Source: an uncultured Oscillospiraceae bacterium | Lineage (GTDB): Bacteria; Bacillota; Clostridia; Oscillospirales; Oscillospiraceae | DNA length: 64,000 nucleotides | Assembly (NCBI GenBank): GCA_934589185.1 | Contig: CAKTNQ010000001.1 | Coordinates: forward strand, 35,433 to 99,432 | Direction: 5' to 3' | Shown here: positions 1-64,000 of the stretch, in pieces | Layout: every line of letters starts with the position of its first letter | How positions within the stretch are numbered: position 1 is the stretch's first letter | The notes under the pieces: generated by a model | What the model was told of the DNA's origin: nothing | Seen by the model: the letters and a program-made list of their open reading frames with translations, nothing else | The model's database searches: none | Program-made: the position numbers and the translations under genes

Positions 1-158
1 TGCACACCGACAAGTCCGGTTTCGCAGAGTTTGTTGTATACGCTCCAGTCAAAGCCGTTCTCGTCCATCCATTTGTCTCGAGGGGCAACCTCTTTCTCTG
101 TGAATTCCTTTACCATATCACGGATCATGGATTGTTCTTCAGTAAATTTGATGAGCAT
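1..158 (-). CDS. acyl-CoA dehydrogenase, N-terminal 52 codons only (gene continues past the left edge)
   Basis: Reverse complement of 1-158 reads MLIKFTEEQSMIRDMVKEFTEKEVAPRDKWMDENGFDWSVYNKLCETGLVGV, a typical ACAD N-terminus. GGAGA SD (plus 166-170) lies 7 nt upstream of the ATG (156-158). Absent from the ORF track because it is truncated. Confidence 0.6.
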   Translation of the reverse strand, partial: MLIKFTEEQSMIRDMVKEFTEKEVAPRDKWMDENGFDWSVYNKLCETGLVGV

Positions 159-315
159 AATTTTTTCTCCAATATAGCAGTTTTACGGCTGTATTCCGGC
201 ACTGCAGTATTTATAAGATAAATCTTTAACAAAAAGATGCCGATACGCCGTATCTCCCAGACCGGATAAGCAGCCTGAGAGATATTGGTGCTTTGTGTGT
301 AATTACTGTGCCAGC

Positions 316-1593
316 TTACACTGCGTAGAATAGCAGAGAAGCCAAGACAGTGAACGGGATAAGAATAATCAGCAGGGGCAGACCCACAACAAGGTAATCT
401 TTCGGGCGGTAGCCGCCGGCGAGAGAGACGGTCATGCAGGGGCTGCCGATGGGGGAGATGACTGCATTGTTGACCATGACCAGTGCGGGGATCACGATCG
501 CAAGCGGGCTTACGCCGATGCCTTGTGCGAGAGAGATGCAGATAGGCGTGAACATTGCGTTAGTAGCGGTGTTAGACATGAACTGGGTCAAGATTCCGCC
601 GATTGCAGCAACGCAGAGAATGATGGTGGTGTAGTTTGCGTTGTCGCCAAGGATCTTGAGGATGCCGTTTGCAACCCACGTGCCGGTACCGGAGGTGTTG
701 ACTGCAGAAGCGACAACGAGGCAGAAGTTCAGATTCCACATGGTGTTCCAATCCACGTTCTTGAGAGAGGGAACCACGGGGACCGTGCCGGTGATCCAGA
801 GAATGATGCAGCCGATGAAGGTAATGACCTGGTTATCGGCAACCTTGAGGATGAAGCACACGATGGAGCCGACCAGAACGCCAATCGCGACAAGCCGCTT
901 CCACAGAGGAGCGGAAGGCGCATCTTTGGGCGCATCGAGCTGACCGGCGGCCAGGGGATCATCGAACTTGCAGGTCTTGACAAGGATATTGTAGCCGATG
1001 GTTGCAAAGTAAAAAGCGGTGATGACGACAAGGACGATCGTCAGAGGAGCTGCAGAGAAAAAGCCCATGGTTTCCACGCCCGCAGCCTCAAGTGCGCCTT
1101 GTGCAGCAAGGTTGGGAGCGCCGCCAATGAGAGAAATGGATTCGCCGACGGTTGCCTCGACGGCAACACCCATCAGTAGGTATTTGGGGTGAAGTTTACC
1201 GCAGGACTTGACGGCTGCGCCGGCAAGAACGGGGATCATAAGAACAACGAGCGCAGTGTTGGAGATGAAGCCGGTGATGATGCCGGAGAATAAGCACGTT
1301 ACGAAAACGGCAAGGCGCTCTTTTTCGACAACTTTTCCTCTGAATATTTTGGCGGCTGCCATGTCAACAAGGCCGGTCGCCTCAAGTGCGTAAACTTCGA
1401 TGGACATACCAATGAGGAAGATGATGGTAGATCCACCAAAGCTGGAGTAGAGTTTTGCTGGCTCAACGATTCCTGTGATCCAGAGTGCCACGCCAGCGAG
1501 CGTCATGGTAACTGCGAGCGGGAACTTGTTGAGTAGCATCAGTGCGAACATTGCCGCGATAATGACGAGTGTTGTGATGATCTGCGGTGTCAT
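316..1593 (-). CDS. DASS/SLC13-type Na+:di/tricarboxylate symporter
   Basis: ORF 316-1659, start moved to ATG 1593 (MTPQIITT...) with AGGAGAA SD at 1602-1608. Polytopic hydrophobic protein with two hairpin-tip SNT motifs (FISNTALVV, FMSNTATNAM), as in DASS transporters. Confidence 0.7.
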   Translation of the reverse strand: MTPQIITTLVIIAAMFALMLLNKFPLAVTMTLAGVALWITGIVEPAKLYSSFGGSTIIFLIGMSIEVYALEATGLVDMAAAKIFRGKVVEKERLAVFVTCLFSGIITGFISNTALVVLMIPVLAGAAVKSCGKLHPKYLLMGVAVEATVGESISLIGGAPNLAAQGALEAAGVETMGFFSAAPLTIVLVVITAFYFATIGYNILVKTCKFDDPLAAGQLDAPKDAPSAPLWKRLVAIGVLVGSIVCFILKVADNQVITFIGCIILWITGTVPVVPSLKNVDWNTMWNLNFCLVVASAVNTSGTGTWVANGILKILGDNANYTTIILCVAAIGGILTQFMSNTATNAMFTPICISLAQGIGVSPLAIVIPALVMVNNAVISPIGSPCMTVSLAGGYRPKDYLVVGLPLLIILIPFTVLASLLFYAV

Positions 1594-1766
1594 GTTAGGA
1601 ATTCTCCTTTTCTTTTTTACCGTGCACAGGTTTCTTGGCACGTATATGGCCGTTTCCATTCTGTCGCCTTTGAAACCGTTGCTGCATGACTCACGCAGAA
1701 TATCCGTGCGTGTTTTGTGCAGCTATGATTATAAGGCTCCGCAAAAAATACTATTATACTATCGTT

Positions 1767-1783
1767 TTGCAAACGTTTTGCAA
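1767..1783. promoter_or_regulatory. LTTR-box-like inverted repeat TTGCA-N7-TGCAA (T-N11-A) in the divergent lysR/transporter intergenic region
   Basis: Sequence ttttgcaaacgttttgcaaaa (1765-1785) contains two tandem TTTGCAAA palindromes. It sits just upstream of TTGACT (1791-1796). Confidence 0.35.
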
Positions 1784-1951
1784 AAAACTCTTGACTATTT
1801 CACCTCTTTCCGTGAATATATAAAAGGATTTATCTTCTGACTGGTTCAGACTGGCGACTGGTATGCCTTAGTTATAGTATTGACAATGCGAGAAGTAAAA
1901 TAATTATTTAACAAAGAACGATAAGCCAGAGCTTATGGATCAGGGGTTACT

Positions 1952-2848
1952 ATGACAATTCAACAGTTGCGACAATTCTGCATCTTGGCAGAATATGAAA
2001 ACATAACACTGGCATCAAAAGCGCTTTTTATCACACAGCCAGCGCTCAGTATGGTGCTGAAAAATGTCGAAAAAGAGTTGGGGTTACCATTGTTTGACCG
2101 GAAGGGCAGAAATATATATCTCAATCATCTCGGAAAAGACTTCTATAATTTTGCCAAGCGGACATTGGCCGATTACGATGCGCTGTTGGAAAAATTCCGT
2201 GCTCCGCATCAGGACAGTGATGCGCTGCATTTCTGCTATTCCTCGGCATATATCCCGGATTATGTCCTGCCTGCTTTCAGCGCGGATAACCCAAATATTC
2301 CGATAACCATAAACGAGGTTGAGGAAAAAATGATACCGCACTTTCTGCAAAACGAGATTTATGACATTGCAATCTCGAGTCTGAAGTGTGACACCGGAAA
2401 TCAAAGGCTGATCAGCGCGAATTTTTTCCGCAACAAACTTATGGTGTCTGTGCCGTTCAACAATCCGCTCGCCTCGCACAAATTACTAAGAATAGAGGAC
2501 CTTTCAGGGCAGAAATTTTTCCGCCTCAGCAAGCATGGCGAGTTTTCGGATGAGCTGGATGCACTGGCAAAAGCCAAGGGAGTGCAAATGAATATTGCTC
2601 AGCGCGTCAACTATGAGATCATCAAAAAGCTGCAGAAAGATTTTGATTTTCTGTACTTTATCACCACATTGCAGGCGCAGTTCGACTACATCCCGATGAA
2701 TCGCAAACTCATACCGATTGAGGAGGAATCGCTTTTTACAAAAAATATGTATGTGTCTTACCTTAAGAATAACGAGGAGAAGGCATTGCAGTTTATCGAC
2801 TGGGCAAAGCAGAAGTTGATAGATTTTGCAGACATTTCATTGACATAA
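1952..2848 (+). CDS. LysR-family transcriptional regulator
   Basis: N-terminal wHTH MTIQQLRQFCILAEYENITLASKALFITQPALSMVLKNVEKELGLPLFDRKGR plus a ~200 aa co-inducer domain. Divergent from the transporter and upstream of gcd genes. AT-rich codon usage. Confidence 0.9.
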   Translation: MTIQQLRQFCILAEYENITLASKALFITQPALSMVLKNVEKELGLPLFDRKGRNIYLNHLGKDFYNFAKRTLADYDALLEKFRAPHQDSDALHFCYSSAYIPDYVLPAFSADNPNIPITINEVEEKMIPHFLQNEIYDIAISSLKCDTGNQRLISANFFRNKLMVSVPFNNPLASHKLLRIEDLSGQKFFRLSKHGEFSDELDALAKAKGVQMNIAQRVNYEIIKKLQKDFDFLYFITTLQAQFDYIPMNRKLIPIEEESLFTKNMYVSYLKNNEEKALQFIDWAKQKLIDFADISLT

Positions 2849-2864
2849 TGAGACAAGAAGAACC

Positions 2865-2904
2865 AACGGCGCCCCGGACAGAGATAAAAGTCCGGGGCGC
2901 CGTT
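2865..2904 (+). terminator. perfect 15-bp stem hairpin after lysR (no U-tract)
   Basis: aacggcgccccggac (2865-2879) pairs with gtccggggcgccgtt (2890-2904). No T-run follows, so terminator efficiency is uncertain. Confidence 0.5.
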
Positions 2905-3156
2905 CATATGTCGTGCATGATTTGTCCATATTCAGTTTATAAACAGTAAAACAAACTGCCAAAGACAGCGTGAGAGGGGACACATAAATTGTCAATTACG
3001 ACTATTTATAAGCATTTACTAATCGACTTTGATAATTTTTTGATTTTACATATAAGTAAAATGCAATGTATCCTGTACATGCAAAAAGCTGACTGGTCGT
3101 ATCGTCGCCGACTGGTATTCGGGCACGATACGGGAAAATCGCAAATCGAAAGCGAG

Positions 3157-3492
3157 ATGAAACAAAGAATGGAAGCAATGTCATTCGGAGAAAGTCTGCT
3201 TATCTCCCTGACCGGGCTTGCTGTTGTGTTCACGGTACTGATTGTGCTTGCGTTGGCGACTATTGCCATTGCAAAGATAATCGGAAAATTGACGGGTGCG
3301 CAGAGTGCTCCTGTGTCTGCACCCGCGGCTGCACCAGCTGCCTCACCGGCAGTCCCCCCCGTTGAGGAAGATCTGAGTGAAGTGGTTGCGGTGCTTCAGG
3401 GTGCACTGAGTATGGAGTCCGGAATACCCGTAGATAAGCTGATGATCACATCCGTAAAGCGCGTTCCGGATACATCGGATAAACAGCAGTGA
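3157..3492 (+). CDS. gcdD: OadG-family small membrane subunit of Na+-translocating decarboxylase (GcdD-like)
   Basis: Single TM helix (LLISLTGLAVVFTVLIVLALATIAIA) followed by an Ala/Pro linker, directly upstream of the biotin carrier and beta subunit. Start is uncertain (ATG at 3157, 3169 or 3178; ORF track starts at 2989). Confidence 0.65.
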   Translation: MKQRMEAMSFGESLLISLTGLAVVFTVLIVLALATIAIAKIIGKLTGAQSAPVSAPAAAPAASPAVPPVEEDLSEVVAVLQGALSMESGIPVDKLMITSVKRVPDTSDKQQ

Positions 3493-3518
3493 TTTAGAGA
3501 AAAGGAAGGACCACTACG

Positions 3519-3926
3519 ATGAAATACACAGCAATTGTTAACGGCAAGACCTATGAAGTCGAGATCGAGCGCGTTTCCACCGGCCGCAGCATCGGTCATG
3601 CGGCGGCGCCTGCTTACGCAGCGGCTCCCGCTTCTGCTCCGGCAGCGGCGCCGACGCCCGTCCCGGCAGCGGCTCCTGCAGCCGCGACAGCACCGGCTCC
3701 TGCGCCCGCAGCAAGCGGTGGCGCGGTTGTCAGCCCCATGCCCGGCAGTATCCTGGATGTGCGCGTAAATGTCGGCGACACCGTTGCAGAGGGTCAGGTC
3801 ATCGTCATGCTTGAGGCAATGAAGATGGAGATCGAGATCAAGGCTGAGACTGCCGGCGTCGTGTCTGCCGTAAACGTCAAAAAGGGTGACATGGTGGAAA
3901 GCGGAAGCGTTCTGGTAACGCTTTGA
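3519..3926 (+). CDS. gcdC: biotin carboxyl carrier subunit of decarboxylase (GcdC-like)
   Basis: C-terminal biotinyl domain with EAMKME motif (MLEAMKMEIEI) preceded by a long Ala/Pro-rich linker. SD aaggaagga lies upstream. Confidence 0.85.
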   Translation: MKYTAIVNGKTYEVEIERVSTGRSIGHAAAPAYAAAPASAPAAAPTPVPAAAPAAATAPAPAPAASGGAVVSPMPGSILDVRVNVGDTVAEGQVIVMLEAMKMEIEIKAETAGVVSAVNVKKGDMVESGSVLVTL

Positions 3927-3941
3927 GAATGAGGTCTGTAA

Positions 3942-5096
3942 ATGGGAATCATTGAAGCTTTCGGCAAGCTGCTTGCTGAATCAGGATTTGCTGCGCTGAC
4001 ATGGCGTGAGGTTGTCATGCTCATCGTTTCCTGTGTTTTGCTCTACCTTGCCATTAAAAAGAAATTTGAGCCGCTTCTGCTGTTGCCCATAGCTTTCGGT
4101 ATGCTTCTGGCAAACCTGCCGGAAGCCGGCCTTATGTACGATGCGACCGTTAACGGCGGTGCATGGTACCAGTCCGGCATCATCAGAATCATGTACAGCG
4201 GTGTAAAGAGCAGCCTTTTCCCCTGCCTGATCTTTATGTGCATCGGCGCAATGACCGATTTCGGTCCGCTGATTGCAAACCCAATCAGCCTGATTCTCGG
4301 TGCGGCAGCGCAGTTTGGCATCTATATTGCGTTTATGATCGCAAATGCTACCGGCCTCTTCACGCCGGAGCAGGCGGCGGCGATTGGCATCATTGGTGGT
4401 GCAGACGGCCCGACCGCGATATATGGCGCCAATAACCTCGCACCGAATCTGGTCGCCCCGATCGCAATCGCAGCATACTCCTACATGGCGCTTATCCCGC
4501 TCATCCAGCCGCCTATCATGAAGCTGCTGACCACGGAGAAGGAGCGCAAGATCAGAATGAAGCAGCTGCGCCCTGTCAGTAAGAAGGAGAAAATCGTATT
4601 CCCGATCTTCGTCTCCATCTTCTGCTCGCTCATTCTGCCGGATGTCGCACCGCTGCTCGGTATGCTGATGCTTGGCAACCTCTTCAAAGAGTCCGGTGTT
4701 GTTGAACGACTGAGCGAGACTGCGCAAAACGCGCTGTGCAATATTGTCACCATCATGATCGGCCTTTCCGTCGGTGCAACCGCCAACGGCGAAGCTTTCA
4801 TCCAGGTGCAGACGCTTGCGATTGTTGTCCTTGGCCTTGTGGCGTTCTCGTTCTCCACGGTTGGCGGCGTGCTGCTGGGCAAGCTGCTGTGCGTAATCAC
4901 GCACGGCAAGATCAATCCGTTGATCGGTTCTGCCGGCGTCTCTGCCGTACCTATGGCGGCGCGTGTTGCGCAGAAGGTCGGCTCCGAGTCCGATCCGCAT
5001 AACTTCCTGCTGATGCACGCAATGGGTCCCAACGTGGCCGGTGTCATCGGTTCCGCTGTTGCGGCCGGCTTCTTCATGTTGACTTTCGGTGGCTGA
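3942..5096 (+). CDS. gcdB: Na+-translocating decarboxylase beta subunit (OadB/GcdB family)
   Basis: 384-aa polytopic protein. Sequence and length are typical of the OadB/MmdB/GcdB family (for example [28 protein letters not shown]). Confidence 0.9.
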
Positions 5097-5106
5097 TAGT
5101 AAAAAA

Positions 5107-5142
5107 CAGCGAGGAGGAAATGTGCACATTTTTTCCTCGCTG
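5107..5142 (+). promoter_or_regulatory. long intra-operon hairpin between gcdB and the CoA-transferase gene
   Basis: cagcgaggaggaaatgtg / cacattttttcctcgctg form an ~18-bp stem (two G-U pairs) around a TGCA centre. An A-run precedes it and no U-run follows on the plus strand. Confidence 0.5.
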
Positions 5143-5194
5143 AAATGCGATTCAACCGGAAACGGCATTGTTTCAGTTTCAAAGGAGATATATT

Positions 5195-6406
5195 ATGAAT
5201 ATTATGGGTAATGCGCATGACGCATTGGAAGATGTAGTAATCCTTGACCTGACAAGAGTTGTTGCAGGTCCGTTCTGCACATCCATGCTTGGCGATATGG
5301 GCGCGCGTGTCATTAAGATCGAAAATCCAAAGGGCGGTGATGACAGCCGTGCATATGGTCCGTATGTTAACGGCGAGAGCGCATATTTTGCCATGCACAA
5401 CCGCAGCAAGGAAGGCGTAACGCTCAACCTCAAGGCCCCCGAAGGAAAAGCGCTGTTCCTTGAGATGGTCAAGAAGGCGGATGTAGTGGTTGAAAACTAT
5501 CGTCCCGGTGTTATGGACAGGCTTGGCATTGGTTACGACGTGCTCAAAGAGGTCAACGATCAGATTATTTATGCCGCAGTTTCCGGCTACGGCTGTTACG
5601 GCCGTTATTCTCAGCGTCCGGGCTATGACATTCTTGGTCAGGCGATGGGCGGACTTATGAGTGTGACTGGCACCAAGGAGAGCGGCCCTGTCAAGGCAGG
5701 CAACGCCATGGGTGACATGCTCGGCGGCTTGAATCTTACGATCGGTATCCTCGCGGCGCTCCATGCCCGTACCATTATCGGTCACGGTCAGAGAGTGGAT
5801 GTGTCTCTTGTTGACGCAGTTGTTGTTAGTCTTGAAAATGTGTTTACAAGATATTGGTATTCCGGCGCTGTGCCTGAACGGGAGGGGAACGCCAATCCCG
5901 CTACTGCACCATACAACGCATATCAGGCAAAAGACGGGCTCGTTATCATTGCATGTGGCAACCAGCACCTCTTTGAAAAATTCGCAAATGATGTTGCGAA
6001 GAAGCCGGAGTGGATCAGTGATATGCGCTACATTGATAATGTGACGAGAGTTGCGCACTTTGAGGAACTCAAGACGGATATTGAAGCATGGGGAAAGGAT
6101 TACACTGTCAGCGAGATTGTTGACTGCTGCCTTGCCAATGGCGTGCCCTCCGGTCCGGTCTATGATGTGAGTCAAATCGTCAAGGATGAGCATATTGTCA
6201 AGGACCGCAATATGTTCCCGATTGTCCACCATCCTGTCATCGGTGATATGCACGTCAACGGTGATGCGGTAAAGCTAATGGAGACGAAACCCCGCATCAC
6301 AAAGCCGGCCCCCACACTTGGCGAGGACAATGTTTCCGTATATGGTGAGTTTGCCGGACTGAGCGAGGAGATTGTCAAAGAATATAAGGAAAAGGGTATC
6401 GTCTGA
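5195..6406 (+). CDS. family III (CaiB/BaiF) CoA-transferase
   Basis: ORF 5168-6406, start moved to ATG 5195 (AAAGGAG SD at 5181-5187). Hallmarks: VILDLTRVVAGPFCTSMLGDMGARVIKIE, ENYRPGVMDRLGIGY, and a conserved Asp region NAMGDMLGG. Confidence 0.85.
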   Translation: MNIMGNAHDALEDVVILDLTRVVAGPFCTSMLGDMGARVIKIENPKGGDDSRAYGPYVNGESAYFAMHNRSKEGVTLNLKAPEGKALFLEMVKKADVVVENYRPGVMDRLGIGYDVLKEVNDQIIYAAVSGYGCYGRYSQRPGYDILGQAMGGLMSVTGTKESGPVKAGNAMGDMLGGLNLTIGILAALHARTIIGHGQRVDVSLVDAVVVSLENVFTRYWYSGAVPEREGNANPATAPYNAYQAKDGLVIIACGNQHLFEKFANDVAKKPEWISDMRYIDNVTRVAHFEELKTDIEAWGKDYTVSEIVDCCLANGVPSGPVYDVSQIVKDEHIVKDRNMFPIVHHPVIGDMHVNGDAVKLMETKPRITKPAPTLGEDNVSVYGEFAGLSEEIVKEYKEKGIV

Positions 6407-6446
6407 TAATCATACACGGTTTATACGAAACAGATTGGAGAATGTT

Positions 6447-8210
6447 ATGAACACATACGGATATTCCATGCCTAGATATTTTCAGGATATGCCCACAATT
6501 GGAAAACCGCTTGCCGGCGAGAACGAAGAAAACCGCGACGAGATTCTCAAGGTTGAAGATGAGATCAAGCAGCTTATAGCGGACGCACTGGCTGCCGGAC
6601 GCAGCGATGAATCGCTCAACGAAAAGGGGCAGCTTACCGCGATGCAGCGTATTGAGGCGCTGGTTGACGATGGTACGTGGTGCCCGCTCAACAGTCTTTA
6701 TAACCCCAACGACAACGAAAGCGGCTCAACCAGCGTAGTGAAAGGAATTGGCCGCGTTGCGGGTAAGTGGGCTGTTGTCGTGGCATCCGACAACAAGAAA
6801 CGAGCCGGCGCATGGGTTCCCGGTCAGGCGGAAAACCTGCTCAAGGCTGCGGATACTGCAAAAATACTGCGCATCCCCCTTATTTATCTGCTCAACTGCT
6901 CCGGCGTTGAGCTTGACCAACAGGAGCTCCTGTTCCCCGGCCGTCGTGGCGGAGGCGCGTCTTTCTATCGCAATGCGGAGCTCGCGCAGCTTGGTATTCC
7001 GGTGCTTGTCGGCATTTTCGGCACGAATCCCGCCGGCGGCGGCTATCACTCCATCAGTCCGGCTGTTCTTGTCGCACAGAAAGACGCCAATATGGCGGTC
7101 GGTGGCGCCGGTATCCTCTCCGGTATGAATCCCAAGGGCTATGTCGACGAGGAGAGTGCGCTGGCACTCATTCATGCTCAGTCAGGCGCCAAAACGCCAG
7201 CGCCCGGCGGTGTAAAGACACACCATGATGTTACCGGCTTTTTCAGAGAGGTCTGCGAGGATGATGTCTCCGTTGCTGATACACTGCGCAAATACATGAG
7301 CTACATTCCGGGTTTTGATCTTGAGTTTTTCCGGGTCGCGCCTCCGATGGAGCCCGCTTTTCCGGCGGATGATCTGTACAGTATCATTCCCATGAATCCT
7401 AAGCGCACCTATGATATTTATCAGGTCATCTCCCGCCTTACCGACGCGAGCCAGTTTGATGAATACAAGCCTGACTATGGCCCGGAAGTGGTCTGTGGCA
7501 TCGCGCGCTTGGATGGTTTGCTTGTAGGTATCGTCGCCAATAAGCAGGGGTTCTTTATGAACTATCCTGAGTATCGCGGTGCGAATGCAGTTGGTGTTGG
7601 CGGCAAGCTCTATCGTCAGGGCCTCATCAAGATGAGTGAGTTTGTGATGCTCTGCGAGAGAGACCGGATTCCGATGATCTGGCTTCAGGACAGCAGCGGC
7701 ATTGATGTGGACGATATTGCAGAGCAGGCAGAGCTTCTCGGTCTCGGCCAGTCGCTGATCTACTCTATTCAGAACGGTGAAACGCCGTTTCTTGAGATTA
7801 CGCTGCGCAAGGGCAGCGCAGCGGCGCATTATGTTCTCGGCGGCCCGCAGTGCGAAAAAAACAATCCGTTCAGTCTCGCTACGTCCACCTGCGAATACTA
7901 TGTCATGCATGGTGAGACGGCAGCTGCGGCGATGTATGTCCGTCAGCTCGTCAAGGCGAACAAGGCTGGCCAGCCGCTGGATGACATCATTGAGAACATG
8001 AACGAGCTCATCAACGCTTATTATAGCAAGTCCCGCCCGAAGTTTGCGGCGAAACTAGGCATGGTCGATGAGATCGTACCGATGGATGATTTGCGCAACT
8101 ACATGATGGCGTTTACGCAAGCGGCGTACCAGAATCCCACTACGATTTGTCCGCCGCACCAGATGCTTGCTCCCAGATGCATTCGCGAGTATAACAAGAC
8201 AAAAAAATAA
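6447..8210 (+). CDS. gcdA: glutaconyl-CoA decarboxylase carboxyltransferase (alpha) subunit
   Basis: ORF 6372-8210, start moved to ATG 6447 (GGAG at 6437-6440). The 587-aa product begins MNTYGYSMPRYFQDMPTIGKPL. It carries VVASDNKKRAGAWVPGQAE and GTNPAGGGYHSISP blocks, which match my recollection of Acidaminococcus GcdA. It is longer than MmdA-type alpha subunits. Confidence 0.85.
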   Translation: MNTYGYSMPRYFQDMPTIGKPLAGENEENRDEILKVEDEIKQLIADALAAGRSDESLNEKGQLTAMQRIEALVDDGTWCPLNSLYNPNDNESGSTSVVKGIGRVAGKWAVVVASDNKKRAGAWVPGQAENLLKAADTAKILRIPLIYLLNCSGVELDQQELLFPGRRGGGASFYRNAELAQLGIPVLVGIFGTNPAGGGYHSISPAVLVAQKDANMAVGGAGILSGMNPKGYVDEESALALIHAQSGAKTPAPGGVKTHHDVTGFFREVCEDDVSVADTLRKYMSYIPGFDLEFFRVAPPMEPAFPADDLYSIIPMNPKRTYDIYQVISRLTDASQFDEYKPDYGPEVVCGIARLDGLLVGIVANKQGFFMNYPEYRGANAVGVGGKLYRQGLIKMSEFVMLCERDRIPMIWLQDSSGIDVDDIAEQAELLGLGQSLIYSIQNGETPFLEITLRKGSAAAHYVLGGPQCEKNNPFSLATSTCEYYVMHGETAAAAMYVRQLVKANKAGQPLDDIIENMNELINAYYSKSRPKFAAKLGMVDEIVPMDDLRNYMMAFTQAAYQNPTTICPPHQMLAPRCIREYNKTKK

Positions 8211-8413
8211 ATTTACATGTACACGCAATCAGGCGTGTCGTTTAGGTACTATCAAAAGGGCTGCAGCGTTTTTAATTTCGCTGCAGCTCAGTTATACTTT
8301 CGCGCGCAGTCTCTTGTGCAGCAGGCCGTGGCAGCGGGGGCTCTGGAAACGGTGATCAAGGAGAAAGGCGGGGCAGATAGCTTGCGAAGTCAAGCGGGAT
8401 TCGTAAACAACAG

Positions 8414-8442
8414 TTGCGGCGCGCGCGCTTTTGCGGTATAAT
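8414..8442 (+). promoter_or_regulatory. sigma70-type promoter for the NSS transporter
   Basis: TTGCGG (8414-8419), 17-nt spacer, TATAAT (8437-8442). It lies ~40 nt before ATG 8484. Confidence 0.45.
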
Positions 8443-8483
8443 CAAACCAATTTGTGCCTGAGTGCGTGAAAGGAAACAACATT

Positions 8484-9830
8484 ATGGGTAACGACGCCAA
8501 CGTCAGCAAACGCGACGGCTTTCGCAGCCGCGGCGGCTTCATCATCGCCTGCATCGGCTCGGCCGTCGGCATGGGCAACATCTGGCGCTTTCCGACGCTG
8601 GTGTCCAAGTGGGGCGGCATGACCTTCCTGCTGCCGTATTTTCTGTTTGTCATTCTCATCGGCTCCACCGGCGTCATCGGGGAGTTCGCGCTCGGCCGCG
8701 CAGCCGGCGCGGGGCCGGTCGACGCTTTCGGCATGTGCACCGAGGCACGCTGGGGCAAGCGCCGGCCCGGCGAACTGGTCGGCTATATCCCGGTGCTCGG
8801 CTCTCTGGCGCTGGCCATCGGCTACACCTGCGTCATGGGCTGGATCTTCAAGTATACGTTCCTGGCGTTTGACGGCGGCCTGTCTGCCATGGGGCAGGAC
8901 ATGGACGGAATCGTCGGCAGCTTCAACGCCACCGCCAGTGCGTGGGGCGCGAATGTCTGGGTCGTGGTCGCGGTCGCGGTGAGCTTTGTCATCATGTCGT
9001 TCGGCATCGCCGGCGGAATTGAAAAGGCGAATAAGATCATGATGCCGATTTTGTTTTTGCTGTTTGTGGGGCTGGGTATCTATGTGGCCACGCTGCCCGG
9101 CACGTCGGACGGCTATCGGTACATCTTCACCATCAAGCCCGAGGGCCTGCTCGATCCCTACGTCTGGATCTATGCGTTCGGTCAGGCGTTTTTCTCGCTG
9201 TCCGTTGCGGGCAACGGCAGCGTCATCTACGGCTCTTACCTCAGCAGGAGCGAGTGCATCCCGAGCTCGGCACGCAATGTGGCGCTCTTTGATACGATCG
9301 CGGCGCTGCTGGCGGCGTTCGTCATCATTCCCGCCATGGCGGCGGGCGGCGCGCAGCTCGACGCCGGCGGCCCCGGCCTGATGTTCATCTACCTCGTCCA
9401 TGTCATGAACGGTATGGCGGGCGGCCGCATCGTGGCGATGGTGTTTTTCGTCTGCGTGGCCTTCGCGGGCGTCACGTCGATCATCAACCTCTATGAGGCT
9501 CCGGTCGCGTCTCTGCAGGAGCGGTTCGGCCTCAAGCGCGTGCCGGCCACGGCGGTGATCCATGTGATCGGGCTTGCCGTTGCGCTGTGCATTCAGGCCA
9601 TCGTGTCGCAGTGGATGGACGTCGTGTCCATTTATATCTGCCCGCTGGGCGCACTGCTCGCAGCGGTCATGTTCTTCTGGATCGGCGGCAAGAAGCTCGT
9701 GCTCGAGAGCGTTAACCTCGGCGCGCGCAAGCCCATCGGCGGCTGGTACTATCCGCTGTGCAAGTATGTCTACTGCGCGAGCGTGCTCGTGGCGCTTGTC
9801 GCCGGCGCGGCACTCGGCGGCATCGGCTGA
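8484..9830 (+). CDS. neurotransmitter:sodium symporter (NSS/SNF) family transporter
   Basis: ORF 8454-9830, start moved to ATG 8484. NSS signature GFIIACIGSAVGMGNIWRFP. About 12 hydrophobic segments. Confidence 0.85.
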   Translation: MGNDANVSKRDGFRSRGGFIIACIGSAVGMGNIWRFPTLVSKWGGMTFLLPYFLFVILIGSTGVIGEFALGRAAGAGPVDAFGMCTEARWGKRRPGELVGYIPVLGSLALAIGYTCVMGWIFKYTFLAFDGGLSAMGQDMDGIVGSFNATASAWGANVWVVVAVAVSFVIMSFGIAGGIEKANKIMMPILFLLFVGLGIYVATLPGTSDGYRYIFTIKPEGLLDPYVWIYAFGQAFFSLSVAGNGSVIYGSYLSRSECIPSSARNVALFDTIAALLAAFVIIPAMAAGGAQLDAGGPGLMFIYLVHVMNGMAGGRIVAMVFFVCVAFAGVTSIINLYEAPVASLQERFGLKRVPATAVIHVIGLAVALCIQAIVSQWMDVVSIYICPLGALLAAVMFFWIGGKKLVLESVNLGARKPIGGWYYPLCKYVYCASVLVALVAGAALGGIG

Positions 9831-9845
9831 AGCGGTTATCGGATA

Positions 9846-9882
9846 AAAAGCGGCCCTTCGCATGTGCGAAGGGCCGCTTTTG
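9846..9882. terminator. bidirectional rho-independent terminator
   Basis: aaaaagcggcccttcgca / tgcgaagggccgctttt is a 14-bp stem flanked by A-run and T-run, between convergent genes. Confidence 0.75.
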
Positions 9883-9884
9883 CA

Positions 9885-11423
9885 TTATTTCTTATTTATG
9901 TTTTCGCAAAACGCTGTCAGGATGGCGGCGGTCTGCTCGCGCGTGGCGCTGCCCTGCGGGCTCAGCCGGGCAGTGCCGCTGCCGTCGTCCGTACCGGAGA
10001 TCAGCCCGAGCGCGACCGCATCCGCCAGCGCGTCCCGCGCCCAGCCGGATACGCTGCCGCTGTCCGGGAAGCGGCTCAGGTCCGCGGGCGTCCACGTGCG
10101 CGCCAGCTTCAGGACCCGGCTTGCATATTCCATGAGCAGAACGGCGAGCTGTTCACGCGTTACCGGCGCGTCGGGCGCGAAGGTCGTCTCGCTCGTCCCG
10201 ACCACGACGCCGGTCTGATAGGCCCAGAGAACTGCGTCCTTGTACCAGTCCTGTGTCAGATCCGTAAACGGCATGGTGCCGGTGGCCTTCGGCTCGCCCG
10301 CAAGATTATAGAGGATCTGCACGACCTGCGCGCGTGTGGTCGTGGCCTTCGGGGCAAAGCGGCCGCCACCGACGCCGGACATCAGCCCGCCGCGCACGCA
10401 GAAGTCAATGCCCGGATGCGCCCAGTTGTCGGGCGCCGGGACGTCCGTCAGGCCTTTGCTGGAGCAGGGTGGTGCGGGGATGGTCTCCGTTCTGGCTGCG
10501 CCGCAGCGCGTGCACGTATAGCGCAGCACACCGTCGCCCGCACAGCTCGCCTGTTTGACCACTGTTCCGCCGTCCCAGGTGTGCTCACCGCCGAGCGGGC
10601 GCAGGGGCTGGGTCACGGATGCGCCGCAGCCGCTGCACGTGTAGACGTTCCGGCCAAAGTCCGTGCACGTCAGCGCGATGTGCTCCGTGATCTGATAATC
10701 ATGCGTGTGGTCCGCGCGCAGCGACGCGCCATACCGTAGGTCAATGTCTACGTTCGCCTGGATGCCGGGGATGCGACCGGTGTTGCAGGTCTGCCATGTG
10801 CTGTAGCTGCCGCCGTAGCCGGTCTCGGCTGCCCAGACGGCGAGCCAGCGGTCCCACCGGTCATAGGTGGGGTCATCCAGCGTGGTCGTCCACCAGTAGC
10901 GGTTGGCGTAAACGCCGACCGAATAGCCCGCGGCCTGCAGCGTCTCGCAGAAGATGGTCACGTGGCGCAGGACCTCGGCCTTCGTGCAGTTGTCGCGGAT
11001 GCCGCTGTCCTCCAGGTCAATGTACACCGGCAGCTGCGGGTGTTTGCCGTCGAGCAGACGCAGAGCGTGCGCGGCCTCGCTGCGTGCGTCTGCGTCGGTC
11101 CGTGCGAGGGAGTACAGATACACGCCGTACGGGATGCCGAGCCGCTCGCATGCAGCGGTGTTGACAGCCCACTTCGTGTCGTCCTGCGCGGTCAGGTCGC
11201 TGCCGCGGCCGCAGCGGATGATGGCGAAGTCAATATACTGCGCCGTCGTATCCCAATCGATCGCACCTTGAAACTGGCTGACGTCGATGCCGGCGCCCGT
11301 GATCTGCTCTCCGGCGGAGAGCACAGCGGGGGACGCCGCGTCCTCCGCCGGGAGCTGCACGGCGGCGGCGCTGCCGGTCAGCAGGGCGCATAGAAGTAAG
11401 ATGGAAAGCAGTCTTTTTCGCAT
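9885..11423 (-). CDS. secreted GH25 muramidase (lysozyme) with two 4-Cys modules and C-terminal SLH domains
   Basis: ORF 9885-11516, start moved to ATG 11423 (GGAGGA SD). Signal peptide MRKRLLSILLLCALLTGSAAA. GH25 block GIDVSQFQGAIDWDTTAQYIDFAIIRCG. Cys-rich YTCSGCG / YTCTRCG modules. SLH repeats (FTDV..W..., RFAP..TTTRAQVVQILYNLAG). Confidence 0.85.
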   Translation of the reverse strand: MRKRLLSILLLCALLTGSAAAVQLPAEDAASPAVLSAGEQITGAGIDVSQFQGAIDWDTTAQYIDFAIIRCGRGSDLTAQDDTKWAVNTAACERLGIPYGVYLYSLARTDADARSEAAHALRLLDGKHPQLPVYIDLEDSGIRDNCTKAEVLRHVTIFCETLQAAGYSVGVYANRYWWTTTLDDPTYDRWDRWLAVWAAETGYGGSYSTWQTCNTGRIPGIQANVDIDLRYGASLRADHTHDYQITEHIALTCTDFGRNVYTCSGCGASVTQPLRPLGGEHTWDGGTVVKQASCAGDGVLRYTCTRCGAARTETIPAPPCSSKGLTDVPAPDNWAHPGIDFCVRGGLMSGVGGGRFAPKATTTRAQVVQILYNLAGEPKATGTMPFTDLTQDWYKDAVLWAYQTGVVVGTSETTFAPDAPVTREQLAVLLMEYASRVLKLARTWTPADLSRFPDSGSVSGWARDALADAVALGLISGTDDGSGTARLSPQGSATREQTAAILTAFCENINKK

Positions 11424-11512
11424 AATATTCCTCCGATCTGATGGACGTTTGTGGTTCGCCTTCCATTGTAAGACCAAACGCCGGAAAAGGCAACCGCAGA
11501 TGCAGGAAAGAA

Positions 11513-11544
11513 ACACGGCGCTCTGCTGCAGCAGAGCGCCGTGT
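11513..11544 (-). terminator. purA terminator (32-nt perfect palindrome)
   Basis: ACACGGCGCTCTGCTG/CAGCAGAGCGCCGTGT, followed on the minus strand by UUCUUUCC. Confidence 0.7.
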
Positions 11545-11556
11545 TCGATGTGATTT

Positions 11557-12831
11557 TTAGAACATTTTGATGTACGCGTCGCGGTCGGGGCCGACGGAGA
11601 CGTACTTGATGCGGCAGCCGACGGCGGCTTCCAGATAGTGCACGTAGTCGAGCGCTTCCTTCGGCAGATCGCTCACCTTGCGGCAGCCGGAGATGTCGCA
11701 GTGGAAGCCGGGCAGATACTCGTAAACGGGCTTGGCCTTGGCCAGCTTCACGCCGATGGGGAAGCGGTCCACGCGCTCGCCGTCGATGTCGTAGGCGACG
11801 CACACGGGGATCTTGTCCAGGTAGGATAGCACGTCGAGCTTCGTCAGCGCAATGCTCGTGCAGCCCTGCATCTTCACGCCGTAGCGGGAGGCGACCACGT
11901 CGAACCCGCCCACGCGGCGCGGGCGGCCGGTCGCGGCGCCGTATTCGCCGCCGGCGTCACGCAGCGCGGCAGCCTCGTCGCCGAACATCTCACAGGTGAA
12001 CGGGCCCTCGCCCACGCAGGTGGAGTAGGCCTTCATGATGCCGATGATCGTGTCGAGCCGCGCCTCCGGGATGCCCGCGCCGATGGGCGCGTAGGCCGCG
12101 ATGGTCGAAGAGCCGGAGGTGTACGGATAGATGCCGTAGTCAATGTCGCGCAGCGCGCCGAGCTGGGCCTCGAAGAGCACGGACTTGTTGTCCTCGATGG
12201 CATCAGAGAGGTAATCCGTCGTGTCGCAGACATAGTCCTTGAACGGCATGGCGTAGGTATCGATCCAGTCCATCATCTCGTCGAGATCGATGGGATCGTG
12301 GTGATAGCCGTTGACGACGAAGAGATTCTTCCACTCAAGAATATCGGTCAGGCGGGCCTTAAGCGCGTCGCGGTCGGCCAGCTCGCCCATGCGCAGCGCT
12401 TTTTTCATGTACTTGTCCGAGTAGGCGGGGGAGATGCCGCGGCGGGTGGAGCCAAACTTCTTGTCCGCCAGACGGTCTTCCTCCAGGCAGTCGAGCAGCT
12501 TGTGGTACGGCATGCAGATGACGGCCTTGTCGCTGATCTTCAGGTTCTTCGGGGAGATGGTGATGCCGCCTTCGCGCAGGCGCGCGACCTCGTGGAACAT
12601 GTGCTCCGTGTCAATGACCATGCCGGGGCCGAGCACGTTCACGGTCTCGTCGCGCAGAATGCCGGACGGCATGAGATTGAGCACGAACTTGCCCTTGTCG
12701 TTGATGACGGTGTGGCCGGCGTTGTTGCCGCCCTGATAGCGCACGACGACGTCGTACTTCTGGCTGAGCAGGTCGACCATGCGGCCTTTGCCCTCGTCGC
12801 CCCAGTTGATGCCTACGATGGATGTCAACAT
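11557..12831 (-). CDS. purA: adenylosuccinate synthase
   Basis: 424 aa. N-terminal GINWGDEGKGRMVD P-loop-like motif and full-length PurA similarity. Confidence 0.95.
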   Translation of the reverse strand: MLTSIVGINWGDEGKGRMVDLLSQKYDVVVRYQGGNNAGHTVINDKGKFVLNLMPSGILRDETVNVLGPGMVIDTEHMFHEVARLREGGITISPKNLKISDKAVICMPYHKLLDCLEEDRLADKKFGSTRRGISPAYSDKYMKKALRMGELADRDALKARLTDILEWKNLFVVNGYHHDPIDLDEMMDWIDTYAMPFKDYVCDTTDYLSDAIEDNKSVLFEAQLGALRDIDYGIYPYTSGSSTIAAYAPIGAGIPEARLDTIIGIMKAYSTCVGEGPFTCEMFGDEAAALRDAGGEYGAATGRPRRVGGFDVVASRYGVKMQGCTSIALTKLDVLSYLDKIPVCVAYDIDGERVDRFPIGVKLAKAKPVYEYLPGFHCDISGCRKVSDLPKEALDYVHYLEAAVGCRIKYVSVGPDRDAYIKMF

Positions 12832-12852
12832 TTTAGAAACCTCCTGTTTCTT

Positions 12853-14286
12853 TTACACGTTTACGGATGCGTCGCACCCGAGCAGTGTGGTATATTTGTT
12901 CAGGACCGGCGCGACCTGCTCGCGCAGGAACGTCTCGGTCTGGTGCACGGCCATGCCGGTGAAGGCATGGGGGTCAACAAGTTTTTGAAGCTCGGCGCGC
13001 GTGAGCCCGAAAACGGGATCGTTGAGGATGCGCTCGAGCAGGTCGTTGCTGCCGCCGCCCAGCTTGACGGCTTTGCCGGCGGCGACGCTGTGCTGCCGGA
13101 TGGCCTCGTGCAGGGTCTGCCGGTCGCCGCCCTTTTCCTTGACGCAGTACATGAGGATGTTCTCCGTCGCCAGAAACGGCAGCTCGTCCGCCAGATGCTT
13201 TTCGGCCATTTTGGGATACACGGTCAGCCCGCGGATGACGTTGAGGTACAGCGTCAGGATGCCGTCGGTGGCAAGAAACGCCTCCGGGATGCTGATGCGG
13301 CGGTTGGCCGAGTCGTCGAGCGTGCGCTCGAGCCACTGGGCGCTGGCCGTGACGGCGGCGTTCTGCAGGTCGCAGATCACGTAGCGCGACAGGGAAGCAA
13401 TGCGCTCGCTGCGCATGGGGTTGCGCTTGTAGGCCATGGCCGAGGAGCCGATCTGGCCGCTCTCAAACGGCTCGTCCACCTCCTTGAGGTGGGACAGCAG
13501 GCGGATGTCGCTGGAAAACTTCGACGCGCTCTGCGCGATGCCGGACAGCACCTGCAGCACCTGAAAGTCCACCTTGCGCGAATAGGTCTGGCCGCTGACG
13601 GGATACGCGCCGGGAAAGCCCATCTTCTCGCAGATCTTCTGTTCGAGCGCGACGACTTTCTGCTCGTCGCCGTCAAACAGGGCGAGAAAGCTCGCGCCCG
13701 TGCCGGTCGTGCCCTTGCAGCCGAGGAGCTTGAGATTGCCGAGCTGAAACTCCAGCTGCTCGAGATCCATCAGCAGATCCTGCGCCCAAAGCGTGGCACG
13801 CTTGCCGACGGTCGTCGGCTGCGCGGCCTGAAAGTGCGTGTAGGCGAGCGTCGGCTCCGCCTTGTGCGCCTCGGCGAAGTCCGCGAGCGCCTGAATGACG
13901 TTCACCAGCAGGCTGCGGATCTGCTCGAGCGCCTCACGCATGAGGATGATGTCCGTATTGTCGCCGACGTAGCAGGACGTGGCGCCGAGGTGCAGAATGG
14001 GTTTTGCCTCCGGGCAGCACGCGCCGTAGGTCAGCACGTGGGCCATGACGTCGTGCCGCACCTCGTGCTCGCGCGCCGCGGCGTAGTCATAGTCGATGTC
14101 CGTGATGTGCGCGCGCAGCTCCTGAATCTGCTCGTCCGTGATCGGCAGGCCAAGCTCCTGTTCGCTCTCGGCCAGCGCGACCCAGAGCCTGCGCCAGGTG
14201 GAAAACTTGTTGTCGTCGGAGTAAATGTGCTGCATCGTGCGCCCGGCGTAACGGGTGCACAGGGGATTGACGTAGCGGTCGTGCAT
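12853..14286 (-). CDS. purB: adenylosuccinate lyase
   Basis: 477 aa. Fumarase/ASL superfamily signature GSSAMAYKRNPMRSE. 21-nt gap with SD to purA. Confidence 0.95.
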   Translation of the reverse strand: MHDRYVNPLCTRYAGRTMQHIYSDDNKFSTWRRLWVALAESEQELGLPITDEQIQELRAHITDIDYDYAAAREHEVRHDVMAHVLTYGACCPEAKPILHLGATSCYVGDNTDIILMREALEQIRSLLVNVIQALADFAEAHKAEPTLAYTHFQAAQPTTVGKRATLWAQDLLMDLEQLEFQLGNLKLLGCKGTTGTGASFLALFDGDEQKVVALEQKICEKMGFPGAYPVSGQTYSRKVDFQVLQVLSGIAQSASKFSSDIRLLSHLKEVDEPFESGQIGSSAMAYKRNPMRSERIASLSRYVICDLQNAAVTASAQWLERTLDDSANRRISIPEAFLATDGILTLYLNVIRGLTVYPKMAEKHLADELPFLATENILMYCVKEKGGDRQTLHEAIRQHSVAAGKAVKLGGGSNDLLERILNDPVFGLTRAELQKLVDPHAFTGMAVHQTETFLREQVAPVLNKYTTLLGCDASVNV

Positions 14287-14288
14287 AC

Positions 14289-15896
<1,608 letters not shown>

Positions 15897-15908
15897 GATC
15901 CACACTCC

Positions 15909-16496
15909 TCAATCTTCATAGGTACGAATGATATTTTCCGCAATGGTCCGCCGGCGCATACTGGTGTCCATTGCCTGTTTCTCAATGTATTTGTGCGCCT
16001 CCGTTTCCGTCATCTGCAGATGCTGCACGAGCAGGAGCTTCGCGCGGTTGATGATGCGGATGTCGGCAACCTTTGCCTCGAGCTTTTCCGTCTTGTGCTG
16101 CATCTGCTCGAGCTGGATGCGCACGGCGGTCAGCAGCCGGATGGTCTGCACAATGAGCGACTCCGGCGCGTCAATCGGCAGCACCAGCACGCCGGACTGT
16201 TCGAGCAGGGCGGCGGCCGCATCCGCATGTTCCGGTGCGGCCAGCAGAAGTACGGCCATGCAGTGCCGCTTTTTGAGCTGCAGCGCCAGCTCCTGGCCGG
16301 AGCTGCCGGCGATGGGCTCGGCGATGAGCACACCGTCGATGCCGCCTGCGTCAAACTGTTCGAGCGCCTGACGCGCACCGGCGGCGTGATTGAACGGGAC
16401 GATGCGCGCCCGCGTGAGCAGGGCGCTGATGCGCTGGGTCTGCGCCTCGGAGCCGGAGACCAGCATGGCGTGCACGGTGTGCAGCGATGTGTTCAT
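15909..16496 (-). CDS. ANTAR-domain RNA-binding antiterminator with pseudo-receiver N-domain
   Basis: ORF 15909-16535, start moved to ATG 16496 (GAGGTG SD). The C-terminus RAKLLLVQHLQMTETEAHKYIEKQAMDTSMRRRTIAENII is a typical ANTAR. The N-domain lacks the acidic DD pair of true receivers (MLVSGSEAQ). The stop lies 12 nt from the pyrG start. Confidence 0.8.
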   Translation of the reverse strand: MNTSLHTVHAMLVSGSEAQTQRISALLTRARIVPFNHAAGARQALEQFDAGGIDGVLIAEPIAGSSGQELALQLKKRHCMAVLLLAAPEHADAAAALLEQSGVLVLPIDAPESLIVQTIRLLTAVRIQLEQMQHKTEKLEAKVADIRIINRAKLLLVQHLQMTETEAHKYIEKQAMDTSMRRRTIAENIIRTYED

Positions 16497-16526
16497 GGCA
16501 GTCACCTCGAATCGGGAATCTGAGCG

Positions 16527-16598
16527 GAAAAACAAAAAAGACGCTTCCGATGCCGATAAGGGGCACTTTCCCCCAGGTCATCGTGAAACGTCAGCGTT
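16527..16598 (-). terminator. candidate leader terminator/attenuator upstream of the ANTAR-pyrG-purBA unit
   Basis: Minus-strand RNA ...ACGCU..CGAUG..GGGG AAAGUG CCCC..CAUCG..AGCGU CUUUUUUGUUUUU is a composite stem ending in a U-run ~30 nt before the SD. Confidence 0.4.
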
Positions 16599-16678
16599 CT
16601 CGAAAAGTTACCATATGAACTTATGCTTGCGGCCGCAAAAAACAGCACGCAGAATTTTGCCAATCAAAATCCATGTAT

Positions 16679-16708
16679 ATAATACACCACGGAATTTGCA
16701 CGTGTCAA
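16679..16708 (-). promoter_or_regulatory. promoter for the ANTAR-pyrG unit
   Basis: Minus strand TTGACA (16703-16708), 18-nt spacer, TATTAT (16679-16684). Confidence 0.4.
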
Positions 16709-16777
16709 GGATAAAAAAACGGGCAATTTCACCGAAAATTCTGTGAAATCCGCCGAAAGAAATTGCGCCCGACCCGC

Positions 16778-16806
16778 TTGACATTTTTCCGCAAGAGGCG
16801 TATATT
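16778..16806 (+). promoter_or_regulatory. promoter for glutamine synthetase
   Basis: TTGACA (16778-16783), 17-nt spacer, TATATT (16801-16806). Confidence 0.5.
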
Positions 16807-16819
16807 TTGCTACATTGAA

Positions 16820-16874
16820 ACGGCAATGGCGTCGTGGAGAGCTCAAGATCTCCGGGCACCAGTGCCGTTTTTTT
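16820..16874 (+). terminator. intrinsic terminator inside the glnN 5' leader (attenuator)
   Basis: ACGGCAaTGG...CCAgTGCCGT outer stem encloses a GGAGA/TCTCC inner stem and is followed by TTTTTTT (16868-16874). It sits ~10 nt after the predicted TSS and 45 nt before ATG 16920. Confidence 0.65.
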
Positions 16875-16919
16875 GTTGTTGACACCGATTTTTGAAATAC
16901 AGAAAGGGGACCATGCGAG

Positions 16920-19013
16920 ATGGAAAAGATCTCTGACATTTTTGGATCCATGGTATTTAACGATGCAGTCATGCGCGAGCGTCTGCCGAAGGAAACGTAC
17001 CGGCAGGTGCAGGCGACGATGGAAAAGGGCAAGCGTCTCGATGACGATGCCGCGCGCATCGTGGCCAATGCCATGAAAGACTGGGCAATCGAAAAGGGCG
17101 CCACGCACTTCACGCACTGGTTCCAGCCGATGACCGGCATCACCGCCGAGAAACACGACAGCTTCATCTCTCCCTGCGGTGGCGGTCAGGTCATTATGGA
17201 GTTCTCCGGCAAGGAGCTCGTCCGCGGCGAGCCGGATGCGTCCAGTTTCCCGTCCGGCGGCCTGCGCGCAACGTTTGAGGCGCGCGGCTACACCGCCTGG
17301 GACCCGACGTCCTATGCATTCATTAAAGATAATGTGCTGTGCATCCCGACGGCGTTCTGCTCTTACGGCGGCGAGGCGCTCGATAAAAAGACGCCGCTGC
17401 TGCGCAGCGCCGAGGCGCTCAACCGTCAGGCCCTGCGTGTGATCCATCTGTTCGGCAATGAGGACGTGACCGCCGTGCGCACGACCGTCGGCCCTGAGCA
17501 GGAGTATTTCCTGATCGACAAGTCCGTGTATGACAAGCGCAAGGACCTGATCTATACCGGCCGCACGCTCTTCGGTGCCAAGCCGCCGAAAGGCCAGGAG
17601 CTGGACGATCACTATTTCGGCAGCATCAAGCCGCGCGTTGCGGCGTTCATGAAGGATCTGGACGAGGAGCTCTGGAAGCTCGGCGTTTACGCCAAGACCG
17701 AGCACAACGAAGTGGCGCCCGCGCAGCACGAGCTCGCGCCGGTGTTCACGACCGGCAACATCGCCGCCGACCAGAACCAGCTGACGATGGAGATCATGCA
17801 GAAGGTGGCATCGCGCCACGGCATGGTCTGCCTGCTGCATGAAAAGCCGTTTGCCGGCGTCAACGGTTCCGGCAAGCACAACAACTGGTCCCTGACCACC
17901 AACACCGGCATGAACCTGCTCGAGCCCGGCGAGACGCCGGCCGAGAACGCACAGTTTCTGCTCTTCCTGTGCGCGGTGATCCAGGCGGTGGATGATTATC
18001 AGGATATGCTGCGCATCAGCGTGGCGTCGGCCGCGAACGACCACCGTCTCGGCGCGAACGAGGCGCCCCCGGCTGTCGTGTCGATGTACGTCGGCGATGA
18101 GATCGAGAACATTCTCGATGCCATCGTCAACGAGAAGGCCTATGCCGGCCAGGAAAAGGAGCTGCTGAAGATCGGCGTGCATGCGCTGCCGCGTTTCCCC
18201 AAGGATACGACCGACCGCAACCGCACCTCTCCGTTTGCGTTCACCGGCAACAAGTTCGAGTTCCGCATGCCCGGCTCTTCGGCCTCCATTTCCGGCATCA
18301 ACGTTGTGCTCAACACGGCGGTCGCCGAGAGCCTTGCGCAGTTCGCCGATGACCTCGAGGGCAGTAAGGACTTTGAGGCCGACCTGCAGGCGCTCATCCG
18401 CAGCGTGCTCATCAAGCACAAGCGTATCATCTTCAACGGCAACGGCTATGACGATGCCTGGCTGGCGGAGGCGGAACGCCGCGGCCTGCTGAACCTGCGC
18501 ACGACGCCGGAGGCACTGCCGTATTACCTTGCCGACAAGAACGTGGCGCTGTTCACCAAGCACCGTGTCTACACCCGCACCGAGATGGAGGCCCGCTACG
18601 AGATCCACCTCGAAAACTACAGCAAGATCCTCAACATCGAGGCGCTGACGATGCTCGAGATGGCGCGGCGCGACATCATGCCCGCCGTCAGCAGCTATCT
18701 GCGCGAGCTGTCCGAGACCGCCACGGCGATCCACGCCGTGTCCGTCACGGCCGACTGCTCGTATGAGGAGAGCATCATCCCCGAAATGTCCACGCTGCTG
18801 GGCGATGCCTACCGCAAGGTCCGCAGTCTGGATGAGGCGCTCATGGGCGCCAAGACCGTCGAGGGCAGCCAGGCGCTGGCCAACTACTACCGCGACAAGG
18901 TCTTTTCCGCCATGGCGGAGCTGCGCATCACGATCGACCAGCTCGAGACCATGACGCCGTCCGATAAGTGGCCGGTCCCGTCCTACGGTGATCTGCTGTT
19001 CAGCGTGCGGTAA
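16920..19013 (+). CDS. glnN: glutamine synthetase type III
   Basis: 697 aa, the size typical of GSIII. N-terminus [27 protein letters not shown]. Catalytic-domain blocks ([23 protein letters not shown]). Confidence 0.9.
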
Positions 19014-19094
19014 AAAACGCTTTCTCTTTCTTTTTCTCTCTTCTTTCATTTTCATACTTCTGTCAAAAGCATTGACGGAGAAAAGTAGCACGGG

Positions 19095-19316
19095 CGATCA
19101 TTCCCAGCGAGTGCGGGACGGTGCGAGCCGCATAACAGAGCCTGTGTGAAGAACACTCCCGAGCTGCAATCTGAACGGGCGAGAGCCTCAGTAGGTGCGC
19201 CGTCAAAGCCGGACGTTATCCCGGTGCGGTTTGTTAGAACCCGTGAGAAGTAAAATAGGTGGCACCACGATACGCAGCTACTCGTCCTATTGTTGGATGG
19301 TAGCTGCGTATTTTTT
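19095..19316 (+). promoter_or_regulatory. T-box riboswitch leader (probable Asn specifier) upstream of asnB
   Basis: Conserved T-box AATAGGTGGCACCACG (19254-19270). Terminator tacgcagctac/gtagctgcgta (19271-19310) plus T-run 19311-19316. Candidate specifier GAAG-AAC-A with AAC at 19152-19154; a second AAC lies at 19238-19240. Confidence 0.8.
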
Positions 19317-19339
19317 GACGTATTCAGGAGGAAAAAATC

Positions 19340-20920
19340 ATGTGTTCCATCATCGGTTATCTCGGCTCGTCCATCTCTGCGCAGGATCTGCGCGCCGGCT
19401 TTGACAAGACCATTTCCCGCGGCCCGGACGATACGCGCATGCTCCACATCGGCGCGGCGACGCTCGGCTTCCACCGTCTGGCCATCATGGGCCTGCACCC
19501 GGAGGGCATGCAGCCGTTCACGCGCGATGGCAGCGCGCTCGTGTGCAACGGCGAGATCTATGGCTTCCGGCCCATCCGCGAGCGGCTCATCGCCGAGGGC
19601 GAGACGTTCGAGAGCGAGTCCGACTGTGAGATCCTGCTCCCGCTCTATGAGCGCGAGGGGCTGGACATGTTCCGCGCCCTCGACGCGGAGTTTGCCATGG
19701 TCATTTATGACGCCAAGCGCGGCGGCCTCGTCGCGGCGCGCGACCCCATCGGCATCCGCCCGCTGTACTACGGCTATGACGCCGAGGGCGCGATCGTCTT
19801 TGCCAGCGAGGCGAAAAACCTCGTCGGCCTTGTGTACGATGTGATGCCGTTTCCTCCCGGACACTATTATGCCGACGGCAAGTTCACCTGCTACCGCGAC
19901 ATGACGCAGGTCGATGCCGTCTGCGAGGACGATCTCGAGACCGTCTGCGCCCACATCCGCGAAAAGCTCATCGCCGGTGTGGAGAAGCGGCTCGATGCCG
20001 ACGCGCCGCTCGGCTTCCTGCTCTCCGGCGGTCTGGACAGCAGCCTCGTGTGCGCCATCTCGGCAAAGCTGCTCAAAAAGCCCATCCGCACGTTCGCTAT
20101 CGGCATGCGTGCCGATGCCATCGACCTCAAGTACGCCCGCGAGGTGGCGGAGTATCTGCACGCCGACCACACCGAGGTCATCATCACGCCCGAGGACGTC
20201 ATTCAGGCGCTCCCGGAGGTCGTGGCGCTGCTCGGCACCTATGACATCACGACCATCCGCGCGAGCATCGGCATGTACCTTGTCTGCAAGGCCATCCACG
20301 AGCAGACCGACCTGCGCGTGCTGCTCACGGGCGAGATCTCCGATGAGCTCTTCGGCTACAAGTATACCGACTTTGCGCCCAGCCCGGCGGCATTTCAGGA
20401 GGAATCCGCCAAGCGCATCCGCGAGCTGCATATGTACGATGTCCTGCGTGCCGACCGCTGCATCTCCGTCAACAGTCTGGAGGCCCGCGTGCCGTTCGGC
20501 GATCTGGACTTCGTGCAGTATGTCATGTCCATTGACCCGGCCAAGAAGTGCAACGTCTATGGCAAGGGCAAGTATCTGCTGCGCCACGCCTTTGAGGGCG
20601 ACTGGCTGCCGCACGATATCCTCATGCGCGAGAAGGCCGCCTTCAGCGACGCGGTCGGTCACTCCATGGTCGACGATCTCAAGGCCTACGCCGAGCAGAA
20701 GTACACGGACGAGGAATTCGAGACTCTGCGCCGGAAGTACGACTTTGCGCAGCCGTTCACCAAGGAATCTCTGCTCTACCGTGAGCTGTTCGAGCAGTAT
20801 TACCCCGGTCAGGCGCACATGATCGCCGATTTCTGGATGCCGAACAAGTCGTGGGCCGGCTGCGACGTGGACGATCCGTCTGCGCGCGTGCTCGCAAACT
20901 ACGGCGACAGCGGAAAGTGA
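19340..20920 (+). CDS. asnB: asparagine synthase (glutamine-hydrolysing)
   Basis: Ntn Cys2 (MCSIIGY), PP-loop LSGGLDSS, 526 aa. AGGAGG SD at 19326-19331. Confidence 0.9.
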   Translation: MCSIIGYLGSSISAQDLRAGFDKTISRGPDDTRMLHIGAATLGFHRLAIMGLHPEGMQPFTRDGSALVCNGEIYGFRPIRERLIAEGETFESESDCEILLPLYEREGLDMFRALDAEFAMVIYDAKRGGLVAARDPIGIRPLYYGYDAEGAIVFASEAKNLVGLVYDVMPFPPGHYYADGKFTCYRDMTQVDAVCEDDLETVCAHIREKLIAGVEKRLDADAPLGFLLSGGLDSSLVCAISAKLLKKPIRTFAIGMRADAIDLKYAREVAEYLHADHTEVIITPEDVIQALPEVVALLGTYDITTIRASIGMYLVCKAIHEQTDLRVLLTGEISDELFGYKYTDFAPSPAAFQEESAKRIRELHMYDVLRADRCISVNSLEARVPFGDLDFVQYVMSIDPAKKCNVYGKGKYLLRHAFEGDWLPHDILMREKAAFSDAVGHSMVDDLKAYAEQKYTDEEFETLRRKYDFAQPFTKESLLYRELFEQYYPGQAHMIADFWMPNKSWAGCDVDDPSARVLANYGDSGK

Positions 20921-20927
20921 GGAGAAC

Positions 20928-21536
20928 ATGGACGACAATGCGCTGCGCATCCGCGCCGCGCGCCTGAGCGATGCGCCTGCGCTGCGCGCGATCTACGCGC
21001 CGTATGTGGAAAAGACGGCCATCACATTCGAGTACACCGTGCCGGATGTCGAGGAATTTGCCGCGCGCATGCGCGCCACGCTCCGCCGGTATCCGTATCT
21101 GGTCGCGGAGCGCGGCGGTGAGCTCGTCGGTTACGCTTACGCCGGGCCGTTCGGCACCCGCGCCGCCTATGACTGGGCGGTGGAGATGAGCATCTACCTG
21201 CGCGAGGATCAGCGGCATCAGGGCACCGGCAGGCGGCTGTATGCCGCGCTCGAGGCGGTGCTGCGCGCGCAGAATGTTCAGAATCTCTACGCCTGCATCG
21301 GCTACCCGGACGGGGCGGACGATGCGCACCTGACGAAAAACAGCGCACAGTTTCATGCGCACCTCGGCTACCGGCTCGTCGGGGAATTTTCGCGCTGCGG
21401 GTATAAATTCGGCACATGGTACTCCATGGTCTGGATGGAAAAGAGCATCGGCGCGCACGGAGAAAGCCCCGCGCCCGTGCGCCCGTTCCCGGAGCTCAGC
21501 CCGGCAGAGCTCGACGCAATTTTGGATCAAGCATAA
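20928..21536 (+). CDS. GNAT N-acetyltransferase (phosphinothricin/MSO acetyltransferase-like)
   Basis: 202 aa. IRAARLSDAPALRAIYAPYVEKTAITFEYTVP and RHQGTGRRLYAALE (acetyl-CoA site) resemble the PAT/MddA subfamily. 7-nt gap after asnB. Confidence 0.75.
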   Translation: MDDNALRIRAARLSDAPALRAIYAPYVEKTAITFEYTVPDVEEFAARMRATLRRYPYLVAERGGELVGYAYAGPFGTRAAYDWAVEMSIYLREDQRHQGTGRRLYAALEAVLRAQNVQNLYACIGYPDGADDAHLTKNSAQFHAHLGYRLVGEFSRCGYKFGTWYSMVWMEKSIGAHGESPAPVRPFPELSPAELDAILDQA

Positions 21537-21580
21537 AAAACGGACCGTTTCCGCCTTGGAAACGGTCCGTACTTTTTTTA
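21535..21580. terminator. bidirectional terminator
   Basis: aaaaaacggaccgtttcc / ggaaacggtccgt plus ttttttt, between convergent genes. Confidence 0.75.
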
Positions 21581-22489
21581 TCGCTTTTGCAGCAGCTCAT
21601 ATGCGCTCAGCAGCATCTGCGCCGCCTCGGCGCGCGTGATGGACGCCGCGCAGTCGCTGCCGTCCGGATACACGCCGCAGGACGTCAGGCTCGACACGGC
21701 GGCGCATGCCCACGCGGGGATATTGTCGCTCTCGAGCGCGGCGGCGGGGGAGGGGTCGAGGAAGTTGCAGAGCATCACGGCCGCCTCGGCCGCCGTGATA
21801 CCGCGCTGCGCGTCGAACACGATCGCTGTGCCATCGGAGCAGCCGGCGATGTCGCCGTTCATGACCGCGGTCGCAACATAGGTCTTGGCCCAGGCCGGGA
21901 TCTGCTCGTCGTCGCCGAAGCCGGTCGAGAGCACACCCTGCAGCATCGAAGTGCCGGTCAGGCGCGTGCACATGGCGAGAAATTCATCGCGCGGCATCGG
22001 GCTGTCGGGGTCGAAGAGATACTGTCCGCCGACCTGCCGGCCGACGCACAGCCCCTGCTCGGCGAGCATGACGGCGGCGTATTCCTCCGGCCGGCCGGCC
22101 ATGTCGCTGTAGGTGACGTCCGGCTTCTGCTTCTTGATGGAGATGATGACGGTCGCCTCCTGCGATTCGTTGCCGCTGCTGTCGGCGGCGCGGAAGCCGA
22201 AGTAGTCGCGCCCGCGCTTGCCGTCGGCGGGCGTGTAGACGAACGTGCCGCTGTCGGTGAGCGTCACGGTGCCCTTGATGGGTTCGGTCGTGATGCGGAA
22301 GGTGAGCGGGCTGCCGTCAGGCGCATTGGCGCTGAGCGTGCCGCCGATGGACGTGTTGCGGAATGTGGTCAGCTCCAGATTTTCGGCCACGGGCGCGGCA
22401 CTGGCGGTGTCCTGCTCGGCAAAACCTGCCGGGACGAGCGCCGCACACAGCGCCAGCGCGCACACGGCCGCAAGAATTTTCTGCTTCAT
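21578..22489 (-). CDS. secreted protein: Ig/cadherin-like domain plus SLH domains
   Basis: Signal peptide MKQKILAAVCALALCAALVPAGFA. N-terminal beta-rich domain (GTVTLTDSGTFVYTPADGKRGRDYFGFRAADSSG). C-terminal SLH-like repeats. Confidence 0.7.
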   Translation of the reverse strand: MKQKILAAVCALALCAALVPAGFAEQDTASAAPVAENLELTTFRNTSIGGTLSANAPDGSPLTFRITTEPIKGTVTLTDSGTFVYTPADGKRGRDYFGFRAADSSGNESQEATVIISIKKQKPDVTYSDMAGRPEEYAAVMLAEQGLCVGRQVGGQYLFDPDSPMPRDEFLAMCTRLTGTSMLQGVLSTGFGDDEQIPAWAKTYVATAVMNGDIAGCSDGTAIVFDAQRGITAAEAAVMLCNFLDPSPAAALESDNIPAWACAAVSSLTSCGVYPDGSDCAASITRAEAAQMLLSAYELLQKR

Positions 22490-22500
22490 ATTGCAAAACC

Positions 22501-22536
22501 TCCGTGCAAATGTAGGCTGCTCCTAGTTTGCACGGA
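22501..22536 (-). terminator. hairpin between the ABC transporter and the SLH gene
   Basis: tccgtgcaaa / tttgcacgga arms. On the minus strand it is followed by GGUUUUG, and its 3' arm overlaps the GGAGG SD of the downstream SLH gene. Confidence 0.4.
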
Positions 22537-22561
22537 GGTGGTGGAAATATGCGTTTTGGCC

Positions 22562-25504
22562 TTACTCGGTCCGCAGGGCGACGACCGGGTCTTTTTTCGC
22601 AGCCATGCCCGACGGGATGAGACCCGCGATGAACGTCAGCGCCATGCTGATGAGGATCAGCAAGATCGCGCCGAGCACCGGCAAGATGGCGCTCAGGGTC
22701 GGCAGACCGGTCAGATGGTGTACAATGAGGTTGATGGGGATCAGCAAGATCAGCGTACATAGGATGCCCATCACGCCGGCTGTGAAGCCCTCGATGAGCG
22801 TCTCGGCATTGAACACGCGCGAGATGTCCTGCTTGCTCGCGCCGATAGAGCGCAGGATGCCGATCTCCTTCGTGCGCTCGAGCACGGAGATGTAGGTGAT
22901 GATGCCGATCATGATCGATGACACGACGAGCGAGATGGCCACGAAGCCGATGAGCACATAGCTGATGGCGTTGATGATCGTCGTGATGCTGCTCATGAGC
23001 AGGCCGACATAGTCGGTGTAGCTGATCTGGTCGTCCTCGGCGGCGCCGGCATTGTAGTCGTCGATGCACGCGGAGATCTGGTCCTTGTTTTCAAAGCTCG
23101 AGGCGTAGATGTTGATGGCGCTGGGGGAGTCCTTATCGACGTAGCCGAGCTTTTTCAGGTTGCTGTTGTAGGTCGAGCCGCTTGCCGCTGAGGCGACATA
23201 GTTGTCGTACACGTCCGCATACTGGCTGCGGCTGATGCCCTTGGCGTTGATGGCCGAGATGATCTCCTGCGAGGTCATGCCGCTGTAGGCCTTGGCGGTC
23301 TCCTGCTGCATCTGCATGGAGAGGATCGCACGCATGTACGGCCGGAAGAAGCGGATGAACGTCTCATCATCCATGGCGTCGATCATTTCCTTCATCTGCT
23401 GCGCGGTCTTGCCGCTGGCCTCGAAGATGCCGTTGTCGGCCATCTCTTTGGCGTCGTCGCGGGTGAAGGTGGCCATGGTCTGCGTGAGCGCGGCGTCGAG
23501 TGTGGCGTCGTCCGGCGTGGTCATGCACTTGCGGTAAACGGTCGCGCGGTCATCGATGCTCAGTTTGTTCAGATAGGCCTGCGCGGCGGCGACCTTCTGG
23601 TCGGTCGTGGCGGTCGCGGCGTTCGGGAACGCGGAGCCGGTGAATACGTCCACATCCGGATTCGCAAGCTGCTTCTGGATGATCTCGGTGCTGTCAGCCT
23701 GCTCGATGGCGTAGTCCGTCAGGGCGGAGGTATAGCCGATGGAGCCGTAGGTGTTGCCGGTTACACTGCCCTTGGCCGGGCGCACGATGCCGACGATCTT
23801 GAGCTGTACGCCGACGGAATCGTTGTTGTAGAGCTGGCGCAGGCCGTCCGCCGTCTGGCTGATGTCCGTGTAGCCGGAGCCGCTGGCCACATAGCCCTCC
23901 GACGGGAGAATGAGTTTGAAGCTGCGGCCGCACAGATCTTCATAGCTCCAGCTGTTTTGCGTCGTGTCGATCTGCTGCTTGCTCATGGACTGCATCATGG
24001 CGCTGCTGATGTCGTCCATGCTCTCGAGTCCGAGGGCGTAGAGCGTCAGGTCGGAGATCTCGTTGTTTTTGTCCACCACGAGCACGACCTCGTTGTAATT
24101 CTGCGGCCAGGCGCCGTAGATCACGTCGTACTGATTCTGCGTCGAGGGGCTCACGAGCTCGCCGTCCTCGCCGGAGAGCAGCTCCTGCCAGACGTTGAAG
24201 CCGGAGTAGAAGCCGTCCATGGACTCAAAGTAGGACGAGTAGTCGCCGCCGTACATGGACTTCATGACGTTTTGCAGCAGCTCGGTCGTGTCGGCCTTGA
24301 TGACGGTGCCGTTGGGGTCCTCGGTGTAGACGGCGAAGCCCATGTCATACGTGTACTGGATGCCGCTGATATAGTCATGGATCTTGTTGTCGGGGTTTTC
24401 GAGATATTTCTTGAACTCCGGCAGGTTGTTCGACTGGCCGGTCGCGCTGCTGACCATGGAGTTGAGCATGCTGTACATGACCGTGTTGGCGTAGACCTTG
24501 TCGAGGTCGTGCGCGTCCTTGTCGTCATCCTTTGTGCCCGACATGGCCGAGAGCATCCCGGACATGTCGACGGGGTTTGCCTCGATCGTCAGCGGGTAGG
24601 ACGAGAGCGTCTGCTCCTGCACGGTGTCGATGTACGACTGAAAGCCGTGCGAGAGCGACAAAATGAGCGCAATGCCGATGATGCCGATGGACCCCGCGAA
24701 CGCGGTGAGCAGGGTGCGGGCCTTTTTCGTCATGAGGTTGTGCAGCGACAGGCTCATGGCCGTTGCAAAGCTCATGGAGGTGTGCTCCTTGACCTTGGTG
24801 GTCACGGGCGCGGACGTCTCGGATTCCGTGCACGGATTGTCGTCGCCGACGATCCTGCCGTCGAGCAGGCGCACGGTGCGCGTGGCGTATTTCGATGCCA
24901 GCTCCGGGTTGTGCGTGACCATGATGATGAGCTTATCTTTTGCGATCTCCTGCAGCAGATTCATGATCTGCACGCTCGTCTCGCTGTCGAGCGCGCCGGT
25001 CGGTTCGTCGGCGAGCAGGATGTCGGGATTGTTGACGATGGCGCGCGCGATGGCCACGCGCTGCATCTGGCCGCCGGACATCTGGTTCGGCGCCTTGTCG
25101 AGCTGGTCGCCCAGGCCGACCTTTTCCAGCGCCTCGACGGCGCGCGCGCGCCGCTCCTCACCGGAGACGCCCGAGAGCGTCAGCGCGAGCTCGACATTTG
25201 CCAGCACGCTCTGGTGTGGGATGAGGTTGTAGCTCTGAAAGACAAAGCCGATGGAGTGGTTGCGGTATGTGTCCCAGTCGCGGTCGTCGTACTCCTTCGT
25301 GGAGCGGCCGTTGATGATAAGGTCGCCGGAGGTGTAGCGGTCCAGACCGCCGATGATGTTCAGCAGCGTGGTCTTGCCGCAGCCGGACTGGCCCAGAATC
25401 GCAACGAACTCGCTCTCACGAAAGGCGATGTTGATGCCCTTGAGCGCCTCGACCTGCGTCGTACCGGCCTCGTAGACCTTGGTGATGTTTTTCAGTTCCA
25501 GCAT
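22562..25504 (-). CDS. fused ABC transporter: ATPase + large extracytoplasmic domain + FtsX/MacB-type permease
   Basis: 980 aa. Walker A GQSGCGKTT, signature MSGGQMQRVAIARA, Walker B LLADEPT. One TM, then a ~550-aa soluble region, then a C-terminal 3-TM FtsX domain. Confidence 0.85.
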   Translation of the reverse strand: MLELKNITKVYEAGTTQVEALKGINIAFRESEFVAILGQSGCGKTTLLNIIGGLDRYTSGDLIINGRSTKEYDDRDWDTYRNHSIGFVFQSYNLIPHQSVLANVELALTLSGVSGEERRARAVEALEKVGLGDQLDKAPNQMSGGQMQRVAIARAIVNNPDILLADEPTGALDSETSVQIMNLLQEIAKDKLIIMVTHNPELASKYATRTVRLLDGRIVGDDNPCTESETSAPVTTKVKEHTSMSFATAMSLSLHNLMTKKARTLLTAFAGSIGIIGIALILSLSHGFQSYIDTVQEQTLSSYPLTIEANPVDMSGMLSAMSGTKDDDKDAHDLDKVYANTVMYSMLNSMVSSATGQSNNLPEFKKYLENPDNKIHDYISGIQYTYDMGFAVYTEDPNGTVIKADTTELLQNVMKSMYGGDYSSYFESMDGFYSGFNVWQELLSGEDGELVSPSTQNQYDVIYGAWPQNYNEVVLVVDKNNEISDLTLYALGLESMDDISSAMMQSMSKQQIDTTQNSWSYEDLCGRSFKLILPSEGYVASGSGYTDISQTADGLRQLYNNDSVGVQLKIVGIVRPAKGSVTGNTYGSIGYTSALTDYAIEQADSTEIIQKQLANPDVDVFTGSAFPNAATATTDQKVAAAQAYLNKLSIDDRATVYRKCMTTPDDATLDAALTQTMATFTRDDAKEMADNGIFEASGKTAQQMKEMIDAMDDETFIRFFRPYMRAILSMQMQQETAKAYSGMTSQEIISAINAKGISRSQYADVYDNYVASAASGSTYNSNLKKLGYVDKDSPSAINIYASSFENKDQISACIDDYNAGAAEDDQISYTDYVGLLMSSITTIINAISYVLIGFVAISLVVSSIMIGIITYISVLERTKEIGILRSIGASKQDISRVFNAETLIEGFTAGVMGILCTLILLIPINLIVHHLTGLPTLSAILPVLGAILLILISMALTFIAGLIPSGMAAKKDPVVALRTE

Positions 25505-25548
25505 GGATGGGATGCTCCTTTATATGGATGCCGTGCGGCGGCACGGCC

Positions 25549-25562
25549 TTAGTATATACTAA
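25549..25562. promoter_or_regulatory. 14-bp perfect palindrome TTAGTATATACTAA upstream of the ABC transporter
   Basis: Read directly from the sequence. It is adjacent to the GC hairpin gccgtgc-ggcg-gcacggc (25530-25547), in the divergent ABC/trkA intergenic region. Confidence 0.3.
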
Positions 25563-25688
25563 TTAAAAATGTATTAGGACATAATGATAAGCGCCGCACC
25601 GGCATCCGTCAAGCGGCAGCGCGTCGGTTTCGCTGAATTTTTACTGTTTATTCACAAAGAACACAATACAATTTCCCTGCGTCTGCTG

Positions 25689-25717
25689 TTGAAACCTGGG
25701 GGAATATCTGCTATAAT
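25689..25717 (+). promoter_or_regulatory. promoter for trkA
   Basis: TTGAAA (25689-25694), 17-nt spacer, TATAAT (25712-25717). Confidence 0.45.
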
Positions 25718-25769
25718 ATTTGGCTGCCCGGGTAAGGGGCCTGAACATAATAAATGGAGAGCTTGGAAT

Positions 25770-27125
25770 ATGAAAATTGTGATCGTGGGCGCTGGCCGCG
25801 TGGGCTATGCCATTGCGGAGCAGCTCCTGACAGAAGGGCATGACGTCACCGTCGTCGAGAGCGACCCGGAGCGCGCCGCCTATATTTCCTCCACGCTGGA
25901 TGTGATCGTGGTCGAGGGCCGCGCGAATGTGGACCAGCTGCGCATCGCCAACGTTGCTGACGCCGATCTGCTCATCGCCGCGACGACTTCGGACGAGACG
26001 AACCTCATCAGCTGCATGGTCGGGCGCAAGCTCGGCGCCACGCATACGATCGCGCGCGTGCGCGACGAGGAGTATTACCAGGACGTGGTGCTGCTGCAGG
26101 ATGAGCTGGGGCTGAGTCTGTCCATCAACCCCGAGCGCACCTCCGCCAAGGAGATCTCGCGCACGCTGCGTTTCCCGGCCGCCACGAAGGTCGAGCCGTT
26201 TGCCAACGGCCTCGTGGAGCTCGTAGAGTTCAAGCTGCGCGAGGGCAGCAAGCTCGATGGCCTGCGCCTGAACGACTTTCGCGGCCGCTACAGCGACGGC
26301 ATCCTCATCTGCGCCGTGGAGCGCGAGGGCAGCGTCACGATCCCGAACGGCGACTTTGTGCTCGCCGCCGGGGACTATGTCACTGTGGTCGGTGCGCCGC
26401 ATGAGCTGCACGAGCTGTTTCGCAAGATCGGCGAGTTCCGCCACGAGGCCGAGAGCGTCCTCATCGTCGGCGGCGGCCGCATTGCCGAGCGGCTGGCGCT
26501 GGAGCTGGCGCGCATGCACATCCACTCGACGATCATCGAGCGCGACCCGGCCCGCTGCCGCGTCATGAAAACGCTCCTGCCGGAGGCAACCATCATCTGC
26601 GCCGACGGCACGAAGCCGGACGTTCTGCGCGAGGAGGGCCTGCCGGAGGCGGACGCGCTCGTCACGCTCACGGAGTCGGACGAGACGAACCTGATTATTT
26701 CCTCCTTTGCCTATCACGAGCAGGTGCCGAAGATCGTCACAAAGGTGGATGAGGATAACTTCATCGAGCTTGCGGAATCGTATGGCCTGACGACGATCAT
26801 CCAGCCGGCGGATGTGACGGCCGGCCGCATTGTGGAGTATGTCCGCTGGATGCAGAACTCCGCGCACAGCAGCGGCGTGGAGACGCTGCGCATGGTGGCC
26901 GACGGACAGGCCGAGGCGCTGGAATTCATCGTGCGCGCCGAGAGCCAGTTCCTCGATGTGCCGCTCAAGGCGCTCAAGCTCAAGGACTCCGTGCTCGTCG
27001 CCTCGATCATCCGCCGCGGCAAGTGCCGCGTCCCGTCCGGCAACGACGCCATCGAGCTCGGCGACCGCGTGGTCGTCGTCACCACCAACCATGGTATGCA
27101 CGAGTTGAAGGACATTCTGAAATAA
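25770..27125 (+). CDS. trkA: Trk-system K+ uptake protein TrkA (two RCK/NAD-binding modules)
   Basis: ORF 25584-27125, start moved to ATG 25770 (GGAGA SD). MKIVIVGAGRVG and a second VLIVGGGRIA Rossmann motif. Confidence 0.9.
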   Translation: MKIVIVGAGRVGYAIAEQLLTEGHDVTVVESDPERAAYISSTLDVIVVEGRANVDQLRIANVADADLLIAATTSDETNLISCMVGRKLGATHTIARVRDEEYYQDVVLLQDELGLSLSINPERTSAKEISRTLRFPAATKVEPFANGLVELVEFKLREGSKLDGLRLNDFRGRYSDGILICAVEREGSVTIPNGDFVLAAGDYVTVVGAPHELHELFRKIGEFRHEAESVLIVGGGRIAERLALELARMHIHSTIIERDPARCRVMKTLLPEATIICADGTKPDVLREEGLPEADALVTLTESDETNLIISSFAYHEQVPKIVTKVDEDNFIELAESYGLTTIIQPADVTAGRIVEYVRWMQNSAHSSGVETLRMVADGQAEALEFIVRAESQFLDVPLKALKLKDSVLVASIIRRGKCRVPSGNDAIELGDRVVVVTTNHGMHELKDILK

Positions 27126-27138
27126 CTGCGGAAAAACC

Positions 27139-27172
27139 AGCCGCCGCTCCCCGATGGGGAGCGGCGGCTTTG
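27139..27172. terminator. terminator between trkA and the MBL hydrolase gene
   Basis: agccgccgctcccc-gat-ggggagcggcggct, a 14-bp stem. Confidence 0.7.
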
Positions 27173-27184
27173 TCGTATCGTATT

Positions 27185-27817
27185 TTATTCCGGGCGGCGG
27201 AAGATGACGACCTGTGCCGGTGTGTCCGGCGTGAGCGTCATGCGGTTGGTGTCGTAGCGTTGGACATTTGCGCCGTTGCCCTCAAAGATGTCGGTGAAAT
27301 CCTCCGGCGCGCGCAGGCGGTGGTTGCTGTGGCCGGGCGCCTGAAAGTGCATCGGGATGATGACGCGCGGCTGCAGCTGCTCGCAGAGGTAGTAGGCGGT
27401 GTCCGGCTCGATCGTGTAGATGCCGCCGACGGGGATCATCATCGCGTCGAGTCCCTGCAGCTGCTGCATCTGCTCGGGCGTGGGCTTCGCGCCCAGATCG
27501 CCCAGATGCGCCACGCGCATGCCCTCGGCGGCGAAGATGCGCACCGTGTTCATGCCGCGCAGGCGGCCGCGCATGATGTCGTGGTACGTCTCCAGCTCCG
27601 TGACGGCAAACGGGTTTGCCTTACCGGTGTTGCGCAGCGTGACCCCCTCGCGGAAATTGTGGTCGCGGTCCTCGTGGCTGATATAGGCGGCGTCCGCCGT
27701 CAACCGCACGTGGGGATAGGCCGTGCCGACGCTGGTGTCCTGAAACGGGTCAATGACGGCACTGTAGCCGCCGGAGACCAGTTCAAAGCAGGAATGGCCA
27801 TGCCAGATGATGTCCAT
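27185..27817 (-). CDS. MBL-fold metal-dependent hydrolase (UPF0173-like)
   Basis: ORF 27185-27877, start moved to ATG 27817 (MDIIWHGHSCFEL...). Contains HEDRDH and further His/Asp ligand positions. Confidence 0.75.
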   Translation of the reverse strand: MDIIWHGHSCFELVSGGYSAVIDPFQDTSVGTAYPHVRLTADAAYISHEDRDHNFREGVTLRNTGKANPFAVTELETYHDIMRGRLRGMNTVRIFAAEGMRVAHLGDLGAKPTPEQMQQLQGLDAMMIPVGGIYTIEPDTAYYLCEQLQPRVIIPMHFQAPGHSNHRLRAPEDFTDIFEGNGANVQRYDTNRMTLTPDTPAQVVIFRRPE

Positions 27818-27938
27818 AAGATGCACCTCGATCCTCAAATTTTTCTTTATTTTACTTCCGCATCCTGTGATTGTCAATCACCGCGTTTGGGCATGCGGGC
27901 CTTGTTTCCCGGGGGAAAATGTGTTAAAATCAGACGCT

Positions 27939-30377
27939 ATGAATACAACACTGACTTTTGAACAACGCTATGTGCAGGCGCGCAGACGCTTCATTGCGGC
28001 GGACTTCGCGAACCTGAACGATATGCAGAGAAAAGCGGTCCTGGCTACGGAGGGCCCACTGCTGCTGCTGGCCGGTGCCGGCAGCGGTAAAACTACGGTG
28101 CTCATCCACCGGATCGCGAATCTCATCCAGTACGGCCGCGGGTCCGACACCAATGAGGTGCCGGATTCGGCGACGGAGGCGGACCTTGCGCTGCTCGAGC
28201 GCACGGATCTGACGCCGGACGAGCGCCGGCGCGCGCAGTGGGCAGCGGCGGTCGAGCCGGTCGAGCCGTGGCGCATCATCGCCATCACGTTCACGAACAA
28301 AGCGGCAGACGAGCTCAAGGACCGCATCGAGCGCATGCTCGGGCCCGAGGCTGCGGCGGATATCTGGGCCTCGACGTTTCACTCCGCGTGCGTGCGCATC
28401 CTGCGGCGCGATGCCGACAAGCTCGGCTACCCCAACAGCTTCACGATCTACGACACGTCGGACAGTCAGGCGGTCGTCAAGCACATTCTCAAGGACATGA
28501 ATCTCGACGAGAAGGCGTTTCCGTACCGTGCCGTGCTCACGGAGATCAGCCGTGCCAAGGATGCCGGCATCACGCCGGAGCAGTATCTGGCGCGCGCGCA
28601 GGCCACGCACAACCCGCGCAGCATCCGCATCGGCGAGGTGTACCAGACCTACTGGCAGCGCCTGTTTTCCGCCGGGGCGATGGATTTTGATGACCTGATC
28701 TACAACACCGTCCGCCTGCTCGATGAGCATGCGGACGTGCGCGAGCACTGGCGTTCTCAGTTCCAATATGTGCTTATCGACGAGTATCAGGACACGAACA
28801 ACCTCCAGTACCGGCTTGCGGCACTCCTAACGGGCAGCAAGAACAACATCTGCGTCGTCGGCGACGATGACCAGAGCATCTACAAGTTCCGCGGCGCGAC
28901 GATCGAGAACATTCTCAACTTTGAAAAGCAGTATCAGAACGCCCGGACCATCCGCCTTGAGCAGAACTACCGCAGCACCGGCCGCATCCTGGACGCGGCC
29001 AACCACGTCATCGCCAACAACACCGGCCGCAAGGGCAAAACGCTCTGGACGAAGGCCGAAGCCGGCGACCCGCTCACGCTCTACTGCGCCACGAATGAGA
29101 ACGACGAGGCGCGCTATGTCGCCACGAAGATCATGGACGACTTTGGCCACGGCATGAACTTCCGCGATCACGCCGTGCTCTACCGCATGAACGCGCAGAG
29201 CAACCAGCTCGAATATGCCTTCAAGCGCAACGGCATCCCGTACCGCATCATCGGCGGCACGCGCTTTTTCGACCGCGCGGAGGTCAAGGACATGCTGGCC
29301 TACCTGTGCGTCATCCAGACGCCGGGCGATGATCTGCGCCTGACCCGCATCATCAATACGCCTGCCCGCGGCATCGGCGCGCGCACGGTCGAGACGGCCG
29401 CGCAGCTCGCGCACGAGCAGCAGACGAGCCTCTTTGACGTCATCCGCCACGCGGACGCCTATCCCGAACTGCAGCGCAGCCAGATGCGTCTGCGCCAGTT
29501 TGCCATCCTGATCGAGGAGCTGCAGGCCGCGGCCAAAACCATGCCGCCGGATGAGCTCTATGATATGGTTGTGGAGCGCAGCGGTTACGTCCGCGCACTC
29601 GAGGAAAAGAACACGGCCGAGGATGCTGCCCGCATCGAGAACGTGCAGGAGCTCAAGTCGAACATCATTGCCTTCGCCAAGGAGGCCGATAACCCCACGC
29701 TCGCGGGCTTCCTCGACGAGGTGGCGCTCTATACCGACCTCGATAACTACGACCAGACCATGGACTGCGTCACGCTCATGACCATGCACGCTGCCAAGGG
29801 CCTGGAGTTTCCGACGGTGTTCATTGTCGGCTGCGAGGAGGGCATTTTCCCCGGTCTGCGCTGCATCGGCGAGCCGGACGAGATGGAGGAGGAGCGCCGT
29901 CTCTGCTATGTTGCGCTCACCCGCGCGCGTGAGCACCTCATCCTCACGTGCGCCCGCCAGCGTATGCTCTTCGGCCGCACGACGGCCAACCGCGTCTCCC
30001 GCTTTGTCGAGGAGATCCCGGAGGAAGATATCCAGAAGCTGAATGTCCCGCGCGGCTACGGTTATTCCGAGCCCGGCCGTGACCAGCAGCAGTACCCGCC
30101 GCGCCGGAGCGAGCCGCGCGCCTACACGGTCTCCGCACCGGAGCCGCGGCGCAAGCCGCCTGTGCGGCCCGCACCGCCCGCGGCAAAGCCGGCGGGCAAA
30201 GCGGCCCCTGCCTTCGCCGTCGGCGACCGGGTCACGCACCGTGCGTTCGGCTCCGGCGTTGTCACGAAGATCCAGCCCATGGGCGGCGATGCGCTGCTCG
30301 AGGTGGAATTCGAGACCGCCGGCACCAAGCGCCTCATGATGCGCGCGGCCGGACAATTCATGAAAAAGGAACCCTGA
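27939..30377 (+). CDS. pcrA: ATP-dependent DNA helicase PcrA/UvrD family
   Basis: ORF 27807-30377, start placed at ATG 27939. Motif I AGAGSGKTT, motif II VLIDEYQDTN, and a C-terminal Tudor-like tail. Confidence 0.9.
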   Translation: MNTTLTFEQRYVQARRRFIAADFANLNDMQRKAVLATEGPLLLLAGAGSGKTTVLIHRIANLIQYGRGSDTNEVPDSATEADLALLERTDLTPDERRRAQWAAAVEPVEPWRIIAITFTNKAADELKDRIERMLGPEAAADIWASTFHSACVRILRRDADKLGYPNSFTIYDTSDSQAVVKHILKDMNLDEKAFPYRAVLTEISRAKDAGITPEQYLARAQATHNPRSIRIGEVYQTYWQRLFSAGAMDFDDLIYNTVRLLDEHADVREHWRSQFQYVLIDEYQDTNNLQYRLAALLTGSKNNICVVGDDDQSIYKFRGATIENILNFEKQYQNARTIRLEQNYRSTGRILDAANHVIANNTGRKGKTLWTKAEAGDPLTLYCATNENDEARYVATKIMDDFGHGMNFRDHAVLYRMNAQSNQLEYAFKRNGIPYRIIGGTRFFDRAEVKDMLAYLCVIQTPGDDLRLTRIINTPARGIGARTVETAAQLAHEQQTSLFDVIRHADAYPELQRSQMRLRQFAILIEELQAAAKTMPPDELYDMVVERSGYVRALEEKNTAEDAARIENVQELKSNIIAFAKEADNPTLAGFLDEVALYTDLDNYDQTMDCVTLMTMHAAKGLEFPTVFIVGCEEGIFPGLRCIGEPDEMEEERRLCYVALTRAREHLILTCARQRMLFGRTTANRVSRFVEEIPEEDIQKLNVPRGYGYSEPGRDQQQYPPRRSEPRAYTVSAPEPRRKPPVRPAPPAAKPAGKAAPAFAVGDRVTHRAFGSGVVTKIQPMGGDALLEVEFETAGTKRLMMRAAGQFMKKEP

Positions 30378-30382
30378 TCTCT

Positions 30383-31276
30383 ATGCCTGACCCCGGCGCA
30401 AGCCATGCCCATACCCGTCTCGGCCGCTTCGCCCTGATTGCGACGACGCTCCTCTGGGGCAGCTCGTTCACGATCATGAAGGACGCGCTCGCAACCGTCC
30501 CCACGCTGTGGCTGCTGGCCATCCGCTTTTCCGGCGCGGCCATGCTCATGGCGCTTATCGGTATTCGGAGTCTGCGCCGGCTCGACCGCGGCTATCTCGG
30601 CGGCGGGGCGTGTATGGGTGTGTGCCTGTACCTGGCCTACACCATTCAGACGTATGGCCTTGTGCACACCACGCCGGGGAAGAACGCCTTTCTCGCTGCA
30701 ACGTATTGTGTGTTTGTGCCGTTTTTCTGGTGGCTGATCCATAAGCGGCGGCCGGACCGGTATAACCTTGCGGCGGCGCTCTTGTGCCTGTGCGGCATGG
30801 GTCTTGTGTCCCTGCAGAGTGACTTGCGCATCGGCCGCGGCGAGGGGCTGACGATCCTCAGCGGCGTGTTCTACGCGCTGCACATCATCGCCACCGCCAG
30901 CGCAGCCAGAGGGTGCAGCCCCGTGCTGCTCTCGTTCGTGCAGTTTGCCGTCGCAGCGGCGCTCAGCTGGGTCACGGCGCCGTTTTCCGCGCCCGCGCCG
31001 GAGGTAATTTCCGCGGACGCGTGGCTGCGCCTTGGCTACCTGTGCGTCATGTGTACCGGCCTGTGCTTTCTGCTCCAGACGTTCGGGCAGAAGTACACCC
31101 CGCCCACCACGGCGGCACTGCTGCTCACGCTCGAGAGCGTGTTCGGCACGCTGTTTTCCGTCGCGTTCTATCACGAGCAGCTGGAGCCGCGTGTGCTCGT
31201 TGGCTTTGCACTGATCCTCGTCGCCATCGTCCTCTCGGAGACGAAGCTGAAGTTCCTGCGCCGCAGGAGGGTATAA
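30383..31276 (+). CDS. EamA/DMT-family transporter
   Basis: 297 aa, 10 hydrophobic spans, two EamA halves (LLWGSSFTIMK...). Confidence 0.8.
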   Translation: MPDPGASHAHTRLGRFALIATTLLWGSSFTIMKDALATVPTLWLLAIRFSGAAMLMALIGIRSLRRLDRGYLGGGACMGVCLYLAYTIQTYGLVHTTPGKNAFLAATYCVFVPFFWWLIHKRRPDRYNLAAALLCLCGMGLVSLQSDLRIGRGEGLTILSGVFYALHIIATASAARGCSPVLLSFVQFAVAAALSWVTAPFSAPAPEVISADAWLRLGYLCVMCTGLCFLLQTFGQKYTPPTTAALLLTLESVFGTLFSVAFYHEQLEPRVLVGFALILVAIVLSETKLKFLRRRRV

Positions 31277-31309
31277 AAAATCCGCCGGAACCATCCGGCG
31301 GATCTTTTT
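31275..31309. terminator. bidirectional terminator
   Basis: aaaaaatccgccgga-acca-tccggcggatcttttt. Confidence 0.75.
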
Positions 31310-31956
31310 CAGCCCAGAAGCGCCTGCAGCTGCGCAATGTCGGCTGCAAACTGCTGCGCGCCTGCGCGCTCGAGCACGTCCCGGTCACGAAAGCCCCACA
31401 GCACGCTGATGCACGGCAGATTTGCCGCGCGCGCCGTGGCGATGTCGACCTCGGAATCGCCGACAAAAACCGTCCCGGCGGGGTCGGCGCCGAGCTGTTC
31501 TATGGCGGCCAGCAGCGTGTCCGGTGCGGGCTTGCGGCGGATGCCTTGCTTCTCGCCGACGGCGATCGGCACGGTGTCCGCGAAAAACTCCGCCCGCAGC
31601 GCGCGCACGGCCTCGTCCGGCTTGTTGGATACGATGGCGAGTTTGCGCCCCTGCGCGTGCAGCTTAAGCAGCAGCGCGGCGACACCGGGGTAGGGGGCGG
31701 TCTCGATGCGGCAGTGGGCGGCGTAGTCGGCGTTGTATTCCGCCAGCAGCGTTTCGAACAGCGCGCTGTCCGTTCCGGCTGGCACGGACAGCTCCATCAG
31801 CCGCCGGGCCCCGTTGCCGAGCGCGGCGCGCATCTGCTGCCGCGTGCGCTCCGGCAGGCCGTGGCGGGTGAGCGTGCGGTTCATGGCGGCGGTCAGGTCG
31901 CCGAGCGTGTCGAGCAGCGTGCCGTCGAGGTCAAAAAGTACGGATGTGTAGCGCAT
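31309..31956 (-). CDS. HAD-IA phosphatase (phosphoglycolate phosphatase-like)
   Basis: ORF 31309-31983, start moved to ATG 31956 (AAAGGAGAG SD). DxD motif VLFDLDGTLLDT. GDSEVD near the C-terminus. Confidence 0.8.
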   Translation of the reverse strand: MRYTSVLFDLDGTLLDTLGDLTAAMNRTLTRHGLPERTRQQMRAALGNGARRLMELSVPAGTDSALFETLLAEYNADYAAHCRIETAPYPGVAALLLKLHAQGRKLAIVSNKPDEAVRALRAEFFADTVPIAVGEKQGIRRKPAPDTLLAAIEQLGADPAGTVFVGDSEVDIATARAANLPCISVLWGFRDRDVLERAGAQQFAADIAQLQALLG

Positions 31957-32100
31957 AAATATCTCTCCTTTGTTCTGGCACACTTATAACGCATTTTGCG
32001 CACGGTGTCAACCAAAAAACAAGTTGACATCCGCTGCCGAATATGCTACTATAATGCAGCGCGCTGGCCGCGCGTCCATATGGAAAGTGGAATTCGGCTT

Positions 32101-32192
32101 GGAGAAGTACCCAAGTGGCCGAAGGGGCTCCCCTGCTAAGGGAGTAGGCTGTGATAAGCGGCGCGAGGGTTCAAATCCCTCCTTCTCCGCCA
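32101..32192 (+). tRNA. tRNA-Ser (anticodon GCU)
   Basis: Acceptor GGAGAAG/CTTCTCC, anticodon loop CTGCTAA, long variable arm, T-loop GGTTCAAATCC, encoded CCA. Promoter-like TTGACA at 32024. Confidence 0.9.
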
Positions 32193-32194
32193 AA

Positions 32195-32223
32195 AACAAG
32201 ACGCCAATCTTCGGCGTCTTGTT
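32195..32223 (+). terminator. hairpin between the two tRNA-Ser genes
   Basis: aacaagacgcc-aatcttc-ggcgtcttgtt, an 11-bp stem. Confidence 0.55.
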
Positions 32224-32240
32224 TCTCTATCTGCATATGC

Positions 32241-32329
32241 GGAGAGTTACCGAAGCGGTCATAACGGGGCGGTCTTGAAAACCGTTAGGCGGCAACGCCA
32301 CAGGGGTTCGAATCCCTTACTCTCCGCCA
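32241..32329 (+). tRNA. tRNA-Ser (anticodon UGA)
   Basis: Acceptor GGAGAGT/ACTCTCC, anticodon loop CTTGAAA, long variable arm, T-loop GGTTCGAATCC, encoded CCA. Confidence 0.9.
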
Positions 32330-32354
32330 CGTCGGAGCGAAGTGCGCTCCGCTC

Positions 32355-32388
32355 AAAAACCGACAGCTCGTTCGAGCTGTCGGTTTTT
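32355..32388 (+). terminator. terminator after tRNA-Ser(UGA)
   Basis: aaaaaccgacagctcg-tt-cgagctgtcggttttt. Confidence 0.7.
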
Positions 32389-32598
32389 CGTCTGTGCTTC
32401 CTTGCTTCTCCGTTCCAAATCGAACCCGCCTCGCGGGCTTCAAGTTGGTATTTATTACGTCCGCAAAATTGGATGACCAAACCACGTTGCCGCGGGCTGT
32501 AGATCGCCCGCGGCGATTTTTTGCGCTTTCATTTGTCAGCCTTCTTTTCTTGCGCTATACTGCTCCACGCTTCAAACAAACGCCCGAAGGAAATCACC

Positions 32599-33021
32599 AT
32601 GGTTATCCCGCTTGTTCTCTGCATCCTTGTCCTGCTCGTCATCGCCGCGTCGTATGTGTGCTGCCGGTTCTGCTTTTTCGTCCCCAAACAGACGGAGGCG
32701 GACCTTTTCCGCCTGCCGGACACGGAGCGGTATGCCCCGCATCGGGAAGCGATGACGCAGATGGTCCGGTCCGTGCTGGCGCTCCCGTATGAGGACGTCT
32801 GGATTCAGTCCGACGACGGGCTGTGCCTGCACGGAAAATACTACGCCGGCCGGCCGGGCGCGCCGGTGCAGATCGTGATGCACGGCTATAAGAGCGGGGC
32901 GGAGCGGGACTTCTGCGGCGGGGCGCAGATCGCCGTGTTCCTGTTCAAAGTCCCGGATGCGCTTTTTGATCATCTGCTCGAGTTCGCGGTTTTTGTCCGG
33001 CCTTCTTATTCTGCGATGTAG
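32599..33021 (+). pseudogene. 5' fragment of a membrane-anchored alpha/beta-hydrolase gene (homology ends near 32925)
   Basis: MVIPLVLCILVLLVIAASYV (TM anchor) ... DGLCLHGKYYAGRPGAPVQIVMHGYKSGAERDF looks like the first ~110 aa of a ~300-aa hydrolase. After about 32925 the reading frame is simply antisense to the RHH remnant and ends at 33021. The nucleophile-elbow (GxSxG) region is absent. Confidence 0.45.
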
Positions 33022-33083
33022 CCGAGCTTGTCCAACAGCGTCTGGTCGACGCGCAATGTGTACCGGCTCAGGTTGTCTTTCAT
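32925..33083 (-). pseudogene. decayed Arc/CopG-type ribbon-helix-helix gene
   Basis: GGAGGGA SD plus ATG 33083. MKDNLSRYTLRVDQTLLDKLGYIAE is then cut by an in-frame TAA (33006-33008). Similarity continues in another frame (KNRELEQMIKKRIRDFEQEHGDL) after a 5-T/A run at 32990-32994. This is consistent with a nonsense mutation plus a 1-nt frameshift. Confidence 0.55.
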
Positions 33084-33149
33084 TTTGCCGTCCCTCCGTG
33101 ACGAAGTATTGGCGAAATTCTAGCGTCATGTGGTTGCAAAATGCAGAAA

Positions 33150-33169
33150 TGACGCATATTTGACGCATA
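33150..33169. repeat. direct repeat TGACGCATA-tt-TGACGCATA upstream of the RHH remnant (possible operator)
   Basis: Read directly from the sequence. An inverted copy, gcgtca, lies at 33123-33128. Confidence 0.35.
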
Positions 33170-33356
33170 ACGGTAAGCGCGAATGAGCGTTCTATACAGA
33201 ACCTTGCTTTGCATCAGCGCACCTTTCCGTTAGAACGCAGATTTTTTTGCAACGCCTTGTCATGCCGCAATCGCGTGCGCTATAATCGACACATTATGAG
33301 GGCTTGCCTGTCGAATACACAGACCACTACAAGTGCCCATGAAAGGAGAAATCATT

Positions 33357-34562
33357 ATGAATCCCAGACTTTCCACCAAAATCCTGCGTCCCGACTTTCA
33401 GGGCGAGTTTACGGCAAGCATTCTTGCGGCAGCGGCATCTCCCGACCTGATTTCTTTCGCGGGCGGTCTGCCGAACCCGGTCTCTTTCCCGGTCGAGGCG
33501 ATGGACAAGGCAACGCACAAAGTTCTTGAGAAAAACGGCGTCATGGCGCTGCAGTACAGCGGCACGCAGGGCTATCTGCCGCTGCGCGAGTGGGTCGCAA
33601 AGCGCTATGAGACGATGGGCGTCTACGGCGTGACGGCCGACGACATCATCATCACCAACGGCTCGCAGCAGGTGCTGACGATGATCGGCGCGTGCATGCT
33701 CGACCCCGGCGATAAGGTGATCGTCGAGAACCCGACCTATCTCGTCGCGCTGCAGTCGTTCCACTTCTTCGACCCCGAGATCCTGCCTGTCACCATCAAC
33801 CCCGACGGCATCGACTGCGACGAGCTGGCGGCGACCGTGCAGGCCAATCCGGACGTGAAGTTTGCCTATGTGATCCCGAACTTCCAGAACCCCACCGGCC
33901 TGAGCTACAGCAAGGAAGTGCACGACCGCGTCGTGGAGATCTTCCAGGGCACGGACATCGTCGTGCTGGAGGACAACCCGTATCGTGAGCTGCGTTTTTC
34001 CGGCACCGCGACCGACAGCTTCGGCAAGGAGCTGGGCGAGCAGTGCTGCATGCTCGGCACGTTTTCCAAGATCGTCGCCCCCGGCATGCGCATCGGCTGG
34101 GTGTGCGTGCGCAACAAGGCGCTGCGCGAAAAGCTCCTGAGCTACAAGGCGACTGCCGACCTGCACACCAACATCTTCTCGCAGCTCGTTCTGGCGCAGT
34201 ACCTCGCGGACAACGACATCGATGCGCACATCGAGAAGACGAAAGTACTCTACAAGCACAAGGCGGAGCTGATGATGGACTGCATGCGCAAGTACCTCCC
34301 GGAGGGCGTGGAGTTCACGCCGACGGAGGGTGGCATGTTCCTGTGGGCCAAGCTGCCGAACGGTATGTCCGCAGTTGACCTTTACCGCGTCGCGCTCGCA
34401 AAGGGCGTCGCCATCTGCCCGGGCGACCCGTTCTATGAAAAGGAGCGCAATGTCAGCACGTTCCGCATCAATTACTCCAACAGCAGCGACGAGGTGATCG
34501 AAAAGGGCATCCGCATCCTCGGCGAAGCCTGCGCGGAGCTGATCGCGAAGCAGGACAACTAA
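33357..34562 (+). CDS. PLP-dependent aminotransferase (class I/II, 2-aminoadipate/aromatic type)
   Basis: ORF 33333-34562, start moved to ATG 33357 (AAAGGAGAA SD). PLP-Lys block GTFSKIVAPGMRIGW. Promoter TTGTCA-18-TATAAT at 33257-33286. Confidence 0.85.
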   Translation: MNPRLSTKILRPDFQGEFTASILAAAASPDLISFAGGLPNPVSFPVEAMDKATHKVLEKNGVMALQYSGTQGYLPLREWVAKRYETMGVYGVTADDIIITNGSQQVLTMIGACMLDPGDKVIVENPTYLVALQSFHFFDPEILPVTINPDGIDCDELAATVQANPDVKFAYVIPNFQNPTGLSYSKEVHDRVVEIFQGTDIVVLEDNPYRELRFSGTATDSFGKELGEQCCMLGTFSKIVAPGMRIGWVCVRNKALREKLLSYKATADLHTNIFSQLVLAQYLADNDIDAHIEKTKVLYKHKAELMMDCMRKYLPEGVEFTPTEGGMFLWAKLPNGMSAVDLYRVALAKGVAICPGDPFYEKERNVSTFRINYSNSSDEVIEKGIRILGEACAELIAKQDN

Positions 34563-34583
34563 TTTCAGACGAAAATAACCAAC

Positions 34584-34619
34584 CAGCCGCACCGTGATGC
34601 CACGGTGCGGCTGATTTTT
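34584..34619. terminator. bidirectional terminator
   Basis: cagccgcaccgtg-atgc-cacggtgcggctg plus ttttt. Confidence 0.75.
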
Positions 34620-35277
34620 ATACGTAGGATTTCGTTCTGCGCATGTCGAGCACCAGCTCCGGATCCTCTGCGCGCATACGCTCCAGGATGCCGGTCAGCG
34701 CATCCGGGTCGCGCGTGACCGCGTCCAGCTCCGGCTGCGTGAGGCCGACGAGCTGCAAAAACGCGACCCTGCCGTGCACCGTCTCGATTGGTGCGACGGT
34801 CGTGTCGCTGACAATGGCCAGCCCCGTGATGGCCGAGTCCAGCTCCGGGTGCAGGGAGCTGCCGTCGCCGGGGATGTACGCGCCCGGCTCAAAGTAATTG
34901 CCGGTCTGGTACGTGTAGCGCGCCAGCTGGGCCAGCAGGTCGAGCGCCCACGTGCCGGTCTCGGCATAGCTCTCGCGCACCTTCATCGTCATTTCATAGC
35001 CCCATTTGCTGTACTCGGCACCGAAGGCCGCCATGCTCGGGTACAGCTCGCTCATGCCGTAGGTGACGATGTGCTGATAGCCCTTACCTGTGTCATAGAC
35101 GGCGAAGCCGTCGAGATACTCGTCGCCGCCAAAGGCCGCGCGGTCGTGCAGCTCGCTCTCAAAGCACACCGGCTCCGTCTTGGGGTAGCGCTTGGCAAAG
35201 GCCGCCTCGATCGCGTCGCGGCCCGGGGCCCAGTCGGGGTGCTTTTTCATCCGCTTTGCGTATTCTTCTCTCGTCAT
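34618..35277 (-). CDS. suppressor-of-fused (SUFU)-like domain protein
   Basis: 219 aa. GGDEYLDGFAVYD...HIVTYGMSELY...SKWGYEMTMKV...WALDLLAQLARYTYQTGNYFEPG...GRVAFLQLVGLTQPELD follows the bacterial SUFU-domain pattern as I remember it. Confidence 0.7.
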   Translation of the reverse strand: MTREEYAKRMKKHPDWAPGRDAIEAAFAKRYPKTEPVCFESELHDRAAFGGDEYLDGFAVYDTGKGYQHIVTYGMSELYPSMAAFGAEYSKWGYEMTMKVRESYAETGTWALDLLAQLARYTYQTGNYFEPGAYIPGDGSSLHPELDSAITGLAIVSDTTVAPIETVHGRVAFLQLVGLTQPELDAVTRDPDALTGILERMRAEDPELVLDMRRTKSYV

Positions 35278-35299
35278 ATCGTCTCCGCCTTTCGTCGAT

Positions 35300-35962
35300 T
35301 TACTCCAGTGCTTCGTGCACGGAAAAATGGTTCTTGTGATAGCTCAGCAGCCCCTCGCGCTGCATCCGCGACAGCTCGCTGCACATGGCGCTGCGGTCTA
35401 CGCCCAGATAGTCGGCCAGCTGCTGGCGGTTGTAGGGGATGTCAAAGCTGTATTGCCCGGCGCGTTTCACGCACTCGGAAAAGTACGACATGAGCCGGGC
35501 ACGGATGCCCTTCGGCGCCGTGTGCAGGATGCGCTGCGAGAGCTGCAGGTTTTTGGCCGCGCACACGGTTAGCAGGTTCTGGATGAGCTTGGCGTGAAAC
35601 GGGCAGGCGTTCGTGCAGGTCGTGAGCACCTTGCCGATGTTCAAAAACAGCACCTCAGTGTCCTCCGAGGCGGTCACGCTGATGAGCAGCGGCTCGCCCG
35701 GGATGCAGGCATAGGGCTCGGCAAACACCTCACCGGGGCCGACGTGGCCGAGCAGACTGTGGTTGCCCCAGACGTCGTCATAGCCGATCATGGCCATGCC
35801 GGAGAGCACCATGCCGAGTTGTTCGGTCGGCGCGCCCTCGGCGAGAATGGTCTCGCCCCGGTCGTAGTGCTTTTGCACCGCGCCGAGACATTGCAGCAGC
35901 AGCGGCAGCTCATCGGCGCCGATGCCGCGAAAGAGACGCGTATTGGATAGCGTGATGTGCAT
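35300..35962 (-). CDS. Crp/Fnr-family transcriptional regulator
   Basis: 220 aa. An N-terminal cNMP-binding-like beta-barrel and a C-terminal HTH (RQQLADYLGVDRSAMCSELSRMQREG). Confidence 0.85.
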   Translation of the reverse strand: MHITLSNTRLFRGIGADELPLLLQCLGAVQKHYDRGETILAEGAPTEQLGMVLSGMAMIGYDDVWGNHSLLGHVGPGEVFAEPYACIPGEPLLISVTASEDTEVLFLNIGKVLTTCTNACPFHAKLIQNLLTVCAAKNLQLSQRILHTAPKGIRARLMSYFSECVKRAGQYSFDIPYNRQQLADYLGVDRSAMCSELSRMQREGLLSYHKNHFSVHEALE

Positions 35963-35977
35963 TTTTTTGCTCCATTT

Positions 35978-35991
35978 GTTGTTCTGACAAC
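35978..35991. promoter_or_regulatory. Crp/Fnr-type palindrome GTTGT-N4-ACAAC
   Basis: gttgttctgacaac lies 16 nt upstream of the crp-like start codon, in the divergent region shared with the 4Fe-4S gene. Confidence 0.4.
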
Positions 35992-36083
35992 GGATTTGTG
36001 GGTCTTATTATGCTATCTTATGCGCAGAAAGTCAAGACCGCCGGGCGGGGACCCGGACGATTTTTAGAAAGGGAAGGGATATT

Positions 36084-36797
36084 ATGATCCGCAAGATCAT
36101 CCACATTGACGAAGAAAAGTGCAACGGCTGCGGCGCGTGCGCGACGGCCTGTCACGAGGGCGCCATCGGCATCGTGAACGGCAAGGCCAAGCTCCTGCGC
36201 GACGATTACTGTGATGGGTTCGGCGACTGCCTGCCTGCCTGCCCGATGGATGCCATCCATTTCGTCGAGCGCGAAGCGGCGGCGTATGACGAGGCGGCCG
36301 TACAGGCCAATAAGCGCAAGAAGCAGGCGGAGGCCGCACATGCCGCACACGCCGGCAGCTGCCCCGGCCATCAGATGCACCGTTTCCAGCGCGAGGAGAC
36401 GGCACAGGCAGCGGCTCCGGCGGCACAGCCGTCGCAGCTCGGCCAGTGGCCGTGCCAGATCAAGCTTGTGCCGGTCAACGCGCCGTATTTTCAGGGCGCG
36501 AAGCTGCTCATTGCGGCGGACTGCACGGCGTATGCCTACGCGAACATGCACAGCGAGTTCATGAAAGGGAAGATCACGCTCATCGGCTGCCCGAAGCTCG
36601 ACGCGGTGGATTACACCGACAAGCTCACGGAGATCATCCGGGGCAACGACATTCAGAGCGTCACCATCGTGCGCATGGAGGTGCCGTGCTGCGGCGGACT
36701 CGAGCACGCGGTGCGGGAGGCGCTGCGCGCGAGCGGGAAGTTCCTGCCGTGGCAGATCGTCACCATCTCGATCGACGGGAAGATCCTCGACCGCTGA
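36084..36797 (+). CDS. 2x[4Fe-4S] ferredoxin-domain protein with Cys-rich C-terminal domain
   Basis: CNGCGACATACHEGAI and CDGFGDCLPACPMDAI cluster motifs. The C-terminal part carries CPGH, WPCQ, CTAYAY, GCPK and VPCCGG. Confidence 0.75.
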   Translation: MIRKIIHIDEEKCNGCGACATACHEGAIGIVNGKAKLLRDDYCDGFGDCLPACPMDAIHFVEREAAAYDEAAVQANKRKKQAEAAHAAHAGSCPGHQMHRFQREETAQAAAPAAQPSQLGQWPCQIKLVPVNAPYFQGAKLLIAADCTAYAYANMHSEFMKGKITLIGCPKLDAVDYTDKLTEIIRGNDIQSVTIVRMEVPCCGGLEHAVREALRASGKFLPWQIVTISIDGKILDR

Positions 36798-36921
36798 GCC
36801 CGGTTTCCCGGCCCTGCCTGCGTGAGCAGGTAGGGCCAACGGGCGTGTTTTTCATTTCGTGAAAAATATGCGGCAGGGGGTTGACAAATCCAAAAATATC
36901 TGTATAATATCATTTGTTCGT

Positions 36922-36995
36922 AGCGGAATTGTGTAATGGTAGCACACCGGACTCTGACTCCGTTTGTGAGGGTTCGAATCCTTCTTCCGCTGCCA
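36922..36995 (+). tRNA. tRNA-Gln (anticodon CUG)
   Basis: Acceptor AGCGGAA/TTCCGCT, anticodon loop CTCTGAC, T-loop GGTTCGAATCC, encoded CCA. Promoter TTGACA (36881) ... TGTATAAT (36901-36908). One C-U mismatch at the base of the anticodon stem. Confidence 0.85.
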
Positions 36996-37000
36996 ACAGA

Positions 37001-37032
37001 AACACCCTTGTCATTGACAAGGGTGTTTTTTT
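37001..37032 (+). terminator. terminator after tRNA-Gln
   Basis: aacacccttgtc-att-gacaagggtgtt plus ttttt. Confidence 0.75.
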
Positions 37033-37054
37033 ATCGCACACTTCTGACGTTCAT

Positions 37055-37089
37055 GAAAAAAGCCTCTGCCGGCCGGCAGAGGCTTTTTC
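37055..37089. terminator. bidirectional terminator (serves ireB on the minus strand)
   Basis: aaaaaagcctctgccggccggcagaggcttttt. Confidence 0.75.
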
Positions 37090-37104
37090 CGTTTCGTGCG
37101 CTGC

Positions 37105-37347
37105 TTATTTGTCCAGATAGCTGGTCAGCAGCTCCTGCAGCAGCTCGTCGCGGTCGAGGCGGCAGATGAGGCTGCGGGCGTTGTTGTAGTTGGTGATATA
37201 CGTCGGGTCCTCGGAGAGAATGTAGCCGACGAGCTGGTTGATGGGGTTGTACCCTTTGACAACAAGGGAATGATACACGGAAGTGAGGATCTCCTTCATT
37301 TCTGTTTTGTTGTCGATCGCATTAAACCGTCTGGTTGCGTCTTCCAT
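37105..37347 (-). CDS. ireB: IreB-family regulatory phosphoprotein (UPF0297)
   Basis: 80 aa. MKEILTSVYHSLVVKGYNPINQLVGYILSEDPTYITNYNNARSLI is the conserved UPF0297 core. Confidence 0.8.
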   Translation of the reverse strand: MEDATRRFNAIDNKTEMKEILTSVYHSLVVKGYNPINQLVGYILSEDPTYITNYNNARSLICRLDRDELLQELLTSYLDK

Positions 37348-37478
37348 GCGAAGCCCTCCCTTATACTAGTTCTTGTGCTCATTATACCAAAAAACACAAG
37401 ACTGTAAAGTCAATTTCCCAACTGTTTTCAAAAAAAGTTCTGAAATATTTCTTAAAATATTCCAAATCTTGACGCGGC

Positions 37479-39860
37479 TCAGCGGATGGTCGCGTTAAAG
37501 GTTTCCTTGAGCGCCTTGAGGACGCTCTGCATCGTCTCCTCGGCGTGGTCGTCGGTGAGCGTCTGGTCGTCGGCGCGCAGCGTCAGCGAGAAGGCGACGC
37601 TCTTGTACCCGGCCGGGATCGGCGCGCCGGTGTACACGTCGAACAGCTCGCAGCCCTTGAGATACTGCCCGCCGGCGGCGAGGATGCACGCCGAGAGCTT
37701 GGCGACCGGGATGTCGGCGCTGCAGACGATGGCAATGTCACGCGTCACGGCCGGGAAGCGCGGCAGCGGCGTGTAGACCGGGGTTGCGCCGCGGGCGGCG
37801 AGCATGCCGTCGAGCCGGAGTTCGGCCGTATAAAGCTCTGCGTCCACGCCGTAGTTTTCTGCGGCGAGCGGATGGATCTGGCCGAGTACGCCCAGCAGCT
37901 TGCCGCCGGCGTAGACCTGCGCGCAGCGGCCGGGGTGATAGGACGGGTTGTCGTGCTCTGCCTCGAACGTCACGTCCGTGATGCGCAGACCGGCGAGGAT
38001 GCGCTCGACCGCGCCCTTGAGCTGGAAGAAGTCCATCCCACCGCCGTAGCCGCCGAGGCACAGCAGCTTCGGCTCGTCGGCCATGCCGTCCGGGCGGGCG
38101 AAGTAGACCTTGCCGATCTCGTAGAGACGCACGGCCTTGTTGCGGTAGTTATAGTTGCGCGTGAGGATCTCGAGCATGGACGGCAGGATCGTCGTGCGCA
38201 TGATGGAGGTGTCCTCACCGAGCGGGTTGAGGATCTTCATGGAGTCGCGCAGCGGGGAGTCCGCCGGCAGACGGATCTTGTCATAGTACGACGGGCTGAT
38301 GAACGAGTAGGTGATGATCTCGCTGTAGCCGAGCGCGCGGGCCATGGTGCCGATGCTGCGCTCCGCCTTCTGCGCGTCGGTATAGCCGCCGCTGGTGGTC
38401 TGGCCGCGCATGAGCGTGCAGGGGATGTTGTTGTAGCCGTAGAAGCGGGCAATCTCTTCGGCGATGTCGGAGTAGTGCTCCACGTCGCCGCGCCAGGACG
38501 GGACGATGATCGTGTCGCCGTCGAGTTCGAAGCCGAGCGCGAGCAGGATGCGGCGCATCTCCGCCTCGGACACATCCGTGCCGAGCAGGCCATTGACTTT
38601 GTCCGGCTCGAGCTTCACGGTCTTGGGCACGATGGGTTCGGGCAGCACGTCGATGGTGCCGCGCATGACCTCGCCGCAGCCGAGCAGCTCCACGAGCTCG
38701 CACGCGCGATTCACGGCCGCGACGGTGTTCATCGGGTCGAGGCCCTTCTCGAAGCGGCCGGAGGCCTCTGTGCGCATGCCCAGCGCGGCGGCCGTGCGGC
38801 GGATGCTCGTGCCGTTGAAGTTTGCACCCTCAAAGACGACCATGGCCGTGTCACCGACGATCTCGGAGTTGGCGCCGCCCATGACGCCGGCCACCGCGAC
38901 GGGCTTTTCCTCGTCGCAGATGCACAGCATGTTCGGCGTGAGCTTGCGCGCGTTGCCGTCGAGCGTCTGGATGGTCTCACCCTCGCGCGCGGTGCGCACG
39001 ATGATCTGCTTGCCGCCGATGCACGAGAAGTCGAACGCGTGCATGGGCTGGCCGTACTCGAGCATGACGTAGTTGGTAATATCAACAATGTTGTTGATCG
39101 GGCGCACGCCGCTGTTGCGCAGGCGCTCGCGCATCCACGCCGGGGACGGCGCGATCTTGACATTGCGCACCATGCGCGCGGTGTAGCGCGGGCAGAGCGC
39201 CGGATCGTCGATGCGGATGCTGACGTAGTCGTGAATGTCCTCGCCGCTGCCAGGCACATTGGGCGTGTGCAGCTTAAGGGGCTTGTTAAATGTCACGGCG
39301 GCCTCACGCGCCAGACCGATCACGGACAGGCAGTCCGGGCGGTTCGGCGTGATCTCGAACTCGACCACGTGGTCATCCATGCCGATGACGGCGGCGATGT
39401 CGTCGCCGGGCTTCACGCCCTCCTCCTGCATGACCCACAGGCCGTCCTCAATGGCGTAGGGGTAGTCATGCAGCGTCAGGCCGAGCTCCTTGAGCGAGCA
39501 CATCATGCCGTTGGAGCGTTCCCCGCGCAGCATGCCGGCGTGGATCTCCTTTCCGTCGGGCAGGAGGGAGCCGTCGAGCGCGACGGGCACCATATCGCCG
39601 ACCTTCTGGTTCTGTGCGCCGGTGACGATCTGCAGAGGCTTATCGCCGCCGACGTCGACCTGGCAGACCCACATGTGGTCGGAGTTCGTGTGGCGCACCA
39701 TCTCCACGATGCGGCCCGCGACGACGTTCTGAATGTTCTTGTGCAGGTCCGTGAACGTCTCCACCTTGGAGCCGGAGAGGGTCATTGCCTCGGAAAAGTC
39801 GTGATCGGCCCAGGCCGAGCAGTCTACGAATTCATTGAGCCATTTTCTGCTTAAAATCAT
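37479..39860 (-). CDS. pheT: phenylalanine--tRNA ligase beta subunit
   Basis: 793 aa. tRNA-binding, B3/4, B5 and FDX-ACB domain order. MILSRKWLNEFV N-terminus. Confidence 0.95.
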   Translation of the reverse strand: MILSRKWLNEFVDCSAWADHDFSEAMTLSGSKVETFTDLHKNIQNVVAGRIVEMVRHTNSDHMWVCQVDVGGDKPLQIVTGAQNQKVGDMVPVALDGSLLPDGKEIHAGMLRGERSNGMMCSLKELGLTLHDYPYAIEDGLWVMQEEGVKPGDDIAAVIGMDDHVVEFEITPNRPDCLSVIGLAREAAVTFNKPLKLHTPNVPGSGEDIHDYVSIRIDDPALCPRYTARMVRNVKIAPSPAWMRERLRNSGVRPINNIVDITNYVMLEYGQPMHAFDFSCIGGKQIIVRTAREGETIQTLDGNARKLTPNMLCICDEEKPVAVAGVMGGANSEIVGDTAMVVFEGANFNGTSIRRTAAALGMRTEASGRFEKGLDPMNTVAAVNRACELVELLGCGEVMRGTIDVLPEPIVPKTVKLEPDKVNGLLGTDVSEAEMRRILLALGFELDGDTIIVPSWRGDVEHYSDIAEEIARFYGYNNIPCTLMRGQTTSGGYTDAQKAERSIGTMARALGYSEIITYSFISPSYYDKIRLPADSPLRDSMKILNPLGEDTSIMRTTILPSMLEILTRNYNYRNKAVRLYEIGKVYFARPDGMADEPKLLCLGGYGGGMDFFQLKGAVERILAGLRITDVTFEAEHDNPSYHPGRCAQVYAGGKLLGVLGQIHPLAAENYGVDAELYTAELRLDGMLAARGATPVYTPLPRFPAVTRDIAIVCSADIPVAKLSACILAAGGQYLKGCELFDVYTGAPIPAGYKSVAFSLTLRADDQTLTDDHAEETMQSVLKALKETFNATIR

Positions 39861-39876
39861 GGTAGCCTCTCCTTTC

Positions 39877-40902
39877 TCAGAACTGCTGCAGGAAGCGCAC
39901 GTCGTTTTCGAAGATCAGACGCAGGTCGCTGATCTTAAAGCGGCGCATCGCCAGACGCTCCAGGCCCATGCCGAAGGCCCAGCCGGAGTAGACGTCCGTG
40001 TCGATGCCGCAGCCCTCGAGCACCTTCGGGTGGATCATGCCGGCGCCGAGGATCTCAATCCAGCCCTCGCCCTTGCAGGTGGGGCAGCCCTTGCCGCCGC
40101 ACTTGTGGCACTGCACGTCCATCTCGCAGCTCGGCTCGGTGAACGGGAAGTGGTGCGGGCGGAAGCGGGTGACGGTGTTCTCGCCGTAGAGCTTGCTCAC
40201 GAGCGTGTTGAGCGTGCCCTTCAGGTCCGCCATCGTGACGCCCTTGTCGATGACCATGCCCTCGATCTGGTGGAACATGGGCGAGTGCGTGGCGTCGACT
40301 TCATCCTTGCGGTAGACGCGGCCGGGGGCGACCATGCGGATCGGCAGCGGCTTGCTCTCCATGGCGCGCACCTGCATCGGGGAGGTCTGCGTGCGCAGGA
40401 GGATGCTGCTGTCCTCGGTCAGATAGAACGTGTCCGACCACTCGCGGGCGGGGTGGCCCTCGCTGGTGTTGAGCTTGGTGAAGTTATATTCGGCCTCTTC
40501 GATCTCGGGACCTTCGAGGATCTCAAAGCCCATGCCGACGAAGATGTCCTTGATCTCATCGAGTACGATATACATCGGGTGCTGGTGGCCGAGTTCCGGC
40601 GCCTTGCCGGGCATGGTCACATCGAGCGTCTCGGCCTTGAGGCGCATCTCGAGCATGCGGGCGTTGAGCGCCTCGCGGCGCTGGTCGAGCGCTTGCTCCA
40701 GCTCGGCGCGCACCTGGTTTGCCAGCTGGCCCATGGCCGGGCGCTCCTCCGCCGACAGACGGCCCATCTGCTTGAGGATGGCGGTCAGCTCACCCTTTTT
40801 GCCGAGGTACTTCACGCGCAGGTTTTCCAGCGCGGTGATGTCGTCCGCCTGCAAAATGGCGGCGACGGAAGCCTCGCGCAGCTTCTGCAGCATTTCTTTC
40901 AT
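39877..40902 (-). CDS. pheS: phenylalanine--tRNA ligase alpha subunit
   Basis: ORF 39877-40989, start moved to ATG 40902 (GGAGGAG SD). Class II motifs (HPAREWSDTFY, FRPHHFPFTEPS, GMGLERLAM). Confidence 0.95.
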   Translation of the reverse strand: MKEMLQKLREASVAAILQADDITALENLRVKYLGKKGELTAILKQMGRLSAEERPAMGQLANQVRAELEQALDQRREALNARMLEMRLKAETLDVTMPGKAPELGHQHPMYIVLDEIKDIFVGMGFEILEGPEIEEAEYNFTKLNTSEGHPAREWSDTFYLTEDSSILLRTQTSPMQVRAMESKPLPIRMVAPGRVYRKDEVDATHSPMFHQIEGMVIDKGVTMADLKGTLNTLVSKLYGENTVTRFRPHHFPFTEPSCEMDVQCHKCGGKGCPTCKGEGWIEILGAGMIHPKVLEGCGIDTDVYSGWAFGMGLERLAMRRFKISDLRLIFENDVRFLQQF

Positions 40903-40962
40903 GCAAACAACTCCTCCGTTGCAAGATTTTCGTGGTTCGTTGCGTTCCTTGCCGGATCGCGG

Positions 40963-41170
40963 ACAAAAAAAGATCCTCCCGTCCCGCATACAGGGACGAA
41001 AGGAAACTTCCGCGGTACCACCCGAATTCGGCGCGTGTGCGCCGCACTCTGTGCGCGGTAACGGGCGGACCCGCCGGGGATTGGCCGGAGCTCACGGGCG
41101 AACAAAGTACGTTTCTCGCAGGACGCTCTCAGCCGGCGGCGTCCCTCTCTGGTGCGGAACCTTGGTACTA
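40963..41170 (-). promoter_or_regulatory. T-box riboswitch leader (Phe) for pheST
   Basis: Minus strand: Stem I AGAGAG and GGCTGAGAG motifs (plus ~41125-41152). Candidate UUC specifier at plus 41100-41102. T-box TTCGGGTGGTACCGCGGAAG (plus 41007-41026). 12-bp terminator (plus 40974-41004) plus U7 (plus 40965-40971). Promoter TTGATT-17-TATAAA at plus 41209-41237. Confidence 0.85.
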
Positions 41171-41327
41171 TTTTCCCGATCCAAGCAATAAACTCAATAA
41201 CAAAGCTATTTATACCACACTTTGCGCCACAAATCAATGTAAAAGGGGAAGAAAATTTGACGCGGCGCGCCGAAAACGTTATAATAATCGGAGAAAAATC
41301 ATCCCTTTTCCGTCCGGGAGGCAGTTC

Positions 41328-42176
41328 ATGCACCGCATTGCGTCCTGCGCGCCGTATTTGCCGCGGCGCGCGTCCGATACCAACAAATATGACTATGGCC
41401 GCGTGCTCATTGTCGGCGGCTGCGTCGGCTACACCGGCGCGCCGACGCTGTGCGCCCGCGCGGCTCTGCGCTGCGGCGCCGGATTGGTGTCCGTCGGCGT
41501 GCCGGAGGCGATCTATGCCGTCACCGCCGTGAAAAACGATGAGGCGATGCCGTTCCCCTTGCCGTCGGCGGAGGGGAAGCTGGCGCGCGACGCCTTGCCG
41601 GAGCTGCTCGCGCGGCTGCAAAAGAGCGACGTGTGCGTGCTCGGTCCCGGTCTGGGGCGCAGCGATGCGCTCACGGCGCTGGTGCAGGCGGTCGTTACGC
41701 AGTCCGGCACGCCGCTCGTGCTCGATGCCGACGCGCTCTTTGCCGTCGCGCAGGACGTGACGGTGCTCGACCGCGCCCGCGCGCCCATCGTGCTCACGCC
41801 GCACGACGGGGAGTTTGCCCGGCTGGCCGGGCCGGATGCAGCCGGCAGGGCAGAGGCGGCGTCCAATTTTGCCGTCCGGCACGGCTGCACGGTCGTGCGC
41901 AAGGGGCCGGAGACGGTCTGCGCGTTCCCGGACGGGGACGCGGCGGTGCTGCGTGCCGGCAATCCCGGTATGGCCAAGGGCGGCAGCGGCGACGTGCTGG
42001 CGGGCATGCTCGGCGCGCTGCTGTGCCAGATGCCTGCGCGCGACGCGGTGCAGACCGCCGTCTGGCTGCACGGCCGGGCGGGCGACCTCTGCGCCGGGCG
42101 CATGGGCGAATATGCGATGAACCCGACCGATGTGATCGCGGCCCTGCCGGAGGTCACAAAACCCATCATCCGATAG
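41328..42176 (+). CDS. nnrD: ADP-dependent NAD(P)H-hydrate dehydratase (YjeF C-terminal type)
   Basis: Start placed at ATG 41328 inside ORF 40932-42176. KYDYGRVLIVGGCVGYTGAP and GMAKGGSGDVLAG motifs. Promoter TTGACG-17-TATAAT at 41257-41285. Confidence 0.85.
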   Translation: MHRIASCAPYLPRRASDTNKYDYGRVLIVGGCVGYTGAPTLCARAALRCGAGLVSVGVPEAIYAVTAVKNDEAMPFPLPSAEGKLARDALPELLARLQKSDVCVLGPGLGRSDALTALVQAVVTQSGTPLVLDADALFAVAQDVTVLDRARAPIVLTPHDGEFARLAGPDAAGRAEAASNFAVRHGCTVVRKGPETVCAFPDGDAAVLRAGNPGMAKGGSGDVLAGMLGALLCQMPARDAVQTAVWLHGRAGDLCAGRMGEYAMNPTDVIAALPEVTKPIIR

Positions 42177-42184
42177 GAGGCAGT

Positions 42185-42787
42185 ATGCAGCGCAGAGCGA
42201 TCGCTGCACTGATGATAAGCCTGCTGCTGTTGTCCGCGTGCGGACACGGCGCGGGAGAGCAGACATTCGAAGCCTTTCGTGACACGCTCATGGGCAAATT
42301 CGTCACCACGACGGCGCAGGTGCGCGTCCAGCGCGGCGACACGGTCACGGACTATACGCTCACCTGTCAGGAGCTGCCGGACGGCTATGACCTCACGGTC
42401 ACGGCACCGGAACAGGCGGCCGGCGTCACGGCCCACCTGCGCGACGGAGCAAGCACGCTTGCCTTTGACGACATCATCCTCCCGGCGGGCGATCTCAACG
42501 GCGCGGGCCTGACGCCGCTGACGGCGCTGCCCTATGTGGTGGAGGCCGTCCGCAGCGGCTATGTCGACCTGACGTGGACGGAGGACGGGCTGCAGGTCGT
42601 GCAGCTCATCACGGACGATCATACCGCCGTGCGTCTGTATCTGGACGGCACGGTGCCGCAGTGCGCGGAGCTGTCGGTTGACGACACGCTCTGTCTGCGC
42701 TGCACCATAGAAAACTGGAATCTGGAACAAGGAAGTACGAACGATGAATCGCAAGATCAGAACCTGGGTAGAGATCAGTCTCAATGA
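42185..42787 (+). CDS. lipoprotein of unknown function
   Basis: In-frame ATG 42185 within ORF 41633-42787, with AGGAGG SD at 42175-42180. Lipobox LLLSAC (MQRRAIAALMISLLLLSACGHG). It overlaps the alr start by 44 nt. Confidence 0.6.
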   Translation: MQRRAIAALMISLLLLSACGHGAGEQTFEAFRDTLMGKFVTTTAQVRVQRGDTVTDYTLTCQELPDGYDLTVTAPEQAAGVTAHLRDGASTLAFDDIILPAGDLNGAGLTPLTALPYVVEAVRSGYVDLTWTEDGLQVVQLITDDHTAVRLYLDGTVPQCAELSVDDTLCLRCTIENWNLEQGSTNDESQDQNLGRDQSQ

Positions 42788-43859
42788 CTTGGAACACAAT
42801 TATCGCGAGATCAGCAGCCGCCTGCCGGACGGCTGCCAGATGCTCGGCGTCTGCAAGGCCAATGCCTACGGCCACGGCGCGGTGCGCGTGGCGCAGCGGC
42901 TGCAGCGGGCGGGCTGTCAATGGGTGGCCGTCAACTGCTATGACGAGGCCGAGGAGCTGCGCGCCGCCGGCGTGACGATGAACATCCTGCTGCTCGGCCC
43001 GCAGTCGGCGAATATCGCGGTCGATCTGGCCACGCTCGGCGTGACGCAGGCGGTCGGCAGCATCGAATATGCACGCGAGCTCAACCGCTTTCTCGCCGGT
43101 ACCGGCCTGCGGCTGGACGCGCACATGAAGCTCGAGACCGGCATGGGCCGCACCGGCTTTGATGTGCACGACGACAGCCACCTCGACGAGATGATCGAGG
43201 CGCTCTCACTGCCGCACCTGAACTTCACGGGCGTGTTCACGCACTTTGCCGTCTCGGACGAGAACGGAGATCCGTACACACAGCTGCAGTTTTCGCGCTT
43301 TACGCACGCGATCGAGCGCATGGAGCAGGCGACCGGCCACCACTTCGCCATCCGTCACTGCGCCAACAGCGGTGCTGTCATTAATTATCCCGAGATGCAC
43401 CTCGACATGGTGCGCCCCGGCCTGCTGCTCTACGGCGTGTTCCCGGCCAAAGAGACCGGCGGGCTTGACCTGCGCCCGGCCATGTCGCTCTACAGCCGCG
43501 TGTCCGAGGTGACGCACCACCATGCGGGCGACACGATCAGCTACGGCCGCACGTTCACCTGCCCGCGCGATATGCGCCTGGCCGTGCTGCCTGTCGGTTA
43601 CGCCGACGGGCTGCTGCGCAGCCTCTCCGGCAAGGGTGATGTGCTGCTGCACGGTAAGCGCGCGCCGCAGGTCGGCCGCATCTGCATGGATATGTGCATG
43701 GTCGATGTTACGGACATCCCCGATGTGCAGCCCGGCGACGTGGCCACGATCTTTGGCCGTGACCTCTCGGTGGCCGAGCAGGCGGACAAGGCCGGCACTA
43801 TCCCGTATGAGCTGCTGTGTGCCATGAGTCAGCGCGTGCAGCGCGTGTATATCGACTGA
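42744..43859 (+). CDS. alr: alanine racemase
   Basis: 371 aa. PLP-Lys block LGVCKANAYGHG. C-terminal PYELLCAMSQRVQRVY. Confidence 0.95.
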   Translation: MNRKIRTWVEISLNDLEHNYREISSRLPDGCQMLGVCKANAYGHGAVRVAQRLQRAGCQWVAVNCYDEAEELRAAGVTMNILLLGPQSANIAVDLATLGVTQAVGSIEYARELNRFLAGTGLRLDAHMKLETGMGRTGFDVHDDSHLDEMIEALSLPHLNFTGVFTHFAVSDENGDPYTQLQFSRFTHAIERMEQATGHHFAIRHCANSGAVINYPEMHLDMVRPGLLLYGVFPAKETGGLDLRPAMSLYSRVSEVTHHHAGDTISYGRTFTCPRDMRLAVLPVGYADGLLRSLSGKGDVLLHGKRAPQVGRICMDMCMVDVTDIPDVQPGDVATIFGRDLSVAEQADKAGTIPYELLCAMSQRVQRVYID

Positions 43860-43941
43860 AGTATAAATTTCGCTCCGATGGCGAAAATAACTGTGCCCCT
43901 ACATATCAACCGGGGCAAATATTCCATCGGAGATGAAATCT

Positions 43942-44292
43942 ATGAATCCAGTTCGACGCGGAGATATTTATTATGCCGACCTCAGTCCGGTGGTCGGCAG
44001 CGAGCAGGGCGGCATGCGTCCCGTGCTCATCATTCAGAACGACACCGGCAACCGCCACAGCCCGACGGTGATCGCTGCCGCGATCACGTCGCAGACCGGC
44101 AAGGCCAACCTGCCCACGCACATCTCGCTCGCAGCGCGCAGCTGCGGCCTGACGCGCGACAGCGTGATCCTGCTCGAGCAGGTGCGCACGCTCGATAAGT
44201 CGCGCCTGCGCGAGCGCATGGGCCGCCTGGACGAGCCTGCGATGCATCAGGTGGACAACGCGATCGCCGTGAGCTTTGGCCTGCCGCAGTAA
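43942..44292 (+). CDS. mazF: MazF/EndoA (PemK-family) mRNA interferase toxin
   Basis: [51 protein letters not shown]...THISL...[15 protein letters not shown] is nearly collinear with B. subtilis EndoA. ORF track start is 43933; I prefer ATG 43942 (GGAG at 43929-43932, 9-nt spacing). Confidence 0.9.
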
Positions 44293-44322
44293 ACACCCAC
44301 GCCACCAAACGGAGGGACGGTT

Positions 44323-44805
44323 ATGAAGAAAAAGACACTGACCACCATCATCCTCATTGTCGCGCTCGCCATGGTCGCCGCCGTGACCGTGTACGCCGTC
44401 GCGAATTACGGCACGAAGGACGACCCGCTTGTCACATCCAGCTACCTGCAGGATGTGGTGCAGCCGCACATGGAGGACGCCTACCGTTCCTCGCTCGACG
44501 GCCAGGTCCGCGAGATGGAGGATCAATTTGCCGATCAGGTCGCCGCCGCGGGCGGGTCGTATGTGCTCGTGACGCTCGAAAGCGGCCAGACGCTCACCGG
44601 CCGCACCGGCACGGAGATCCTTATGCGCACGGGCACTGCCGCCGTGACGCAGAGCGCCGCCATTGACCTCACGACCGGCGAGACTGCCGCCGTTGGGGCA
44701 AAGCTCACGGAAAACCACCTGTACCTCGTGCAGGCGGACGGCGCCGGGATTCAGGCGTCCGCCGACACCACCGTCATGGTGCGCGGCGGCTACAGCGTCG
44801 GCTGA
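44323..44805 (+). CDS. hypothetical N-terminally membrane-anchored protein
   Basis: GGAGGGA SD. TM helix TLTTIILIVALAMVAAVTVYAV, then a soluble beta-rich domain. No family recognised. Confidence 0.5.
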   Translation: MKKKTLTTIILIVALAMVAAVTVYAVANYGTKDDPLVTSSYLQDVVQPHMEDAYRSSLDGQVREMEDQFADQVAAAGGSYVLVTLESGQTLTGRTGTEILMRTGTAAVTQSAAIDLTTGETAAVGAKLTENHLYLVQADGAGIQASADTTVMVRGGYSVG

Positions 44806-44819
44806 CCCGGTTCTAAATG

Positions 44820-44859
44820 CATCACTCCCGCGCATAGTCTGATGCGGGAGTGATTTTTT
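44820..44859 (+). terminator. rho-independent terminator whose 3' arm contains the SD of the next ORF
   Basis: atcactcccgc (44821-44831) / gcgggagtgat (44844-44854) plus T-run 44854-44859. GGGAG lies at 44846-44850 and the ATG at 44860. Confidence 0.65.
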
Positions 44860-45354
44860 ATGCCTGATTATCCGATCCTGCAGCAAAACAAGCCCATCGG
44901 CACGCTGACCGTGACGCAGGAGGGGCTGTTCACGGTGTTTTCCGCGCGGGCAAAGACGGACGCCGACCGCCTGCGGCTCGCCGTGTGCGGCGAGCGGTCG
45001 CGCGCGTATCTCGGCCTGATGCTGCCGGACGGGAGCGGCTGGCTCACGCTGCGCAGGCGGCTCACGCGGCTCGAGCGCGCGCGCCTGCCGGAGCCGATCC
45101 TGTTTGCGGCCGACGAGACATGGGACATTCCGGACGCGCCGGCCCCGGTCAAGGACCCGCCGCAGGCGCAAACGTCTGCGCCGGACGACGGACTTGACGT
45201 GCTCTGGTATTCCGCGCCGGACGGGGTACTCACCACGTTTGACGGCAAGCGGATGCTCATTGCCATCCCGGCGGACACGCCGAACCTGCCGCGCGGCGCC
45301 GAGACCGTGCTGCGCGAGATCGACGGCCGGCCGTACCTCATTTTTCCGCGCTGA
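44860..45354 (+). CDS. hypothetical protein
   Basis: 164-aa ORF with host-like high GC3. No motif recognised. Confidence 0.4.
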   Translation: MPDYPILQQNKPIGTLTVTQEGLFTVFSARAKTDADRLRLAVCGERSRAYLGLMLPDGSGWLTLRRRLTRLERARLPEPILFAADETWDIPDAPAPVKDPPQAQTSAPDDGLDVLWYSAPDGVLTTFDGKRMLIAIPADTPNLPRGAETVLREIDGRPYLIFPR

Positions 45355-45417
45355 ATTGCAATTCCGGTGCCGGCGTGGTATACTCATGGCAAGAAAAAGA
45401 CAAAGGAGCATATCGCG

Positions 45418-46722
45418 ATGAGAATGAGCGATTTGATCGTGAAAAAGCGCGACGGGCAGGCCCTCACGACGGAGGAGATTCGCTATATGATCGACGGCTA
45501 CAGCCGCGGTGAGATCCCGGATTATCAGATGTCCGCCATGATGATGGCCATCTATTTCCGCGGCATGGACCGGCGCGAGACGCTGGACCTGACCATGGCC
45601 ATGATGCACAGCGGTGAGACGCTGGATCTGTCGGGCGTGTCCGGCGTCAAGGCGGACAAACACTCGACCGGCGGCGTGGGCGACAAGACCTCGCTCGTAC
45701 TCGTTCCGATGGTGGCGAGCCTCGGCGTGAAGATGGCGAAGATGTCCGGCCGCGGCCTCGGTCACACGGGCGGCACGCTCGACAAGCTCGAGAGCATTCC
45801 GGGCTTCAACATCAACCTGCCCATGGAGCGCTTTCTGGAGAATGTGGATCGCGTCGGCATGGTCATCGCCGGTCAGACGGCGAACCTCGACCCTGCGGAT
45901 AAGAAGCTCTACGCCCTGCGCGACGTGACCGGCACCGTGGCGAGCATCCCGCTCATCGTCAGCAGCATCATGTCCAAGAAGCTGGCCGCCGGCGCGGACG
46001 TCATCGTGCTGGACGTCAAGTGCGGCAGCGGCTCGTTTATGAAGACACTGGACGATGCGCGCGAGCTCGCGACCGAGATGGTCGAGATCGGCAAGATGGC
46101 CGGCCGCAAGACGGTCGCCGTCATCACGGACATGGACGAGCCGCTTGGCCACGCCGTCGGCAATGCGCTCGAGGTCAAGGAGGCCATCGCGGCGCTGCGC
46201 GGGGAATATCAAAGCGAATTGCTCGAGCTGTGCCTGACGCTCGGCAGCTGCATCCTCACGCAGGCGGGCATGGCGGCCGACGATGCGGCGGCGCGCGCCA
46301 TGCTGGAGCAGACGATCACGGACGGTTCGGCGCTCAAAAAGCTGGCGGAATTCGTTGCGGCGCAGGACGGCGACCCGGCTGCGATCTATGACCCGTCGCT
46401 CCTGCCCATGGCGCCGGTGCAGATGGAGGTACCGTCTCCGGCGAGCGGCTACGTGCGCCACATCGCGGCGACGGACGTGGGCCTCGTGTCCATGCGCCTC
46501 GGCGGCGGCCGCGCGACGAAGGACAGCGTGATCGACCACAGCGTCGGCATCGTCTTGCGTAAGAAGGTGGACGAGCCGGTCACGTCAGGGGAGTCGCTCG
46601 CGACGATCCATGCGGCTGACGAGGCGGCCGCCCGCAGGGCAGTCGCGGAGCTCACCGCCTGCTACACGATCACCCCGGACGCGCCCCCGGCGGAGCCGTT
46701 CATCAAGGCGATCATCCGCTGA
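45418..46722 (+). CDS. pdp: pyrimidine-nucleoside (thymidine) phosphorylase
   Basis: ORF 45367-46722, start moved to ATG 45418 (AAAGGAG SD). DKHSTGGVGDKTSL and SGRGLGHTGGTLDKLE motifs. Promoter TTGCAA-17-TATACT at 45356-45384. Confidence 0.9.
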   Translation: MRMSDLIVKKRDGQALTTEEIRYMIDGYSRGEIPDYQMSAMMMAIYFRGMDRRETLDLTMAMMHSGETLDLSGVSGVKADKHSTGGVGDKTSLVLVPMVASLGVKMAKMSGRGLGHTGGTLDKLESIPGFNINLPMERFLENVDRVGMVIAGQTANLDPADKKLYALRDVTGTVASIPLIVSSIMSKKLAAGADVIVLDVKCGSGSFMKTLDDARELATEMVEIGKMAGRKTVAVITDMDEPLGHAVGNALEVKEAIAALRGEYQSELLELCLTLGSCILTQAGMAADDAAARAMLEQTITDGSALKKLAEFVAAQDGDPAAIYDPSLLPMAPVQMEVPSPASGYVRHIAATDVGLVSMRLGGGRATKDSVIDHSVGIVLRKKVDEPVTSGESLATIHAADEAAARRAVAELTACYTITPDAPPAEPFIKAIIR

Positions 46723-46729
46723 AGACAAC

Positions 46730-46764
46730 AAAAAAATCCCGGAGCCGCGGCTCCGGGATTTTTC
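46730..46764. terminator. bidirectional terminator
   Basis: aaaaaaatcccggagccgcggctccgggattttt. Confidence 0.75.
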
Positions 46765-46774
46765 TATGTGCAGG

Positions 46775-47593
46775 TTACGGGCAGGCGTGCGTGCGCAGAT
46801 AGGTCATCCATGCCTTCATGCCTTCGGCATTGAGGTGCATGCCGTCGCCGTCCTGATAGGTCTGCGGCAGGAATCCGTCGTCCCCGACGAGGCCGCTGGC
46901 CATGTCGAGATACTTCACGCTGTTGCTCTCCGCGGCCGCGGCGATCCAGCCGTTGACCTTCTGGATAAGCTCGTTCGTGATGTCCTCGTACTGGTAGTTC
47001 GACGCGATCGGCGTCAGTGAGCAGCAGATGATCTTCGTGTTCGGGCTCTTGGCCTTGACGGCGTTGATGAGCGTGGTGTAGACGGATTTGATCTGCTCCG
47101 CATTCGTCATGGAGATGTTGTCCGCGCTCGGGCAGATGACGAGATAGGCGGGCTTGTTGACCTCACAGATCTCATCCGCGGGCACGTTGTTGCCGGTCAC
47201 GGGGGATTTGTACTTCGCCGTGTCGAGCGAGGAGGCGGGCAGGGAACCGGTGTCCGGCACCCAGACCTGTTTGGCGGCGTCCTTGCCGGTGAGCATTGTC
47301 TCCGACTGCAGCACCTTCAGCGACTTGTCGCCCAGGAAATAGATCTGATCGACATAGGTGCTGCCCTTGTCCTCCGTCTGCGCGAGCGCGGCGGACGACT
47401 GGATGGGTGCGATCGGATTTGCCTGCGGCGTCGGCGTCGGCGTTTCCGTGACGGTCGGCGTGGCTTCTGCCTTCGCCGAGCCCGTGTTGCCGACGGCGTT
47501 GGTAAACACCAGCACGACAGCCACCAGCGCCAGACACAGCAAAATGGCGCCCGACCAGAAGGTATACATCATGTTTTTATTCGTGTTTTTCAT
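46775..47593 (-). CDS. membrane-anchored SGNH/GDSL-like hydrolase
   Basis: ORF 46775-47620, start moved to ATG 47593. TM anchor, Thr/Pro linker, FLGDKS block I-like motif and DGMHLN block V (DxxH). Confidence 0.65.
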   Translation of the reverse strand: MKNTNKNMMYTFWSGAILLCLALVAVVLVFTNAVGNTGSAKAEATPTVTETPTPTPQANPIAPIQSSAALAQTEDKGSTYVDQIYFLGDKSLKVLQSETMLTGKDAAKQVWVPDTGSLPASSLDTAKYKSPVTGNNVPADEICEVNKPAYLVICPSADNISMTNAEQIKSVYTTLINAVKAKSPNTKIICCSLTPIASNYQYEDITNELIQKVNGWIAAAAESNSVKYLDMASGLVGDDGFLPQTYQDGDGMHLNAEGMKAWMTYLRTHACP

Positions 47594-47618
47594 CAGGATC
47601 CCTCGCTTCCGGATAGAC

Positions 47619-47646
47619 AAAAGAAGCCCGATGAAGGGCTTCTTTT
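47619..47646 (-). terminator. terminator after the EF-G paralogue
   Basis: aaaagaagccc-gatga-gggcttctttt. Confidence 0.7.
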
Positions 47647-47656
47647 GCAGTTACAG

Positions 47657-49702
47657 TTACGCTTCCTGCTCTTTCTTGGCTTCCTCGATGACCTTCTGCT
47701 GGACGTTGCCGGGGGCTTCCTCGTAGCGCACGAACTTGCACGAGAAGGAGCCGCGGCCCTGCGTCATGGAGCGCAGGTCGATCGTGTAGGAGCCCATCTC
47801 GGCCATCGGGACTTCCGCCTCGACGGTCTGCATGCCGTCCTCCGCCGTCATGCCGAGCACGGTGCCGCGGCGCTTGGAGGAGATGTCGGACATGATGTCG
47901 CCCAGGTTGGCGTCCGGGATGGTGACCTTCAGCAGGCCGATCGGCTCGAGGATGGTCGGCTTCGCCTTCGGGATGCCGTCCTGATAGGCGAGGCGGGCGG
48001 CCGTCTGGAACGCCATATCGTTGGAGTCGACCGGGTGGTAGGAGCCGTCGTACAGCACGGCCTTCAGGCCGACGAGCGGGTAGCCGGCGAGCACGCCCTT
48101 CTGCACGGCGTTGCGCAGGCCCTTTTCGACGGACGGGAAGAAGTTTTTCGGCACGCTGCCGCCAAAGACTTCCTCGGCGAAGATCATGTCGTCGGACTCG
48201 TCCTGAGGCTCGAAGCGGATCCAGACGTCACCGAACTGGCCGCTGCCGCCGGACTGCTTCTTGTGGCGGCCGTGGGCCTCGACCTTGCCCTTGATCTTCT
48301 CGCGGTAAGCGACGCGGGCGGGCTTGAGCTCGGTCTCGACGCCGAAGCGGCTCTTGAGCTTGGCGCACAGGACGTCGACCTGGATATCGCCGGCGCCGGA
48401 GATGACCATCTGGTGGGTCTCGGCGTTGTTGACGAGCGTGAAGGAGATGTCCTCCTCGTTCAGGCGGGCGAGACCGGAAGCGACCTTGTCGTCCTGGCCC
48501 TTGGTCTTGGGGCTGATGGCCATGGAGTAGCAGGGCTCTGCCAGCTCGATGGCGGGCAGCTCGACCTCGTTTTTCGGGTCGCAGACGGTGTCGCCGGTCT
48601 TCCACTCCATCTTGCCGATGGCCACGATGTCGCCGCAGCAGGCTTCCTTGACCTCGGTGTTCTTCTTGCCGCACATGGTGTACATGCGGCCGAGCTTATC
48701 GGTTCTGCTCATGCGCACGTCGCGCAGAGACAGATCGGACGTGACCTTGCCGGAGAGCACCTTGATGAAGGAGTACTTGCCGAACTGGTCGGAAATGGTC
48801 TTGAACACGAACGCGCACACCGGGCCGTTCGGGTCGACGGCGAGCTTGCCGCCGTCAGCCGTGGCGACCTCGCCGACCTCGGCCGGGTTGGGCACGTAAT
48901 CCACGATCGCCTGCAGCACGGCCTCGGTGCCGATGCCGCTGTCGGCGGCGCCGCAGAGCACGGGGAACACGCTGCGGTCCTTCAGACCCTGACGCAGGCC
49001 CTTGACGGTGTCCTCCTCGGAGAGCATCATGTCCTCAAAGTACTTCTCCATGAGCTCCTCGTCCGCACCGGCGGCCGTCTCAAAGAGCGTCTCGCGCAAC
49101 GACTCGACCATGTCGGCGTCGGCGGCGGGGACGGCGACCTTCGTGGTCTTGTTGCCCTTGGTCTGGTAAGCCACGTTGTGCACCAGGTCGATGACGCCGG
49201 TGCCGTCGCTCATCGGTGCGGTCACGGCGCAGACGGCGCTGCCGTACTTTTCCTGCAGGGCGGAGAGAACGCCGGCGAAATCGCCGTGATCCTCATTGGT
49301 CTTGGAGACATAGAACATGCAGGGCATGTTGGCGTTCTTGAGGTATTTCCAGCTGCGCTCGGCGCCGACGGCGATGCCGTCTTTCGCGGTGCAGAAGATC
49401 ATGCCGGCCTCGACGGCGCGCAGAGCGCACATCACGTCGCCCGCAAAGTCGAAAAAGCCCGGGCAGTCGAGCACGTTGATCTTGCAACCGCCGAAGTTGA
49501 CCGGCGCGATGCTGGTCGAGATCGTGATCTGGCGCTTGATCTCTTCGGGATCGTAGTCACAGACGGTGTTGCCGTCGGCGGTCTTGCCCTGACGGTCGAT
49601 CGCACCAGTCATGTACAGCATGCTCTCGGCGAGCGTGGTCTTGCCGCTGCCGCCATGGCCGAGCAGGCACACATTGCGGATATTCTTGGTTTCGTAGCTC
49701 AT
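47657..49702 (-). CDS. EF-G paralogue with degenerate GTPase motifs
   Basis: ORF 47657-49771, start moved to ATG 49702 (AAGGAGAG SD). Five-domain EF-G architecture, including the domain IV tip YHPVDS. G1 is intact (GHGGSGKTT). G3 is DCPGF (plus 49454-49468) instead of DTPGH. G4 is SKTN (plus 49295-49306) instead of NKxD. Confidence 0.85.
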   Translation of the reverse strand: MSYETKNIRNVCLLGHGGSGKTTLAESMLYMTGAIDRQGKTADGNTVCDYDPEEIKRQITISTSIAPVNFGGCKINVLDCPGFFDFAGDVMCALRAVEAGMIFCTAKDGIAVGAERSWKYLKNANMPCMFYVSKTNEDHGDFAGVLSALQEKYGSAVCAVTAPMSDGTGVIDLVHNVAYQTKGNKTTKVAVPAADADMVESLRETLFETAAGADEELMEKYFEDMMLSEEDTVKGLRQGLKDRSVFPVLCGAADSGIGTEAVLQAIVDYVPNPAEVGEVATADGGKLAVDPNGPVCAFVFKTISDQFGKYSFIKVLSGKVTSDLSLRDVRMSRTDKLGRMYTMCGKKNTEVKEACCGDIVAIGKMEWKTGDTVCDPKNEVELPAIELAEPCYSMAISPKTKGQDDKVASGLARLNEEDISFTLVNNAETHQMVISGAGDIQVDVLCAKLKSRFGVETELKPARVAYREKIKGKVEAHGRHKKQSGGSGQFGDVWIRFEPQDESDDMIFAEEVFGGSVPKNFFPSVEKGLRNAVQKGVLAGYPLVGLKAVLYDGSYHPVDSNDMAFQTAARLAYQDGIPKAKPTILEPIGLLKVTIPDANLGDIMSDISSKRRGTVLGMTAEDGMQTVEAEVPMAEMGSYTIDLRSMTQGRGSFSCKFVRYEEAPGNVQQKVIEEAKKEQEA

Positions 49703-49759
49703 GTAGTGTACTCTCCTTATATATAGACTATCCAAAATTCCTAACTCCGGAAATCGTGC

Positions 49760-49776
49760 CGTGTGTGACACACACG
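49760..49776. promoter_or_regulatory. 17-bp palindrome CGTGTGTG-A-CACACACG just downstream of the EF-G paralogue promoter
   Basis: Minus-strand promoter TTGCCA (plus 49808-49813), 17-nt spacer, TATACT (plus 49785-49790). The palindrome is nested inside a second inverted repeat, GAAATCGTG/CACGATTTC (plus 49750-49758 and 49791-49799). Confidence 0.4.
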
Positions 49777-49829
49777 ACTATAAAAGTATACACGATTTCA
49801 AAACTCTTGGCAATCATAAATATGAAAAC

Positions 49830-52265
49830 TCAGCGTTTCAGGCTGAAATTCAGCAAAATGACCGGAACAAGCCATAAGCCCATGTACACAAAGAGGTTGC
49901 CGACGGTGGCGGAATCGAACGCGCCGATGGCGCACAGGGCGAACATCAGCACGACGCCGATGACCGTGCACAGCAGGGCAAGGATGACGCAGATGCGCAC
50001 GGTGGAGTAGAGCTGGCGGCCGAGATTGGCGACGCTCACGAGCGGGCCGAGCCCGTCGCGCGCCACGATGCCGGCGGTCTGCGTATAGTCGGACGGTTCC
50101 GCTGCCGACATGGCATAGCGCTTGCGGTAGGCCGGGAAGTCAAAGCCGTCGGTCGACATCTTGAACTTCTGCCCGAGCATCAGCGGCGTGATGTTGAAGT
50201 CGCGCACGGCAAAGATCGGCGCGATCTTTGTACGCAGCAGAGCAAAGAGCGCGTTCTGCACCGACTGCACCGGCACGTACTTGATCTTGAAGCTTGCGAC
50301 AAACAGACCGTTGATGGATGTGAACACGACGTTTTTGGCGCTCAGCTGCTGCGGCAGATGCACGCCCTTGAGGTTCATGAAGGCGCTGCTGCCGACGAGC
50401 ACTTCCTCGCCGTTGACGAGGGCGCTCAGGCCGCCGCTTTCGTTGCAGGTGAAGGCTTCGACCGGCATGAGCGTGCAGTTGTTGCGCTGCATGAGATCGG
50501 TAAACGCGGTGGCAAGGCAGCTGCCGGAGGCAACGATCACGCTGCCGGTGTAGGAGATGACCTTGTCCGGGAACGCGCCGTCGAGGATGCGAATGTCCTC
50601 GATTGAGATGTTGCGCGCGGTGAACAGGTCCTTATCCGTGACGATCAGGTGCTTGCTGCGGCCGATATCGCTCGCGCCGCTCCAGCCCGCGATGGCGCTG
50701 CCGGTGCGGGCGAGCTTGCGCGCAGCGGTCCGGAACGGGACGGCGAACGCCACAAGCGCCGCAAACGGCGCGCACGGCGCGGTGACGGCGGCAAACACGT
50801 GCAGGATGTTGGCATAATTGCCGCTGAGGATCGTGGCCAGCAGGCCGAGGATCACGGACGCGGCGATCAGATACGGCGCGAGCGCGGCGTAGATCGTGTC
50901 GGCCGGGCCGGCCTCCTCGCTGCGGTGGATGAAGCCCGCGGTGTCGCGCTTGGACTTGAGCACGGTGATGCTGTCCTTGACGACCTCGCTGTCCGCGCTG
51001 ACGGTGTAGGGATCATTGTCGACCGCGAGCGTGCGGAACGTGGACTTGAAGCCGCGGCAGGTGTTCAGCGCGCTCCACAGGCAGCAGGCCACGGAAAACG
51101 CCGACACGGCGCAAAACGGCAGACCGACGGCGTCCGACCCTGTAATGGCCAGCACGACCGCATCGAGCGCGGAAAAGACGCAGTTGAGAAACACGAGCGA
51201 TTCCAGCCCCGGCGTGCGGCGCACGAGGTTGAAAAAGCCGTTGGTGATGACGTCCAGACCGATGAGCATCACGGTCAGCTGCATCATCAGGCACACGAGC
51301 GCTGCGACGGACGGGCTGCTCTTGAGCACACCGAACACCGGCAGCCCGAGCGAGATGTAGATCAGCGGGATGCACACGATCATGGCCGCCCGGCAGCGGA
51401 AGCGCAGGGACTTGACCTGCCCGCCGTAGTATTTTGCAGCGGTTTCGGCATCCGGCTCCGGGCCAAGCTCCTCCTCGGTGTTGGCCGAGGCGTGCACGGC
51501 GCTGTTGTGTTCGCGGATACGGTAGGCCACGGCGGCGAGCCGCGCCATGAGCGGGTTGAGCACCGCGTCCTGAAAGCTGCGGCGCGCAGGGCCGTCTGCA
51601 CCGTCGTCCGCGGCGTAGTCGCCGGCGCGGGCGTAAGCGGTGCGCCCGGCCGCGCTGTCGTCCATGCCTTCTTCCGTCACGGCCTGAAACACGCGCGTCG
51701 GCTCTTCCGGTTCCGGTTCCGGGTCATACAGGCCCTCCGGCACCTCCGGCGGGGCGGAGACGGGGATGGCGGTGTCTTCCTCCAGAGGTTCTTCCTCCGG
51801 CTGGACCGGCTCATCCGGCACGACATCCGAGATCTTCGAGGCAAAACGCTTCAGTCCCGAGATGCCTTTTTTGGCCAGACGCTTGGCGTTGGCCTTCGTC
51901 TCGTTCCACTTTTCGATCTCTTCTTCGGTCGCGTGGTCGCGCTGGCGCTTCGGCTGATAGCGCTTGACATCGTGATCCTCATGCGGCGGTTCATCAGGCG
52001 CGGCCGTTCCGGTCTCCGGGGCCGTGTCCTCCAGTGCGCTGTCGAGCTCGGCGGACATGAGAATGTCCTCAGCCTCGGCGTCCTCGGCTGCATCTTCCTC
52101 GACCATCTCCGCCTTGACGGGGCGGCGGGGATAGGCCGGCTGCGGGCGGGGCGCGGGTGCGTCCGTCTGAAAATCTTTATATTCGTCCAGAATGGATTCC
52201 AGGGAGAATTCTTCTGCGTCCAGGTCAAAAGAAACGTCCTCTGGCGAGCGATCAAATTGGTCCAT
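49830..52265 (-). CDS. P1B-type ATPase-like polytopic membrane protein lacking catalytic motifs, with ~290-aa acidic disordered N-terminus
   Basis: 811 aa. The TM/A/P/N-domain order resembles heavy-metal P-type ATPases (APCAPF in place of CPC). DKTGT is replaced by DKDLFT (plus 50619-50636). No TGES, SEHP or GDGxNDxP equivalents were recognisable. Confidence 0.55.
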   Translation of the reverse strand: MDQFDRSPEDVSFDLDAEEFSLESILDEYKDFQTDAPAPRPQPAYPRRPVKAEMVEEDAAEDAEAEDILMSAELDSALEDTAPETGTAAPDEPPHEDHDVKRYQPKRQRDHATEEEIEKWNETKANAKRLAKKGISGLKRFASKISDVVPDEPVQPEEEPLEEDTAIPVSAPPEVPEGLYDPEPEPEEPTRVFQAVTEEGMDDSAAGRTAYARAGDYAADDGADGPARRSFQDAVLNPLMARLAAVAYRIREHNSAVHASANTEEELGPEPDAETAAKYYGGQVKSLRFRCRAAMIVCIPLIYISLGLPVFGVLKSSPSVAALVCLMMQLTVMLIGLDVITNGFFNLVRRTPGLESLVFLNCVFSALDAVVLAITGSDAVGLPFCAVSAFSVACCLWSALNTCRGFKSTFRTLAVDNDPYTVSADSEVVKDSITVLKSKRDTAGFIHRSEEAGPADTIYAALAPYLIAASVILGLLATILSGNYANILHVFAAVTAPCAPFAALVAFAVPFRTAARKLARTGSAIAGWSGASDIGRSKHLIVTDKDLFTARNISIEDIRILDGAFPDKVISYTGSVIVASGSCLATAFTDLMQRNNCTLMPVEAFTCNESGGLSALVNGEEVLVGSSAFMNLKGVHLPQQLSAKNVVFTSINGLFVASFKIKYVPVQSVQNALFALLRTKIAPIFAVRDFNITPLMLGQKFKMSTDGFDFPAYRKRYAMSAAEPSDYTQTAGIVARDGLGPLVSVANLGRQLYSTVRICVILALLCTVIGVVLMFALCAIGAFDSATVGNLFVYMGLWLVPVILLNFSLKR

Positions 52266-52303
52266 ATGGTCAACTCCTTTTTATAACGTAGGGGTGCGGG
52301 CGT

Positions 52304-53068
52304 TCAGCTTCGCTGACGCAGCGCCTCATAGAGCAGCACGGCCGCGGCCGCGGATGCGTTGAGCGAGGAGATCTGACCGCGCAACGGGATGCTGACGAGA
52401 AAATCGCACTTTTCCCGCACCAGCCGGCTGATGCCGGCGCCTTCCGACCCGATGACGATGCAGGCCGGGCCGGTCAGGTCCGTTTTCCACAGCTCGTTCG
52501 AGCCCTCGGCGGCGGTGCCGTAGATCCAGAGGCCGTTTTTCTTGAGCGTCTCGATCGCGGCGACGAGATTCGGCACGCGCGCGACGGCCATATGCTCGAG
52601 CGCACCGGCGGACGTCTTGTCTACGACGGCGGTCAGCCCCGCGCTGCGGCGCTTCGGGATGATGACGCCGTGCGCGCCGACGCACTCGGCCGTGCGGATG
52701 ATGGCGCCGAGGTTGTGCGGGTCGGAGATCTCGTCGCACAGCACGAGAAACGGCGCCTCGCCGCGCTCGGCTGCGATGGCGAGCATGTCCTCGATCGTGC
52801 TGTATTCCTTGACGGCGCACAGTGCGATCACGCCCTGATGCGCGTGCGTCTGGCTCATGGCGTCGAGTTTGCGGCGGTCGGCCTCCGTGACGACGATGCC
52901 GGCGCTGCGCGCCTTCGAGGCGATGTGCCCGAGCGTCTTGTCCACGTCGCCCTTGGCGATGAAAATTTTATCGATCGTGCGGCCCGCGCGCAGGGCCTCC
53001 ATGACCGCATTGCGGCCTTCGATCAGATCGTTGCGCGCTTCGTTTTCAAATTCCTGTATTTGTTCCAT
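52304..53068 (-). CDS. rlmB: 23S rRNA (guanosine-2'-O-)-methyltransferase, RlmB/SpoU (TrmH) family
   Basis: 254 aa. SpoU substrate-binding N-domain plus SPOUT motifs (DPHNLGAIIRTAE, IVIGSEGAGIS, PLRGQISSLNASAA). Confidence 0.85.
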   Translation of the reverse strand: MEQIQEFENEARNDLIEGRNAVMEALRAGRTIDKIFIAKGDVDKTLGHIASKARSAGIVVTEADRRKLDAMSQTHAHQGVIALCAVKEYSTIEDMLAIAAERGEAPFLVLCDEISDPHNLGAIIRTAECVGAHGVIIPKRRSAGLTAVVDKTSAGALEHMAVARVPNLVAAIETLKKNGLWIYGTAAEGSNELWKTDLTGPACIVIGSEGAGISRLVREKCDFLVSIPLRGQISSLNASAAAAVLLYEALRQRS

Positions 53069-53224
53069 GATATACCCATACCTTGCGACATAATAATACA
53101 GATATCATCATACCACACGATTGCCCATTAAGAAAGTACAAATTGCGATTCGGGATATTTTTTTATGGACTTTGCGGTTTTAAGAAGGTATCATGGACAT
53201 ACGTTGTATTTACGGAGGAACCCC

Positions 53225-54073
53225 ATGAGAAAACTGATGAACAAAATCGACCGGTTTTGCTATATGCACCCGCGCTTTGGTATTCCGAACCTGATGCTGA
53301 TCGTCGTCATTGGCAATGCGGCCGTCTGGCTGCTGACAAAAATGGACACGACCGGGCAGATCGTCTCGCTCCTGAGCGGCTCGGCGCAGGGCATCCTACA
53401 CGGGCAGGTCTGGCGTCTGGTGACGTATGTGTTCGTGCCGACGGAGGCCAGTCCTATCTGGCTGCTGGTGATGCTGTATTTTTACTATTGGATCGGCTCA
53501 TGCCTCGAGCGCGAGTGGGGCAACGGCAAATTCACGATTTATTACGTGAGCGGCATGCTGCTCACGGCGATCTACGGCGTGGTGCTCTCGGCCATCCTCG
53601 GGCGCGACGTGGTCGTCTCGACTACGTACCTGAACCTGTCGATGTTCTTCGCCTTTGCCACGCTCTATCCGGATATGCAGGTGCTGCTGTTTTTCATCAT
53701 CCCGATCAAGGTGAAGTATCTGGCGTATGTGGACGCGGCGCTGTTCGTGCTCGGCATCGTCACGACGTCGTTCCCGCTGAACCTGCTGCCGGTGGTGGCG
53801 GTGCTCAACTATCTGGTCTACTGCGGCGACTGGCTGTTTGCCTTTTTCCGTCCGTCGCATGTGCGCCAGCGGCAGAAAACGGTGAACTTCAAGCGCGAGG
53901 CCCGGCGCATCCAGCGCGAGCAGGCCAACAAGCCCTATCACTATAAATGCGCCGTCTGCGGCCGCACGGATGTCGATCATCCGGAGCTAGAGTTTCGCTA
54001 CTGTTCGCGCTGTGTGGGCTATCACTGCTTCTGCCAGGATCATATCAACAACCATGTGCATTTCACGGAGTGA
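53225..54073 (+). CDS. rhomboid-like membrane protein with C-terminal Cys/His zinc-ribbon
   Basis: ORF 53165-54073, start moved to ATG 53225 (GGAGG SD). WRLVTYVFVP...YFYYWIGSCLEREWGNGKFTIYYVSGML resembles rhomboid TM2-TM4. I could not find the TM6 catalytic His. The tail is YKCAVCGR...YCSRCVGYHCFCQDHINNHVH. Confidence 0.5.
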   Translation: MRKLMNKIDRFCYMHPRFGIPNLMLIVVIGNAAVWLLTKMDTTGQIVSLLSGSAQGILHGQVWRLVTYVFVPTEASPIWLLVMLYFYYWIGSCLEREWGNGKFTIYYVSGMLLTAIYGVVLSAILGRDVVVSTTYLNLSMFFAFATLYPDMQVLLFFIIPIKVKYLAYVDAALFVLGIVTTSFPLNLLPVVAVLNYLVYCGDWLFAFFRPSHVRQRQKTVNFKREARRIQREQANKPYHYKCAVCGRTDVDHPELEFRYCSRCVGYHCFCQDHINNHVHFTE

Positions 54074-54078
54074 CGGCC

Positions 54079-54903
54079 ATGCAGACCAAAGACATGAAAA
54101 AAGACTATGAAGTTGCGGTGCTCGACCCGGCGGGCAACGTCACGGCCATTGTGCTCTCGGATGTGCCTGCGGCGGAGCGCGCGCGGGCCGCGGCGCGGCT
54201 GCTGCGCCTGCCGGAGCTGCACATTGAGCAGGTCGCGTTCCTGACCGCACCGCGCTGCGGCGGTGAGATCCGGCTGGAGATGATGGGCGGTGAGTTTTGC
54301 GGCAACGCGCTGCGCTGTGCTGGCTTTTATCACGCGCTGCGCACCGGCGCGCAGGGGAAAACCTGCGTCTTTGCCGAGATCAGCGGGGCCGAGGGCGTTC
54401 AGCCGGTCATGGCGGACACGGCGGCGGGGGAGGCGTCCACGGTGATGCCGCTGCCGCGCGCGGTGCAGCCGGTCGAGTGGCCGGATGTGCCGGCCGTGCG
54501 CGTGACGTTCGACGGCATCACGCACTTCGTCATTGACCGTGCGCAGCCGGACGATGCACTCGTGCAGCGCGCCATTGCCGCTGCGCCGGAGGCAAGCGCC
54601 GTCGGCGCTCTGTTTCTCGACCGGGCGGCCGGCAGCATGCGGCCGGTCGTTTTTGTGCGCGAGACTGGCTCCTGCGTTGCGGAGACGAGCTGCGCCTCCG
54701 GCAGTGTTGCGACTGCCGTGGTGCTCACGGCGGACTTTGCCGACGGCATCACGGAGATCGGCATCGGCCAGCCGGGCGGCACGCTGGAGGTCGGCATGCA
54801 GCGCGCCCATGGCGCGGTGACGGGGCTGTCCATTGGCGGCCCGGTGCGTCTGGCGCAGACGCTGACCGTCACACTGCCGGATACGGCGGACGCGTCGTGT
54901 TAA
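54079..54903 (+). CDS. DapF-fold (diaminopimelate epimerase-like) PLP-independent racemase/epimerase family protein
   Basis: In-frame ATG 54079 in ORF 53947-54903 (GGAG SD). Two Cys motifs, GGEFCGNALRC and ETSCASGSVA, match the paired catalytic-Cys positions of the DapF fold. Confidence 0.55.
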   Translation: MQTKDMKKDYEVAVLDPAGNVTAIVLSDVPAAERARAAARLLRLPELHIEQVAFLTAPRCGGEIRLEMMGGEFCGNALRCAGFYHALRTGAQGKTCVFAEISGAEGVQPVMADTAAGEASTVMPLPRAVQPVEWPDVPAVRVTFDGITHFVIDRAQPDDALVQRAIAAAPEASAVGALFLDRAAGSMRPVVFVRETGSCVAETSCASGSVATAVVLTADFADGITEIGIGQPGGTLEVGMQRAHGAVTGLSIGGPVRLAQTLTVTLPDTADASC

Positions 54904-54996
54904 TTCGTAAACTATGCTTGCATATTTGCGCGCAATCATGTAGCATATTGTAAGATATTGCGCAGGGAATTGTACATATGGAGAGGAGAATGTGTG

Positions 54997-55236
54997 ATGA
55001 AATGTCCCCGCTGCGGTCATGAAATGACGCTGGATACCCATCGGAAGTATGCGCTGAACATGTGCTATGAGTGCGGCTATATCGAAGGCCGTCTGATCGA
55101 CCCCGAGAAGAAGGGCGAGACGAACTTTGAGCGCATGAAGAAACTCAACTTCAACGAAATGGTCGCGTTCCTGACCAAGGGTCTGAACCTGGACGAGGCC
55201 AAGCTGGCCGACTGGCTGGACGACGAGGCCAAGTGA
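54997..55236 (+). CDS. small zinc-ribbon protein
   Basis: ORF 54958-55236, start moved to ATG 54997 (GAGAGGAGA SD). MKCPRCGHEM...CYECGY. Confidence 0.5.
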   Translation: MKCPRCGHEMTLDTHRKYALNMCYECGYIEGRLIDPEKKGETNFERMKKLNFNEMVAFLTKGLNLDEAKLADWLDDEAK

Positions 55237-55257
55237 CCCGCACCACCGTATTTTACG

Positions 55258-55292
55258 CGCCGCACCCAATACCGGGTGCGGCGTGTTTTTTT
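55258..55292 (+). terminator. rho-independent terminator
   Basis: cgccgcaccc-aatacc-gggtgcggcg plus T7. Confidence 0.75.
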
Positions 55293-55328
55293 GCACCGGA
55301 CGGATGCGGCAGATCGCCGAGAATTTGC

Positions 55329-55358
55329 TTGACACGCCGGGGAGCACCATTGTATAAT
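55329..55358 (+). promoter_or_regulatory. strong sigma70-type promoter ahead of the surface-protein locus
   Basis: TTGACA (55329-55334), 18-nt spacer, TATAAT (55353-55358) preceded by TG. This predicts a ~210-nt leader to ATG 55576. Confidence 0.55.
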
Positions 55359-55504
55359 ACCAAGCGCGTGGACAGGCGTTTGCTTTTGCAGCGCACTTTT
55401 CTTTTCAATAGGGGTTTGGTGTGTCTAACTCCTGAGATTTTGTCGGAAGTATCCGCGCCCGGCCGTGCAGACACGCAGAAGCGTGCATTTCTTTTCAGCA
55501 AGAG

Positions 55505-55538
55505 TTAGATTACTCTAATTTATATTAGATAAATCTAA
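55505..55538. promoter_or_regulatory. array of four alternating TTAGA/TCTAA half-sites (three overlapping palindromes)
   Basis: TTAGA(55505)-ttac-TCTAA(55514)-tttata-TTAGA(55525)-taaa-TCTAA(55534). Half-sites are spaced 9-11 bp apart. The 60-nt line 55501-55560 is 25% G+C. Confidence 0.45.
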
Positions 55539-55575
55539 TCAAGACTTTCAACGAAACCATTTGGAGGAAACATTC

Positions 55576-58500
55576 ATGCAGCAATTATTCAAACGGATGC
55601 TGTCGGTGCTCCTGGCGGCCGCCGTCCTGCTGTCGCTGACGGTGACGGCGTTCGCGGCCGACGGCGGCGCGGACACGGCGCTCACGGCGGCGGATTATGC
55701 CGCTGCGGACGCGTTGTTCGACGCGCTCGATGGCGTGGAGCAGGAAGCGGTGCGGCGGGATGCGTCCACAGACGGGCGCACACAGACCATCTGCGACTAT
55801 CTCAACGCGCAGGACACGGTCGTATCCGGCTCGGTCGAGACGAGCGGCGACCAGATCACCTGGATGACGGAGCAGGGCATTGCCTGCGCCTATTCCCCGC
55901 GTCTGGAGCAGATCGCGGCGGCGGCAGAGTCTACGGCCGACGATACGCCCGACGTGCAGACGCGCACCTACGCCGCGCGCGGCACGCAGCACGGGCGCGA
56001 TGTGTACCTGTTCCAGCCGTACTACGGCATTGACCGCAGCTTCACCGAGCAGTACCAGAAGGAGGCCCAGCGCGTGGCGCAGGCGTCCGAGGGCACGTAT
56101 CACTACTACAAGGGCGAAGCGGCGACGATCGACGCCATTGCGGATGCGATCACGGACGGCGGCCTTGTCATCTTCGACTCGCACGGCTCGACGGATTATG
56201 AAAACGGTGAGGACTACACCTCCGGTGCTACGACGTCCTACCTCTGCCTGCAGACGGGCGACGGCCTGACCAAGGCAGACTATGATGACGGACACGCCGT
56301 CTACAGCAGCTCGAGCAGCAGCATGAAATATTTCCTCGTGGACGGTACGGTCATCGCCGATCATATGGACGCCGATGCGCAGGCCAACAATGGCCTGCTC
56401 TGGATGGCGATCTGCCTCGGCATGGCGACCGACGGTCTGGAAAAGCCGCTCATGGATCGCGGCCTCGGTGTTGTGTACGGCTACAGCCAGTCGGTCACGT
56501 TCGTTGGTGACTACACGTTTGAGGCCGCATTCTTTGACAGCCTGCTCGGCGGCAGCACCGTCGCTGAGGCGGTCCGTGATATGAAGGCGACCTGCGGCGC
56601 GTGGGACTGCTCGCCGCAGATCTGCCAGGCCAACGGTATGCCCAGCAGCTATCAGATGACGACGCTGGAGGCAGCGCAGCGCGGCCGCGCCGCGTTCCCG
56701 GTCGTCGTCTCCGCGGACGATACCTATCCAGGCCATGGCAATGTCGACGCGCTGCAGAATGTCAACTCCGGTTGGGCGCTGCTCGACCGCTATGCTCTGA
56801 CGGCAGACACCGACACGCCGGAGTATGGCTCCGTGACGCAGCGGGGCATGACCATCACGGCCAACGCCAACACCGGCTATTACGCCTCCGGCTACACCGT
56901 CACGCCCGAGGGTGCGGCAACGGTGCGTCAGGACGGCGATACCTTCCGCGTTTCCGCGCTGCGGCAGGACTGCAAGGTGACGATCCACTTCGCCGCCAAG
57001 ACGCCGGCGACCGTGCACTTCTCAGTGCCGGGTGGTGTGACGCAGTCGGACGCCGCCGGTTATATCGGCGATCCGATCACGCTCCCGCAGCCGACGGGTA
57101 CGCCCACGGCTGACGCGCAGGACTATCACTTCGTCGGCTGGACGACCGAGCCGGTTAAAACACCGGTCGTGAGCACGCAGGTGCTCCGCGCGGGCGAGCG
57201 CTATGACGTCACGAGTGCGGAGACGACGCTCTACGCGCTCTATCAATACTTTGCCACACCGGATGGCCGGACGCCCGCGTTCTCCGCCGTGACGGCGGAC
57301 ACCGACGACTGGAGCGGGACGTATGTCCTGCGCGGCGGTGACAGCGTCCTGCGCTGCGACGGCGCCGTTTACGGGGCGGCGCTGGGCAGCGCCGCTGCCG
57401 CCGTGCCGCTCGCGAATACCGGCATCACCGTGGACGCGGACGGCAATGTCTCCGGCGTCTCCAGCACGTATACCGTGCAGATTACGCGCGTGCCCGGGAC
57501 GGAGCAGTACACCATCCGGCTCGGCGGCGCAATGTCGTCGGTTTATCTGGCCTGCCGCTCGAACAGCGACCAGCTCAATTCCGCCGTGGACGGCGGCAGC
57601 AGCTATGCCCGCTGGCTCATCAGCTGGCAGGACGGCCATGTTGTCATTCAAAACGCACGCTACATGGCGCGCAGCTTGCAGTTTTGCGCAGATAAGCAAT
57701 ATTTCCGCTGCGTGCGCGGCACCGAGACGCCGCTGACGCTCTATCGCGGCGAAGACAGCGGCCTGTGGTACACCACGCTGCTGCAGTCGGCCCATGTGCA
57801 TCAGTATGTGGAGTCCGCCTGTCAGGCGGCGACCTGCACGGAGCCCGGCTGGGTGGAATATGCCTGCACCGCCTGCGGCAGCACCTACCGCGACACGCTC
57901 AATCCGCTCGGTCATGCGTTCCATGACAAGGCTTCCGCCGTGTGCGCGCAGGCGGCGACCTGCACCGAGCCCGCGCAGTATTTTGTGCAGTGCGACCGCT
58001 GCGATGCTGTTAGTGAGACGCTGACGGTCGTGGCTGGTGATCCGCTCGGTCATGCGTTCCATGACAAGGCTTCCGCCGTGTGCGCACAGGCGGCGACCTG
58101 CACCGAGCCTGCGCAGTATTTTGTGCAGTGCGACCGCTGCGATGTCGTCAGCGAGACGCTGACGGTCGCGGCCGGCGATTCGCTCGGCCACAGCTATGAT
58201 AGAAACGGCGCCTGTGTCCGCTGCGGCGCGCTGATGCCGGTCACACCGTTCGATGACGTTCCGGAGGACGCCTATTATAACGACGCGGTCTATTGGGCCG
58301 TCCGCCGCGGCATCACGAGCGGCGTCGGCGGCAATCGCTTTGCCCCGGACGAAACGTGCACGCGCGCGCAGATCGTGACCTTCCTCTGGAACGTTGCCGG
58401 CAATCCGGAGCCGAAATCCCTGACCGTCCCGTTCGCGGACGTGTCGGCGGACGCTTACTATTACAAGGCCCTGTGCTGGGCGACCGAAAACGAGACCACC

Positions 58501-58770
58501 TACGGCACGAGCGACACAACCTTCTCCCCGGACGGCATCGTGACGCGCTCGCAGGCGGTGGCGCTGATGTGGCGCGTCGCCGGCAGTCCGGATGCCTCCG
58601 CGGACGAGACGTTCACGGACGTTCCGGCGGACGCGTATTACGCGGCTGCGGTGCGCTGGGCCGTTGCAAATGACATCACGGCGGGTACGGGCGGCAACCG
58701 CTTTTCGCCGCTGGCCCCCTGCACACGCGCACAGATCGTTGCGCTTTTGTACAATCAACTGCATGCATGA
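55576..58770 (+). CDS. secreted clan-CD-like cysteine peptidase with Listeria/Bacteroides-type repeat, 4-Cys modules and three C-terminal SLH domains
   Basis: ORF 55561-58770, ATG 55576 after GGAGGA. Signal peptide ...LTVTAFAADG. His/Cys dyad candidates VIFDSHGS and LWMAICLG. YHFVGW...TLYALY repeat. CxxxTCTEPxxYxxCxxC modules. Three SLH repeats (FDDVPEDAYY..., FADVSADAYY..., FTDVPADAYY...). Confidence 0.75.
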   Translation: MQQLFKRMLSVLLAAAVLLSLTVTAFAADGGADTALTAADYAAADALFDALDGVEQEAVRRDASTDGRTQTICDYLNAQDTVVSGSVETSGDQITWMTEQGIACAYSPRLEQIAAAAESTADDTPDVQTRTYAARGTQHGRDVYLFQPYYGIDRSFTEQYQKEAQRVAQASEGTYHYYKGEAATIDAIADAITDGGLVIFDSHGSTDYENGEDYTSGATTSYLCLQTGDGLTKADYDDGHAVYSSSSSSMKYFLVDGTVIADHMDADAQANNGLLWMAICLGMATDGLEKPLMDRGLGVVYGYSQSVTFVGDYTFEAAFFDSLLGGSTVAEAVRDMKATCGAWDCSPQICQANGMPSSYQMTTLEAAQRGRAAFPVVVSADDTYPGHGNVDALQNVNSGWALLDRYALTADTDTPEYGSVTQRGMTITANANTGYYASGYTVTPEGAATVRQDGDTFRVSALRQDCKVTIHFAAKTPATVHFSVPGGVTQSDAAGYIGDPITLPQPTGTPTADAQDYHFVGWTTEPVKTPVVSTQVLRAGERYDVTSAETTLYALYQYFATPDGRTPAFSAVTADTDDWSGTYVLRGGDSVLRCDGAVYGAALGSAAAAVPLANTGITVDADGNVSGVSSTYTVQITRVPGTEQYTIRLGGAMSSVYLACRSNSDQLNSAVDGGSSYARWLISWQDGHVVIQNARYMARSLQFCADKQYFRCVRGTETPLTLYRGEDSGLWYTTLLQSAHVHQYVESACQAATCTEPGWVEYACTACGSTYRDTLNPLGHAFHDKASAVCAQAATCTEPAQYFVQCDRCDAVSETLTVVAGDPLGHAFHDKASAVCAQAATCTEPAQYFVQCDRCDVVSETLTVAAGDSLGHSYDRNGACVRCGALMPVTPFDDVPEDAYYNDAVYWAVRRGITSGVGGNRFAPDETCTRAQIVTFLWNVAGNPEPKSLTVPFADVSADAYYYKALCWATENETTYGTSDTTFSPDGIVTRSQAVALMWRVAGSPDASADETFTDVPADAYYAAAVRWAVANDITAGTGGNRFSPLAPCTRAQIVALLYNQLHA
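57904..58179 (+). repeat. tandem 138-bp (46-codon) duplication inside the peptidase gene
   Basis: Copies at 57904-58041 and 58042-58179 differ at a handful of positions (PLGHAFHDKASAVCAQAATCTEPAQYFVQCDRCDA/VVSETLTVV/AAGD). Confidence 0.85.
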
Positions 58771-58877
58771 TATGCCGGAACCGGCCGGCGGAAAGGGAAG
58801 GTGAGGCCTACACACAGACTCATTGCACTCACAAACCATGTACATACCAATTCATTTCAGGAGGTAATGACCAACCC

Positions 58878-61800
58878 ATGAACAAGACAATCACCAAACG
58901 GCTCCTGTCTCTGGTGCTGCTGGTGGTCATGCTCGTCGGCTGCGCGCTCCCGGCCTATGCCGTGGACACCGGCGCAAGCGGCGACCTGACCGCAGCGTAT
59001 GCACTCCGGGGCACGGCCTACAAGGACGGCGTCTATGAAGGCACCGGAAAGGGCTTTAAAGACGGCGAGATCAAGGTCAAAGTGACCATCACCGACGGCA
59101 AGATCGCCAAGGTGGAGCTCGTCAGCCAGGAAAAGCAGAGCTATTGGGACTCGAAGAATGTTTCTTCGCTCTTTGACGAGATCGTCAAGGCCAACAGCAC
59201 CGAGATCGACGGCGTTTCCGGCGCGACCATGAGCAGCAACGGTGTCAAGGCTGCGGTCAACGATGCGCTGAGCAAGGCGCTCGTCACCGCGCCTGAGCAG
59301 CCGGGTGGCAGCATCTTTGCCGCCGGCACCGGCGCGAAGTCCGACCCGTATCTGATCCGTACGGTCGATCAGCTCAAGGCGTTCGCGGCCTCGGTCAACG
59401 GCGGTGAGACCTACGCGAGCCAGTACGTCACGCTCGACGCCGATCTTGACCTCACCGGTGAGAGCTGGACGCCGATTGGCGGCGACAACGGCAGCTTCAA
59501 CGGCATCTTCAACGGCGACAACCACACGATCGCCGGCCTGGCCATCGGCACGAAGGCCGAGTCCGCCGCGTGTGCGTATGCCGGCCTCTTCGGCCTTGTC
59601 GGCCAGGGCGGCGCGATTCGCAATCTGGGTGTCAAGGATGCGTTTATCAACAACAAAACCACAGATGAAGACCCTGCGGTCGGCATTCTGGCGGCGGCTA
59701 CCGGCGAGAGCAGCGTGATCGACGGCTGCTGGGTCAGCGGCACGATCGTTAGTGATGCGGCCGGTGACAATAACTACACCTACGTCGGCGGTGTTGTCGG
59801 CAACGGCGGCGGCAAGAGCCTGGTGTGCAACACCTGGGCGGACGTGCAGATCGCGGCCAAGGGCAGCGATACCGGCGCGGGCGGCATCGTCGGCTGGACG
59901 AGCAACGATTCCGCGGTCATCAACTGCGCGGCATTCGGCACGATCGGCAACTACTGCGACGGCTCCATGATGTACGGCGCAGGCGGCATCGTCGGCTACA
60001 GCTGCGGCGCGATCTACGCCTGCTACTCCGACGTGACCCTGCACATGGACGCCATGTCCGATGCGGGCGACGGCTCCGATGTGCCAATCGGCGGCATTGC
60101 CGGTTCTCCGGCGGCACTCACGGCGGCCTATCGCTGCTGGTTCAACGCTGACGCGGCGCAGACCTACTACGGCGATGAAGCGGTGGCGGAGCCGGTCGCG
60201 GTCGGCTATGACATGCTCAACTACTCTGTCAGCGATCAGGAGGAGTGCGCCGGTCTGACTTCGGCAGAGCTCACCTCCGGCGTGCTGGCGACGAAGCTTG
60301 CCGACGCGCTCACGGAGGAAAAGCTTGCCGATGCGCAGGCGTATTTCTCCGACAAGGCGGTTGGCCTGCTGGGCAACGGCGTTACGATGAACAGCCTGCT
60401 GAGCATGAGCGAAAACGGCTGGAACAGCTGGCAGGTCGAAAACGGCCGCCTGCTGCCGACCGGTGAGGGCAGCAATCAGCCCGTCGACCCGAGCGATTTC
60501 TTCGCCGGCGGCGAGGGCACGCAGGCCGATCCCTATCGCATCGAGACCGAGGCGCAGCTGCGCGGATTCGCAGAGGCCACCCAGAGCGGCAAGCTCAGCA
60601 CCACGAACCTGTACATCCGGCTCGACGCCGATATCGCGCTCTCGGAAGAGGCGTGGACGCCGATCGCCAAGTTTGGCGGCAGCTTTGACGGCGACGGCCA
60701 CACCGTCTCCGGCATGACCATCGGCACGAGTGCGCAGCCGTCGGAGCGCACCTCCGCCGGTTTCTTCGAGACGCTGGCAAACGGCGCGTCGGTCAGCAAC
60801 CTCAAGCTGACGGACGTCTCGGTCAACGTCGCGCGCACGGGCAGCAGCCTCGATGATGCGGTCTATGCCGGCGGTCTCGTCGGCGGCGGCCAGACCATGG
60901 GCGCCGACGTCCGCATCGACAACTGCTCGGTCACGGGCGGCACCATTTCCGCGTCCTCCGGCATGCACGTGTACGCGGGCGGCCTTGCTGCCAGACTCGG
61001 CGGGACCAACTACGTCACCAACTGCTATGCAGATATCGACATCACGGCGGCAAGCAGCAAGTATGTTGCCAGCGCCGGCGGCCTTGTCGGCACGTTCGGC
61101 AGCAGCAGCTTCGTCGGCAACTGCGCCGCGCTCGGCGCTGTCGCCGCCAGCGGCAACAGCCAGGAGTATAACAGAGTCAGAGCGGGCGGCCTGCTGGCTT
61201 CGGCCCCGTTCCTGACTGAAAACTGCTACGCTTCCGGCAATGTCACCCTGACGAATGCCAGCAGCGACTATGACGCCTATGCCGGCACGCTCATCGGAGA
61301 GCAGAGCGGCAGCGCCGTCGTGGACAGCCACTACAGCAGCAAGGCGGTGCTCACCGTCAACGGCGAGAGCAAGGACCTCATCGCAGTCGGCAAGACGCCC
61401 AGCAGCTGGTACAGCGGCATCAACTACAATAAGATCACGGCGCAGGACGACGTCACGAACGACGCCTTTGCTGCCGTCCTGAATCAGGGCATCTCCGCCG
61501 AGGGTCTCGCCGCGACGGATGAATACCTCATCAACAGCGGCAAGTTCTCCGGCTACACGGCCGAGGGCCTTGCGGCCATGCGTCCGGCAGTCTGGCAGAG
61601 ATGGGGCGCTGCCGACGGTAAGGTCCTGCCCGGCGTGAAGGCCAAGAGCATCTTTGCCTCCGGCACCGGCACCAAGGACGATCCCTTCGTCATCGAGACG
61701 GAGGCGCAGCTGCGCGCGTTTGCCGCCTCCACCATCGGCGACAATGCGGTCGACTACGCGGGCCAGTATATCGCGCTCGACGCGGACATCACCCTCAACG

Positions 61801-64000
61801 GCGCGTGGACGCCCATCCACTACTTCGCCGGCAGCTTTGACGGCCGCGGCCACACCGTCTCCGGTGTGCGCATCGGCACCGAGCTTGCGCCGCTCGAGCA
61901 GAGCAGCGTCGGCTTCTTCGACGTGCTTTCAAACGGTTCCAGCCTCGCAAACTTGCACCTGACCAACGTTGCCGTGTACGGCAAGCTCACCGGGGACTGG
62001 GATCGTCCGTTTGTCGGCGGTCTGGTCGGCGGCTCGCTCGGCATGGGCAAGAATGCACGCATCGATCACTGCTCCGTCGCCGGCGGCATTGTCAGCGCGG
62101 AGGGCAGGCAGTGGGCATATGGCGGCGGCCTGACCGCGTCGCTTTATCTCGATGCCTATCTCACCAACTCCTGGACGGATGTGACCGTGCAGGTCAAGTC
62201 CGCCAACGGCCTGTGCTCGGCCGGCGGCCTCGTTGCCACGAACTCCAACGGCACCATGATCGCCAACTGCGCCGCCCTCGGCGGTGTGACGGCCATCTCG
62301 GGCTACACGACCTCTTCCAAGGTCAGTGCCTCCGTCGGCGGTCTCGTCGGCCAGGGGACCGGCATGTTCCACAACTGCTACGCTGCCGGCAATGTCGCGC
62401 TGACAATGGCCATCACGCCGGATGAACCGGCTGTGGGCAGCCTCATCGGCCAGATGTCCACGAGCCGCAGCTACAATGGCATCGTCACCGACTGCTACTA
62501 CAACAGCAAGGCCACCGTGACCGTCAACGGCACGGCCGGCACTGCGGTTGCCTTCGGCGATCTTGTCAGCGACGACACGAACAACGTCGCCGGTGCGGAC
62601 ACGTCCAGCGCCGCCTTTGCCGACACCATGAACCGCGGTCTCACGGTCGAGGGCCTCGCCGCCACAGACAAGTTCCTTACGAGCAATGACATCGGCTTCA
62701 CGACCGATATGCTCATTGCCATGCGTCCTGCCGCGTGGTACGGCTGGGAAGTGCGCAACGGCAAGACTGTGCTCGGCGCGGACGTCTTTGTCCAGCCCGA
62801 CGCGCCGGTGCTCGACTTCTTCGAGCGCGGCTCCGGCACGGAGGCCGACCCCTGGGTCATCCAAAACCTTGACCAGCTCAAGGCGTTTGCGGCCTCGTTT
62901 GCAAAGACGGATTACTCCGGCAAATACATCGTCCTCGGCGCGGACATTGACCTCGCCGGCGAAGCCTGGACGCCGATCGGCCACATGGCCAACGGCACGC
63001 AGGCCTTCCGCGGCAGCTTCGACGGCCAGGGTCACAAGATCTCCAACATGACCATCGGCAGCAAGGCCGCCCCGGTCGGCGCGGAAGCGCGCATTTACTT
63101 CGGCCTGTTCGCGGCGCTCATGAACGGCTCCGTCGTGGAAAACCTCGGCCTGGAGAACGTCAACGTCCACCTCACGGCCGATAAAGAGTCCGCTATCGGT
63201 GGCGCACTGGCCGGCTGCTGCGATCTTGCCGTCATCAACAACTGCTGGGCGACCGGTGACATCACCGCGCGCACCGAAGACGGCAGCTACGCCAACAACA
63301 GCTTCGCCGGCGGCCTGATTGGCTACAGTCAGCGCAGCTACATCCTCAATTCCTGGACCGACGTAACGCTGGACGCCTTCTGCAAGACGGCCAACGCCGA
63401 GGCCGGCGGCATCACTGCCATGAACGCCTTCGGCATGATCGTCAACTGCTACACGCTCGGCGACATCTCCGGTGAGACCGACCGCGAGAATGTGGACGAC
63501 GGTGGCGTGACCTACCTCGGCGGCATCGCTGGCTGCCAGGCCGGCACCATTGCCAACTGCTACACCACCAGCAATCTCACCTCCCGCAGCTGGACGCGCT
63601 ATGTCGGCGCCATCGCCGGTATGGCCACCGCCATCAGCGAGAGCTACGACACCTACTTCAGCGACGGCGCGCGGCTGACCATCAAGGATCAGACGTTTGA
63701 CCCGCCGGTCGCGTTCGGCAGCCAGGTCCCGTCCGGCTACAATGAGGACGGCGAATTCATGAACGGCTCGTTTGTCAGCAACGTTGAGGCGCTCCCGGCC
63801 GGGGACATGACCGCGCAGGCGCTCGCCGACAAGCTCAACGGCAACTTCGGCGCGTTCCCGATCTCCGAGGACGATCTGCCCGCTGCGCTGCGCACCTGGA
63901 CGATCCAGAACGGCGCCGTCGTGTTCGGCACCGGCACCGCGAGCATTACCTATGTCCCGGTCGAGCGTCCGGATCCGAGCATCAACTATGATTACAAGGA
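58878..64000 (+). CDS. giant secreted/lipoprotein: N-terminal FMN-binding domain plus at least 4 GLUG-motif modules (3' end outside the window)
   Basis: Open frame from ATG 58878 (AGGAGG at 58858-58863) to the window end; it is not in the ORF track because no stop is reached. Signal peptide MNKTITKRLLSLVLLVVMLVGC(lipobox)ALPAYA. FMN_bind-like domain with EIDGVSGATMSS. Repeated GGLVG/GGIVG (GLUG) motifs. Confidence 0.85.
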   Translation, partial: MNKTITKRLLSLVLLVVMLVGCALPAYAVDTGASGDLTAAYALRGTAYKDGVYEGTGKGFKDGEIKVKVTITDGKIAKVELVSQEKQSYWDSKNVSSLFDEIVKANSTEIDGVSGATMSSNGVKAAVNDALSKALVTAPEQPGGSIFAAGTGAKSDPYLIRTVDQLKAFAASVNGGETYASQYVTLDADLDLTGESWTPIGGDNGSFNGIFNGDNHTIAGLAIGTKAESAACAYAGLFGLVGQGGAIRNLGVKDAFINNKTTDEDPAVGILAAATGESSVIDGCWVSGTIVSDAAGDNNYTYVGGVVGNGGGKSLVCNTWADVQIAAKGSDTGAGGIVGWTSNDSAVINCAAFGTIGNYCDGSMMYGAGGIVGYSCGAIYACYSDVTLHMDAMSDAGDGSDVPIGGIAGSPAALTAAYRCWFNADAAQTYYGDEAVAEPVAVGYDMLNYSVSDQEECAGLTSAELTSGVLATKLADALTEEKLADAQAYFSDKAVGLLGNGVTMNSLLSMSENGWNSWQVENGRLLPTGEGSNQPVDPSDFFAGGEGTQADPYRIETEAQLRGFAEATQSGKLSTTNLYIRLDADIALSEEAWTPIAKFGGSFDGDGHTVSGMTIGTSAQPSERTSAGFFETLANGASVSNLKLTDVSVNVARTGSSLDDAVYAGGLVGGGQTMGADVRIDNCSVTGGTISASSGMHVYAGGLAARLGGTNYVTNCYADIDITAASSKYVASAGGLVGTFGSSSFVGNCAALGAVAASGNSQEYNRVRAGGLLASAPFLTENCYASGNVTLTNASSDYDAYAGTLIGEQSGSAVVDSHYSSKAVLTVNGESKDLIAVGKTPSSWYSGINYNKITAQDDVTNDAFAAVLNQGISAEGLAATDEYLINSGKFSGYTAEGLAAMRPAVWQRWGAADGKVLPGVKAKSIFASGTGTKDDPFVIETEAQLRAFAASTIGDNAVDYAGQYIALDADITLNGAWTPIHYFAGSFDGRGHTVSGVRIGTELAPLEQSSVGFFDVLSNGSSLANLHLTNVAVYGKLTGDWDRPFVGGLVGGSLGMGKNARIDHCSVAGGIVSAEGRQWAYGGGLTASLYLDAYLTNSWTDVTVQVKSANGLCSAGGLVATNSNGTMIANCAALGGVTAISGYTTSSKVSASVGGLVGQGTGMFHNCYAAGNVALTMAITPDEPAVGSLIGQMSTSRSYNGIVTDCYYNSKATVTVNGTAGTAVAFGDLVSDDTNNVAGADTSSAAFADTMNRGLTVEGLAATDKFLTSNDIGFTTDMLIAMRPAAWYGWEVRNGKTVLGADVFVQPDAPVLDFFERGSGTEADPWVIQNLDQLKAFAASFAKTDYSGKYIVLGADIDLAGEAWTPIGHMANGTQAFRGSFDGQGHKISNMTIGSKAAPVGAEARIYFGLFAALMNGSVVENLGLENVNVHLTADKESAIGGALAGCCDLAVINNCWATGDITARTEDGSYANNSFAGGLIGYSQRSYILNSWTDVTLDAFCKTANAEAGGITAMNAFGMIVNCYTLGDISGETDRENVDDGGVTYLGGIAGCQAGTIANCYTTSNLTSRSWTRYVGAIAGMATAISESYDTYFSDGARLTIKDQTFDPPVAFGSQVPSGYNEDGEFMNGSFVSNVEALPAGDMTAQALADKLNGNFGAFPISEDDLPAALRTWTIQNGAVVFGTGTASITYVPVERPDPSINYDYK
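59010..59285 (+). other. FMN-binding (flavinylation-type) domain within the giant protein
   Basis: GVYEGTGKGFKDGEIKVKVTITDGKIAKVELVSQ...EIDGVSGATMSSNGVKAAVNDAL. The Dxx(S/T)GA(T/S) flavinylation motif has its Thr codon at 59226-59228. Confidence 0.7.
59307..64000 (+). repeat. four tandem ~390-aa protein modules (divergent at DNA level)
   Basis: Modules start at 59307, 60495, 61647 and 62814. Each opens with G(T/S)G.xxDP(Y/F/W).I.T..QL.(A/G)FA and closes with a W..(W/R).(V/I).NG...(P/L)G-type tail. Confidence 0.75.

Follow-up and report, generated by a model that had tools for sequence, protein, structure and literature searches.

At the left end of the window, by which we mean the whole stretch of 64,000 nucleotides analyzed, genes for a glutaconyl-CoA decarboxylase (Gcd) lie next to genes for an acyl-CoA dehydrogenase (ACAD), a CoA-transferase, and a carboxylate transporter, which raises the question of which acid is degraded here and by which steps. 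The genes are arranged as two diverging units controlled by LysR, transporter-ACAD-etfB-etfA and lysR-gcdD-gcdC-gcdB-CoA-transferase-gcdA, and probably make up a self-contained pathway by which an imported C5 dicarboxylate is converted to butyrate and CO2 with Na+ pumping. The features are listed below; positions left of the window refer to contig C1.

C1:32630-33628, left of the window, after etfB: etfA, Pfam ETF domain
C1:33641-34426, left of the window, after the ACAD gene: etfB, Pfam ETF domain
1..158, minus strand: ACAD, N-terminal 52 codons of 378 aa, three Pfam ACAD domains; the gene ends to the left at C1:34454
316..1659, minus strand: IT-superfamily carboxylate transporter of the CitMHS type, at the head of the transporter-ACAD-etfB-etfA unit
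1660..1951: intergenic stretch separating the transporter unit from lysR, presumed from the divergent LysR layout to be a control region
1952..2848, plus strand: LysR-family regulator, HTH_1 and LysR_substrate domains
2989..3492, plus strand: gcdD, OAD_gamma membrane anchor (PF04277, 45 bits versus cut-off 27, residues 68-141)
3519..3926, plus strand: gcdC, biotin carboxyl carrier with Ala/Pro-rich linker (Biotin_lipoyl domain, 69.9 bits)
3942..5096, plus strand: gcdB, Na+-translocating decarboxylase beta subunit (PF03977, 532 bits)
5195..6406, plus strand: family III (CaiB/BaiF) CoA-transferase, 403 aa (PF02515, 405 bits)
6447..8210, plus strand: gcdA, glutaconyl-CoA decarboxylase carboxyltransferase subunit, 587 aa (matches to PDB 3GF3 and 1PIX)
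8397..8398: junction at the right end of a 12,344-bp insertion (in blastn comparisons with the congeners G001, G003, and G015, homology to the host restarts at 8398-8402)
8454..9830, plus strand: host SNF-family transporter gene, outside the island (PF00209, 140 bits; 95% identical to G001)

The alpha subunit, which a sequence-only reading of this DNA had called GcdA, is a true GcdA, orthologous to the GcdA proteins of C. symbiosum (3GF3, 875 bits) and A. fermentans (1PIX, 829 bits), and the next-best match reached only 151 bits. Identity with MmdA was rejected, the mmdA model giving 133 against a cut-off of 999. GcdA is the sole carboxyltransferase of the genome, and gcdB (TIGR01109, 508 versus cut-off 190.6) is its sole copy, with a single match in a search of its own genome. 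GcdC carries the biotinylation motif EAMKM at K102. The true start of gcdD is likely the ATG at 3157-3178, giving a product of 104-111 aa; the homologues in two related modules treated below, L017 and L011, have 106-112 aa. As in GcdABCD of A. fermentans and C. symbiosum, a beta pump, an EAMKM carrier, and a small OAD_gamma anchor are thus present. Unlike in those organisms, the genes run D-C-B-(CoA-transferase)-A, the gcd genes are linked not to gctAB or hgdCAB but to a family III transferase, ACAD-etfBA, a carboxylate transporter, and LysR, and they sit on an acquired island.

The island is foreign and was horizontally acquired by this human-gut Clostridia species, as its composition had already suggested, because it is low in G+C, its site is empty in a congener, and a search of 21 other species genomes of the genus yielded no GcdA. 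The inserted block has 51.9% G+C versus 60.1% and 62.2% in the 12-kb flanks (genome mean, 62.2%); windows of 500 nt range from 0.41 to 0.59 left of 8500 and from 0.60 to 0.68 right of it, and GC3 is 0.47-0.69 in island genes versus 0.86-0.90 in the host genes SNF, purA, and lysS. Alignment with the complete genome of G001 placed the right edge at 8397/8398, inside the boundary of about 8.3-8.45 kb estimated earlier. The left edge, at C1:31486, is 3,946 nt outside the window, and positions 1-8397 are the right two-thirds of the insertion. In G001 the flanks are only ~54 bp apart, and the one weak match to GcdA among the 21 congener species (26% identity) was another carboxyltransferase. Many human-gut metagenome contigs, up to 585 kb, carry this island between the same flanks. 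As a separate observation, the left end of the island holds a 317-bp piece that is 91% identical to the interior of the host SNF gene.

Among the gene calls of the sequence-only reading, LysR, gcdD-C-B, the family III CoA-transferase, and GcdA stood, but the transporter type did not. A DASS/SLC13-type symporter was rejected, because TIGR00785 gave 112 against a cut-off of 198.6 and the best family was CitMHS (178 bits; PF03600, 178.5 bits; PF00939, 48 bits). Coupling of uptake to Na+, and the closed Na+ circuit that the sequence-only reading had proposed, are hypothetical for this carrier. Gene calls on conspecific contigs give a 425-aa version of the transporter starting near 1593. It is co-transcribed with ACAD, and the transporter of a Lachnospiraceae module, L045, is 81% identical to it. 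LysR reached no NCBIfam equivalog cut-off; homologues that are 50-57% identical hold the equivalent position in modules L011, L017, and L015. The best sigma-70-like match in the control region (10/12 at 1880-1907) lies upstream of lysR, in a scan that as a whole was not above chance.

The CoA-transferase falls in the dicarboxylate-type part of family III, in agreement with the earlier assignment. It shares the family III fold with SUGCT (9BR6/9BR7), YfdE, and a formyl-CoA transferase (~250 bits), and the Asp of its GNAMGD motif aligns with the conserved Asp of these enzymes. It stayed below the cut-off in all substrate-specific NCBIfam models (281 versus 750 on the succinate-glutarate model, NF052585). 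Its homologues with 73-93% identity always adjoin gcdA. A C. difficile homologue, 56% identical, is located beside an HMG-CoA-lyase-like gene and a MatC/CitMHS carrier.

The ACAD had been proposed to be a non-decarboxylating glutaryl-CoA dehydrogenase, and this identity failed every test run. On NF045552, the glutaryl-CoA dehydrogenase family, the protein scored 263 against a cut-off of 470; its best PDB matches were of the Bcd type (5LNX, 5OL2, 1BUC, and 4L1F; 315-331 bits), versus 221 bits for 3MPI; Ala occupies the position of the carboxylate-binding Arg87; and in the tree it belongs to a third, separate clade (support 99/100) outside the 3MPI clade. With the NF045552 enzyme of Desulfococcus multivorans (3MPI/3MPJ), to which it is 35% identical, it has in common the superfamily, the fold, and the position of the catalytic Glu. 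An Asp or Glu stands at the aligned position that we take to be that of the pocket base Glu99 in MCAD, so an omega-carboxylate would not be favored.

The order ACAD-etfB-etfA resembles that of bifurcating Bcd/EtfAB (C. difficile, 5OL2; A. fermentans, 4L1F/4KPU) and of the caffeyl-CoA reductase CarCDE (6FAH), and EtfB is closest to the bifurcating Etfs of this type (198-222 bits versus 110 for human ETF). The island ACAD is only 44-46% identical to Bcd, from which it also differs in having Gly rather than Tyr just ahead of the catalytic Glu (IGEGT) and in a helix E motif, D/E-x-S/N-W. The objection that ACAD might belong to an etfAB/bcd operon unrelated to dicarboxylates was borne out in so far as it heads a bifurcating-type ACAD-etfB-etfA set, but not in its second part, since the transporter is co-transcribed and ACAD-etfBA accompanies gcd in each of three independent settings. 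The nearest ACAD relatives (~70% identical) occur in AraC- or GntR-controlled ACAD-etfBA-CoA-transferase cassettes without Gcd, which look like enoate-reduction cycles. Compared with these relatives, the Gcd-linked ACADs share A85 for Tyr/Phe, S89, G236, and H276 for Tyr.

The host genome is only 79% complete, and gene absences are therefore provisional. No crotonase, Hbd, thiolase, or MaoC and no second Bcd-like ACAD was found in it, and Rnf, which could reoxidize reduced ferredoxin, was present, pointing to a reductase role for the island ACAD in this host. Apart from the island, the assembled genome holds no crotonyl-CoA sink, Gcd, Hgd, or Gct; gctAB and hgdABC, correctly reported as absent from the window, were not found immediately left of it and were not recognizable elsewhere in the genome either. 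Reduction of crotonyl-CoA would be the only task of ACAD if the substrate were glutaconate, or some other acid that is converted straight to glutaconyl-CoA on activation. The module would then be a reductive electron sink in which the CoA-transferase forms glutaconyl-CoA, Gcd converts it to crotonyl-CoA with Na+ export, and ACAD/EtfAB spends 2 NADH, yields reduced ferredoxin, and produces butyryl-CoA and hence butyrate. We consider this possible but rather unlikely. It limits each protein to the known function of its family and agrees with the bifurcating-type EtfB, the presence of Rnf, the lack of Arg87, the missing alternative sink, and the cassettes of other ACAD-clade members resembling 2-enoate reduction cycles; however, free glutaconate is rare and is not known to be an important metabolite in the gut, and two observations on related modules, given below, count against it.

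Unrelated Firmicutes contigs carry the core of CoA-transferase, GcdA, and ACAD again, together with LysR and a carboxylate transporter, the transporters being exchangeable. L017 has CitMHS-cupin-etfA-etfB-ACAD divergent from LysR-gcdDCB-CoA-transferase-gcdA, L011/L012 share this layout but with a TRAP DctPQM transporter, and in L015 and L045 (Lachnospiraceae) LysR and the transporter are divergent from CoA-transferase-gcdA-ACAD. Linkage of ACAD to CoA-transferase-gcdA was seen in five independent contexts, in two of which ACAD directly follows gcdA in one operon, and etfBA is kept in three module variants, the latter again in line with direct activation of glutaconate. The linkage argues against the reading that the neighboring genes do not form one pathway, ACAD-etfBA being an independent enoate-reduction or butyrate unit beside a gcd operon, or Gcd carboxylating. 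Units of ACAD-etfBA without gcd, ~70% identical, do occur in congeners and many other Clostridia, and nucleotide identity to L017 is 82% in the gcd part versus 76% in the ACAD-etf part; but the transporter is co-transcribed with ACAD and the entire block is a single insertion, making this reading highly improbable.

The 10-kb surroundings of all modules are free of hgd genes, and no HGD-D gene was found in G439, the genome of L045, indicating that the module is independent of 2-hydroxyglutaryl-CoA dehydratase. These findings speak against the island supplying the lower part of the classical glutamate fermentation pathway via 2-hydroxyglutarate, with the family III transferase replacing GctAB for (R)-2-hydroxyglutarate, like FldA and HadA in related pathways of 2-hydroxyacids, and an HGD-D paralogue supplying the dehydratase. 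In C. sporogenes and C. difficile, family III transferases do take part in 2-hydroxyacyl-CoA dehydratase pathways. The host genome has at least seven pairs of HGD-D-family genes, and the classical pathway is known to continue with Gcd and Bcd-Etf (PMC8085960). However, the pairs scored best on the double-cubane reductase model, with only 127 bits (cut-off, 350; HadC, 77 bits), their proteins are of atypical size (about 400 and 520-580 aa), and no CoA-transferase lies near them. As GcdA is also missing from the congeners searched, we regard this origin of glutaconyl-CoA as improbable.

We favor glutarate, a real gut metabolite, as the substrate, though tentatively and at a little less than an even chance. 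Elsewhere in G439 lie EtfAB and a separate canonical Bcd that shares 69% identity with the C. difficile enzyme, so the module ACAD would be redundant there as a mere crotonyl-CoA reductase. Variant CoA-transferase-GcdA cores with MaoC in place of ACAD carry a different transporter, a co-variation that fits a substrate-specific "funnel" enzyme and is easier to understand with the accessory enzyme placed ahead of Gcd in the route. Both points weigh against glutaconate and, together with the substitutions in the Gcd-linked ACADs and the Pelospora glutarica scheme described below, favor glutarate. Against glutarate stand the failed glutaryl-CoA dehydrogenase tests and the placing of the nearest ACAD relatives in Gcd-free cassettes; moreover, a dismutation of glutaryl-CoA and crotonyl-CoA by one ACAD needs no Etf, yet etfBA is conserved. 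In the neighboring genus g3 (G023), a GDH_Des-like ACAD, a 3MPI relative with the Arg kept, adjoins gcdA and a separate Bcd-Etf is present, so nature can use two enzymes here, which likewise disfavors glutarate.

In the proposed route, the CitMHS-type carrier would import the acid, perhaps coupled to an ion, and the family III CoA-transferase would activate it, the donor being possibly the end product butyryl-CoA or another acyl-CoA. GcdABCD would decarboxylate glutaconyl-CoA with export of Na+, ACAD and the bifurcating-type EtfAB would reduce crotonyl-CoA to butyryl-CoA, and CoA would be passed from butyryl-CoA back to new substrate. If the acid is glutarate, the island ACAD/Etf would also convert glutaryl-CoA to glutaconyl-CoA; crotonyl-CoA would receive the 2[H] taken from glutaryl-CoA, and glutarate would be converted overall to butyrate and CO2, as in Pelospora glutarica. 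Glutarate fermentation by this organism (strain WoGl3) was reportedly deduced by Matthies and Schink in 1992 from physiology and enzyme assays. The published scheme comprises a CoA-transferase, glutaryl-CoA dehydrogenase/Etf, and Na+-pumping Gcd, exactly the enzyme types that had been named for a glutarate route at this locus (PMC8085960), and crotonyl-CoA reduction and CoA recycling are further likenesses. No description of a Pelospora gene cluster was found in the literature searched. The island differs in having only one ACAD and a family III transferase, unlike the glutaconate (family I) CoA-transferase that the review names for P. glutarica (PMC8085960).

The sequence-only reading had set off the left end of the window as a compositionally distinct block, and windowed G+C content, GC3 and alignment to congeners all bore this out. 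In 500-nt windows, the G+C content was 0.41-0.59 to the left of position 8500 and 0.60-0.68 to the right of it; the host genome, a MAG in 112 contigs, totals 1.72 Mb at 79% completeness and averages 62.2% G+C. GC3 was 0.47-0.69 for the genes of the block vs 0.86-0.90 for neighbouring host genes. Its limits were determined by aligning C1:22000-50000 of the host contig, including the sequence left of the window (L001), against three congeners. In the complete genome of one of these (G001), the left flank matched over 9.5 kb at 93% identity and stopped at C1:31485, and the right flank restarted at 95% identity at C1:43830 (window 8398). G001 has an empty site, with only ~54 bp between its two flanks. 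The inserted block, hereafter the island, comprised 12,344 bp with 51.9% G+C vs 60.1% and 62.2% in the flanks, and it reached 3.9 kb past the left edge of the window.

GcdA, the alpha subunit of the glutaconyl-CoA decarboxylase (Gcd) encoded by the island, was not found in any of the 21 other species genomes searched in the genus, one of which yielded only a carboxyltransferase match of 26% identity; a copy with 60% identity occurred in one genome of another genus of the same family. The empty site in relatives, the deviant composition and the location of the closest homologues in other lineages are the marks of horizontal acquisition. The exact acyl-CoA dehydrogenase (ACAD) protein of the island was present on 592 contigs, the longest of which (up to 585 kb, from different human-gut metagenomes) carried this island with these flanks on either side. 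An assembly or binning artefact was rejected, as host-like flanks enclose the island within a 102-kb contig and it recurs in contigs from many samples. Integrase or transposase domains were not found in the island ORFs scanned. The sole mobility-related trace was seen at the left end, where the outermost 1.1 kb holds no recognisable gene but contains a second copy of part of the adjacent SNF gene (317 bp; C1:32057-32373, ~3.1-3.4 kb left of the window, with a 110-aa ORF). This fragment matches, at 91% identity, an internal stretch of the intact SNF transporter gene (window 8454-9830) that borders the island on the right, and it could be a relic of the recombination event by which the island arrived. 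Nucleotide identity to the closest related module (contig L017) was only 76-82%, and the transfer was therefore not a recent one from the L017 lineage. A Tn916-type integrase/excisionase element (L027:15427-20986) has taken the place of most of lysS beside the island in one conspecific strain, where only the tRNA_bind end of this gene was left.

The genes of the island were assigned as follows.

Genes of the island (window coordinates; scores in bits)
Left of the window, minus strand: etfB and then etfA, after the ACAD gene
1-158, minus strand: N-terminus of the ACAD (378 aa), downstream of the carrier gene
316-1659, minus strand: CitMHS-type carrier (PF03600, 178.5; PF00939, Na_sulph_symp, 48)
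1952-2848, plus strand: LysR regulator
2989-3492, plus strand: gcdD ORF, likely start at 3157-3178 (OAD_gamma, PF04277, 45 vs cut-off 27)
Between gcdD and gcdB, plus strand: gcdC, biotin carrier (PF00364, 69.9; motif EAMKM, K102)
Following gcdC, plus strand: gcdB, membrane beta subunit (TIGR01109, 508 vs cut-off 190.6)
5195-6406, plus strand: family III CoA-transferase, 403 aa (PF02515, 405)
6447-8210, plus strand: gcdA (matches to 3GF3 and 1PIX)

By sequence comparison, the alpha subunit can be assigned unambiguously as a GcdA ortholog rather than as MmdA, PccB or OadA. It scored 875 bits against the GcdA structure of C. symbiosum (3GF3) and 829 bits against that of A. fermentans (1PIX), with the next carboxyltransferase at 151 bits, and it reached 133 vs a cut-off of 999 on TIGR01117 (mmdA). 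These scores eliminated methylmalonyl-CoA and oxaloacetate decarboxylases as candidates. The other Gcd subunits are encoded as well: the membrane beta subunit, a small gamma/delta anchor and a biotin carrier that has the MKM lysine. The gcdD ORF, despite its clear OAD_gamma domain, had been left uncalled by gene callers in six of six conspecific contigs inspected. The carrier, earlier read as a DASS/SLC13-type symporter, had to be reassigned: it scored 112 on TIGR00785, below the cut-off of 198.6, and more highly on the CitMHS than on the Na_sulph_symp profile. For the CoA-transferase, the family III fold was confirmed, and the Asp of its GNAMGD motif fell in the column of the Asp conserved in SUGCT, YfdE and a formyl-CoA transferase. 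None of the substrate-specific NCBIfam models was reached (score/cut-off: mesaconate, 309/700; oxalate, 295/522; succinyl-CoA:glutarate, NF052585, 281/750), and on these profiles the protein is classed as a family III member without assigned specificity.

The assignment of the island ACAD as a non-decarboxylating glutaryl-CoA dehydrogenase did not survive comparison. Its best PDB matches were of the butyryl-CoA dehydrogenase (Bcd) type (5LNX, 331 bits; Bcd of C. difficile, 321; of M. elsdenii, 315; of A. fermentans, 315), and it scored 221 bits against 3MPI, the non-decarboxylating glutaryl-CoA dehydrogenase of Desulfococcus multivorans (GDH_Des), and 262.7 bits vs a cut-off of 470 on the GDH_Des equivalog model NF045552. 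As a control served G023, a genome of another genus of the family, in which an ACAD gene directly follows gcdA; the encoded protein had 3MPI as its top PDB match (348 bits) and scored 413 bits on NF045552. For alignment, the 3MPI and Bcd sequences were taken from printed pairwise alignments and then aligned with all ACADs. The column of Arg87 (Arg94 of human GCDH), which in work by Wischgoll and colleagues from 2010 reportedly anchors the distal carboxylate of the substrate, is occupied by Arg in 3MPI and the first G023 ACAD, by Gly or Ala in the Bcd structures and by Ala in all Gcd-linked ACADs. The catalytic Glu is kept in the island ACAD and is preceded by Gly (IGEGT), as compared with Tyr in Bcd (IYEGT) and Val in 3MPI. 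The five Gcd-linked ACADs share substitutions vs all others, namely A85 (for Tyr/Phe), S89, G236 and H276 (for Tyr/Phe); we take G236 to neighbour the Phe252-equivalent pocket position.

A maximum-likelihood tree resolved three well-supported groups of ACADs: 3MPI with the first G023 ACAD (100/99 support); the canonical Bcd enzymes; and a third clade (99/100) consisting of the island ACAD, other ACADs from gcd modules and ACADs of congeners without gcd. The island ACAD, 44-46% identical to 5OL2, 4L1F and 1BUC, thus falls outside both the GDH_Des and the canonical Bcd groups, and the tree delineates a third clade of Etf-coupled ACADs. The five top PDB matches of EtfB all belonged to bifurcating systems (CarD, 4KPU, 5OL2, 7KOE, LctB; 198-222 bits), with human ETF at 110 bits; this similarity and the order ACAD-etfB-etfA would assign the island Etf to the bifurcating (two-FAD) group. 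The other possibility raised from the sequence, a Bcd-like ACAD in an etfAB unit unrelated to dicarboxylates, proved partly right. The gene does stand first in an ACAD-etfBA unit, and its product resembles Bcd more than GDH without belonging to the canonical Bcd enzymes; predicted co-transcription with the carrier, however, speaks against calling the unit unrelated to dicarboxylates.

All CoA-transferase homologues with 73-93% identity adjoin gcdA. Their modules lie on contigs with 50-56% G+C, and hgd or gct genes were not found within 10 kb of any of them.

Related modules with CoA-transferase (CoAT) and gcdA
L017: CitMHS-cupin-etfA-etfB-ACAD, divergent from LysR-gcdD-gcdC-gcdB-CoAT-gcdA
L011/L012: layout of L017, with TRAP DctPQM as carrier
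L015 and L045 (Lachnospiraceae MAGs): LysR and a TRAP or CitMHS carrier, divergent from CoAT-gcdA-ACAD
L016: gcdB-x-gcdD divergent from LysR-gcdA-CoAT, then a different carrier and MaoC; without ACAD

In a class-wide search of 399 genomes only four distant matches to the CoA-transferase were obtained (49-54% identity). The matches listed in a contig-wide search were mostly distant CaiB-like proteins and included one further module (L045) and a C. difficile locus. At the latter, a LacI gene is divergent from an HMG-CoA-lyase-like gene, a MatC/CitMHS carrier and the homologue (56% identity); a Kallipyga homologue (69%) lies with a carrier, MaoC and LysR. Judged by gene content, these distant homologues appear to sit in other C5/C6-diacid-like contexts. 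In L045 (Lachnospiraceae RUG14180), the ACAD gene is followed not by etfBA but directly by a gene for a 273-aa protein with flavodoxin-like and 2x[4Fe-4S] ferredoxin domains (L045:14190-15011), which may be an alternative electron partner of the ACAD.

Family membership allows a firm prediction of several steps: the carrier would take up a carboxylate, to which CoA would be transferred, Gcd would decarboxylate glutaconyl-CoA with export of Na+, and the ACAD would catalyze an Etf-coupled reaction. The host genome encodes one carboxyltransferase and one OAD_beta protein, both island-borne, two ACADs and an Rnf complex; crotonase, Hbd, thiolase, AtoDA and MaoC were not found, absences that are provisional at 79% completeness. 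Nothing else in the host genome can consume crotonyl-CoA, and its reduction must therefore be at least one of the reactions of the island ACAD. The substrate, the CoA donor, the direction of the ACAD reaction and the ion coupling of the carrier we infer. The second ACAD is CaiA-like, with IGGGT in place of the canonical Glu, and belongs to a sigma-54 locus on another contig (L044, C6:48000-66000). There, a sigma-54 activator and rpoN diverge from genes for a CaiB-like CoA-transferase (333 bits vs a cut-off of 413 on the model for L-carnitine CoA-transferase), CitMHS, the ACAD, a DinB/MDMPI protein, an acyl-CoA ligase, a second CitMHS, EtfB, EtfA and an FAD-linked oxidase; the locus possibly serves the metabolism of carnitine, betaine or a hydroxy acid.

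A route via hydroxyglutarate appears improbable. A gctAB-gcdA-hgdCAB operon was found neither at the locus nor in the 79%-complete genome, and the genes immediately left of the window, where gctAB or hgdABC might have been expected, turned out to be etfB, etfA, the SNF fragment, a PI-PLC-like gene and lysS. Family I GctAB was likewise not found in this genome; the single PF01144 match (31 bits) fell in a 4-hydroxybutyrate-CoA-transferase-like gene. The host does encode seven paralogous gene pairs of the 2-hydroxyglutaryl-CoA dehydratase (HGD-D) family (~400 aa plus 520-580 aa; C67:1120-3893, C25:4655-7609, C4:60721-63422, C3:27658-30398, C84:691-3465, C8:45663-48551 and C33:7-939), a remarkably large set for a ~2-Mb genome. 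Their first subunits are 50-59% identical among themselves. None of the pairs lies near the island, and their identification as HgdAB was not supported: the best model was that of double-cubane-cluster reductases (127 bits vs cut-off 350), and HadC gave only 77 bits.

Glutarate, a plausible gut substrate, is the candidate in which we place most confidence, if slightly less than even. The published Pelospora scheme requires exactly these enzyme types, i.e. a CoA-transferase, a glutaryl-CoA dehydrogenase/Etf and Gcd (PMC8085960); by analogy, the island ensemble, whose decarboxylase belongs to the Gcd family, would work like glutarate fermentation in Pelospora. The Lachnospiraceae genome that carries L045 (G439) lacks HGD-D genes and encodes, away from the module, a canonical Bcd (69% identical to that of C. 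difficile) with EtfAB, so that the module ACAD would be redundant if it were merely a Bcd. Moreover, the accessory enzyme (ACAD or MaoC) switches with the carrier around a constant CoA-transferase-GcdA core, a pattern expected of a substrate-specific funnel, and the substitutions shared by the Gcd-linked ACADs also argue for glutarate. On the other hand, the island ACAD fails all GDH tests and has an acidic residue presumably at the Glu99 position of MCAD, a neighbouring genus relies on a genuine GDH_Des-like enzyme alongside a separate Bcd-Etf, and Etf would be superfluous in a pure dismutation. In addition, the nearest relatives of the ACAD (~70% identical) lie in AraC/GntR-controlled ACAD-etfB-etfA-CoA-transferase cassettes without gcd that resemble 2-enoate reduction cycles. 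The simplest rival is an electron-accepting, glutaconate-type substrate, which we regard as rather unlikely in view of the carrier-linked switching and the G439 Bcd; what probability remains falls to other explanations, among them that the genes do not form a single pathway.

Physiological work has documented glutarate fermentation powered solely by a Na+-pumping decarboxylase since 1992. A literature search returned neither a described gene cluster of this layout or assigned to glutarate fermentation nor a genome analysis of Pelospora. Current catalogues of butyrate pathway genes look for gctAB plus hgdABC, and the island, a compact and transferable candidate for glutarate fermentation, would add a butyrate route that such catalogues miss or misassign. 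It also illustrates how the CoA-transferase-GcdA core recombines with different transporters and accessory enzymes. A more far-reaching proposal, which we advance tentatively and with clear doubts, is that the Gcd-linked ACADs are a new lineage of non-decarboxylating glutaryl-CoA dehydrogenases that arose from Etf-coupled enoyl-CoA reductases and function without the canonical carboxylate-binding Arg, that in this host one ACAD/EtfAB performs glutaryl-CoA oxidation as well as crotonyl-CoA reduction, and that the island is the first genetically defined mobile module for a Pelospora-type fermentation of glutarate to butyrate, common in the human gut.

Three further gene arrangements were noted. 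The cassette of ACAD, etfB, etfA and a ~418-aa family III CoA-transferase (L126-L129, L043, L040, L041) is very widespread, occurring in Oscillospiraceae, Muricomes and Eubacteriaceae, with one member on >1000 contigs; it is controlled by AraC or, in congeners, GntR/DRTGG regulators, contains no transporter or dehydratase and looks like a CoA-dependent 2-enoate reduction cycle. At the C. difficile locus (L047, OX246690.1:866403-887581), the 56%-identical CoA-transferase is followed by crotonase, a GntP permease, a second family III CoA-transferase, ACAD, etfB, etfA and a sigma-54 activator. In G023 (L042, C57:1-20000), gcdA is accompanied by an OadA-like 5S carboxyltransferase (NF008985, 720 bits, without biotin domain), a BCCP, the GDH_Des-like ACAD with Arg87, crotonase, Hbd, CoA-transferase alpha and beta subunits, Bcd, etfB and etfA, and gcdB was not found in these 20 kb. 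The trio of 12S-like, 5S-like and BCCP proteins resembles a soluble glutaconyl-CoA:pyruvate transcarboxylase, or else a Gcd that depends on a pump encoded elsewhere.

Follow-up and report, generated by a model that had tools for sequence, protein, structure and literature searches.

A P1B-ATPase-like membrane protein encoded behind rlmB in Oscillospirales and its old neighbour, an EF-G paralogue with transcription signals of its own

Judged by sequence and gene order, the conserved unit at this locus is rlmB together with the gene that follows it, which codes for a P1B-ATPase-like membrane protein (ATPL), and the adjoining gene, for a paralogue of elongation factor G (EFGp), is a neighbour of ancestral date that carries separate signals for its transcription. 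We draw this conclusion because the adjacency of EFGp to ATPL is labile, because EFGp is separately signalled and more widely spread, and because ATPL is kept in genomes that yielded one EF-G. The reading that we favour, and consider likely, is that of two transcription units that are old neighbours, neither an operon nor an obligate pair, in which ATPL would be a non-pumping scaffold or sensor and EFGp a hydrolysis-poor factor; their proximity would date back to the ancestor of the order. The original prediction had proposed that the two genes form a module, and this is weakly supported: the gap between them is at least 100 nt wherever they are adjacent, EFGp has a predicted promoter, a clear terminator follows ATPL in at least 7 of 20 relatives, and EFGp occurs without ATPL elsewhere.

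Gene row and transcription signals

The window, a stretch of 64,000 nucleotides from an uncultured Oscillospiraceae bacterium, contains all of the features that had been described for it, each at its coordinates (Table 1). The dead-looking ATPase and the EF-G homologue are adjacent, co-oriented and 127 nt apart, and both flanks, a terminator on one side and rlmB on the other, proved to be real. RlmB also matches the Pfam families SpoU_methylase and SpoU_sub_bind, and a rhomboid-like gene is divergent from rlmB. The Shine-Dalgarno sequence of ATPL, AAAGGAG, lies 38 nt past the rlmB stop. We placed the true start of EFGp at the ATG at 49702 (MSYETKNIRN...) because of an AAGGAG Shine-Dalgarno sequence and the N-termini of 20 orthologues, and this start sets the spacer between the two genes at 127 nt (49703-49829).

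Table 1. Features of the rlmB-ATPL-EFGp row in the window
Feature	Position	Strand	Basis or detail
rlmB, 23S rRNA (G2251 2'-O)-methyltransferase, first operon gene	52304..53068	-	TIGR00186, 243 bits (cut-off 160)
ATPL, P1B-ATPase-like membrane protein, 811 aa	49830-52265	-	ORF
ATPL N-terminal extension, residues 1-284	51414..52265	-	acidic, Pro/Ala-rich
ATPL C-terminal module, residues 285-811	49830..51413	-	8-TM P1B-ATPase-like core
Weak hairpin resembling a terminator, overlaps the stop codon of ATPL	49829..49847	-	consensus scan; 6-bp stem, tail TTTTCATATT
Predicted sigma-70-type promoter for EFGp	49785..49813	-	TTGCCA 49813-49808, 17-nt spacer, TATACT 49790-49785
Perfect palindrome CGTGTGTG-T-CACACACG	49760..49776	-	sequence and fold
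EFGp, EF-G paralogue, 681 aa, five domains	47657..49702	-	Pfam
Intrinsic terminator closing the EFGp transcript	47619..47646	-	13-bp stem, -22.2 kcal/mol, U-run after stem

The predicted EFGp promoter matches the consensus at 10 of 12 positions and is the top site across 5.9 kb, and an element of the form TTGxxx-17-(TG)TATAAT is found 41-114 nt 5' of the EFGp ATG in nearly all of the 20 relatives. The spacer had been called palindrome-rich; a palindrome is indeed present, but it is a single perfect one, which begins about 9 nt past the -10 hexamer and may serve as an operator or form a hairpin at the 5' end of the mRNA (spacer folding, z = -2.7). It occurs once in the assembled genome and is absent from the same-genus relative L007; it is therefore species-specific, and a role as a shared operator was ruled out on the same two grounds. 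An Rfam scan of 47400-53300 returned nothing near the gathering score, and neither a leader nor a riboswitch in the spacer.

At the 3' end of ATPL the hairpin in the window is weak, and read-through into EFGp is therefore possible. Relatives carry far stronger terminators at this position, and a clear intrinsic terminator follows ATPL in at least 7 of the 20. The terminator behind EFGp has a z-score of -5.16, and none of 200 shuffled sequences was equally stable. From these signals we infer that EFGp would be transcribed independently of ATPL, from a strong promoter of its own to its own terminator.

Gene order in the Oscillospirales and beyond

ATPL is carried by 144 of the 151 sampled genomes of the order and was not found outside it; an apparent absence from family f73 was ruled out, as highly divergent copies adjoin rlmB there. 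In 135 of 142 genomes of the order ATPL comes immediately after rlmB, with both genes on one strand, and the linkage is present at each of the 39 loci that were fetched (39/39), with gaps of 1-76 nt or an overlap. The arrangement resembles that of Bacillus subtilis, where rlmB (yacO) and yacP (rae1) form a gene pair, in that rlmB is co-transcribed with a gene right behind it whose role is unclear or linked to the ribosome, but YacP is an NYN ribonuclease to which the membrane protein ATPL bears no relation. Tet-like GTPases of clostridia that are fused to the YacP NYN domain (Atkinson 2015, PMC4342817) offer a precedent linking EF-G-family proteins to the gene following rlmB.

A survey of gene neighbourhoods, which the original prediction had called for, bore out the co-occurrence of ATPL and EFGp but revealed an adjacency that is partial. 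ATPL is followed by a co-oriented EF-G paralogue lacking the switch-II His in at least 45 of the 96 genera of the family and, at the level of the order, in 37 of 128 genomes and 13 of 29 families, with a gap of 100-945 nt and never less than 100 nt. This adjacency survives where ATPL identity has fallen to about 20%; the rhomboid-like neighbour of rlmB, our control, is kept within the family only. On a 40-genus tree of RlmB and ATPL from one family, the ATPL-EFGp adjacency changed at least 5-6 times, and the rlmB-ATPL link is unbroken on the same tree. That the pair has persisted in 13 of 29 families could be due to selection for keeping the two genes together. In relatives, metK lies upstream of the rlmB-ATPL row, and this setting, with the translation genes rlmB and EFGp on either side of ATPL, is what a ribosome-linked role of ATPL would predict.

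Outside the order, EFGp orthologues with DTPGY/F at G3 were found at each of the 20 loci fetched from other orders of Clostridia (20/20), none of them beside ATPL, and their contexts are unrelated: aro genes, or ctsR-mcsA-mcsB-clpC, which is often just downstream of EFGp. In several families of other Clostridia EFGp and rlmB share a contig and a strand at a distance of about 13-33 kb, and in other orders it is upstream, not downstream, of rlmB, so that the Oscillospirales row was created by rearrangement. Within the order, four high-quality genomes have ATPL and yielded a single EF-G, which is 34-35% identical to EFGp, as is the fusA product of the window's genome; paralogue calls relied on protein-identity thresholds and the switch-II motif.

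An adjacency devoid of functional meaning, in which the row is the slowly decaying residual order of a Firmicutes translation and transcription gene region, is an account that we hold to be slightly more probable than its opposite. It draws on the finding that other Clostridia keep EFGp and rlmB in one chromosomal district without ATPL, and on the strong clustering of the adjacency state by clade (6 changes, where shuffles gave 13.5); the origin of the Oscillospirales row by rearrangement and its persistence across 13 families, longer than that of the control neighbour, argue against it.

The P1B-ATPase-like protein and its rebuilt pocket

The ATPL family has no name and no Pfam family, and we found no dedicated study of it. 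Its sequence gave no Pfam match, nor did any of 26 aligned family members, and reached merely 25.8 bits against TIGR01525. Matches were nevertheless obtained with its AlphaFold model (pLDDT 89.5, pTM 0.83), for which Foldseek retrieved CopA (4BBJ, E = 1.3e-17) and also ATP7B, ZntA and KdpB, the matches to CopA, ATP7B and ZntA having E-values of 1e-17 to 1e-11 and TM-scores of 0.5-0.6. Profile-profile comparison by hhalign of the deep family profile with the genome's own P1B ATPase gave 98.2% (E = 3e-13) over the full length; this required the deeper family profile set against two P1B sequences, which replaced a first comparison of the ATPL alignment with one P1B sequence that had matched at just 0.7%. 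A PDB profile match to the N-domain of CopB was also obtained.

The core comprises eight TM helices, a P domain, an N domain and the vestige of an A domain. With the P1B pumps (Legionella CopA, PDB 4BBJ/3RFU; ATP7B; ZntA) it has in common the eight TM helices and a P domain with inserted N domain; unlike them, it misses the last P-domain strands and carries an acidic disordered N-terminus of 171-1631 aa where the pumps have metal-binding domains. A scan of the ATPL sequence found DKTGT, TGES, SEHP and GDG all absent. In the pocket TDKDLF stands for FDKTGT, AVRDFNITP for LTGD and ASGSC for SEHP, the last being replaced by ASGS(C/G) in the column conservation of 143 representatives. GDGxND is missing, with an hhalign gap opposite GDGIND, and the region between TM2 and TM3, the A-domain site, is reduced to a hairpin some 35 residues long, where hhalign places a long deletion. 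The CPC site of TM4 reads APCAPF, its family column being Cys in 17 and Pro in 57 of 143. The glycine-rich motif of the N domain is kept, with GG in 137-143 of the 143 representatives. By sequence and model, then, the overall P1B fold is retained, and the TGES/A domain, CPC, the SEHP His and GDGxND are lacking.

The acidic cytoplasmic tail that had been attributed to ATPL is acidic as described (70 D+E against 29 K+R, pI 4.26), but it is N-terminal, spanning residues 1-284. It is probably disordered and contains the conserved motifs EFSLESILDEY (residues ~20-30) and DVKRYQP, and in all 136 family representatives (136/136) the extension, of 171-1631 aa, has a net acidic composition. A Rosetta-stone search found no Pfam domain in the long N-terminal extensions of ATPL members of 1401-2155 aa. 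The SLESILxEY-type motif was also considered as a shared docking peptide and was ruled out, as ATPL is its only carrier in this genome.

In our reading ATPL descends from a P1B heavy-metal pump. Gone are the A domain, the His that binds ATP, the metal site CPC and the hinge GDGxND; the 8-TM core, conserved Asp and Pro residues within the membrane and a very strongly conserved rebuilt pocket (TDxDhFP, RDFNxTP) are retained, and an acidic, probably disordered N-terminus with short repeated peptide motifs has been gained. On the evidence of sequence and model it would no longer pump. Its most likely role would be that of a membrane-embedded scaffold or sensor, with a ligand or phosphoryl group held in the former phosphorylation pocket and a partner from the cytoplasm recruited through the N-terminal motifs.

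Both proteins had been described as catalytically degenerate, and the losses on which this was based, DKTGT in ATPL and the switch-II His in EFGp, were borne out, but ATPL keeps an invariant Asp pair and EFGp an intact P-loop. 'Rewired' would suit ATPL better than 'dead', because its most conserved residues, TDxDhFP and RDFNxTP, sit in the old phosphorylation pocket; that it is dead is at most something one may infer, since the Asp pair is kept at the very site of phosphorylation. Within T-D-x-D-h-F-P, D544 is present in 142 and D546 in 143 of the 143 representatives. A DxD in place of DKT would provide the Asp that typically serves HAD phosphatases as general acid/base, and the A domain, which in pumps supplies the dephosphorylating TGES glutamate, has shrunk here to the short hairpin. 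It is thus possible, although we think it rather unlikely, that ATPL is alive as a P-type ATPase reverted to HAD-phosphatase-like chemistry, acting as a membrane phosphatase or phospho-switch, possibly with a connection to RlmB or ribosome biogenesis. The near-invariance of D544 and D546 favours such a reversion, as do a nearly invariant R688-D689-F-N691 aligned to the TGD(N) motif and an acidic residue after R736 in 102 of 143 representatives; candidates for HAD motifs II-IV are T693 (108 of 143), R716 (125), R736 (113) and E/D737 (102). In P-type and HAD structures the nucleophile Asp is the first loop residue after the strand, and in the ATPL model the strand stops at T543, which makes D544 that residue. 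HMM and profile-profile alignments, however, are gapless here and align the phospho-Asp with T543 instead of D544, which leaves a one-residue ambiguity in the register of the Asp. The reversion is further opposed by the lack of a recognisable GDGxND or motif IV Asp pair for Mg2+, and by the absence of a Pfam HAD or hydrolase match in any of the 26 members. The position of the TGD Thr is occupied by Val or Ile.

The EF-G paralogue and its relation to ATPL

EFGp has the domains GTP_EFTU, EF-G_D2, EFG_III, EFG_IV and EFG_C and is the second EF-G copy of the genome besides the fusA of the str operon (G000:C1:16674-18737), which adjoins tuf. Against TIGR00484 it scored 577 bits, under the cut-off of 659, and fusA scored 1144. 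It also remained below the cut-offs of the Bacteroidetes EF-G2 model NF058620 (552 bits, cut-off 1000) and of the Tet ribosomal protection model NF012153 (290 bits, cut-off 775). NF009381 was dropped as a paralogue marker, as it scored EFGp (829.3 bits) and fusA (824.7 bits) alike above its cut-off of 583.

The P-loop is intact (G1 GHGGSGKT, residues 15-22), G2 is RQITI (RxxSI in most relatives), and G3 reads DCPGF, with Phe83 in place of the switch-II His. This position is occupied by F, Y, S or A in all 21 EFGp sequences from Oscillospiraceae, and is Y in 18, F in one and D in one of the orthologues at the 20 loci from other orders of Clostridia. The G4 motif SKTN (133-136), by which the original prediction had described such paralogues, is present in the window but confined to this species: SKTD takes its place in the relative from the same genus, Oscillospiraceae relatives have SKxD, and orthologues of other orders have mostly NKMD or NKVD. 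Domain IV is intact; its loop I reads GQFGD, and the His of loop II is retained.

A Clostridia subgroup of EFG II with G2 RxxSI has been described, together with a conserved G4 NKxD (Margus et al. 2011, PMC3150367), and EFGII has been characterised as divergent in its G domain and of unknown role (Atkinson 2015, PMC4342817). Like the members of that subfamily (Margus 2011; Thermus EF-G-2, PDB 1WDT; Bacteroides EF-G2), EFGp is a second copy with five domains and a divergent G domain, its G1 starts with Gly and its G2 is relaxed to RxxS/TI. It differs from the EFG II of Margus et al. in having SKxD/SKTN instead of NKxD at G4, and falls outside the Bacteroidetes EF-G2 model. In its sequence EFGp fits the known EFG II subfamily, Clostridia subgroup. 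It probably binds the ribosomal A site in the manner of EF-G, while the ribosome would stimulate its GTP hydrolysis little or not at all, a defect of the kind reported for other EF-G2 proteins; the title of one such report (Han et al. 2023, via PMC12172202) gives a Bacteroides EF-G paralogue as lacking GTPase activity.

According to the module reading, the pseudo-pump, by way of its acidic N-terminus or its cytoplasmic domains, would tether or regulate EFGp-bound ribosomes at the membrane, or relay an envelope or ion signal to translation. Such a module is favoured by an order and orientation that recur in 13 of the 29 families and, within the family, in about half of the genomes, an adjacency that outlasts the rhomboid-like control neighbour, the placement of ATPL between two translation genes, and an N-terminal extension that is acidic throughout (136/136) and whose conserved peptide motifs are suited to partner binding. 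It is nevertheless weakly supported, and we judge it improbable: promoter and terminator signals are distinct, the adjacency changed at least 5-6 times in one family in which ATPL and rlmB are kept in every sampled genome, EFGp is class-wide and ATPL limited to one order, and four high-quality genomes have ATPL with one detectable EF-G. Neither fusion proteins nor common motifs joining ATPL to EFGp were found. A little more doubtful still is a pump-derived membrane phospho-switch or phosphatase, a P-type ATPase without A domain that has regained DxD chemistry of the HAD type and docks translation components by its acidic, motif-bearing N-terminus, with the row as a membrane-coupled control of ribosome maturation or elongation and the hydrolysis-deficient EFGp as one client among others.

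If that last proposal were true, the (metK)-rlmB-ATPL-EFGp row would be a membrane-coupled control point in the Oscillospirales, an order to which many of the human gut's most abundant anaerobes belong. With two transcription units as the favoured reading, rlmB-ATPL and EFGp are best treated as separate subjects, and a two-gene ribosome-tethering module is not established. ATPL would be a clean natural case of a P-type ATPase scaffold re-used for a non-pumping role. EFGp, for its part, may be a means of saving energy in translation in the second dominant phylum of the gut, given that a GTPase-deficient EF-G2 has been reported to act in gut colonisation by Bacteroides.

Gene row and probable transcription units

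Five minus-strand features follow one another in the window: rlmB, the gene for ATPL (an 811-residue P1B-ATPase-like membrane protein), a spacer, the gene for EFGp (a 681-residue EF-G paralogue) and a terminator. Coordinates, the TIGR00186 score and the fold scores agree with the original prediction of an adjacent, co-oriented gene pair with a 127-nt spacer, a terminator at one end and rlmB at the other. The assembly holding the window (on contig 1) is 1.72 Mb and 79% complete.

Features of the ATPL-EFGp locus and its surroundings
Feature	Coordinates	Strand	Remarks
Rhomboid-like membrane protein gene	53165-54073	plus	divergent from rlmB
rlmB	52304-53068	minus	TIGR00186 243 bits vs cut-off 160, unambiguous
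ATPL, 811-aa ORF	49830-52265	minus	
ATPL-EFGp spacer, 127 nt	49703-49829	minus	
EFGp	47657-49702	minus	ATG start at 49702
Hairpin terminator after EFGp	47619-47646	minus	13-bp stem, -22.2 kcal/mol, z = -5.2, strong
GDSL-like lipase/acylhydrolase gene	46775-47620	minus	next gene after EFGp terminator
Long antisense ORFs	47645-49726, 50649-52286 and others	plus	opposite EFGp and ATPL

For EFGp, the GTG at 49771 that starts the longest ORF was rejected in favour of the ATG, because the latter has an AAGGAG Shine-Dalgarno sequence and gives a protein that begins as 20 orthologues do. The long antisense ORFs (500-690 aa) were not counted as genes; their Arg/Ala/Gly-rich, low-information translations are typical of antisense frames in DNA of 64% G+C. 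The GDSL-like protein carries a TM segment at its N-terminus and a linker rich in Thr and Pro, and its gene follows EFGp in only 5 of 21 adjacent-type loci, window counted. The rhomboid-like protein carries a C-terminal Cys/His zinc-ribbon; recognisable homologues turned up in just 31 of the 151 genomes surveyed in the order.

The 38-nt gap between rlmB and ATPL holds a Shine-Dalgarno sequence, and no terminator was found in it. The spacer contains a promoter-like TTGCCA-17-TATACT (49813-49785; 10 of 12 matches, the best such site in 5.9 kb), and in almost all of 20 relatives of the same adjacent arrangement TTGxxx-17-(TG)TATAAT lies 41-114 nt before the EFGp start. At least seven of them have an obvious GC-rich hairpin and T-run right after ATPL; the hairpin in the window is weak and overlaps the ATPL stop, so some read-through from ATPL into EFGp may occur here. 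The palindrome noted in the original prediction does exist, and begins some 9 nt past the -10 box. It occurs once in the genome and the same-genus relative lacks it; it is a species-level feature outside any conserved control region, and may serve as an operator or as a stabilising 5' hairpin. An Rfam search of the spacer region found nothing.

A pump fold with a rewired pocket

Pfam gave no match for ATPL or for any of 26 aligned relatives, and the P1B model TIGR01525 scored only 25.8 bits. An AlphaFold model of the C-terminal module (residues 285-811), built on 26 homologues, reached pLDDT 89.5 and pTM 0.83, with CopA (4BBJ, E = 1.3e-17), ATP7B, ZntA and KdpB as best PDB matches. The ATPL family profile matched the CopB nucleotide-binding domain and could be aligned over its full length with one of the P1B pumps encoded by the same genome (hhalign 98.2%, E = 3e-13). 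Homology to P1B pumps, near-invisible to sequence searches, is clear from predicted structure and profiles, which bears out the proposed P-type ATPase identity. Unlike P1B pumps, ATPL contains none of DKTGT, TGES, SEHP or GDG in a motif scan; its A-domain region is reduced to a hairpin of ~35 residues, the CPC cysteines have lost their conservation in the family, and the pump GDGxND lies opposite a gap. ATPL is thus very probably dead as a pump.

The label 'dead' nevertheless covers only part of the picture, since the strongest conservation across 143 representatives (each one cluster at 50% identity) falls exactly in the former phosphorylation pocket. One block reads T-D(142)-x-D(143)-h-F(142)-P(136), with counts out of 143, and a second, F-A-h-R(136)-D(142)-F(140)-N(131)-x-T-P(138), aligns with the pump LTGD(N) motif; TM-B and TM1 likewise keep conserved Asp residues, and TM2 a Pro. 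DxD is the hallmark of HAD phosphatases, whose second Asp serves as general acid/base; in pumps the TGES loop of the A domain has this role. With a near-invariant DxD and the TGES loop absent, ATPL might be a phosphatase or phospho-switch, and the predicted β-strand, ending at T543, favours D544 as the phospho-Asp equivalent and nucleophile site; gapless HMM and profile alignments, however, place T543 rather than D544 opposite the phospho-Asp, and we regard such an activity as possible but doubtful. Given this conserved pocket and the conflicting registers, we describe it as rewired.

The long acidic tail of the original prediction is indeed acidic (70 D+E vs 29 K+R, pI 4.26), but it lies at the N-terminus, in residues 1-284. 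All 136 family representatives compared have such an extension, 171 to 1631 residues long, and no known domain was found in any of them. Amid the variable acidic region two motifs are conserved, [FL]SLE[DS]ILAE[YF] (residues ~20-30, window 52170-52210), which recurs inside long extensions, and DV(R/K)xYxP; both are repeated in the very long extensions of the family members P0168 and P0183. Such conservation and repetition suggests docking sites for a partner. No other protein of the window's genome carries [FL]SLE[DS]ILAE[YF].

An EF-G paralogue lacking the switch-II histidine

EFGp has all five EF-G domains and is the genome's second EF-G copy beside the canonical fusA, which adjoins tuf and scores 1144 bits against TIGR00484; EFGp scores 577, under the cut-off. 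The NCBIfam model NF009381 (PRK12740.1-5 'elongation factor G') scores the two nearly equally, at about 825-829 bits, and automatic annotation would therefore name both simply 'elongation factor G'. G1 is intact (GHGGSGKT, residues 15-22), G2 is RQITI, and Phe83 replaces the switch-II His, a position occupied by F, Y, S or A across 21 Oscillospiraceae EFGp sequences. Loop I of domain IV is GQ(F/Y)GD in place of GQFAH, and loop II retains its His. G4 is SKTN (residues 133-136); relatives have SKxD, the same-genus relative SKTD, and the D-to-N change is confined to the window's species. In other GTPases the NKxD Asp-to-Asn exchange shifts specificity from GTP towards XTP, so nucleotide binding by this copy of EFGp may be altered or absent.

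EFGp fits the Clostridia subgroup of the EFG II subfamily, in which G2 is RxxSI (Margus et al. 2011, PMC3150367). In E. coli EF-G, mutation of the corresponding His is described as impairing ribosome-dependent GTP hydrolysis or Pi release (PMC4532990), and EFGp has Phe83 there; Bacteroides EF-G2 is reported to have no GTPase activity (cited in PMC12172202). On these grounds we infer that EFGp is likely a hydrolysis-deficient ribosome factor, which it would share with Bacteroides EF-G2.

Neighbourhoods, history and reading of the locus

In a family survey of 100 genera, ATPL was present in 97 and in 71 of 71 high-quality genomes. In at least 45 of 96 genomes the next gene downstream is a co-oriented EF-G gene, and the gap is 100-463 nt in every case. 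An order survey (150 genomes, 30 families) found ATPL in 144 of 151 genomes and EFGp in 136 of 151, the two being adjacent in 37 of the 128 with both (13 of 29 families, gaps 116-945 nt). The adjacency sought by the original prediction hence recurs but is partial. Absence of ATPL from one family was rejected, as very divergent copies adjoin rlmB there. By contrast, in 39 of 39 loci fetched, and in 135 of 142 genomes of the order, the gene immediately upstream of ATPL is rlmB; by longest-ORF calls the two are 1-76 nt apart or overlap. Because the control neighbour, the rhomboid-like gene that points away from rlmB, shows conservation within the family alone, the ATPL-EFGp row is older than the genes around it and has held together better. 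In twelve loci (L008, L009, L011, L012, L015-L017, L019, L020, L022, L027, L037) rlmB is immediately preceded, in the same orientation, by a gene that we take, from a representative sequence, to be metK (S-adenosylmethionine synthetase); metK-rlmB-ATPL(-EFGp) is the order in many relatives, and the rhomboid-like gene takes the metK position in the window.

A tree of concatenated RlmB and ATPL modules covered 40 genera chosen by adjacency state, namely 20 adjacent relatives and the window plus 19 of 20 loci fetched as apart (L040, at a contig start and without rlmB, was left out). Adjacency requires at least six changes, five of them forced by well-supported branches (shuffled labels, 13.5), and adjacent genomes flank the deepest split, which makes an ancestral row broken repeatedly the simplest reading. 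Every sampled genome keeps ATPL and rlmB, and this pair is never broken.

A search of 200 class-level genomes outside the order gave no ATPL; the weak matches there were true pumps. EFGp orthologues occur in 20 of 20 loci fetched from other orders, at 44-48% identity, with switch-II DTPGY in 18 and DTPGF and DTPGD in a single locus each, and G4 mostly NKMD/NKVD. Their neighbours are presumably aromatic amino-acid genes, from which the paralogue diverges, or ctsR-mcsA-mcsB-clpC (names read from representative sequences), often just downstream of it (L058, L065, L066, L068); in several families some 13-33 kb separate it from rlmB, which has the same orientation. Four high-quality genomes (one of them closed), drawn from three families, carry ATPL but yielded only one EF-G, 34-35% identical to EFGp, much like the fusA of the window's own genome at 33%. 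The phyletic patterns of ATPL and EFGp therefore differ, and neither gene needs the other close by.

These distributions, together with gaps of at least 100 nt, the apparent own promoter of EFGp and the putative terminators after ATPL in relatives, make the direct ATPL-EFGp partnership of the original prediction very unlikely, even though translation genes flank ATPL on both sides. The locus probably comprises an rlmB-ATPL operon, which in many relatives follows the gene read as metK, and, as a second unit, a separately transcribed EFGp that has been a downstream neighbour since early in the order. Within these two units, ATPL would most likely be a non-pumping membrane scaffold or sensor, in which a pocket for a ligand or phosphoryl group would be linked to the TM core and the acidic N-terminus would recruit a partner, and EFGp would most likely bind the ribosome as EF-G does, with little or no stimulated GTP hydrolysis. 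The translation genes on either side make a ribosome-linked role of ATPL worth testing.

Follow-up and report, generated by a model that had tools for sequence, protein, structure and literature searches.

A wall-anchored giant protein family of gut Clostridia pairs one predicted flavinylation site with tandem β-helix modules

Flavinylation by ApbE is the main route by which Gram-positive bacteria acquire extracellular redox cofactors, and published surveys group ApbE substrates by their membrane electron-transfer partner. At the end of a 64-kb stretch of DNA (64,000 nucleotides; hereafter the window) from an uncultured human-gut Oscillospiraceae bacterium lies a gene for which a preliminary description proposed an FMN_bind-type domain followed by long GLUG-type modules, acting as an extracellular electron-transfer (EET) or flavin-scavenging appendage. 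The locus raises the question of whether this domain is a genuine ApbE substrate and what a flavin would do on a giant surface protein. As originally reported, the frame runs without a stop through 1,707 codons to the window end; these are the first 1,707 of 2,517 codons, the 5′ 68% of the gene (features in Table 1).

Table 1. Features of the giant-protein locus, in window positions.
Feature	Position	Strand	Basis or remark
Promoter-like TTGACA-18-TATAAT	55329..55358	+	12/12 match; just past strong terminator 55255-55286
Partner gene, 1,064-aa secreted protein	55576..58770	+	predicted caspase/CHAT-like (clan CD) fold, β-trefoil lectin-like, Cys-rich repeats, 3 SLH
Ribosome-binding site GGAGG	58860..58864	+	13 nt ahead of ATG 58878
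Giant FMN_bind-β-helix-SLH surface protein gene, 5′ part	58878..64000	+	open frame, stop-free for 1,707 codons, exits window
Signal peptide, aa 1-28	58878..58961	+	LVGC at 58932-58943 (Cys22), then AYA type I site
N-terminal FMN_bind domain, aa 36-142	58983..59303	+	Pfam core aa 63-132 = 59064-59273; family HMM
Flavinylation motif DGVSGAT, aa 111-117	59208..59228	+	predicted FMN acceptor Thr117 = 59226-59228
β-helix module 1, M26-N/3n6z type, small helical + hairpin tail	59307..60494	+	alignment, profile, AF2/Foldseek
β-helix module 2	60495..61646	+	module alignment, Pfam scan, profile to 3n6z
β-helix module 3	61647..62813	+	sole module above Pfam Glug cutoff (27.9 bits); alignment, Pfam, profile
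β-helix module 4	62814..63971	+	module alignment, Pfam scan, profile to 3n6z
Second, degenerate FMN_bind-like domain, first residues	63972..64000	+	aa 1699-1792 of full-length protein; no flavinylation motif

By its sequence, the N-terminal domain belongs to the genuine ApbE-type FMN_bind domains and has the conserved acceptor threonine. It scores 52.1 bits against Pfam FMN_bind (PF04205; gathering score 22), and its AF2 model (pLDDT 86) superimposes on 8p2a and 8p2b with TM scores of 0.81–0.82 and rmsd values of 1.8–2.2 Å, both of which bear out the module assignment of the preliminary description. The best fold match is the flavinylated domain SaFMN3-D2 (8p2a; TM 0.82, rmsd 1.8 Å, 35% identity), CbFMN4-D1 also matches, and the sequence-level match has an E value of 2e-8. 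Domains of the 8p2a/8p2b type are known from crystal structures of ApbE-flavinylated FMN_bind proteins (PMC10339131); ApbE takes FMN from FAD and links it through a phosphoester, and the FMN so bound is held irreversibly (PMC10339131, PMC12052999). The threonine codon of the Dxx(S/T)GA(T/S) motif lies exactly where it had been placed, as the last residue of DGVSGAT (Thr117). Across the family, whose members are 26–99% identical to the query overall, GAT is kept in at least 80% of the 82 distinct copies of the N-terminal domain, and the acceptor threonine occurs in every motif variant among the 40 commonest; GAT-x-S, acceptor included, is the most conserved stretch of a domain that otherwise varies, and a few copies show G-to-S or G-to-K changes in the motif. 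Flavinylation of the giant protein at Thr117 is a prediction well supported by this motif, by the modelled fold and by the neighbourhood of apbE in Desulforamulus (below).

The remainder of the protein was read from a full-length homologue (P0001; 2,517 aa, 99% identical, with 9 substitutions relative to the part in the window), in which the signal peptide is followed by FMN_bind, four β-helix modules, an FMN_bind-like copy without the flavin site, a fifth β-helix module, two CHB_HEX_C_1/Fn3_assoc domains and three SLH domains. The anchor that the preliminary description had suggested seeking in the rest of the gene is present as these three C-terminal SLH stretches, which lie outside the window (99.8 bits; best-scoring stretch 2345-2386). 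The second FMN_bind copy is 30% identical to the first (E 3e-10) and reads NASDGTTDD where the acceptor would stand, and the motif is missing in all 44 family proteins that possess such an internal copy. The giant protein carries one intact flavinylation motif, compared with the two or more of a multi-flavinylated protein. That N-terminal copies retain the motif while the internal paralogue has lost it is what one would expect of a functional modification site. The second copy had been out of the earlier reader's sight because it starts at the window end.

At the N-terminus (MNKTITKRLLSLVLLVVMLVGCALPAYA), a Sec signal with the n-h-c pattern can be read by eye, and direct reading finds the lipobox-type LVGC (Cys22) as well as AYA, a type I cleavage site, as the preliminary description had said of the signal peptide and its lipobox. 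LVGC fits the lipobox [LVI][ASTVI][GAS]C at the end of the h-region, and the AxA site lies five residues further on. The lipobox-type cysteine is kept in all 11 long-clade (Oscillospiraceae) genome loci with an identifiable N-terminus; it is missing from the short clade and from two long-clade members, and signal peptides in the family at large are of the plain AxA kind. The N-terminus of the Oscillospiraceae-clade protein is probably lipid-anchored, like that of Listeria PplA. The claim that the flavin domain is membrane-proximal is weakened by these observations: it hinges on lipidation of Cys22, which is conserved in the Oscillospiraceae clade only, and the sure anchor (SLH) sits at the opposite, C-terminal end.

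The four modules of about 390 aa recognized in the preliminary description have the starts that it gave, and stand as a description of the window; the full-length protein has five. Modules 2–4 align with module 1 over ~390 aa at 32–34% identity, with 58 invariant columns, far above chance. Their designation as a GLUG, IgA-protease-type β-helix is upheld by homology and by the structure model that had been called for, a confident β-helix (Foldseek match to a solved member of the type at E 1.5e-10, TM 0.69), but less so by Pfam, where only module 3 passes: GLUG (PF07581) gave no match at E≤0.01 on the whole protein and 27.9, 20.1, 15.9 and 11.3 bits on single modules (cutoff 20.5). Close homologues of the giant protein do carry the PF07581 annotation. 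Profile comparisons (E 7.8e-20 to 3n6z; E 2e-5 to IgA1 protease 6xjb) and the model identify the modules as β-helical homologues of 3n6z and of the N-terminal domain of M26 IgA1 proteases. In IgA1 protease the homologous β-helix binds the Fab of IgA1 and controls access to the active site (PMC7695701), and similar β-helices of the M26_N type have been noted at the tips of predicted fibrillar adhesins (PMC9210967). Module columns that stay invariant across the family are occupied largely by Gly, Asn, Pro and hydrophobic residues; this column check found none with Asp, Glu, His, Cys, Ser or Lys inside the β-helix, suggesting a scaffold or a binding function. The protein was rejected as an M26 IgA1 protease (no HExxH in 2,517 aa and no Peptidase_M26_C match) and as a multihaem cytochrome (no CxxCH). 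FAD_binding_2 is likewise absent from it, and the earlier statement that a reductase or cytochrome partner domain is missing is borne out.

The sole conserved neighbour of the giant gene is the gene directly upstream, which the preliminary description had called an SLH peptidase, an assignment that the present results favour. Its product is a predicted caspase/CHAT-like peptidase, SLH-anchored and with a lectin domain. The AF2 model (pLDDT 86) finds Foldseek matches in SAVED-CHAT 8tl0 (E 3e-6), separase and HA33-type β-trefoils; the SLH domains are Pfam matches, the best Pfam match for a catalytic domain is CHAT at a sub-threshold E of 0.019, and a PDB sequence search with the protein returned nothing useful. 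An invariant S-H-G and an invariant C (a His-Gly/Cys pair) run through the partner family. A homologue 50–60% identical over 750 aa lies directly upstream in 10 of 10 close-clade loci, and a nearer one (P0121) has the same 1,064 aa and 99% identity. The 12/12 promoter-like element is likely to be the start of a two-gene operon, and a terminator scan found no convincing terminator in the 107-nt spacer between the genes, which are probably co-transcribed. An Rfam search over the window returned three tRNAs only, with no FMN riboswitch or other cis-regulatory RNA. Short-clade loci (Ruminococcus, Lachnospiraceae and Desulfotomaculia) retain the FMN_bind-β-helix core but have no partner gene.

Genes that would supply or drain electrons are scarce around the giant gene. 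HMM searches found no apbE in the window or in a 26-kb stretch (L001) reaching ~16 kb beyond it, and the window also showed no membrane electron-transfer module of the NapH-like kind; Pfam detected no Ndh2, Rnf, NapH or DmkA among nearly all window genes and the 10-kb flanks of five relatives. A Listeria-type EET locus (ndh2, dmkA/B, eetA/B, fmnA/B and pplA together) occurs in neither the window nor these five relatives, and no flavin importer genes adjoin the giant gene. In a scan of genomes for family loci, built from a closer subset of family sequences, apbE lay within 10 kb in 2 of 31 loci by HMM (29 were without it) and a convincing NapH-like gene in none of the 31, whereas loci with FMN_bind-only proteins had apbE in 32 and a NapH-like gene in 39 of 52 within the same distance. 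The family genes of Desulforamulus aeronauticus and of a Desulfotomaculum MAG stand directly upstream of apbE (PF02424, 296 bits), with NusG_II and an eetB-family gene (PF07456) after it on the same strand, the last being the family of an FAD-export subunit (PMC9973259). apbE is also common in loci of related Oscillospiraceae, Ruminococcus, Butyricicoccus and Lachnospiraceae. Since apbE, Ndh2, NapH-like genes and EetAB are missing from the window and from the vicinity of most relatives, the EET role advanced in the preliminary description remains conjecture, and an electron-transfer role of the giant protein is unproven.

The fusion is far from the rarity that had been implied. The FMN_bind-β-helix architecture is common to at least 64 clusters at 50% identity (64 of 150 cluster representatives, counted by hand from aligned stretches), and two 90%-identity clusters hold 2,618 and 2,820 member sequences. 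Clostridia of the human gut and the rumen carry the family in abundance; cultured Faecousia (Faecousia intestinalis), Ruminococcus flavefaciens FD-1, Pseudobutyrivibrio and Desulforamulus (D. aeronauticus) are among its carriers. The literature searched yielded no paper on this architecture, and to that extent it is undescribed as had been claimed; in the databases, however, the large family already stands under the name "FMN-binding protein" and nothing more.

We consider it about an even bet (probability roughly 0.5) that the giant protein is a wall-anchored, flavinylated envelope protein serving as a surface redox relay. The protein would be exported by Sec and tied to a cell-wall polymer through its three C-terminal SLH domains, and an extracytosolic ApbE, encoded elsewhere in the genome, would attach FMN to Thr117 by a phosphoester. 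The outcome would be a long β-helical scaffold bearing a single flavin unable to diffuse away, with modules that may bind protein or glycan and would not be enzymes; as a surface-tethered, one-site relay, the flavin might take electrons from membrane-side donors or diffusible shuttles and hand them on at the cell surface to acceptors, soluble or bound, that possibly include O2. Beyond the observed domain anatomy, homologies, motif conservation, conserved partner and, in some relatives, apbE/eetB linkage, we infer the flavinylation itself, the direction and partners of electron flow, the lipidation and the module ligands. Weighing against the relay, a five-module fibre spans tens of nanometres, a distance that one flavin cannot bridge, and because most of the family has no lipobox the flavin domain would there be far from both the wall anchor and the membrane. 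Retention of the motif-less second copy further implies that the FMN_bind fold can persist for a non-redox reason.

That the protein instead captures substrates for a surface proteolysis system of two genes, with the flavin domain an accessory, seems unlikely. The modules might bind a host or dietary glycoprotein such as IgA or mucin, much as the β-helix of IgA1 protease binds the IgA1 Fab, and present it to the partner peptidase, or the peptidase might process the giant protein; the constant position of the partner in the close clade, the single consensus promoter with no terminator between the genes, and the invariant His-Gly and Cys, CHAT/separase-like fold and β-trefoil lectin fold of its product would all be accounted for. 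Yet the short clade retains the FMN_bind-β-helix core and has no partner, peptidase activity is predicted only (the CHAT match being sub-threshold), and the strong conservation of the flavinylation motif is left unexplained. The same conservation tells against a plain S-layer-associated adhesin or structural fibre in which FMN_bind is a cap or spacer, unflavinylated or with an irrelevant flavin: the acceptor threonine and GAT-x-S would not be the most conserved part of the domain, a leftover motif would decay as it has in the internal copy, and the Desulfotomaculia genes would not share one operon with apbE and eetB. We regard this alternative as improbable, even with the stable upkeep of a motif-less copy in 44 family members, the G-to-S and G-to-K changes in a few N-terminal copies, the lack of electron-transfer genes nearby and the similar β-helices at predicted adhesin tips.

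Many gut Firmicutes are flavin auxotrophs, which could favour an appendage that captures and stores free flavins of the gut lumen. This proposal of the preliminary description was rejected because the site is one for covalent attachment, and it seems very improbable indeed: ApbE draws on FAD and its phosphoester-linked FMN is not released, one site per 2,517 residues would make a poor scavenger, and flavin importer genes are not adjacent. A bolder form of the relay reading, which we hold to be speculative and doubtful, makes the FMN_bind(+)-[β-helix]n-FMN_bind(-)-β-helix core a new class of ApbE substrate, a cytochrome-free, wall-anchored fibre that would link the capture of a macromolecular ligand with electron exchange via one tethered flavin, with the dead copy as a docking site for a neighbour's live domain or for free flavin. 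The ligand may be a host glycoprotein, plant fibre or mineral surface, and the flavin may be fed by diffusible shuttles or, if the protein is lipidated, at the membrane.

The family falls outside the survey categories, with its one conserved flavin site, β-helical wall-anchored scaffold, retained dead copy and no obvious donor genes. If the flavin is redox-active at the surface, it could aid flavin-mediated electron transfer, O2 scavenging or redox-dependent adhesion in dominant gut anaerobes; if it is not, a flavin-binding fold has been recruited as a structural unit of adhesins. Cultured carriers make the family directly testable.

Among known systems, PplA of Listeria monocytogenes, a lipoprotein with two ApbE/FmnB-flavinylated FMN_bind domains, is the terminal protein of flavin-based EET. 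It resembles the giant protein in its Sec signal, its lipobox-type cysteine soon followed by FMN_bind with Dxx[ST]GAT, its extracytosolic location and its Gram-positive Firmicutes host, and the operon of apbE and eetB in a Desulfotomaculia relative recalls the Listeria EET locus (PMC9973259). PplA is, however, small and consists of FMN_bind only, and its locus encodes Ndh2, DmkA/B and EetA/B, whereas the giant protein has one active and one dead copy, ~2,000 residues of β-helix and an SLH anchor. Proteins of the SaFMN3/CbFMN4 type share the SGAT-x-[ST] site, and SaFMN3-D2 and CbFMN4-D1 are the nearest solved structures to the N-terminal domain; 8p2a-type domains are flavinylated by ApbE in experiments, with an Em near -184 mV and reactivity towards O2 in the reduced state (PMC10339131). 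Unlike the giant protein, they string 3–13 active flavin domains into a putative wire, with apbE alongside. NqrC and RnfG belong with it to one Pfam family, share its flavinylation chemistry and likewise have a hydrophobic segment near the membrane at the N-terminus; the giant protein has no Nqr/Rnf operon and, unlike them, a giant extracellular extension, and membership was rejected because the NCBIfam equivalog scores for the two fall far short of their cutoffs (19.6 versus 205 and 16.5 versus 144). The literature searched describes no SLH fibrillar adhesin with a flavinylation domain, yet SLH-bearing S-layer-associated proteins and fibrillar adhesins of Clostridia likewise have a C-terminal triple SLH, Fn3_assoc/CHB_HEX_C_1 spacers and long repeats. 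The β-helix itself is shared with M26 IgA1 metalloproteases (6xja, 6xjb, 7uvk) and with BACOVA_03286 of Bacteroides ovatus (3n6z), down to the GGxxG "GLUG" rungs and the GTGxxDPYxI cap; unlike the M26 proteases, which have a catalytic HExxH domain, the giant protein sets this β-helix five times in tandem and pairs it with FMN_bind.

The best-supported reading is that the giant protein is a Sec-exported envelope protein flavinylated by ApbE at Thr117. Its frame, described in the preliminary description as open from position 58878 to the window end, does translate without interruption through 1,707 codons, beginning at an ATG with GGAGG 13 nt upstream, and its N-terminus (MNKTITKRLLSLVLLVVMLVGCALPAYA) is a classical signal peptide that carries a lipobox-type LVGC (Cys22) as well as AYA, a type I cleavage site. 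The missing C-terminus was taken from P0001, a full-length homologue of 2,517 aa that is 99% identical to the window product (9 substitutions across 1,707 common residues). The final window codons encode the first residues of a second FMN_bind-like domain downstream of module 4, beyond which P0001 continues with a fifth module, two CHB_HEX_C_1/Fn3_assoc domains and, at the C-terminal end, three SLH domains, one of the anchor types that the preliminary description proposed to look for in the rest of the gene. Motif searches throughout the full-length protein found neither HExxH nor CxxCH, which rules out M26 protease and cytochrome identities, respectively.

The FMN_bind domain scores 52.1 bits against a Pfam gathering score of 22, and Thr117, the last residue of DGVSGAT (aa 111–117), is encoded exactly where it had been placed from the sequence. 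When compared with the PDB by Foldseek, the model of the N-terminal domain resembles the crystal structures of SaFMN3 domain 2 and CbFMN4 domain 1 (TM 0.81–0.82, rmsd about 2 Å, 29–35% identity), for both of which experiments established covalent FMN on the GAT Thr after co-expression with ApbE; SaFMN3 has a midpoint potential of −184 mV, and its reduced form reacts with O2 (PMC10339131). Among 82 distinct N-terminal copies from the family the consensus is D-x-[VI]-[ST]-G-A-T-x-S-[SC], with GAT in at least 80%, and the rare variants SKAT and SSAT, seen among the 40 commonest copies, retain the acceptor Thr. With 30% identity to the first (E 3e-10), the second FMN_bind-like domain is its paralogue and in P0001 has NASDGTTDD, with no acceptor, at the flavin-site position. 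An HMM made from the family's own FMN_bind domains detected such an internal copy in 44 of 107 family proteins, from both long and short clades; the [ST]GA[TS] site is absent from all 44, and acidic loops or deletions occur where the motif would sit. Because the motif is near-fixed in the N-terminal copy, among family members down to 26% identical to the query, but fully decayed in the internal paralogue, it is best explained as a functional modification site.

Features of the window and of related loci
Feature	Position	Strand	Remarks
Decarboxylase-type cluster	1-8210		CitMHS transporter, biotin-carrier protein and carboxyltransferase genes
Second SLH-anchored protein	9885-11516	-	GH25 muramidase domain and three SLH domains
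428-aa ORF	41513-42799	-	Coding-like GC3, no Pfam match
MazF/PemK-type toxin gene	43933-44292	+	123 bits; adjoins alanine racemase
811-aa ORF	49830-52265	-	Coding-like GC3, no Pfam match; kept in related contig L001
Terminator-like hairpin	55255-55286		13 bp, 10 GC, T-run; strong
Promoter TTGACA-18-TATAAT	55329-55358		12/12 sigma-70 consensus; 43 nt past hairpin
Partner gene	55576-58770	+	SLH-anchored
Giant gene	58878 to window end		
FMN_bind domain	aa 63-132		
Thr117 codon	59226-59228		
Modules 1, 2, 3, 4 (starts)	59307, 60495, 61647, 62814		
Second FMN_bind-like domain	begins 63972		P0001 aa 1699-1792
Giant gene (FMN_bind-β-helix-SLH)-apbE-NusG_II-PF07456	L018 9518-16843		Apparent operon; also in L017
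FMN_bind + FAD_binding_2 gene	L007 1673-3478		8 kb upstream of short-clade giant gene

Annotation of the window through related contigs and direct Pfam scans found no ApbE, Ndh2, EetA/B, DmkA, Rnf or NapH-like genes in the 64 kb, whose content is housekeeping genes only (among them purine, CTP, Gln and Asn synthesis, PheRS, Alr, MazF, pyrimidine nucleoside phosphorylase, an EF-G paralogue and a SpoU methylase). The decarboxylase-type cluster has a third-position GC of 0.61–0.66, compared with 0.77–0.91 across the remaining window, perhaps a sign of foreign origin or of imprecise gene calling. An ApbE HMM was made from a recurrent lipoprotein cluster in related loci, which matches solved FAD:protein FMN transferases (E 3.8e-59), and was run together with a NapH-like HMM on every stop-to-stop ORF of 120 aa or more from 85 loci and the window. 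ApbE lies within 10 kb in 32, and a NapH-like gene in 39, of the 52 loci matched by FMN_bind alone; among the 31 giant-architecture loci and the window, ApbE was found within 10 kb in 2, and no NapH-like match was convincing (two were marginal, E about 1e-4). The two apbE-linked loci belong to Desulforamulus aeronauticus DSM 10349 (L018) and a related Desulfotomaculum MAG (L017), where the giant gene is followed within 30–90 bp on the same strand by apbE (PF02424, 295.8 bits), a NusG_II-domain gene and a PF07456 gene. The last belongs to the EetB family, the ECF-S subunit through which FAD is exported so that proteins outside the cytosol can be flavinylated; the family co-localises with apbE (2,169 genomes) and with eetA (3,328 genomes) (PMC9973259). 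This apparent operon is a self-contained flavinylation kit with the giant protein as its sole visible substrate, and no membrane electron-transfer gene lies inside it. The L007 gene listed in the table encodes a fumarate-reductase-like extracellular flavoprotein, so its organism probably runs ApbE-type flavinylation.

The four modules in the window, proposed earlier to be at least four units of about 390 aa, align over that length with 58 invariant columns common to all, modules 2–4 being 32–34% identical to module 1. The weak point is their designation as GLUG repeats: the Pfam GLUG model leaves the whole protein unmatched and, among single modules, is passed by module 3 alone, but the four-module profile matches PDB 3n6z (E 7.8e-20; BACOVA_03286, a "putative IgA1 protease" consisting of a β-helix alone) and the β-helical N-terminal domain of pneumococcal IgA1 protease (E 2e-5). 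An AlphaFold2 model of aa 30–545, built from 24 family sequences (pLDDT 86.3, pTM 0.77), has in order an α/β FMN_bind domain, a disordered six-residue linker, a right-handed β-helix that matches 3n6z by Foldseek against the PDB (E 1.5e-10, TM 0.69), and a small helical and hairpin tail. The homologous β-helix of IgA1 protease binds IgA1 Fab and gates the active site (PMC7695701), and is thus a protein-binding module in that enzyme; a survey of fibrillar adhesins treats the function of M26_N-like β-helices as ambiguous (PMC9210967). In 24 diverse family members, the module positions that never vary are mostly occupied by Gly, Asn, Pro and hydrophobic residues; Asp, Glu, His, Cys, Ser and Lys are nowhere invariant within the β-helix, a pattern that speaks for scaffolding or binding and not for catalysis.

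When every neighbour gene of the 31 giant-architecture loci was clustered, one specific recurrent neighbour emerged, an SLH protein of 965–1,291 aa immediately upstream in 10/10 close-clade loci with upstream sequence. The promoter and preceding terminator, together with a spacer to the giant gene of 107 nt that has no convincing terminator, make a two-gene operon likely. The N-terminal 750 residues of the partner have no Pfam or PDB sequence match, and no Pfam model exists for the region. Its AF2 model (pLDDT 86) matches the caspase-like folds of CHAT and separase (8tl0, E 3e-6) and, after these, an HA33-type β-trefoil lectin fold, downstream of which lie 2–3 Cys-rich repeats of about 45 aa (AVCAQAATCTEPAQYFVQCDRCD). 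The family numbers more than 800 clusters, and in its alignment a Ser-His-Gly and a Cys are invariant. The partner is therefore reasonably called an SLH peptidase, as in the preliminary description, and is predicted to be caspase/CHAT-like (clan CD).

The FMN_bind domain and the β-helix module of the giant protein occur together in 108 clusters among the best 120 matches of the homologue search, most with SLH, and source names, where given, are "FMN-binding protein" or "uncharacterized protein, contains FMN-binding domain". In an exhaustive HMMER search, 704 proteins among 1.84 billion representatives reached E ≤ 1e-30; in 64 of the best 150 matches the single best alignment covers the FMN_bind domain and more than 220 β-helix residues, so at least 64 clusters at 50% identity have this architecture. 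A scan of species-representative genomes gave, relative to the query, 91% identity for the closest match, an uncultured Oscillospiraceae MAG from Hadza gut samples, 55% for Dysosmobacter, 54% for Faecousia intestinalis CLA-AA-H192, 38% for Desulforamulus aeronauticus DSM 10349, 36% for Ruminococcus flavefaciens FD-1 and MA2007, and 34% for Pseudobutyrivibrio sp. ACV-2. The family is common in gut and rumen Clostridia, where cultured strains allow testing. Members of the long Oscillospiraceae clade have five modules (about 2,350–2,550 aa) and a lipobox-type Cys in 11/11 loci with an identifiable N-terminus; the short clade has three modules (mostly about 1,500–1,800 aa), a plain AxA signal peptide and differing anchors (SLH, fn3, dockerin, or none recognised). 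Other homologues join the FMN_bind unit to dockerin (P0099) or to subtilase with two FMN_bind domains (P0111), and P0113 is a nine-site multi-flavinylated protein; these illustrate free recombination of FMN_bind among surface proteins. About half of genomes with ApbE machinery lack a characterised system (PMC8238504, PMC11334425). As the preliminary description supposed, no account of the FMN_bind–β-helix architecture was found in these two large flavinylation surveys, an ApbE review (PMC12052999) or GLUG + FMN full-text searches, and the giant protein therefore counts as a predicted ApbE substrate whose fusion partner is new and to which no electron-transfer system is assigned.

That the protein is an adhesin with a structural role only, its flavin domain being vestigial, is disfavoured by the conservation of the motif and by the apbE/eetB operon. 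Flavin scavenging, offered earlier as one use of the appendage, is incompatible with covalent attachment. A role as substrate-capture arm for the co-encoded peptidase can coexist with flavinylation at Thr117. For the flavinylated protein an electron-transfer function is putative. No donor or acceptor genes are linked to the giant gene in the loci examined, and a lone flavin is unable to carry electrons over the tens of nanometres that such a fibre measures; any redox role would depend on diffusible shuttles or on a donor at the membrane side.

Modified by ApbE, Thr117 would carry the one covalently attached FMN, displayed on a long, ligand-binding β-helical scaffold, which the SLH domains would fix to the wall. 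The "membrane-proximal" position first given to the flavin domain is plausible for the window protein, with its conserved lipobox, but is not a family trait, because in the short clade, with its plain AxA signal peptide, the flavin domain would form the unattached distal end. In members of the Oscillospiraceae clade, the lipobox would keep the flavin end at the membrane and the protein would span from membrane to wall; for this clade only, the conserved lipobox suggests a likeness to Listeria PplA, whose flavin end is membrane-held.
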